A stretch of DNA of 27,522 bases from a virus (taxonomy: Duplodnaviria > Caudoviricetes). The DNA lies in the IMG/VR virus record IMGVR_UViG_3300012953_000172, positions 1-27,522 of that record; one strand, written 5' to 3'. The notes under the pieces are model-generated. The model ran no database searches, was not told the DNA's origin, and saw only the letters and a list, made by a program, of their open reading frames with translations. Below, piece by piece: positions 1-27,522 of this stretch; within the stretch, counting starts at the first letter, position 1, and the number at the start of each line of letters is the position of its first letter. The position numbers and the translations under genes are program-made.

Positions 1-17
1 GAGAAGAAAGAAAAGAA

Positions 18-227
18 ATGATACAAGCTATGTTATTAAAAAAATTAGCTGATACTGTTATAAAAAAAGTAATGGATAATCGTGAGCTTAAAAAGATACA
101 AGAACATGATCGAGAAATTAAAAAGTTAAAAAAAATGGCTCATGAAAAAGCAGAGTATGTTTGCACCACTTGTGGTTGTAAAGCAAAGAGAGTAAAGAAA
201 ACTAAAAGAAAATCTAGGAGAAAATAA
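18..227 (+). CDS. hypothetical basic protein with a CxxCxC motif
   Basis: 69-aa ORF with a purine-rich leader, CTTCGC motif and K/R-rich tail. TAATG overlap with the next gene. Confidence 0.7.
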   Translation: MIQAMLLKKLADTVIKKVMDNRELKKIQEHDREIKKLKKMAHEKAEYVCTTCGCKAKRVKKTKRKSRRK

Positions 228-376
228 TGTTATCATTTATTACATCAAATTGGGAATGGATGTTGTTAGCTTTATATGTGTTAGAAAAAGGAATAAAGTT
301 GTCACCATCTACAAAAGATGATTTGGTTTGGGATATGTTCCTAAAACCTATAGTTGATAAAATAAAATCTAAATAG
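227..376 (+). CDS. small membrane protein, possible holin (49 aa; not in ORF track)
   Basis: Translated by hand: MLSFITSNWEWMLLALYVLEKGIKLSPSTKDDLVWDMFLKPIVDKIKSK. AGGAG at 216-220, TAATG coupling, N-terminal hydrophobic helix, located upstream of the endolysin. Confidence 0.7.
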   Translation: MLSFITSNWEWMLLALYVLEKGIKLSPSTKDDLVWDMFLKPIVDKIKSK

Positions 377-385
377 GAGGTAGTT

Positions 386-454
386 ATGGCATACGGAAAA
401 AAGAAACCAAAACCAAAGCCTAAAAAAAAGAAGAAAAAAAAAGGTAATAAATAA
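386..454 (+). CDS. 22-aa lysine-rich micropeptide (not in ORF track)
   Basis: MAYGKKKPKPKPKKKKKKKGNK. GGAGG at 376-380, and its TAA overlaps the endolysin ATG (TAATG). Confidence 0.65.
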   Translation: MAYGKKKPKPKPKKKKKKKGNK

Positions 455-843
455 TGCCTAGATTTGGAAAAAGAAGTAATGTAAATCTTGCAAGTTGTGA
501 TGAAAGATTACAAAAAGTATTTAATGAAGTTATAAAACACGTAGACTGTTCAGTCTTAGAAGGTCATAGAGGTGAAGAAAGACAAAACAAATTACAAGAA
601 GAAGGCAAGTCTAAAGTACGTTACCCAGATGGTAGGCATAATGCTAGCCCTAGTGTCGCTGTTGATGTCGCTCCTTACCCTATTGACTGGAATGATAGAG
701 AGCGTTTCCACCTTTTTGCTGGGTTCGTCATTGGGGTGGCTCGTGGGATGGGTATTACTCTTCGCTGGGGAGGAGACTGGAATATGAACTTTGAAGTTGA
801 CGATAATAAATTTGATGATTTTCCACATTTTGAACTAAGATGA
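454..843 (+). CDS. endolysin, peptidase M15 family (L-alanyl-D-glutamate peptidase-like, T5 lysin type)
   Basis: EGHR..ERQ, RH....SVAVD (Zn ligands H and D), LRWGGDW and terminal DFPHFEL motifs. Confidence 0.9.
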   Translation: MPRFGKRSNVNLASCDERLQKVFNEVIKHVDCSVLEGHRGEERQNKLQEEGKSKVRYPDGRHNASPSVAVDVAPYPIDWNDRERFHLFAGFVIGVARGMGITLRWGGDWNMNFEVDDNKFDDFPHFELR

Positions 844-892
844 TATATGCATATATATACATACCAGTTGATTATTGGGAATCAAACATAGA

Positions 893-1654
893 ATGCGAAT
901 ACATAAAAGATTAATAGTTACACCAGATAAGCATTTTCCTTTACATGATCAGAAAGCTATTAATATAGTTTGCAAAGCAATTGAAATTGTTAAGCCAGAT
1001 GCATACGTAGATTTAGGCGATACAGGAGAGTGGCAATACTTTAGTAGTCATCACTGGAGAAAGCGTGATAAACCGCCTGATGAATTATTAATACCAATGT
1101 TAGACAAGTCTGTTAAACAAGTTAACAAAGGAATGGATCAAATAGACAAAGCTCTTGATAATATTAAATGTAATGAAAGATATTTTATGCAAGGCAATCA
1201 TGAAGAATGGTTAGATACATACGCTATAAAACATAGTAGACCAAGATTCTTAACTCATAATGCCTTAAGATTAAAAGAGAGAGGATATGAATTTCATCCT
1301 TATTCTAGAAAAGTACCTTTAAAGATTGGTAAGTTAAATTTTAAACATGGTCATAGAACAGGTATGCATCATGCTAAAGCACACATAGCAATGTATGGAG
1401 AGAGTGTTATATACGGACATACTCATGACTTACAAAGACATACACATACTAGTTTAGGTGGAACTATTAGTGCATGGAGTTTAGGTTGTTTAAAAGACAT
1501 TAAAAAAGATGAAGAATGGTTAAGAGGTAATTTAACTAATTGGAATCACGCATTTGCTATAGTAGATTTTTTTAAGAATGGTAATTTTAATGTACAAGTT
1601 GTAGAGATAGTAAAAGGTAAAACAACATTATGGGGAGAAGTTATAGTTGGCTAA
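893..1654 (+). CDS. calcineurin-like metallophosphoesterase
   Basis: Ordered motifs PDKH, LGDTGE, GNHE, KHGH, GHTH. The ATG at 893 is preferred over the in-frame TTG at 875. Confidence 0.88.
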   Translation: MRIHKRLIVTPDKHFPLHDQKAINIVCKAIEIVKPDAYVDLGDTGEWQYFSSHHWRKRDKPPDELLIPMLDKSVKQVNKGMDQIDKALDNIKCNERYFMQGNHEEWLDTYAIKHSRPRFLTHNALRLKERGYEFHPYSRKVPLKIGKLNFKHGHRTGMHHAKAHIAMYGESVIYGHTHDLQRHTHTSLGGTISAWSLGCLKDIKKDEEWLRGNLTNWNHAFAIVDFFKNGNFNVQVVEIVKGKTTLWGEVIVG

Positions 1655-4600
1655 AAGTAGTTTTGAAATATCAACATTTACATCTGGAGTCGTAGGCTCA
1701 CCTTCAGAAACTGACATACCTAACGATGCAGCTTCATATTCTACAAATATAAATCCTGTATCAGAAGATGGTACATTACAAGCAATATCTAACGATCAAG
1801 TATTACAAAGCGATGTAGGTTTTGCAGTAAGTGCTAAAACTGTACAAACATTAAAAATATTAAGATCTGTAGAAAATCCTAACGATGATGAAGGAGTAGA
1901 CAATGTTAATGTTACAGCTATTGCAGCTCATACAGATGGCTATGTAAAATTAACATCTAGTAGTCATGGATTAACAACTGGAGATGTAATAGATTTTACT
2001 AATACGTCTGGTGGTACTGATATAAACGGTTATTTAAGAGTTCTTAATAGTGTAGATACTAATAATTTTACTGTTGAATTTATACACGCAGATATAAGTT
2101 CTGCACCAACAGGAACTCCTATAGGTACATTCGTATTAAGAAAAGATGTAAGCAATAATAAGCAAGTATATGAAGGTGCTTTAATACAAGCAGTTACGTA
2201 TAATTCTAGCTATGAAGAAAAAAAATATGTATTTTATTTTGTTCAACAAGGAAGCGGTGTAGATCCTAATTTAGAAGGGTATACTTCAGTTTCAGTTGGT
2301 GTATCAAATGCAGCTGATGTTAATGCTATAGCTACAGCTTTAAACACAGCAATAAATAATACAGATGGATTTACTTCTACTGTAAGTACTGATACAATAA
2401 CAATATCTCCAGACGCAAATGTAGATGCTCCATTGTTTTATATACCAGATAATTCAGATACTGCTGTTCCTCAGCAAGACGCTACATTTATTGAAATAAA
2501 CACATCTGCTATTTTACCAACTATTACAACGGAAGGAAAAGGTACATTATTTCAATCAGATGATATGGCTGTTGTTAATATGGATGATAAGGTTTACACT
2601 TTATTTGGAATTAACTACACTTCTAATAAAATATTTAAATGGGATGATATATATAATACTAATGGAGAAAATTTTACATCTGAATTTGCAGATAATATTA
2701 CTAATGATAATAAATCTACAATACAACAAAGAAATAAGAATCTATTTATAGGCTTAGGTGGTTCAGAAATATTTAACACTAAATGGCTTGGACACATAGA
2801 TTCTACACAAATAAATAAAGATATTAAAGGTTGGTTTTTAGTAAATGATAGCCTTGATTCTGTAGATGAATCAGCGTCACCTAATAACTACGATCATATT
2901 ATTGCACAGCAAATACAAGATAATAATACTGCGTTTAATGAACAACAGTGTTATCATGCAGCAATTTCTGGTATGAATGCTAATGATACTGCTGGAGCAG
3001 CAACTTTAAAAGATCATATGCAAGACGCTGGTGGTAAATTATACGCAGCAGGAAACGCAAATATAAATCATAGTGGTAAAGCTGCTAATGAACCTCCTAA
3101 AATAGGTTGGTGTTTTAAAATTACAGACACTAATGATACAAGTGATAATAAACTATTAGGAGCTAAACAATACAAATACGATCCTAGTAATGCTTTAGTA
3201 ATAGGAGATGTATTTATGGTAGTAGATAATACATCAGGAAGTGAAGTATTAGAATATTTAGGTAATACTGGAACAACAGAACCAGCGTTTATGATGGGAA
3301 TCGTAGAAGGTACATCTAAAATATACAAGATAAGTACTGCTCCTGGAACTGCTGATTTTACTGCAGAATCAGATAGAGTTAGTTCTATTGATATATCTGA
3401 ATTTATAGATGGAGATACTATAACTACAATAGCACAATGCAGAAGTCCTTTAACCTCTGGTGCATCAGTAGCTAATTCTAATTACTTATATTACTGTGAT
3501 GGTACAATAGACAGTGGTCATGTATCAGATCAAAGATGTAGACCACTACATATGATGTATTGGGTTGGAACAACTAACGGTAATTTATATAGGGTAAACT
3601 TATTAGACTTTCATAGTCAACATAATAATGATACTTACAAAGGTATAAAGTTAGATGCTAAAATGGTATTAGACTATTCTAATATAGCTAGATGTCAAGA
3701 CTCACAATACGATGGTAATTTTAAGCATTGGTATGGTGGTATATATGGAGCTAAAAGATTTAATGAATATGGATATAGTGAAAACTCTAACATAAGAACT
3801 ATAGATCATAATTTAGAAGGTACTGATACAACGATTACAGAATCTAGTGGAGCTTGGGTAGAGTCTTATTCTTGGTCTAAAGAACCTGTGAATTCTAATA
3901 TTGCAGGTATAATTGAAACATGGAATAATGCAACAGATACTACACAAGTACCGACAGCTGTTCAAAATAATGTAGCAGAAAAATATGTTTACGATGATGA
4001 TACAGACTCTGCTGGAGCAGGTGCTAATCCAGGTAATATGACACATCATCATGCACAAACTAATCAAACTGGTGATATAAAAGATTACGCAGCAGATAAA
4101 ACTATTAAAATACAATCACATGCAAACAATTTAAATCACGGATTTGATACTGGTAATCTTATTACAGGATTTATAAATAAAGATGGTAAAGGACATACTA
4201 ATTACCAAGGCAATACTGTAATAACTAAAGTAGAAGGTTTAAATGAATTTAAAGCGCAAGGAACACATCCTGGTACTAGCGGCGATGAAGATTCATTTCC
4301 GTACTATTCTTGTAAAGTATGGGTATTATGGAAAAGAAAAGATGGTAGTGCTCATGAAAAATGGGATTTAATGTTGTATAATTTTTATCCAACTACAGTG
4401 CAATCTAATAGTGTAGAAGTATATGATCGTACTCCTCCTTATGATGAGTGTGAAAAAAATATAATGTCTGATAGTCACGGAGTAGACAATGGTATTGGAG
4501 CTTTTTGGAAAGATGGAGATTGTAATTTTTACATACAAAAAAGTTCTATGATGCTAGGTAAAGGTAATAGTGAAGCATCTAATACTATATTACCACAATC

Positions 4601-7600
4601 TTCTTCTTATAGTGTTAATCAAGGAGATGGTCCTAATAATATTTATGTTATGAGAAGAGACGGAAGTGGTATATCTTGGGAATGCTCAGGTTACCATAGC
4701 TACACAAGCATGGGTAGTTTAATAGGATTTGATGGAAGTATAGATGGAGAGCCTAGACTAACTACTCCTTTTACACATACACTTACTACCATAAAACCAT
4801 TACAAGAAAAACCTGCGGATTATACTGCTATAGCTTATGATGATGCTTTATCTTTTAATGATAGCCAGTGGTCTAAAGGTGCTAATAAACATCAAGTTTG
4901 TTTTGCAGGGACAGTAAGCGGTAGAATGGCTATAGATGGTTTTAGTCAAACATGGATGTTAAACGATAGTGAAGTTGACAATAGTCATTCAGTTCGTGAA
5001 AATCAATTTAAAACATATAATGATACTCCTGTATTATTTAAAATAACAGATACTGGTTCTGCAAAATCTGATACAAGAACATTTGCAGGTAGATATGCTA
5101 GTACTTCAAATTCTACTGCACACACAAACAATGAAATACCTTGGCATTATAATAATGGTGGTAAATTTAAAAAGAGATGTATTTATAGTACTAGTGATAG
5201 TACTCATATATCTACTAGAGGATCAGGTATAGTTACAGGAAGTGATCATAATCTTTACTATACTTCTGGTACTTATAGTTTATATGATGGCACTAAACTA
5301 GTTCCTACAATAGTTCCTTTTTCTAACGCTTCTGATGCAAATATGGTTCAAGGTCAAGTTGGGGATTATTTATATATTGATAGAAGATGGTTATCAGGAG
5401 AGCCAAGATTAGGAACTACTACTATGTATAAATCAGCTAGTGGATATATACAAACTGGAGAAAGTGAAGGATCAACAAGTTATGTATACAATAGAAATCA
5501 AAAACAATTTAGACCTTATACAGGTGCAGGTGGTAATGACAATCAAGCAACAACAATTAGAGGAACAGGTGGTTATTTAAGTAGACTTAGTTCTAGTGAA
5601 AAAGATTCTAAAGAATTACCAGCAGGTGATGGCGCTAATCATAATGGAGAAAAATTTAATCATCAAATTATTATTACATCTGTAAAAAGTGCGTATTCAT
5701 TAACAGATGATGTTAGCACTGCTAGAATGGGTGGTGGGGATGAATACTATTACAATCAAACTGATACTAGAGTTACAACTAATAGGTATAGTGCAAGTGA
5801 TCAACCAGCACAAATAACATATGATATAAATAGATATTCTCCAGGGTTTGAAACTATGTCTTATCATGCAGCAGAAATGAGACCATTTGAATTTCAAGGT
5901 GGTCCATTAGATTTAATTAGAAGTTTGCAACCTATAGCTAATACTAATATGACATATAAAAATCAATTATTATTATCATCAAGTAGCAATATAGGCGGTG
6001 AACTTACATCTACTTTATCTGCGTATGAAGATAAAACATACACAACAACAGGTAGCGTATATCACGTTTGGTATTCTGATAAAGTATCTGGATTATTAAA
6101 TAAAGTAGATCAAGATTTTTATACAGAGTATAGTACTCATACTAAAGTTTTACCAGTATCTTTAACACCTAATGAAGATGTAGCTGATGGAACAGCAGAC
6201 ACTCATACAGTATGGGGGTCTGGTAATGCTAAAGTATCTAATGTAAATAAACAATTTGTAGCACCTTTATTAGGAGAAGGTTATGATTATACAGCAGGAT
6301 CTTTTACAGCATTTGATAGTGACAATTATATAACAAGTAATCCATTGTTAACTTTTAGTAATGAACAAGGCACAGGAACAGAATTACCTAACAATGCAAA
6401 TATTAAATATAAAGTATCCTTTTTATATGATGGCTATCAAGAAAGTTCATTAAGTAATTTCTTTTATGATAAAACAATGACAGCAGATAAATCTAGTCAT
6501 GATGTTACAGTAAACTTAGATGAATCATATGATTTTAATCCTAGAGTTACACATATAGTAGTATACAGAAAGAACACGGATAACGATTTATATAGATTAG
6601 TAAAAGAAGTTCCTTTAGATAGTAAGATTTGGGTTAATGAAAATGGATTAAATAAATTTACATTTAGAGACGATAAAAGATTTGGATCTTATGCAGCATT
6701 AACTGGTATAAATGAAGAAAGAGAAACTACTAGTTTAAATTATTCTTTAAGTGCGCAAATTAATGATGAATTATTTGTAAGTCTTGCGTGGCATAAAGAC
6801 GCAGAAGATGATGTTAAAAAGTATGTATATAAATCTAAATCAGGAAACTTTAGCCAATTTGATTATAAAAAAGACTTTTTAGTATTACCTAATATACCTA
6901 CAGCATTAGCATCGTTTAACGGTAAAATATATGCATTTGATAGAAATAATACATATGTTATAAATCCACAGCAAATGTTTATAGAAGATACATTTGAAGG
7001 TGTAGGTTGTTTAAGCCAAGATGCTTTTGTAGTTACAGAGTTTGGAATGTGTTTTGCAGATGTAAACAATATTTATTTACACAATGGATCTATTGCTAAA
7101 CCAATAGGTACTAATATATTAGATGTATCTACATACGAAGGTATAAATTTAGGATGGCAAAAATCTGTAGATTATTCAGAAAATACTTTAGGTGTAAATC
7201 CTTTTGTGTTTTATGATGGTCAAACAAATTCTTTTGTGTGTTTTGTACATGCTTCATCAGATATAAATCCTGATAGCAGTGTATCAAAAGCATGGGTTTA
7301 TAGCATTTCTAGAAACAGGTGGGATTACTGGGAATCACCTAATGTTAAAAAAGCTATCCAAGGAATGGATGGAGATATAATAATATCAGATGGTAATCTT
7401 ATATATAATTATAAAAAAGATTCTACTAAACGTGATTGGAAATGGTTAAGTAAAAAATTATCATTAACTAAACAAACCAATACTAAAAGAATGAGTAGAA
7501 TTAAATTACAAGGTAGTCCTACTTTAGATACTATAAGCACACCTCCTAAATGGAATGATGACTTAGTAGTATATGTAGATGGTGAAATACAACAATTAAC

Positions 7601-8042
7601 TATACCAAACATTAACCCAGCAAAAAATAAAGGATTTACAAAAGAATTTAGTGGGTGTTTCTGGTATGACAATTCTGATTTAACAGATGCACAAACAACA
7701 ATAAATGTTAAGGGATTAAATGGAGAATCTATTACAGGTACATTACCACCAATAGGTACTTACATTATGTTAGAACAAGAAGTTATGCTTGTTACTGCAA
7801 ATCCTAGTTCAACATCATTGACTGTAACTAGAGGGCAACTAGGAACTACAGCAGTAGCTCACGATTATGATGCTTCTACACAAAGTACAGTAGGATTAGA
7901 AGGACAGAGAATATATAATATATGTCCTATTATTAAATTACCTTCTAAGTGTAAAGGTAAAAATATAGAAGTTAAATTTTCTAATCAGAAAGGTGTTGTA
8001 GATAGCTTTGCAATACAATTTATAGATAAAGGAGGCAAGTAA
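1647..8042 (+). CDS. large virion tail protein, tail nozzle / tail tubular B (T7 gp12, P22 gp10)-like, with large insertions
   Basis: 2131 aa, TTG start with GGGGAG upstream. N-terminal F..GV....SE.DIP..A.....NI and C-terminal GVGCLSQDAFVVTEFGMCFAD...IY...WVYS....RW segments resemble nozzle beta-propeller proteins. S/T/N/G-rich, and directly upstream of the ejection-protein genes. Confidence 0.65.
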   Translation: MAKSSFEISTFTSGVVGSPSETDIPNDAASYSTNINPVSEDGTLQAISNDQVLQSDVGFAVSAKTVQTLKILRSVENPNDDEGVDNVNVTAIAAHTDGYVKLTSSSHGLTTGDVIDFTNTSGGTDINGYLRVLNSVDTNNFTVEFIHADISSAPTGTPIGTFVLRKDVSNNKQVYEGALIQAVTYNSSYEEKKYVFYFVQQGSGVDPNLEGYTSVSVGVSNAADVNAIATALNTAINNTDGFTSTVSTDTITISPDANVDAPLFYIPDNSDTAVPQQDATFIEINTSAILPTITTEGKGTLFQSDDMAVVNMDDKVYTLFGINYTSNKIFKWDDIYNTNGENFTSEFADNITNDNKSTIQQRNKNLFIGLGGSEIFNTKWLGHIDSTQINKDIKGWFLVNDSLDSVDESASPNNYDHIIAQQIQDNNTAFNEQQCYHAAISGMNANDTAGAATLKDHMQDAGGKLYAAGNANINHSGKAANEPPKIGWCFKITDTNDTSDNKLLGAKQYKYDPSNALVIGDVFMVVDNTSGSEVLEYLGNTGTTEPAFMMGIVEGTSKIYKISTAPGTADFTAESDRVSSIDISEFIDGDTITTIAQCRSPLTSGASVANSNYLYYCDGTIDSGHVSDQRCRPLHMMYWVGTTNGNLYRVNLLDFHSQHNNDTYKGIKLDAKMVLDYSNIARCQDSQYDGNFKHWYGGIYGAKRFNEYGYSENSNIRTIDHNLEGTDTTITESSGAWVESYSWSKEPVNSNIAGIIETWNNATDTTQVPTAVQNNVAEKYVYDDDTDSAGAGANPGNMTHHHAQTNQTGDIKDYAADKTIKIQSHANNLNHGFDTGNLITGFINKDGKGHTNYQGNTVITKVEGLNEFKAQGTHPGTSGDEDSFPYYSCKVWVLWKRKDGSAHEKWDLMLYNFYPTTVQSNSVEVYDRTPPYDECEKNIMSDSHGVDNGIGAFWKDGDCNFYIQKSSMMLGKGNSEASNTILPQSSSYSVNQGDGPNNIYVMRRDGSGISWECSGYHSYTSMGSLIGFDGSIDGEPRLTTPFTHTLTTIKPLQEKPADYTAIAYDDALSFNDSQWSKGANKHQVCFAGTVSGRMAIDGFSQTWMLNDSEVDNSHSVRENQFKTYNDTPVLFKITDTGSAKSDTRTFAGRYASTSNSTAHTNNEIPWHYNNGGKFKKRCIYSTSDSTHISTRGSGIVTGSDHNLYYTSGTYSLYDGTKLVPTIVPFSNASDANMVQGQVGDYLYIDRRWLSGEPRLGTTTMYKSASGYIQTGESEGSTSYVYNRNQKQFRPYTGAGGNDNQATTIRGTGGYLSRLSSSEKDSKELPAGDGANHNGEKFNHQIIITSVKSAYSLTDDVSTARMGGGDEYYYNQTDTRVTTNRYSASDQPAQITYDINRYSPGFETMSYHAAEMRPFEFQGGPLDLIRSLQPIANTNMTYKNQLLLSSSSNIGGELTSTLSAYEDKTYTTTGSVYHVWYSDKVSGLLNKVDQDFYTEYSTHTKVLPVSLTPNEDVADGTADTHTVWGSGNAKVSNVNKQFVAPLLGEGYDYTAGSFTAFDSDNYITSNPLLTFSNEQGTGTELPNNANIKYKVSFLYDGYQESSLSNFFYDKTMTADKSSHDVTVNLDESYDFNPRVTHIVVYRKNTDNDLYRLVKEVPLDSKIWVNENGLNKFTFRDDKRFGSYAALTGINEERETTSLNYSLSAQINDELFVSLAWHKDAEDDVKKYVYKSKSGNFSQFDYKKDFLVLPNIPTALASFNGKIYAFDRNNTYVINPQQMFIEDTFEGVGCLSQDAFVVTEFGMCFADVNNIYLHNGSIAKPIGTNILDVSTYEGINLGWQKSVDYSENTLGVNPFVFYDGQTNSFVCFVHASSDINPDSSVSKAWVYSISRNRWDYWESPNVKKAIQGMDGDIIISDGNLIYNYKKDSTKRDWKWLSKKLSLTKQTNTKRMSRIKLQGSPTLDTISTPPKWNDDLVVYVDGEIQQLTIPNINPAKNKGFTKEFSGCFWYDNSDLTDAQTTINVKGLNGESITGTLPPIGTYIMLEQEVMLVTANPSSTSLTVTRGQLGTTAVAHDYDASTQSTVGLEGQRIYNICPIIKLPSKCKGKNIEVKFSNQKGVVDSFAIQFIDKGGK

Positions 8043-8305
8043 TGTCTAAGATAAAATCATTAAGACATGCTCCTAAAGTAACTGATCCAGAAGTTCAACT
8101 TGCAATAAATAAGATTTATGACGAAATTAACACATTAATAGATAGTGTAAATTCTAGCGTTACAGATATAGAAAAAGAAGGAAGTGGTAAACCTGGAGAC
8201 GTTAGAGTTACTACAAAATCTGATAGAGATGTAGTTTTAGAAGTAAGAACAGATGAAGGTTGGTTTGAATCTTCTGGTTTAACAATGATAAAGAAAAGAG
8301 GTTAA
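8042..8305 (+). CDS. hypothetical virion-associated protein
   Basis: 87 aa, TAATG-coupled to the tail gene, with GGAGG upstream. Confidence 0.75.
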   Translation: MSKIKSLRHAPKVTDPEVQLAINKIYDEINTLIDSVNSSVTDIEKEGSGKPGDVRVTTKSDRDVVLEVRTDEGWFESSGLTMIKKRG

Positions 8306-8878
8306 ATGGGGTTATTTAGTGCAGTTATAGATAGAAGTCCAATAGATCAATTTGGTGCTAGTGCAAATGCAGCAGCACAAGTTGGTATGTCGCAAGCAGC
8401 GTTTAATAGATCTAATGATATGTTTAATATGAACAGCACTAGAAATCAAATGCAAAGACAAATGACACAGCAATCTGCTTTTGATGTACAAGCACAAACA
8501 GATATGATGCAAAGAAGACAAGCTGCTAGAATGGGACAATCCTACAATCAAATAGATACTACATCTGCAATTAATCAACAAGTTCAAAATGCTAATATGC
8601 AACAAGGTCTTGCTAATCAACAAATGGCTGGTGGTTATTTAAGTCAAGCAGCATCAATGCAAGCAAGTGCAGCAAGCACAAGAAATAGTTTAAACGGTAT
8701 GTACAGACAACAACAACAAGCAAATCAACGAGCTAAACAACAAGCTAAAGCAGCAGCAATGAGTGCTGTAGGTGGCTTAGTATCTGGTCTAGCTGGTCCA
8801 GCAATAGGAGTATTAGGACAAGCAGGAGCTAATGCAATAGCAGGTGGATTTGGTATGAAGAAAGTAGGTATGGCATAA
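8306..8878 (+). CDS. putative ejection/pilot (internal virion) protein
   Basis: Q/A/M-rich helical sequence with a C-terminal Gly/Ala hydrophobic segment (AMSAVGGLVSGLAGPAIGVLG). Its position after the nozzle gene is typical of podovirus ejection proteins. Confidence 0.6.
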   Translation: MGLFSAVIDRSPIDQFGASANAAAQVGMSQAAFNRSNDMFNMNSTRNQMQRQMTQQSAFDVQAQTDMMQRRQAARMGQSYNQIDTTSAINQQVQNANMQQGLANQQMAGGYLSQAASMQASAASTRNSLNGMYRQQQQANQRAKQQAKAAAMSAVGGLVSGLAGPAIGVLGQAGANAIAGGFGMKKVGMA

Positions 8879-8879
8879 T

Positions 8880-9485
8880 ATGTTTTCAATAGCACAAGCA
8901 GCGCAAAATCAAATGTCAAGAATGCAAAATCAACAACAGTATGACAGAAGAATGGATTTAGAAGAAGCAAAATGGAACACATCTAAAGATATAATAGATT
9001 ATGATTTTGGAAGACGAAAAAGATACGATGAATCACAAGAAAATTTATTAGGATTAATTAATCAATATGATCAAGATAAAAATAATTATACAAAAGAATT
9101 AGAAAAATACAAACAAGATAATCGTGTAAAAGGACTATTTGAAATGTTTGGAGAAAAACAAACTATGGTTGATCCATCTGGTAAAACAAAACAAATTTAT
9201 AGAGATGGTAGAATGGTTGAAGTTCCTGCTATGGTTTCTACTCCTGAAACAAAAGGAGATTGGAAAAGATGGTTTAGAAGTTGGACAGGATCAAATCCAA
9301 AAGCAGAAGATGTAATTGGACCTGGCCCTGAAGGTCCTGATTTTAGAGACCCTAACTTGTATAAAGGAATCGGCATAGACCAATATAGATCATTAATAGA
9401 TTTTATTGAAAATGATGGAGATGCTTCAAGAAGAGCTACAATAGATGAATTATTAGAAGCACTAGATATAAAAGGAGTTAAATAA
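8880..9485 (+). CDS. hypothetical protein, putative internal virion protein
   Basis: 201 aa with a Q-rich coiled N-terminus, tightly packed in the ejection cluster. Confidence 0.6.
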   Translation: MFSIAQAAQNQMSRMQNQQQYDRRMDLEEAKWNTSKDIIDYDFGRRKRYDESQENLLGLINQYDQDKNNYTKELEKYKQDNRVKGLFEMFGEKQTMVDPSGKTKQIYRDGRMVEVPAMVSTPETKGDWKRWFRSWTGSNPKAEDVIGPGPEGPDFRDPNLYKGIGIDQYRSLIDFIENDGDASRRATIDELLEALDIKGVK

Positions 9486-10027
9486 TGGCTAATCCTAGAT
9501 TTAAAAAAACAAAAGCAGTAGCAGAACTTGTAAAAAGATATAATAAAGGAGATTTAGAATATCTTCCTGAAAAACAAAAAGAACAAATAGCTATGTTAGC
9601 TGCACAAATGGGACTAGATTTTAATGTTAAATCTAAACCAATCAGAAAAGGTTTATTTGATTTGGTTGATACAGCAGCGTTAGGACTTATTCCTAATTCA
9701 TTAAGACCATACTCAGTAGGAGAAGAATATCATGGAGAATCTCAATCTGATAAGTTTAGTGGTACTTTAGGAATGCTAGCTGGATCTGTTGTTCCAGGTG
9801 CTCTTGCTGTTAAAGGAATGGGCAAACTTAGGAATTGGTGGAACACTCCAAAAGGAAGTTCTGGACCTATTGGATATAGTCCTCCAGGAGCACAATCTCC
9901 TAATAGAATGGCTCAATTAAATCCTGCAAGAGATAATTTAATTGGTGGTAGACAACCTAATTTACTTGATATGACAGGGAATCAAAAACCTTATGGTTTT
10001 GACATTCCAAATAGGTTCTGGTCCTGA
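9485..10027 (+). CDS. putative internal virion protein with a domain similar to the N-terminus of the 2603-aa protein
   Basis: 180 aa, AGGAG RBS, TAATG coupling. Aligns by eye with the first ~100 aa of the next ORF. Confidence 0.65.
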   Translation: MANPRFKKTKAVAELVKRYNKGDLEYLPEKQKEQIAMLAAQMGLDFNVKSKPIRKGLFDLVDTAALGLIPNSLRPYSVGEEYHGESQSDKFSGTLGMLAGSVVPGALAVKGMGKLRNWWNTPKGSSGPIGYSPPGAQSPNRMAQLNPARDNLIGGRQPNLLDMTGNQKPYGFDIPNRFWS

Positions 10028-10066
10028 TGCATATTTGGATTATTTAAATAGCTTATAAGGAGATAC

Positions 10067-13000
10067 GTGTCTACATATAATGATAGAGTTTTTAATCTTG
10101 TAAGAACTTACAGATATAATCCTACTTTATTTTCTGAAGAGCAAGTAGATCAATTACAAGAATTAGCAAATCAAAACGATATTCCATTTAAAAGAAAAGT
10201 AGATAACTTTAATCTTCGTAAGACTGTTATGAACTTACAAACAGGATTCTTAGAAGGTTTTACTACTATTCCTGTAGGTAAATTAAGTGGACATGAACCT
10301 ACTACTACATACGAAGCAATAGCACATTCATTAGGGCATTTAGCAGGCTTTGCTCCTGGTATAATGGCAGCTCCTTTAAAAGCTGTTGGTGCTAAAACGT
10401 TAAGTAAACTTGCATCTGAAAAAAACAACTGGTCAATACCAATGATGTTTGGAGATGCTGCTAAATCAGGAATGGAATCTGGTTTAAAGAAAAAGCTATT
10501 TGGTAAAGCAAACTTAGAGTCTTTAGACTTTATGAAAAAGGGAGCATCTACTAGAGCTATTATAGACCAAGCAGTACATCTTGGTGCAGCAAGTGCTGTA
10601 TCATCTATTTGGAAAGGTCCTGATGAAATTATGAATGCAGGATTTCAAGGTGCTATAGCAGGTGGTGCATTTGGAGGATTAGGTGAATTTAAAATGATAG
10701 GTAACTATCTTAAATCTAAAGATCCTTTAAACTATAGAAAAGGTGAACAAAGATTAAAGGGTGTTATAGGTGCTAGTATGCTTGGTGTACCAACTGCATT
10801 ACAAGGTGAACCTATTGAAATGATTATGTATCAAACACTACTAGGTGGTTACTTTGGTTATGGATCTAGACCTTCATTTGAAAAAGAGGGTGGTCAATTT
10901 TTACAAAACTTAAGATATAATAATAATAGAGATTTTGTTTTTACTCCTGAAATGCATCCTGATATTTATTCTTATTCTTCTAAAGCTAGAGACTATATAT
11001 ATAAAGAATCTACTAGAGAAGCAAAAGAATACTACAATAGAAATAGAGAAAGAATTTCTGGTGATACAAAAGACGATATAAGAATTGAAATAGAAAATTT
11101 TGTAAGACAATCAAAGGGTTTAGGACCGAATGAAAAACCTTCTAAATCTGATATAGATGCTGAGTATAGAAACAAAGCTTATAATCTTTACAACACTTAC
11201 TATAAAGGAGAAGGTCATAAATACTATATACATTCAGATGTTAAAAATATTCTTAATACTTTTGATCATAAGATGGATAGCATGGATGATGTCAATATTA
11301 ATGTAAAAGTAGATAAAAATCCTAAGCCAGGTAGCTCTCAAGAAAGATTATTAAATACTAAGAATAGAGAAAAAGAAAAGAATATATTTGCTGTTGAAGA
11401 ATACTACGATCTTAATGGTAAAAAACAAAGTAGAGTTATGGGTCCATTCTCTCCAGAACAACTAGGTGTTAAAGGAGATGTGCATGGTAAAAGAGTAGGT
11501 GAAAGTAGAGCAGATAGACCAGCAGATAAATTAGAAAACACTGAGTATATATTATGGGATACTGTTTTTATTAATGAAGCTAGCTTTGGTCAAAAACCAA
11601 GATTTGAAAAGTACAAACCTTTAGACTTTACATTTGAAAAAAAGGGTGACAATGCTGAAAAAATATTTTCATGGAAAAAAGTATTTGAAACAGATATGAG
11701 ATTAGATGAAAAAGGTTTTTATATATTTGGTGGAGTAAAAGATAAGTCTACATTTACATTAAGACCTTATCATACTGACTATAGAAAATATAATAAAGAA
11801 GAATTGTTTACTGCTTTAGCTAAAGAAAACAATGCTACTCCTAAAGATATTGCAGATAGATTTGAAACAAGCAGAAGAGAGTTTCTTAAAATATACAATC
11901 ATCATAAAGATATAGAATTATTAAATCGTATGCATGAAGACGCATGGAAGTCAAATGTATTAGCAGAAGCTGATAGAAATGGTATTTATAATAATGAATT
12001 AACTAATCTATATTTACTAGAAAGACCTGGATTTTCTAAAAATGTAATTGAGTGGAATAAAAGAGAGCAGATATATCACGATAAATCTATGCCTTTAAAA
12101 GATGGAACTTTAAAAGAAGGTAACTTTGCTATTTTTAAAGATGTAGTTAATGAGTATTACAAGAATGAAAAAGGAGAAGATGTTCCTTTTGATAGTGATA
12201 CAGATGGTACTATATATTTTAAACCAAAAGATTTAAGTAAGATGATGGATAGTCTTGGCTTACCTAAAAATGTAGATATGAATAAACCTGTTTTAATTGT
12301 TAAAACTCCTAGAGGTACTATGATTGTTAAAGCAGCAGGTAAAGCTGCTCCTAAAGACTTAGTAAACTATATGGAGAAGAATAATATTAAAGCTCTTATT
12401 ATGGAATCAGCTGCTAAACATAGAGGATTAAATGAAGTTAATACATTTGATAGAGCAGCATTAGAAAAAGGAGAGTGGAATCATACTGGTGAATTATTTA
12501 CTGGTGAGTTTAAAGATTCCGATATTAGAATTAATCTAGGAACATTTGTAGATCCTAAAAAGTTTGGTGGTAATAATAAATCAAGAATTGTAAGACAGCT
12601 ATTAAGCAATCTTAATAATAAAGATGCAGGTGGAGTTATGTCTATTGTTTGGGATAGAGTATTTGAACCTAGTATTAATGGTAATGAAAAGTTAAATACA
12701 GCTATTAAAACACACTTAAAAAATAAGACTGACATAAAAGAAATAGAGTCTTTTTTAAAAAAGAATAAACTTACAGTTGATGAAGTTGGTTTAGATGTTA
12801 TACATGATATTTTTGTAAACCATGGTAATAGTAAATTAGCACAGAAGTTTGCAAGAGAAATAGCACGTCAAGATAAAAAAGGTGAGCTAGAAGATGTAGA
12901 TACATTTACAGCAGAAGAATATAAACAATATGTTTATAGAAACAATAGAATACTAGACGCATCTGATTTTTCTCAATCACAAAGAGAAGCAGGTCGTAAC

Positions 13001-16000
13001 TCTCGACAGTTTTGGGAAAGTGTATATAAAAAATACTTTTTAAATAGACTGTATAGTCCTAAGTATAATTATTCTGCTAAAGCATGGCTATCTCCTAAAG
13101 ATCCTGTGTCTTTACTTAATGCATCTAAAAATATAAAAGAAGGATATTTTAAATTAGATGACGGTCATAGAAATATGAAAGTAAAATACAAAGGTGATGA
13201 CATGACTCTTGAGGAAGCTTGGAGAAAATCTGGTAGGAATAGTGAAGATCCAGATCTTGAAATGCTTGTTATTCGTGTTCCTTCTGATAGTATGTCTGGA
13301 ACACGTTCTCTTAAGTTTGGTGGTTTTACTCGTGATAAAGGATATTCAATTACTACTAATGCAAAGGATAATGCGTACCTAGGAGGTGCAGATAAAGATA
13401 GTGACTCTGCATTTATATACCAAGGTATGCCACGAGAGCTTCATAAAGCTACTAAAAAGGCTGCAAAACAATGGGAGAGGGGTGACGTATTACTTGACTC
13501 TAAAAGAGCTAAAAACGACAAGTTATTTGGTGCAGAAGAATCTGCTGCTGAAATGTATAAAACTACTACAAGTAAGTTTTCTCCATCTTTAAGAAGAAAA
13601 GTTGCAGAAACAGCTGCAAAAGGTAATCAAGGATTAGGTTTAGGTGTTATTGCTAAAAGTAATTTAACTGCAATAGCTGATTACATAGAAGCTAATGGTG
13701 GAAGATTAACAAACGTACCTGTATATAATAAAAATGGTAAGCAATACGCTACTATAGAATACATAGAATTAAAACCTGGTGGTTACGATAGATTAATTGA
13801 ATTAGGCAGAGAGATTGTAAATAGATCTGCTGACTCATCTAACTATCCTACTATGGTTGACTACACAAAGTTCCCAGATATTTTAGTTAAAGAAGCATTT
13901 AATGGTAAAGTTAGAGTACAGAAGAAAGATGGTGGATCTTTTTTAACTGAATTAAAGTTTTTAAATATAAGAGGCAGTAAGCTAGGTGATATAACAAAAG
14001 TAATTAGAGATATTGATCCTGGAAAAGGTAGTAATAAAGTTACTTGGACACAATTACAAAATACTATAAAGAATTCTGATGTAAAAGGATTTGATAATTT
14101 TGGTAGTTTTGTTGCTAGAAAAATGAAAGATATGAAAATTACAGACTCTATTTTTGAGCAAAACTTATTTACAAATCACACTAAGTTAGTTGATAACATA
14201 GGCAAGTATTTAGAAACAAGACAAGATATTCCTGATTCTATTATAAAGCAAATAAATCAGTTAGCTTCATTTAAATCTAACACTGGTAACATACTTAAAC
14301 AGTTAGAAAAAGGTAGAAACTATGAAGATGTAAGATACATGCTTGAAAGAGATTTAGAAGCAGTAGCTGGCTATGTAGCTGTAACTCAAAAAGGTTACGA
14401 TGTTTATAGCGAAATAAATAAACTGCCTTTAAGTAAAGCACAAAAAGCTAAAATAGTTGATAGAGTTTTAAAGCCTATAGCAGAAGAAGCATCTAGAATT
14501 AAAAGAGCATCTTATAATAATAATCCTAATAGATTTGATAGAAAAGAATTAACACATTCTAGCAGTGAATTATTTGATAGAGAAGTAGTTAATTACAAAA
14601 ACGGTAGACTTCAGTTGCATCAAGCTAAAATAAATAATTGGCTTAAAGCTAATGGTCATGAAGTTCGTTTATCAAAAACATTATTAAATGAATATTTTGA
14701 TTTATGGTTATTGAGTCCTTACTATACTCAATCTGTTAATACACAATACTCTAAATTCCCTTGGCAATCTAAAAGTATTAGTCAAGAATCTATCGAGTAT
14801 TATACTAAGACACAAGATCGTATTTATAATAAAATGAATGATTTTAAAGAAGGTGATTCAATTTCTAAAGGTATATTTGAATTTAAATCAGAAGCTCCTA
14901 CTCCTAAACAACTTGTAGAACAAAAAGTAGTTGAGAAATTTGTACCTATAGATCAAGCTGAATATTTAAGAACAAGAGCTATTACTGAACCTGAATTAAA
15001 ACTAGTAGAAGAGTTTATTAACAGAGTAAATAGCAATGAAATTATAAGAGATAATTTGGAAGATTTTTATATTAATTGGCAGATACAAAACAAAGGTGGT
15101 ATTGATTCTAAAGATTTGTCTTTGATAGATATAAAAGATATAAATGCAATTAATAATTATTTAAAAGATATGGATGTTAGGTTTACTTCTAAAGGAACTA
15201 AGCTTCCTGACTTTGCATTTAGAGCATCTCCAGAATATATGGATCTATACATGCAGAACTTTGAAAACAAATTCTTTTCAGAAATGGAAATGCCTATTAG
15301 AAGTAAAGAAGGCACAGTAAAACGTAAAGTTAAAAGGTTTACAAGTACTATGGGAGATTTAAAAGACTTTATGCATAAAAGCAACAGTCAAATGGAATCT
15401 ATTTTACAACAAGTTATTCCTAATAATACTAAGAGATACCCTCATTTAAATCTTGGTGAAAAGAATGCTGAATCTATTAATAAAATAGTTATTAAACTTA
15501 GAGAAAGTAGAGATTCTACAACAGGAATTAAACCAGATGATTATAAGTTAACATCAGATTATAAGCGTTTATCTAAAGAAAAGTTTAATATTAAAGGTAA
15601 AGAAAAAACACTAGACGAAGTTATTGAAATGACTGACAAATTAATGACAGAAGATTTTAAACAATTCGGTCAAAAGTATATTTATGGTAGTGCTAAAGAT
15701 AGAGCTAAGTATATTAAGTTTAATGCAGATGGTAGTTTAAATATTAAGAATATTGAAAAAACTATTATAGAGCCTATGGTAAATCGTCAGAATATGAGAA
15801 TACCTTTAGATATATTAAGAGAAATTAATTACAGAATGAGAAATCCTAAAGATGTGCAGCTTAAAAAATTTAGTAGAATCGGAGAGCGTGATGTTGAATC
15901 TTACTTCCCTCATTTAAATTTTGGAAGAAATAAAAAATCACAAAAAGAAATTGCTGCTTTTAAAGAACAACATCTTAAGGATTTTTATGATTCTAAAATC

Positions 16001-17878
16001 AGAGAAGGTAAAACTAAAAAACAAGCGGAAGATCTTACTAAAATAGAAGGATTTGGTATTGATACTAGAGTATTTCAAAGCCAACAGGATGATAAAGGTT
16101 TATCTTCTTTAAATATATTTAGTTCTGCTAAAAAGCGTTCTGCTAAAAATATGCCTGGCTGGGACAATACTCACAATGCTATTCATTTATACAAAGAGGG
16201 TTTTATTAGAGGAATGTATAGAAATATGTTTAAGATACAGTCTGATATAAGAATACAACAATTTGAAAAAGAATTAGCTTTTGGTAATAGAACAAAAGAC
16301 TGGTCTTTATATTTAAGAGAGTATGCAAATAACTCTTTAGGTTTTGCTAGTACTTTTGAAAAAGATGTTTTGGAAAACTTTGTTAAGGCAGATCCTAAGT
16401 TTAAACGCAGAGGATATTACCTTACAAGTGATCAAAAGATTATAGATATATATGATTCTGTAGAAAAAAGATTTAAAAAGATTGGACGTGAAGTACCTTT
16501 TAGTAAAAATATAGTACCTAGACCAAATCCTAAATTAAAGAAAACTAACCCTGATTTATATAAAGCACAGAAAGAAGCTCATATACAATCGCTTACTAGA
16601 ACTATACATAAATGGGGTAGAATGGAAGCTAAATACAATCTTCTTACTTTATTAGGACATAGTAAGATTATGGCAGGTAACTTATTCGGTGGTACACAAA
16701 TGACTATTAGTAGAGGTGGAATGAAAAATTTTAGAAGAGCTAATGATAAAAAATGGTTAACAAAAAACATCATTAAAGATGTTAATGGTGACTATCAATT
16801 AAAATTATCAGATGGTAGTTTTGTTAAAAATACAAAAGACTTAAAGAAATATTTATCTGAAAAAGGTGTAATAGAATCTTTTATAGCTACTGAATTAGAT
16901 GTTAATGCAGATTTTGCTAATTTAAAAGGTGCTCCTTTAAAAAATATGAAAGACTTTGTAAATGAAGTAAATAAAAAACTAAGACAAGATCCAGATTTAT
17001 CAGATAAAACTATATACGAGATTGCTAAAAAATATAAAGTAGAAAAAAAAGTAGAAGGCGCAGCTGCATGGTTTATGCAAAGATCAGAACGTAAACTTAG
17101 ACAAGATTCTTTTTTAACACATGCTATTGAATATAAAGAACACTGGGGTAAATATGGATTAGAGCTTTCTTTGAATGATCCAGCTGTTGTAGAAGCAGGT
17201 TTTAGAGGAGTGGAAGCAACTCAATTTATTTATCATAGTTCAGCTAGACCATCTTTTATGAGAACTGCTTTGGGAAAAGTGTTCTCTCGTTTTAAATTAT
17301 TTGTGTTTAATTCAGTAAGAGTTCGTAAAGAGATGCTAAGAAAAGCTAAATATTACGACTTTGAACCAGGTACTAAAGAATTTGAAAAGTTTAAAACAGA
17401 TTTTGCAATCAACATGTTTGTTATGGCACTTGGTACTGCTTTTGCATATAGCTTATTTGACACAACATTACCACCTCCTTACGATTGGATGCAGGAAACT
17501 GGAGAGTGGTTATTTGGTAACAAAAAAGAAAGAGACCAAGCATTCTTTGGGCAATGGCCTTACCCTGTAGCACCATTGAATATTGCAACTCCTCCTGTGG
17601 CAAGGATTCCTATGGCTGCATTTTCTAGTCTTATTAATAAAGACTGGGAAAGATTTGCAGATTATCACTTGTACACAATGTTTCCTTTTGGTCGTTTAAT
17701 CAGATCTGTAGATAAAACGATTGACGAACCCTACGGAACGATTGAAGGGAGAGCACTGCAACAGTTTTTAGGTTTACCTTTGGATAAAGTAAGAAATAGA
17801 ATTGATCGAGCTAAAGTATTAGAAGCTCGTCAAAATAAAATAAATAGTGAACTAAATGAAATGGAGAACATAATATGA
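10067..17878 (+). CDS. giant virion protein, candidate single-subunit two-barrel (DPBB) DNA-dependent RNA polymerase
   Basis: 2603 aa, GTG start after AAGGAG. Ordered motifs D713-G (SDTDG), K755 (IVKAAG), K784 (ESAAK), R1070-x-P (VIRVP) and D1109-x-D-x-D1113 (YLGGADKDSD). Located in the ejection-protein cluster. Confidence 0.8.
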   Translation: MSTYNDRVFNLVRTYRYNPTLFSEEQVDQLQELANQNDIPFKRKVDNFNLRKTVMNLQTGFLEGFTTIPVGKLSGHEPTTTYEAIAHSLGHLAGFAPGIMAAPLKAVGAKTLSKLASEKNNWSIPMMFGDAAKSGMESGLKKKLFGKANLESLDFMKKGASTRAIIDQAVHLGAASAVSSIWKGPDEIMNAGFQGAIAGGAFGGLGEFKMIGNYLKSKDPLNYRKGEQRLKGVIGASMLGVPTALQGEPIEMIMYQTLLGGYFGYGSRPSFEKEGGQFLQNLRYNNNRDFVFTPEMHPDIYSYSSKARDYIYKESTREAKEYYNRNRERISGDTKDDIRIEIENFVRQSKGLGPNEKPSKSDIDAEYRNKAYNLYNTYYKGEGHKYYIHSDVKNILNTFDHKMDSMDDVNINVKVDKNPKPGSSQERLLNTKNREKEKNIFAVEEYYDLNGKKQSRVMGPFSPEQLGVKGDVHGKRVGESRADRPADKLENTEYILWDTVFINEASFGQKPRFEKYKPLDFTFEKKGDNAEKIFSWKKVFETDMRLDEKGFYIFGGVKDKSTFTLRPYHTDYRKYNKEELFTALAKENNATPKDIADRFETSRREFLKIYNHHKDIELLNRMHEDAWKSNVLAEADRNGIYNNELTNLYLLERPGFSKNVIEWNKREQIYHDKSMPLKDGTLKEGNFAIFKDVVNEYYKNEKGEDVPFDSDTDGTIYFKPKDLSKMMDSLGLPKNVDMNKPVLIVKTPRGTMIVKAAGKAAPKDLVNYMEKNNIKALIMESAAKHRGLNEVNTFDRAALEKGEWNHTGELFTGEFKDSDIRINLGTFVDPKKFGGNNKSRIVRQLLSNLNNKDAGGVMSIVWDRVFEPSINGNEKLNTAIKTHLKNKTDIKEIESFLKKNKLTVDEVGLDVIHDIFVNHGNSKLAQKFAREIARQDKKGELEDVDTFTAEEYKQYVYRNNRILDASDFSQSQREAGRNSRQFWESVYKKYFLNRLYSPKYNYSAKAWLSPKDPVSLLNASKNIKEGYFKLDDGHRNMKVKYKGDDMTLEEAWRKSGRNSEDPDLEMLVIRVPSDSMSGTRSLKFGGFTRDKGYSITTNAKDNAYLGGADKDSDSAFIYQGMPRELHKATKKAAKQWERGDVLLDSKRAKNDKLFGAEESAAEMYKTTTSKFSPSLRRKVAETAAKGNQGLGLGVIAKSNLTAIADYIEANGGRLTNVPVYNKNGKQYATIEYIELKPGGYDRLIELGREIVNRSADSSNYPTMVDYTKFPDILVKEAFNGKVRVQKKDGGSFLTELKFLNIRGSKLGDITKVIRDIDPGKGSNKVTWTQLQNTIKNSDVKGFDNFGSFVARKMKDMKITDSIFEQNLFTNHTKLVDNIGKYLETRQDIPDSIIKQINQLASFKSNTGNILKQLEKGRNYEDVRYMLERDLEAVAGYVAVTQKGYDVYSEINKLPLSKAQKAKIVDRVLKPIAEEASRIKRASYNNNPNRFDRKELTHSSSELFDREVVNYKNGRLQLHQAKINNWLKANGHEVRLSKTLLNEYFDLWLLSPYYTQSVNTQYSKFPWQSKSISQESIEYYTKTQDRIYNKMNDFKEGDSISKGIFEFKSEAPTPKQLVEQKVVEKFVPIDQAEYLRTRAITEPELKLVEEFINRVNSNEIIRDNLEDFYINWQIQNKGGIDSKDLSLIDIKDINAINNYLKDMDVRFTSKGTKLPDFAFRASPEYMDLYMQNFENKFFSEMEMPIRSKEGTVKRKVKRFTSTMGDLKDFMHKSNSQMESILQQVIPNNTKRYPHLNLGEKNAESINKIVIKLRESRDSTTGIKPDDYKLTSDYKRLSKEKFNIKGKEKTLDEVIEMTDKLMTEDFKQFGQKYIYGSAKDRAKYIKFNADGSLNIKNIEKTIIEPMVNRQNMRIPLDILREINYRMRNPKDVQLKKFSRIGERDVESYFPHLNFGRNKKSQKEIAAFKEQHLKDFYDSKIREGKTKKQAEDLTKIEGFGIDTRVFQSQQDDKGLSSLNIFSSAKKRSAKNMPGWDNTHNAIHLYKEGFIRGMYRNMFKIQSDIRIQQFEKELAFGNRTKDWSLYLREYANNSLGFASTFEKDVLENFVKADPKFKRRGYYLTSDQKIIDIYDSVEKRFKKIGREVPFSKNIVPRPNPKLKKTNPDLYKAQKEAHIQSLTRTIHKWGRMEAKYNLLTLLGHSKIMAGNLFGGTQMTISRGGMKNFRRANDKKWLTKNIIKDVNGDYQLKLSDGSFVKNTKDLKKYLSEKGVIESFIATELDVNADFANLKGAPLKNMKDFVNEVNKKLRQDPDLSDKTIYEIAKKYKVEKKVEGAAAWFMQRSERKLRQDSFLTHAIEYKEHWGKYGLELSLNDPAVVEAGFRGVEATQFIYHSSARPSFMRTALGKVFSRFKLFVFNSVRVRKEMLRKAKYYDFEPGTKEFEKFKTDFAINMFVMALGTAFAYSLFDTTLPPPYDWMQETGEWLFGNKKERDQAFFGQWPYPVAPLNIATPPVARIPMAAFSSLINKDWERFADYHLYTMFPFGRLIRSVDKTIDEPYGTIEGRALQQFLGLPLDKVRNRIDRAKVLEARQNKINSELNEMENII

Positions 17879-18492
17879 TAGAAACAATAATAGATATACT
17901 GCCTTATATTGGACTAGCAGGATATACAATGGGAAAGGGTAATCAATTTTGGACTCCTGGAGCATTTGAATCTAACTTTTCTAATGAAGAAGATATAGGA
18001 ACTGATATAACAGTTAGAAATCCTTATAGTGGTAATCAAAATGATATTGATACAGGTAACATTGATTTTAATGATAAAAACCAAGTAATGAACATACAAA
18101 AAGCATTAGGAGTTACTGTTGACGGTATGTTTGGACCTCAAACAGAAGAAGCTTACAGAAGTTATATTAACAATAAAAGAATAAATCAAGGTAAAGATGC
18201 TTACGGTTATGGATCTGAAGCTCCAATGAATGTTAATGAGGAGAATAAAAATGTTTCTAACAATTATAACTACACTAAAAATTCATATAGTATGGATAAC
18301 CCAAATGACATAATTGGAGAAAGTACTTATAATGATTTTGCAGCTAATGAAAACAATATGGTTTCTGATGCAGACATTAGTCCTGGTGAAATAAGAGCTA
18401 GAGATAGAGCACTTGATGGTAAATATGTTTTTAACAGAAATTATAGAGAAGAATATCAGCCAGGTAGAAGGCTGTTTGACTTTTTAAAATAG
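17875..18492 (+). CDS. peptidoglycan-binding (PG_binding_1-like) domain protein
   Basis: QVMNIQKALGVTVDGMFGPQTEEAYRSY matches the Q..LG...DG.FG..T..A pattern. ATGA overlap with the preceding gene. Confidence 0.75.
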   Translation: MIETIIDILPYIGLAGYTMGKGNQFWTPGAFESNFSNEEDIGTDITVRNPYSGNQNDIDTGNIDFNDKNQVMNIQKALGVTVDGMFGPQTEEAYRSYINNKRINQGKDAYGYGSEAPMNVNEENKNVSNNYNYTKNSYSMDNPNDIIGESTYNDFAANENNMVSDADISPGEIRARDRALDGKYVFNRNYREEYQPGRRLFDFLK

Positions 18493-18500
18493 GAGATAAT

Positions 18501-18983
18501 ATGGACGGATTTGGATTTGGTATAGAAGATAAATCACCTGCACAGAGACAAAATGAAATTATGGTTAAAGACCATATTAATGTTTGGAATAGACTTGTTG
18601 AAAACAAAAGTCCTATAGGTGTACAGCAAGATGATTTAAACTGGAAACCTAGATTTGAACAATTAATGGGAGATGATAGTTTTAGAAACTTCTTAAAATC
18701 AGATACTGTAAAAGATAAAATTACTATTTTAAGAGATTCTGGACTTGGTCCTAATAAAGAAATGTCAGATCAAGACATTGCACAATTTTTAATGACACAT
18801 GCACCTACAGGTTTAACAGAAGATCCTAGTATTTCTGAAGAAGCTAAAGAAGTTTCAAAAGGACGTACTTTTGGAAGTTATGCTAAACAAGCTGGTGCTG
18901 CTTTATTAGGTGGGGCTTTAGCAGGAGGAGTAGGAATGGGTTTAGGTGCGTATTTAACACATCCTAAAAAAAATAAAGAATAA
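18501..18983 (+). CDS. hypothetical protein with a C-terminal glycine-zipper membrane segment
   Basis: AGGAG RBS. AGAALLGGALAGGVGMGLGAYL followed by a basic tail. Confidence 0.75.
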   Translation: MDGFGFGIEDKSPAQRQNEIMVKDHINVWNRLVENKSPIGVQQDDLNWKPRFEQLMGDDSFRNFLKSDTVKDKITILRDSGLGPNKEMSDQDIAQFLMTHAPTGLTEDPSISEEAKEVSKGRTFGSYAKQAGAALLGGALAGGVGMGLGAYLTHPKKNKE

Positions 18984-19002
18984 TTAAAACTAATGGATTT
19001 AA

Positions 19003-19368
19003 ATGGAACAACAAGCTATAGAAAATTTAATTGGCGAGTATGGCTGGATGGCAGCTGTAGCTTTTGTATTCCTAATAGGACGTAATACTATTGAGTCTCT
19101 TATAGAGGCTATTAAAGTTTTTGCTGGAGATGATTTAAATACTGACGATGTTATAATTTTTGATGAAAGACCAGCAAGAGTAGTAAGAGTAGGATTTTGG
19201 AAAACAATACTTTTTGTATATGAAGTAGGATGCACAGATGGTAAACCATATATAAAAGGTGGAAATAAAGTGGCAATACAAAACGATAAACTAAAAGATC
19301 ATATGATAGAAAAACCATTACCAATGTTAGATTTAAAAAAGTGGGACGAATGTCGAGATAGAACATGA
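19003..19368 (+). CDS. membrane protein with an MscS-like TM plus beta-domain
   Basis: One TM helix, then DLNTDDVIIFDERPARVVRVGFWKT...KVAIQNDKL, resembling the MscS pattern GD.I.idg..G.V..Ig.r.T...v.ipN..l. Confidence 0.55.
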   Translation: MEQQAIENLIGEYGWMAAVAFVFLIGRNTIESLIEAIKVFAGDDLNTDDVIIFDERPARVVRVGFWKTILFVYEVGCTDGKPYIKGGNKVAIQNDKLKDHMIEKPLPMLDLKKWDECRDRT

Positions 19369-19484
19369 TATATCTGCTTGCTATAGTAGTAATTATATTT
19401 ATACTATTTTTAGCAGCTGTTATTTATGCCTTTACTTGGAATTTAAGTAATGTTGAAATGGAATTTAATGATGAGGAATTCTAA
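19365..19484 (+). CDS. 39-aa single-TM membrane protein (not in ORF track)
   Basis: MIYLLAIVVIIFILFLAAVIYAFTWNLSNVEMEFNDEEF. ATGA overlap upstream, and it abuts the next ATG. Confidence 0.6.
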   Translation: MIYLLAIVVIIFILFLAAVIYAFTWNLSNVEMEFNDEEF

Positions 19485-19661
19485 ATGAGAGATACTTTAA
19501 GATTACTAAGTAATTACCCAGAGTTAGGTGGCAGTGTAAGTTTTTTTTCAACGATTATAGGATGGACAAACATATTCAATCCTATTCTAACCTTTATATC
19601 ATTAAGTATAGGTATTGTAATTGGTCTTATGACTTTATATGCTAAATGGTCTAAAAAGTAG
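19485..19661 (+). CDS. 58-aa holin-like membrane protein (not in ORF track)
   Basis: MRDTLRLLSNYPELGGSVSFFSTIIGWTNIFNPILTFISLSIGIVIGLMTLYAKWSKK. GAGGA upstream, two hydrophobic segments and a basic C-terminus. Confidence 0.6.
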   Translation: MRDTLRLLSNYPELGGSVSFFSTIIGWTNIFNPILTFISLSIGIVIGLMTLYAKWSKK

Positions 19662-20223
19662 GATAATCTAAATTAAAAGATATAACAATTCTTTCTTCTT
19701 CTGTAGTATTAGGAGGCACTTTATGTGCAAGCCAACCAGGAAATAATATTAACATACCTTCATATACTTCCTTACCGTAATTATTATAATGTAAGTTTTC
19801 AAAATTTCTAGTAGGCTGTGGATCTTCAAACACTAAAAAGTTTTTTTGTTGTTTAGGCAGCTTAATATAATAAGCACCAGATAACCAAGAACGTGCGTGT
19901 GTATGTATAGAGTTATAATTATCTTTTTTGTTTATAATAAACCACATTTCAGAAATCTTTTTGCAGCTCATATCTTTAGTTAAACTAAAATCATTAATTA
20001 TATATTTATTTGCTGCTTCTAATATTGCTTTATTTAATACATTAAAAGATTCTATGTTTCTATTATGTAAATCTGATTCACTATGATAACCGCCTTTATT
20101 AGATCTATCTATGCTAGTCTCTTTATTTTTAATATCTTCTATATCCTTTAAAAACATTTTATCTACAGGTAAATTGTAATAGTAGAGAGTAGTAGGGAAT
20201 ATAGGTTCTCTGTATATTTGCAT
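19651..20223 (-). CDS. 2OG-Fe(II) oxygenase, TIGR02466-like
   Basis: IFPT start, RSNKGGYHS, W..IN....YN..HTH..SWLSGAYY, FEDP, LFPGWLAHKV.PN....RIVISFN. Confidence 0.88.
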   Translation of the reverse strand: MQIYREPIFPTTLYYYNLPVDKMFLKDIEDIKNKETSIDRSNKGGYHSESDLHNRNIESFNVLNKAILEAANKYIINDFSLTKDMSCKKISEMWFIINKKDNYNSIHTHARSWLSGAYYIKLPKQQKNFLVFEDPQPTRNFENLHYNNYGKEVYEGMLILFPGWLAHKVPPNTTEEERIVISFNLDYPTF

Positions 20224-20385
20224 TTATTTTTTAGGATTTAGTGAGTACTTATAGAATGACATTACATAGAGATAGATCCACCAGCATCTTTTATTGTCAG
20301 ACGCTATTAATGCGGCTTTCTTGAATCTTGCTCTTCTAGATAAGCCACGGTATTCTTCTGCGTAATACTCCTGACCTTTAGTCAA
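20224..20385 (-). CDS. hypothetical protein (53 aa; not in ORF track)
   Basis: TTG start 5 nt after GGAGA. MTKGQEYYAEEYRGLSRRARFKKAALIASDNKRCWWIYLYVMSFYKYSLNPKK fills the gap exactly. Confidence 0.6.
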   Translation of the reverse strand: MTKGQEYYAEEYRGLSRRARFKKAALIASDNKRCWWIYLYVMSFYKYSLNPKK

Positions 20386-20647
20386 TTATTTCTCCGTTGA
20401 ATTCTGTAATAATTACTTCAAGTAAAGGATGAAGTCTTTCATTATTACTTATCCAAAACTTACAACCTTTATTTATTATATTGTTAGGAATTTTTGGTGG
20501 AGATTGTTTTTTGTAATACATCCACCAGTAACACGTGTTGTTTTTATTATACGTGCAATTTAGACAGTTTCTTATTGAGTCTTCTTTGATATTTTTCAGC
20601 TTTCTCTTTAGTAAAAAATTTTCTACCATCAGATGATATATATACAA
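20378..20647 (-). CDS. hypothetical Cys-rich protein (start uncertain)
   Basis: CLNC..C...C motif typical of small phage metal-binding proteins. The 5' part overlaps another plausible ORF. Confidence 0.5.
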   Translation of the reverse strand: MYIYHLMVENFLLKRKLKNIKEDSIRNCLNCTYNKNNTCYWWMYYKKQSPPKIPNNIINKGCKFWISNNERLHPLLEVIITEFNGEIID

Positions 20648-20675
20648 AGTCTATTTCGTGTTTAATTTCTTTCAT
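20547..20675 (-). CDS. hypothetical protein (42 aa; not in ORF track)
   Basis: MKEIKHEIDFVYISSDGRKFFTKEKAEKYQRRLNKKLSKLHV. The Y...DG..F...A..Y pattern is common in small phage proteins. No clear SD. Confidence 0.5.
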   Translation of the reverse strand: MKEIKHEIDFVYISSDGRKFFTKEKAEKYQRRLNKKLSKLHV

Positions 20676-20683
20676 ATTTAAGT

Positions 20684-20750
20684 TTAAGGAGCCTCACTTA
20701 CGAGCATTAGATGATTGAGAGGTATGGAGGTTATAAACAAGACTCCTTAA
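20684..20750 (-). ncRNA. long hairpin RNA element with an anti-SD-like loop
   Basis: On the - strand, UUAAGGAGUCUUGUUUAU pairs with GUAAGUGAGGCUCCUUAA (18 bp, 5 G-U). The loop contains ACCUCC and ACCUCUC. Confidence 0.45.
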
Positions 20751-21034
20751 CTTTTTCCTATTATGTTATTATTTAGTATTGACTTAGAATCAAACTCTAA
20801 AGATTCTATTATTTCACCATTTGCATGTGTTACATCTATGGTTATTGTATCTTCAATGTTTTTAACATTAACTTTAAATGTACCATTATCAACTTCTAGT
20901 TTATTTTTTTGTAAAGATTCTATGCCTTTTCGGAGAGATTTTACATATTTAATACCAAGTATAGTCTCACCCATTAATCTGTCTAAAAGTACATACAATT
21001 TTTTTAAATAATCTATTGATAATTCTCTATCCAT
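20747..21034 (-). CDS. hypothetical protein
   Basis: 95-aa ORF overlapping the upstream stop codon, co-oriented with its neighbours. Confidence 0.7.
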   Translation of the reverse strand: MDRELSIDYLKKLYVLLDRLMGETILGIKYVKSLRKGIESLQKNKLEVDNGTFKVNVKNIEDTITIDVTHANGEIIESLEFDSKSILNNNIIGKS

Positions 21035-21359
21035 TTAACAACTTTAACCATTCTTCTAGATCCATAACAACTTTTGGTGTTTCTCTGTTTCTTTTAATAA
21101 CTAATACTGGAGTTGATTTACCAGAGTTAGTTTCACATTGCTTGAATGATTTCCAAACATTAAGTTTTTCTACATTCTTGCATTCAAAAGAAAAAGGTAG
21201 TTTCTTTCTAGCATGAGGGGTAAGGACAATGTCCTCACCCGTCATACCCATTATTTGAGATCCTATGTCATCCTTTAAATCAGGATATAATTTTACTAGT
21301 TTATCTCTTAATATATTCTGCAATCTCTTGCCTTTGTTCTTCGCTGATCTTGCTTTCAT
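21027..21359 (-). CDS. PD-(D/E)xK nuclease, Holliday junction resolvase-like
   Basis: SAKNKG.RLQ, GEDIV, FSFECKNVE, P.LV.KRNR. The ATG at 21359 forms an ATGA overlap with the upstream gene. Confidence 0.8.
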   Translation of the reverse strand: MKARSAKNKGKRLQNILRDKLVKLYPDLKDDIGSQIMGMTGEDIVLTPHARKKLPFSFECKNVEKLNVWKSFKQCETNSGKSTPVLVIKRNRETPKVVMDLEEWLKLLNG

Positions 21360-21544
21360 GGTAACAACTTTCTCCAAATTGATAAACCCATTGATACTTC
21401 AAAGGGACCTGCACTAATTCCTAAAGTCATATGGTCTCCCTTTACTATATTATAAGACATAGTAATAGAGAATAACCATAAAAATATTAAAGAAATACCG
21501 CATTGATTATCGTAAGATGTTCCAAGAGTTTTATATTTAATCAT
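21356..21544 (-). CDS. hypothetical protein
   Basis: 62 aa with AGGAG upstream, translationally coupled on both sides. Confidence 0.65.
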   Translation of the reverse strand: MIKYKTLGTSYDNQCGISLIFLWLFSITMSYNIVKGDHMTLGISAGPFEVSMGLSIWRKLLP

Positions 21545-23316
21545 TATATACTCCTAGGTTTAAATTGAAATGTCTTGTAGTCGAAATCAAAAGCCATTTC
21601 AAAGTCTGTCTCGTCCCTAGATGCTAATGACCTAATAACTCTTATATTATTTGCATCTCTCTGTCCTTGTATGCCTAGAATCTTATCTGCTTTTTGTTCT
21701 ATTGCTGAATTACCTTTAGCACTGTGAACAGTAAGCATATCTCTAGAAGCACCTTTAGATATGTGAGATATACCAAAGAATATAACATCCATTTGAGTTG
21801 CTATTTGCTTTAAACTATTAACTATCTTTTCCATTTTAGTAAAAGGATCATTATTGTATTTAACTTCTATTGCATCTATAGTATCTATACAAACAATTTG
21901 TGGCTGATTGTCAGCTATAAGTTGTTTCATAGAATCTATGTCTGGACTAGTAGTCATTACTTTAATGTGTTTTACTTTATCATTTATCTTATTAACTCTA
22001 TCTTCATCATATATTCTATACGTTTCATTAACTTCTTGCTTAGTAATTCCATTACCAGCTTGTAAGAAACGTCTAAAGATAAGCCAATCACCAACCTCTA
22101 ATGATAAATACATTACATTCATGTGAGATAGTTTTACCATAAGACTTTGCAGCCATGCTGTTTTACCTAACTTAGTATCACCTAGCAGTATTGCTAATTC
22201 GCCAGGCAAGAATCTATAGTCAGTATTCATAGGATAATAGTCTTTAAGATTAAAGCTGTTAGTGTCCATATCCATGTGAACAAAGTCTCTTAGTTTACTA
22301 GAAAGCTCTTTTACATTAAGAACTTCTAGACCATAGTTTTTATTCTTATAAAACTTGCATATTGGATCACAATATTTTTCCATAATTGTATCACTACAAC
22401 TATAACCATTGTGTTCCCAAGCATATACATCGTCTATAATTTTAAGAATTTCGTTATGATCTAATGAAGGTATATTATATTCAGACATTTTTATAGCACC
22501 TTCTTTTTGAATGCCCATTCTACGCCAACCATTAGCCATTCTAAGCAGTGTTATATGTCTTTCACCTTCTTTATCTGATTTCCACATCTTTTGCACACAA
22601 GTTACATGTGCATTTAGATTAGTGTTAGATACATCAGCGTTATTTTCTTCTTTAAACTCTTTAACATCAAGAACTTTATCTTCCCATATTGTTATTTGAT
22701 TTTCATCAAAAGGTTTATGGTTGTAATCTTGTTTTTGAGTTTGACAATATTCACATATTTCTAGATATGTCATATCGTTTAACATTTTCCATGATAATGG
22801 TAATTTGTATAGCTCACTTTTCATATTTATTGTGTAGCCAACACGAATTAATCTACCTTTATCATATATATTGTCAACAAGTTTACCAAAATGACTATCT
22901 ATTGTCATCTTTGCTTGATAAGGTAAGTTTTCACTTGGTACAAAACCATAAAGATTTGGTATTTCTATGTGAAAACCTCTACCGCTAAACCATATATGTA
23001 TTTGATCATCTTCTAAACCTTGTTCAAGCAATGTTTCATAAAATGACAATGCTCTTTGTTTAGTATCTTGACCAGTCTTTTTACCTCTATCTATATCAAA
23101 TATAACAGTATTTAATGCATATGTACCTTTATAAGACTTTATAGATCCTTTGTCTCTAAAATGTTCAAATGCGCTTTTATCTAATATAAATAAACTACGA
23201 TATAGCTCTTGATTAGGTTTTATGTACTTAGTTATATGTTCTGGGCGAATAGCATAGGCTCTGTTAGATACAGAACCTATTGCTAATTCTACGTATTTTA
23301 CGTTATTATCTGCCAT
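21544..23316 (-). CDS. AEP-family primase fused to a DnaB-like SF4 helicase
   Basis: AEP motifs FDID, FSGRGFH and DNIYD..RLIR. Cys-containing middle domain. Walker A GDTKLGKT, LSLE, Walker B VCID, ISH and KGNSAIEQKAD. Confidence 0.88.
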   Translation of the reverse strand: MADNNVKYVELAIGSVSNRAYAIRPEHITKYIKPNQELYRSLFILDKSAFEHFRDKGSIKSYKGTYALNTVIFDIDRGKKTGQDTKQRALSFYETLLEQGLEDDQIHIWFSGRGFHIEIPNLYGFVPSENLPYQAKMTIDSHFGKLVDNIYDKGRLIRVGYTINMKSELYKLPLSWKMLNDMTYLEICEYCQTQKQDYNHKPFDENQITIWEDKVLDVKEFKEENNADVSNTNLNAHVTCVQKMWKSDKEGERHITLLRMANGWRRMGIQKEGAIKMSEYNIPSLDHNEILKIIDDVYAWEHNGYSCSDTIMEKYCDPICKFYKNKNYGLEVLNVKELSSKLRDFVHMDMDTNSFNLKDYYPMNTDYRFLPGELAILLGDTKLGKTAWLQSLMVKLSHMNVMYLSLEVGDWLIFRRFLQAGNGITKQEVNETYRIYDEDRVNKINDKVKHIKVMTTSPDIDSMKQLIADNQPQIVCIDTIDAIEVKYNNDPFTKMEKIVNSLKQIATQMDVIFFGISHISKGASRDMLTVHSAKGNSAIEQKADKILGIQGQRDANNIRVIRSLASRDETDFEMAFDFDYKTFQFKPRSI

Positions 23317-23555
23317 GTTTTTGTCTTATTTTGATTAGATATTTCTTTCAAATCAATGACACCTATTTCATTATATTCTTTATTCTCTCTTATCTTACGC
23401 CATGTTCTAGAATAAGCCGAAGGTAATCTACTAGTATTATGAAATAATTTACCATATTCTGGTAAGCGTGTTTCAATATGTACTGAAGATATTACTGGAA
23501 CTCCTTGATTTATTCTATAATTAAGATATTTAAGAATTATTCCTTTAGTTGTCAT
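23298..23555 (-). CDS. hypothetical protein (possible winged-helix-like DNA binder)
   Basis: 85-aa basic ORF, TAATG-coupled. The function guess is weak. Confidence 0.65.
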   Translation of the reverse strand: MTTKGIILKYLNYRINQGVPVISSVHIETRLPEYGKLFHNTSRLPSAYSRTWRKIRENKEYNEIGVIDLKEISNQNKTKTWQIIT

Positions 23556-24145
23556 TAAGTTGGTATTCCGTTGAATTGATCATCACTTGACCAAGGGCTA
23601 TCACTTTCTGATGACTCTTCTGAAGATTTGAAATCCTTAACATAGTTTTTACCTACTGAATCTTTAAACTCTGCTTTGAATTTACTTACTTCATAGTTAG
23701 GCATTCTAGTTTCTTGCCAATCTTTCCATAATTGTCCACCATCACGTTTAGTTTTAGTAGAAATGTATGTTAATCTTAGAAACTCTTTACCTATCAGTCT
23801 TTGTTCTGCATCAGCTGGTAATTTGCTAGATTGTGGACTTTTACCTTTATCTAACATTATTGGTAATCCTATAGAGTCAAAGAACATTTTAACTTTAAAT
23901 GCTGTTGACCATCCTACAATCTCACCACTTACATCGTCTTTCTTATAATTACCACCTATATACATATTAGGTTGGAAATCTCTTCCGATGTCTAATGTTA
24001 GATGTACAGAAATATCATCTGAATATGTTTGCCAATCTTCTTTGACACCATATTTAATTTCTGCTGTTGCTATTTTTACTTTGTCGACAAATAAATTGTC
24101 TTTACTTTTTGATCCTGAACTGCTACCGCTAGTTACCCAATCCAT
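23555..24145 (-). CDS. putative single-stranded DNA-binding protein
   Basis: GGAGG RBS, located between ERF and the primase-helicase, acidic Ser-rich tail ending DDQFNGIPT. Function is inferred from context. Confidence 0.5.
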   Translation of the reverse strand: MDWVTSGSSSGSKSKDNLFVDKVKIATAEIKYGVKEDWQTYSDDISVHLTLDIGRDFQPNMYIGGNYKKDDVSGEIVGWSTAFKVKMFFDSIGLPIMLDKGKSPQSSKLPADAEQRLIGKEFLRLTYISTKTKRDGGQLWKDWQETRMPNYEVSKFKAEFKDSVGKNYVKDFKSSEESSESDSPWSSDDQFNGIPT

Positions 24146-24154
24146 GCTTACCTC

Positions 24155-24619
24155 CTAGTTATTTACTTTTTTTGGAAAATCTGATGCTTCATTAGCATCA
24201 TCATCTTTTTGTGCTACACCAGCCATTGCTGCTAAACCATATCTTCTACCATAGGTATTTAATGAACCTATAGCTTGTGCGTTAGCATTTTTAGGCATTG
24301 GTAAAGCTATTTCACTTGATAGCCATTCTCCAGATGAATGTATTAACTTAGTAACTACTAAAAATACACCACCTTTGAATCTATTACCTTGAACAAATGC
24401 TATTTCATTTTTAGACAATGTTTCTCTACAACTTTCTATTACTGAATGTAGATCTGCATATCCACTCTTAAAGAATGGATTTACTGAGCCTTTTTTGGCT
24501 CCCATTATGTCTTTCTGTGCATTAGCTAAGGCTTTAGCTATTTTGCCTACTGTAGGCGATTGATCTTCTACTATATTTTCTATTTTAGGAATTTGTTTTT
24601 CCGTTTGATTATTATCCAT
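24155..24619 (-). CDS. erf: ERF-family ssDNA annealing protein
   Basis: K...NPFFKS.YADL, T.L.HSSGEW, Q..GS..TYGRRY.L.A..G....DDDAN. GGAGG RBS. Confidence 0.9.
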   Translation of the reverse strand: MDNNQTEKQIPKIENIVEDQSPTVGKIAKALANAQKDIMGAKKGSVNPFFKSGYADLHSVIESCRETLSKNEIAFVQGNRFKGGVFLVVTKLIHSSGEWLSSEIALPMPKNANAQAIGSLNTYGRRYGLAAMAGVAQKDDDANEASDFPKKVNN

Positions 24620-24640
24620 TTTACCTCCGATTTGAATTAT

Positions 24641-24670
24641 AAATATAACTTATTTAAACTAATAATACAA
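24641..24670 (-). promoter_or_regulatory. possible sigma70-like promoter for the erf-replication operon
   Basis: On the - strand, TTGTAT-17 nt-TATATT (with a TATAAT 6 nt further on), just after the terminator. The AT-rich context makes this weak. Confidence 0.35.
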
Positions 24671-24700
24671 AAAAAAAGAGAGCCTATTAAAGACTCTCTT
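24669..24700 (-). terminator. intrinsic terminator
   Basis: On the - strand, AAGAGAGUCU-UUAAU-AGGCUCUCUU, running into a 9-nt U tract. Confidence 0.8.
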
Positions 24701-24707
24701 CTTTATA

Positions 24708-24884
24708 CTAAAACACAAGCCAGACAGAGGTTACTATTCTGGATTTCCGTGCGCACCCACTATCATGTGTCTTAGTTTGTCAGACAAAACTAGGGATAAA
24801 CTATTAATTGACATTACCTTATAAACAAAACACTATGAACTGTTCTAAGCACAGCTGCTCACCGCTGTCGTGTCGTTTATCCCT
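24708..24884 (-). ncRNA. candidate structured RNA(s): two closed multi-stem domains
   Basis: AGGGAUAAAC/GUUUAUCCCU (24792-24884) with inner ACAGC/GCUGU, and CUAAGACACA/UGUGUUUUAG (24708-24775) with inner CCAGA/UCUGG. Locally GC-enriched and non-coding on the sense strand. Confidence 0.45.
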
Positions 24885-24889
24885 TATTT

Positions 24890-25702
24890 TTAACTACTAT
24901 ATTCTTCTTTTAATGCATCTTGCGAATACTTCATTAAACTGTCTGTAATATATGCATTGTGATCAAAATCTGCTTTAGTTGATTTTTTCTTATGCCATAA
25001 TACATTTGTTGATGCATTGTATAGATCATAAACTGTTGGACTCTTTGAATAAGTTAACAATTTATCTACTATAGTTCCAAATAAAGAAACTGGTACTCCT
25101 GTTAAATAGTTTTCTCTGATATGTGATAATTTGCCCATGTTTAATGGAGTGTTTGAAAACATTCTTAATCCATTTACAAAATATCTTATATTATCTTCAG
25201 AGTTATTTATTATCGTTGCAGCTTCCATTATTTGATCTTCATATCCTTCAGATGACCTATCGTGTTTAAATCTATATGAATTAAATATGTCATTAGATAC
25301 CATTCCATTTAAACATACTAATCTTTGTAAGAATATTTTAAACTGTAGTGCTGTTGATCCATCATAACTATTCCAAAACATTATACCAAGTGAAACATCA
25401 TCACCTACTGCTATTTCTTTTTTGTAATCTTTTGCTACCATAGAATACATAAATTGTCTTCCATTCCAAAAGATTTTATCTGTTTCCCATTGAAATTCTG
25501 ATGAATCAGTTACACTCTTTGCTAATTCTTCTACTTCTATATTATTTATTAGCAAATAGTTATTACTTACAACACCTACTTCTTTCCAGCCTGAGTTATT
25601 ATCTAAATCTTCTCTTTGTACAGACCAAGCATTAGATTTAGTTCCATTATATTCTAAAGGTACTTTCCTAATAGGATCGTACCATGATCCGATATTGCTC
25701 AT
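24890..25702 (-). CDS. DUF932 family protein
   Basis: VGVVS..Y.LI.N and FWNSYDGS.....RLVCLNGM...FKH signature, plus ...YDLYNA.T. Confidence 0.85.
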   Translation of the reverse strand: MSNIGSWYDPIRKVPLEYNGTKSNAWSVQREDLDNNSGWKEVGVVSNNYLLINNIEVEELAKSVTDSSEFQWETDKIFWNGRQFMYSMVAKDYKKEIAVGDDVSLGIMFWNSYDGSTALQFKIFLQRLVCLNGMVSNDIFNSYRFKHDRSSEGYEDQIMEAATIINNSEDNIRYFVNGLRMFSNTPLNMGKLSHIRENYLTGVPVSLFGTIVDKLLTYSKSPTVYDLYNASTNVLWHKKKSTKADFDHNAYITDSLMKYSQDALKEEYSS

Positions 25703-25998
25703 ATTGATATTTCCTCATCTTGATTTACTAATTTAACTATCATTGAAAATGGAACATTCCATTGTTTATCATCTATTTCAACAACTGCTCTAGTTCTATT
25801 TATTTTAACAATTTTTCCTTTTTCAATTTTATTAGTTCCACTTACTCTTACTTTATCACCTTTTACAAGGTTATATTTAGTCATTCTTCCTAGTGATTCA
25901 ATTTTATCTTTAATCATTGATCTTACTTCTCTTAAATCATCTAGATTATCCAATGTATTAATTAATACTAATAAATCACTTCTCGTATCTTTTCTCAT
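25699..25998 (-). CDS. hypothetical protein with a C-terminal KOW/SH3-like barrel
   Basis: LVKGDKVRV...GKIVKINRTRAVV...WNVPFSM. ATG at 25998 with AAGGAG and an ATGA overlap. Confidence 0.7.
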   Translation of the reverse strand: MRKDTRSDLLVLINTLDNLDDLREVRSMIKDKIESLGRMTKYNLVKGDKVRVSGTNKIEKGKIVKINRTRAVVEIDDKQWNVPFSMIVKLVNQDEEISI

Positions 25999-26177
25999 TG
26001 TTTTCTCCTTATTAATTTCCATTCACCTAGTCTACATACCTTTGAATACATTTTAATAACTACTTTTGTAGTATCTGCTTCGCCATCTTCCCATAGATCT
26101 TCTTCTGGAACTTCTTCCCATTTATCTGAATCTATATAATCTATATTCCATACATCTAACTTAGTTTTTGCATTCAT
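25995..26177 (-). CDS. hypothetical acidic protein
   Basis: ATG at 26177 in a TAATG overlap with GGAG upstream; 60 aa. Confidence 0.6.
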   Translation of the reverse strand: MNAKTKLDVWNIDYIDSDKWEEVPEEDLWEDGEADTTKVVIKMYSKVCRLGEWKLIRRKQ

Positions 26178-26500
26178 TACATTCTCCAATGTTTAAATTT
26201 CATTAACTTTTTCTTTGTTCTTGCATCTAAATTGAAATGAATTTCAAGATGTTTACAAGCTGCACTCATACTTTTAAACATTTCTGTTCTAAGAGTATCA
26301 AATGCATCGTCATTACATTCAATCCAATTTTTATGAACATCAACCCATAATACTGGTATTCTATTTTCGTTTTTACTGGATTGATATGTTTCTCTTATTA
26401 TTTGAACTTCATATTTTTTACCATGATATTTTCCCATACCTTCGTATATATGGTAATCTGCATCTATATTCAATATTTCAGTTTTTAATGATTTACGCAT
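26177..26500 (-). CDS. hypothetical protein
   Basis: 107 aa with AAGGAG RBS. Confidence 0.7.
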   Translation of the reverse strand: MRKSLKTEILNIDADYHIYEGMGKYHGKKYEVQIIRETYQSSKNENRIPVLWVDVHKNWIECNDDAFDTLRTEMFKSMSAACKHLEIHFNLDARTKKKLMKFKHWRM

Positions 26501-26724
26501 TTTTGCTCCTTAATGTCAATTATCATTTTGTTTGGATTTTTTGTTATTGTTCCAGTAGGTCCTCCTGGTTTATATGCTTCATGTAATTTTATATTAAGTA
26601 CAGTTCCACTTTTAAGCTGCACTTTACCTACAAACCTATGATCTGTATTTACAAAAACTCCATCTTTATTTTGTTTTAATAGCTTTTTATATTTTCTTGA
26701 TTTATTTAAATAATATTTACACAT
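26485..26724 (-). CDS. hypothetical protein
   Basis: 79 aa with TAAGGAG RBS. Confidence 0.65.
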   Translation of the reverse strand: MCKYYLNKSRKYKKLLKQNKDGVFVNTDHRFVGKVQLKSGTVLNIKLHEAYKPGGPTGTITKNPNKMIIDIKEQKCVNH

Positions 26725-26747
26725 TTTTCTCCTTAATTAAAAGATAA

Positions 26748-26844
26748 CAAAAAGAAAGAGAGCCTCACATATTCCTTTGCCTAGATAAATGCATTATCTG
26801 TAGCTACGCACATAGGACTTACAGGACCAGTTATTGGCTCTCTT
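26748..26844 (-). ncRNA. candidate structured RNA closed by a terminator-like stem
   Basis: AAGAGAGCC/GGCUCUCUU 9-bp closing stem followed by UCUUUUU. Inner UCCU/AGGA, UGC/GCA and an AGAUAA/UUAUCU hairpin. Confidence 0.55.
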
Positions 26845-26848
26845 AATT

Positions 26849-27520
26849 TTAAAATATATATCTGATTTTTTGCCAAGGCACAACAGTGTTATGCAATTGT
26901 TTGAAATCTTTTATATATTGTTTTTTGTTATGTCGATTGTATCTGATATTTAAACAACCATATTCAGAAGTTTTAGGTTCTTGCAATTCTGGTCGCCATA
27001 AATATTTCTCTCCATTTACATCGTTTATTACGTTGTATTTATGCATTTCTTTATTATGTGTTAAAAATATACACTCTGCTTTTACTTTATTTTTTATAGA
27101 TTTATCTACAATAGAATCTACAAGTCTAAACAAATCATTGTAATCTTTTTGAAAATCTTCATACATAATTATTGGTGAATAGTTTAGATGAACATCATAT
27201 CCTGCTTCATAAAAGTCATTAACCGCTTTTATTCTATCTATAATTTTAGATGTACCAGGTTCTAGTATATCTGATAGTTTTTGCGGCATAATACTAAATC
27301 TTATTCTGACTTTTCTATTAGCATTGTAAGACAATAAATTTTTGTTAACATATTTTGTTGCAGCTGTACCCATTGTCTTTGGATCGTTTTTAAAGTAATC
27401 AAATAAGTATTCCCAATTATGATATTTAGCATGTAACACATAATCTTCGTTGCAACTAAAATCATATGTGTAATATTTACTATGTGTCTGATTGGGTTCT
27501 TTAGGCCATTTTAATAACCA
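26849..27520 (-). CDS. spore photoproduct lyase (SplB)-like radical SAM protein, 5'-truncated by the window
   Basis: The frame stays open to the window edge (..PNQTHSKYYTYDFSCNED..). Motifs ATKYVN, RIRFS.MP, EPGTS.I.DRI.A.N.F.EAGY.VH.N.SP.I and IFLTH. The CxxxCxxC motif would lie outside the window. Confidence 0.78.
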   Translation of the reverse strand, partial: WLLKWPKEPNQTHSKYYTYDFSCNEDYVLHAKYHNWEYLFDYFKNDPKTMGTAATKYVNKNLLSYNANRKVRIRFSIMPQKLSDILEPGTSKIIDRIKAVNDFYEAGYDVHLNYSPIIMYEDFQKDYNDLFRLVDSIVDKSIKNKVKAECIFLTHNKEMHKYNVINDVNGEKYLWRPELQEPKTSEYGCLNIRYNRHNKKQYIKDFKQLHNTVVPWQKIRYIF

Positions 27521-27522
27521 TA

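Follow-up and report, generated by a model that had tools for sequence, protein, structure and literature searches.

Organization of the locus

The window analysed here is a stretch of 27,522 nt from an uncultured marine phage (IMGVR_UViG_3300012953_000172). Its main genes and features are as follows:

454..1654, + strand, endolysin and metallophosphoesterase (phrog_465, E 5e-36; phrog_221, E 8e-28), conserved upstream
1647..8042, + strand, 2131-aa protein, likely in the tail-nozzle slot (leads from a slot-mate and a weak profile match)
8042..10027, + strand, four small genes (87, 190, 201 and 180 aa) between the nozzle slot and the polymerase gene, candidate ejection proteins
10067..17878, + strand, giant 2603-aa protein (ORF list) with a Gly/Ala-rich N-terminus, a predicted two-barrel RNA polymerase core and a long helical C-terminus
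19651..27520, - strand, convergent early/replication block, presumably serving as template (SPL-like protein, DUF932, ERF, primase-helicase, resolvase, 2OG-Fe oxygenase)
24672..24704, - strand, hairpin with T run, one copy of an element repeated on the early strand, 58 nt ahead of the ERF start

The 2603-aa frame is open throughout, and its GTG start is preceded by AAGGAG. Full-length homologues measure about 2600-3300 aa, and the family comprises 451 clusters at 50% identity. The polymerase gene closes the series of large genes on the structural strand, following the lysin, phosphoesterase, nozzle slot and small genes, and it was found at the far end of that strand in every genome map examined. 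The phosphoesterase is present in 54 of 156 loci, always on the polymerase strand (54/54), and the primase-helicase in 75 of 156, always on the opposite one (75/75); among the 59 loci having at least 5 kb downstream, 56 show an opposite primase-helicase. BLAST finds relatives of the 180-aa gene in 104/158 loci and of the 87-aa gene in 51/158. The 190-aa protein contains 16% Gln and 18% Ala.

The original prediction had named the 2131-aa gene a tail nozzle and the small genes ejection genes. The first name is retained as a lead: the Atlas neighbours of a slot-mate (L057, aligned at 14% identity) are PF11134 at 0.93 and crAss_MUZ at 0.91, and the profile of the nozzle-slot family weakly matches a phage nozzle (E 0.47). 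The ejection names gained no database support, and no family match above the cut-off was obtained for these genes. The 2131-aa protein also presents a weak match to a non-podovirus part, a major tail protein (E 4e-4 over 88 aa), and weak matches of this kind occur in relatives too, to a tail sheath (E 0.004, G001) and to a tape measure (E 9e-7 over 81 aa of a 569-aa protein, G004).

A sigma-70 scan of positions 17500-27522 gave 44 sites against 62.4 in shuffles, fewer than expected by chance. Over the stretch, contigs from three RNA-library runs and one unlabelled run give flat or patchy coverage; they were not counted as expression evidence because DNA carry-over is possible.

Putative catalytic motifs and their conservation

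The residues proposed to form the active site are listed below. Their QDE-1 equivalents were assigned from order and spacing against the description of that enzyme in PMC9508822.

12059..12070, + strand, K665-R666-x-Q668, likely counterpart of QDE-1 R671/Q673 in the product-binding helix before barrel 1 (order and spacing)
12203..12208, + strand, D713-G714, likely counterpart of QDE-1 D709, second metal (conservation)
12329..12331, + strand, K755, likely counterpart of QDE-1 K743 (conservation)
12416..12418, + strand, K784, likely counterpart of QDE-1 K767 (conservation)
13274..13282, + strand, R1070-V-P1072, RxP loop, QDE-1 R962/P964 (conservation)
13385..13405, + strand, G1107-A-D1109-K-D1111-S-D1113, predicted catalytic loop (Gly and three Asp conserved)

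All the motifs on which the original prediction of a two-barrel polymerase was built were located in the 2603-aa frame at the positions it gave: SDTDG (residues 710-714, D713 at nt 12203), IVKAAG (K755, nt 12329), ESAAK (K784, nt 12416), VIRVP (R1070 at nt 13274, plus P1072) and YLGGADKDSD (D1109/D1111/D1113, nt 13391-13405). Of 10,000 shuffles of this protein, 2.9% contain RxP-x28-48-DxDxD and 1.3% the full chain of seven residues, so the motifs by themselves are modest evidence. It is conservation and fold, more than the motifs, that carry the case for a polymerase.

The proposed invariance of the seven residues was confirmed. R1070, P1072, D1109, D1111 and D1113 are present in 106/106 homologues, and D713, K755 and K784 in 104/106, the remaining two being fragments that lack the region. 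Among 133 further representatives of 50%-identity clusters, six of the seven residues and P1072 are conserved in 130, with three fragments lacking each region, and K755 in 129; G1107 together with the three Asp is found in 106/106 homologues and 130/133 of these distant representatives. R666/Q668, G1107 and D1256 are further matches to QDE-1 beyond those noticed originally. K665 is conserved in 103/106, R666 in 96/106 and Q668 in 79/106 homologues, and D1256 in 103/106 and in all 100 rows covering it among the distant representatives. Position 1259, the counterpart of QDE-1 K1119 by spacing, is occupied by N in 54, D in 28 and K in 15 of 106 sequences. The second DxDxD-like stretch, at residues 709-713, is unconserved (Asp at 709 in 34/106 and at 711 in 61/106).

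A catalytically dead polymerase relic, retained as a structural ejection protein, would be consistent with the mostly missing trigger-loop Lys and with the residue other than Gly at position 4 of the catalytic motif, a feature linked to a distorted loop in the crystal of gp66, the RNA polymerase of phage phi14:2 (bioRxiv 10.1101/2020.03.07.982082). However, the residues predicted to bind metal and nucleotide stay unchanged even in homologues at about 23% identity, although the positions around them vary, and gp66, whose motif is DFDID, is active and DNA-dependent, which makes a dead relic most improbable.

The original prediction also regarded the DKDSD motif as special and its Lys and Ser as the reason why the enzyme escapes annotation. 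Neither idea was supported. The family uses 22 catalytic pentapeptides, including DLDGD and the crAss-like DLDID, and motif positions 2 and 4 vary freely across it (position 4 is Ser in the 2603-aa protein and Ile in 40/133 distant members), so DKDSD is simply a clade variant. Homologues with canonical DLDGD also lack a polymerase match in Pfam, and phi14:2 gp66 and YonO of SPbeta likewise have no Pfam match; the enzyme is hidden by its divergence and not by its motif. Alignment A2 was excluded from the motif statistics, which come from the sets of 106 and 133 sequences, because its loci had been picked by the pattern GGADKD[SA]D.

Sequence searches

Pfam and PHROGs searches of the 2603-aa protein returned no polymerase match, and neither did PDB searches by sequence and by profile. 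The Pfam RdRP family (PF05183) matched neither this protein nor 13 homologues, and tblastn of residues 501-1400 against 50,697 GenBank phage records gave nothing at E 1. The nearest named Atlas cluster is PF05183 at 0.81, taken as a lead. The family profile compared with gp66 at a probability of 0.2, hhalign against YonO reached 1.6 over 34 columns, and the comparison with the phi14:2 muzzle was blank; these targets are single sequences of low sensitivity, so the blanks indicate distance and not unrelatedness. No report of this polymerase family was found in the literature searched, outside of which lay the alignments of 23 RNAP families in PMC10770324 and the bioRxiv supplements. In the supplements of PMC10770324 other than those alignments, the motifs of the family were absent.

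Predicted fold of the core

The model revealed three features of interest:

11654..14056, + strand, predicted two-barrel polymerase core, residues 530-1330 (AF2, Foldseek, VIA)
13583..13693, + strand, predicted 37-residue helix 1173-1209 (H644-680 of the model), likely bridge helix, inside the range aligned to the RNAP largest subunit
13781..13834, + strand, predicted helix 1239-1255 ending in D1256, likely trigger-loop helix (QDE-1 D1116), from the model and conservation

The AlphaFold (AF2) model of residues 530-1330 has a pLDDT of 89 and a pTM of 0.86, with the catalytic loop at about 80 versus 92-95 on both flanks. In Foldseek against the PDB, the top match was 6VR4 (phi14:2 gp66, E 1.3e-9) and QDE-1 was also found (E 1e-7); all the matches listed are two-barrel RNA polymerases or complexes of them, as originally predicted. 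A BFVD fold search returned crAss phage proteins from rank 8 (E 3e-11). With VIA, the highest Z was that of QDE-1 (17.4, 491 residues aligned, rmsd 4.6, model 2-786 on QDE-1 543-1150), followed by RDR2 (17.3), gp64 of Thermus phage P23-45 (15.3), gp66, with the longest alignment (Z 12.0 over 662 residues), and gp96 of P23-45 (10.3). Cellular RNAP largest subunits align only to the second half of the model (460-787), the range that holds both helices identified as the likely bridge and trigger helices.

Residue invariance and predicted fold together support the two-barrel reading, and the 2603-aa protein is almost certainly a two-barrel RNA polymerase. Its template is very probably DNA. The highest Z to QDE-1 and RDR2, together with the Atlas lead to PF05183, could suggest an RdRP-like enzyme working mainly on RNA templates, for example antisense or double-stranded RNA. 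Against this, the context is that of a dsDNA tailed phage (terminase, portal, capsid), gp66 is equally QDE-1-like and DNA-dependent, and QDE-1 itself transcribes ssDNA more robustly than RNA (bioRxiv 10.1101/2020.03.07.982082), so a preference for RNA templates is very unlikely.

Genomes of the relatives

The relatives are phages of roughly 42-50 kb with a P22-like portal and an SU10-like capsid. One of them (G005) has 47,090 bases with direct terminal repeats, and eight other records measure 41.8-50.5 kb, with an estimated completeness of 86-100%. The head genes lie outside the window; the relatives' capsids match SU10_MCP in 3/3 cases and Crass_capsid in 0/3, whereas the phi14:2 control matches Crass_capsid at E 8e-200. 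No crAss record was present among the matches listed for capsid and portal tblastn. Regarding Crassvirales features, sequence-detectable orthology to gp66 or other crAss RNAPs, Crass_capsid and a genome of about 100 kb or more were lacking here, and so was, in the 2603-aa protein, the Ile/Val at motif position 4 described for crAss-like RNAPs (bioRxiv 10.1101/2020.03.07.982082).

A second family member was found in none of the nine relatives' records, a search that could miss an unrelated second RNAP. PolA and PolB were likewise absent from 5/5 records, one of them with terminal repeats. Such blanks are not proof of absence, because five relatives gave no PF03237 match even though their terminase is recognized by PHROGs and PF17289. 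The lack of a PolA/PolB match could suggest that the two-barrel enzyme makes DNA or primers in place of a missing phage DNA polymerase, and two-barrel DNA polymerases exist (PolD; PMC7281927). Nevertheless, the RxP Arg, which binds the ribose 2'-OH in QDE-1 (PMC9508822), is invariant, structural matching points first to RNA polymerases, a primase-helicase is encoded by the phage itself and the gene is placed outside the replication block, so that a role in DNA or primer synthesis is highly improbable. PolD was absent among the fold-search matches listed, though such a blank does not count against it. The primase-helicase is a fusion (phrog_16345, phrog_19) with no DnaG Pfam match in the window.

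Among 24 pattern matches across 185,579 species genomes, a single one was a relative (L159), located in a Prochlorococcus single-cell assembly; such assemblies can contain infecting or co-sorted genomes (PMC6122165), so this match is not taken as naming a host.

Terminal regions

Around 1800 residues lie beyond the core, conserved at both protein ends:

10067..11326, + strand, conserved Gly/Ala-rich N-terminal region of no known family, possibly for packaging or ejection
16016..17875, + strand, conserved C-terminal region, helical throughout, with a single hydrophobic segment (2445-2463)

The N-terminal region presents 17 invariant columns across 62 sequences, eight of them Gly, and no significant family or PDB match. 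The C-terminal region weakly matches phrog_11358 (unknown function, profile of 3431 positions) in 25/43 members; its model (pLDDT 64) had no Foldseek match at E 0.001, and its best VIA Z was 7.0, to one helical hairpin. Neither region matched known ejection proteins, the T7 core proteins appearing only at E 1.2 or worse. Five of 13 long homologues carry a NADAR, cpYpsA/SLOG, superfamily-1 helicase or AlkB-like domain above the Pfam cut-off, a type of cargo that PMC5512222 and PMC9503650 link to injected or packaged proteins.

Comparison with known phage polymerases

The phi14:2 enzyme gp66 (6VR4; bioRxiv 10.1101/2020.03.07.982082) is alike in being a giant single-chain two-barrel enzyme with a non-Gly residue at motif position 4, and the gene order of that phage runs parallel (lysin, phosphoesterase, ring, muzzle, small structural proteins, RNAP). 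In contrast, there is no detectable sequence similarity, phi14:2 has 100 kb and Crass_capsid and not the smaller genome, portal and capsid of the relatives, and its three large neighbouring genes correspond to one giant gene here, with the catalytic motif at about 1110 of 2603. QDE-1 and plant RDR2 (PF05183; PMC9508822), the highest structural matches, share the ordered residues, the R-x-Q before barrel 1, the Gly located two residues ahead of the first Asp and the Asp of the trigger loop. Unlike QDE-1, the protein has no Pfam RdRP match, mostly lacks the K1119 counterpart, has a K784-R1070 gap about 90 residues longer than K767-R962, and embeds its core in a phage structural-operon protein. 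P23-45 has two-barrel cores in gp96 (virion) and gp64 (non-virion) (PMC10770324), the former within a larger virion-type protein. However, gp96 forms one polypeptide with the tape measure of a very long tail and cooperates with a second RNAP, whereas the relatives here combine a P22-like portal with a single family member in each record, and the 2603-aa protein has no tape-measure match in PHROGs.

The N4 virion RNA polymerase has a catalytic domain of the single-subunit (T7-type) class, not a two-barrel one. It is a functional model for the present protein, since PMC13434306 and PMC11445570 describe, for N4/Schitoviridae, a giant polymerase that is ejected with two smaller proteins and starts transcription.

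Proposed packaging and early transcription

YonO of SPbeta, another single-chain two-barrel phage RNAP, is synthesized in the cell and acts on late or middle genes. An unpackaged enzyme of this kind would agree with the same fold evidence, with the higher Z of the non-virion gp64 (15.3) than of the virion gp96 (10.3) and with the absence of a known ejection domain. On the other side, YonO has only 839 aa and a gene upstream of terminase and portal, whereas the present gene is at the far end of the structural strand; the long extensions conserved at both ends and the single family member per record also disagree with it. An unpackaged enzyme is therefore unlikely.

Packaging in the virion and transcription of the opposite early block, as originally proposed, fit the conserved synteny, the phi14:2 order and the accessory domains, and from these we infer that the polymerase is, with good probability, delivered by the virion and acts early. 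The full reading is also probable, though a little less so: a single-chain two-barrel (DPBB) RNA polymerase packaged in the head of a small podovirus-type phage, ejected, and transcribing the replication block of the opposite strand. The chain would hold the two barrels, connector, bridge helix and trigger helix. By order and spacing with QDE-1, D1109/D1111/D1113 and D713 would hold two Mg2+, R666, K755 and K784 would bind product and NTP phosphates, R1070 would select the ribose 2'-OH and D1256 would bind the NTP 3'-OH. As in phi14:2, late expression of the gene from its final position in the structural operon may be followed by packaging of the protein and by its ejection into the host together with the small proteins encoded upstream; once inside, it would transcribe the replication block. 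Both terminal regions of the protein probably help it to be packaged and to cross the envelope. More speculatively, the Ser that replaces Gly at position 4 of the motif might keep the loop distorted until ejection, as proposed for DFDID of gp66.

The strategy of a packaged and injected two-barrel RNAP has so far been proven in crAss-like and Thermus phages, and the present family would extend it to much smaller marine phages outside those groups, an extensive lineage that lacks annotation. Since the family is large (451 clusters), many ocean podoviruses may begin infection without the host polymerase. A bolder picture, rather doubtful at present, is that of a third, very large lineage of injected two-barrel RNAPs, nearer phage kin of QDE-1/RDR than crAss gp66, which would run minimal 47-kb marine podoviruses without their own DNA polymerase, start at private hairpin-T-run cassettes before early genes and toggle self-inhibited and active loops by Gly/Ala/Ser/Ile exchange. 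The core fold is about equally close to QDE-1/RDR2 and to gp66, a point relevant to the proposal that eukaryotic RNAi polymerases came from phages. Moreover, the 22 pentapeptides offer a natural series for probing the 'universal' Gly of DxDGD, and the well-modelled 800-residue core is a tractable target for expression and structure determination.

Residue conservation and predicted fold of the putative polymerase

The open reading frame at 10067-17878 (plus strand) comprises 2603 uninterrupted codons, and all the motifs listed in the original prediction were found within it exactly where they had been placed. The full motif chain arises by chance in 1.3% of 10,000 protein shuffles and is, on its own, only suggestive of a polymerase. 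Searches against Pfam, PHROGs, PDB sequences and GenBank phages left the protein unnamed. Its assignment as a putative two-barrel RNA polymerase is based on residue invariance and on the predicted fold.

A search with residues 600-1300 retrieved 106 homologues, with identities down to approximately 23%. R1070, P1072, D1109, D1111 and D1113 are conserved in 106/106 and, together with glycines, make up the only eight invariant columns of the alignment, while D713, K755 and K784 are present in 104/106, the remaining two being fragments. Searching 1.84 billion representatives with a profile gave 451 clusters (E of at most 0.001), and the 150 listed provided 133 new sequences as a second set. There, the catalytic residues are found in 130/133 and K755 in 129/133, with three fragments lacking each region. 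The invariance of the seven residues, which the original prediction had proposed to check in homologues, thus held in 104-106 of 106 and 129-130 of 133 sequences.

Regarding the structure, the AlphaFold2 model of the core (residues 530-1330, 72 sequences) reached a pLDDT of 89 and a pTM of 0.86. Foldseek against the PDB, also proposed beforehand, placed gp66, the virion RNAP of phi14:2 (a phage of crAss-like type), first (E 1.3e-9) and the RNAi polymerase QDE-1 second (1e-7), followed by RDR2; all the matches listed are two-barrel RNA polymerases or complexes of one. VIA-align gave Z 17.4 for QDE-1 (491 aligned, rmsd 4.6), 17.3 for RDR2, 15.3 and 10.3 for gp64 and gp96 of phage P23-45, and 12.0 for gp66 (662 aligned, rmsd 4.7), so that the nearest structure is gp66 in one program and QDE-1 in the other. 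Cellular RNAP largest subunits align only to model positions 460-787. Among predicted viral structures (BFVD), the best seven matches are unnamed and crAss phage proteins come after them. Four unnamed BFVD proteins (A0A516LW39, A0A516LAI4, A0A516LUR1 and A0A516LSI3) match the core strongly (E 1.6e-29 to 1.3e-15, 11-20% identity) and could be either distant family members or sister families.

Order and spacing, taken against the QDE-1 residues described in PMC9508822, suggest the following equivalences: R671/Q673 with query R666/Q668, D709 with D713, K743 with K755, K767 with K784, R962-x-P964 with R1070-V-P1072, G1005 with G1107, D1007/1009/1011 with D1109/1111/1113, and D1116 with D1256. QDE-1 K1119 has a counterpart in just 15 of the 106 homologues.

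The catalytic pentapeptide

In the 133-sequence set, position 2 of the DxDxD motif is L in 68, K in 29, V in 9 and N in 8, besides others, and position 4 is G in 68, I in 40, A in 15 and S in 7. A FastTree phylogeny was built from 152 of 162 rows, leaving out 10 with short cover or no motif; it was midpoint rooted and no order of events is claimed. It contains 22 pentapeptides. DKDSD can be regarded as a clade marker because all 23 rows carrying it fall in a single 28-row clade that includes the query (local support 0.93). The idea that DKDSD hides the enzyme from annotation was not supported, since homologues with the canonical DLDGD carry no polymerase Pfam match either, and gp66 and YonO have no Pfam match. 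According to bioRxiv 10.1101/2020.03.07.982082, gp66 has Ile at position 4 and, in the crystal, a loop unable to bind Mg2+, despite which it is active. Speculatively, Ser at this position of the query may act like that Ile.

Novelty and variation within the family

Among the names listed, no family member has "polymerase" in its source name. No account of the family was found in the literature searched; the P23-45 RNAP paper (PMC10770324) compares 23 RNAP families, which may include this one. The mode of action may be like that of the crAss virion RNAP, but the query family falls outside the crAss family and order in membership tests. phi14:2 has a gene order parallel to that of the relatives, whereas its capsid, ring and muzzle proteins match crAss-specific Pfam models and those of the relatives do not.

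Seven longer homologues (P0128, P0159, P0221, P0223, P0030, P0183 and P0192) carry inserted domains of the cpYpsA/SLOG, NADAR, DUF7831, superfamily-1 helicase or AlkB-like type, and two homologues reach 5249 and 5818 aa. The presence of NADAR, SLOG, helicase or AlkB-like domains in 5 of 13 long homologues is in keeping with injected multidomain proteins, as these are described in PMC5512222 and PMC9503650. In locus L051 the gene is in pieces of 2453, 182 and 543 aa, and in its close relative L029 it is a single 3222-aa frame; the break could be an assembly error or an insertion.

Gene order and proposed role

A redundant set of 158 related loci was gathered, and genes were counted over 156. 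The recurring order is lysin, phosphoesterase, large gene, small genes, polymerase and then a convergent block. The phosphoesterase (54/156 loci) is always co-oriented with the polymerase, and the primase-helicase (75/156) always lies on the opposite strand; of the 59 loci that extend 5 kb or more downstream, 56 have the primase-helicase.

The records of nine relatives, of which G005 has terminal repeats, measure 41.8-50.5 kb, and each of the nine has one polymerase-family member. Their terminase, tail fibres, P22-like portal (E 3e-59; also 4/4 in a further check), and capsid and adaptor of SU10-like type point to podovirus-type particles; counting against this are tail-tube, sheath and tape-measure matches that were few, weak and limited to short stretches. 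For terminase, capsid and portal no close cultured relative was found, the best of the matches listed having approximately 23-37% identity. PolA and PolB were not found in the five relatives searched (G001-G005), which have a fused primase-helicase.

Gene position and analogy to gp66 and N4 suggest packaging, ejection and an early template. Most likely, the gene, which ends the structural operon, would be expressed late, and the 2603-aa protein would be packed in the head and ejected along with the small proteins encoded upstream. Before the phage makes its own proteins, the two-barrel core would then transcribe the block of recombination, primase-helicase and resolvase genes on the opposite strand.

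Other genes and the host

The tentative nozzle label of the protein at 1647-8042 (plus strand) comes from a single weak profile match and from an Atlas lead concerning a distantly related slot-mate. Among relatives its length varies between roughly 790 and 2170 aa; blocks at the N and C termini are conserved, whereas the large middle part, which may be an insertion for receptor binding, is variable. The early block includes a spore photoproduct lyase-like gene (26849-27520, minus strand; PF20903, E 5e-17), 96% identical in G002. At L163:654-1312 the SU10-like adaptor is apparently split, with one small gene corresponding to the N-terminal and another to the C-terminal part of PF24175. The sole clue to the host is unverified: a 46-kb relative (L159, core identity 54%) is found in a single-cell assembly of Prochlorococcus.

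Hairpin and T-run elements

Counted across the window and the nine records, an element made of a hairpin with a T run after it has 30 early-strand and 2 late-strand copies. The window has a single copy:

24672-24704, minus strand, hairpin followed by a T run

Copies are dense in G002 (5), G004 (8) and G006 (8), and none was found in G007-G009. Sixteen of the 30 early-strand elements sit 26-68 nt before a pattern-detected start codon, and the sequence behind the T run shows a base bias (T at the second place in 23/30, G at the third in 16/30). These elements may serve as terminators or as signals for the polymerase, or they may be host promoters that overlap terminators. In loci L169, L174 and L180, as in the window, they lie just before early genes. 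In G005, four imperfect direct repeats (L164:19164-19364; spacing 35, 35 and 77 nt) adjoin a bidirectional hairpin in the stretch that separates the terminase genes from the early block; this is a candidate origin or packaging region.
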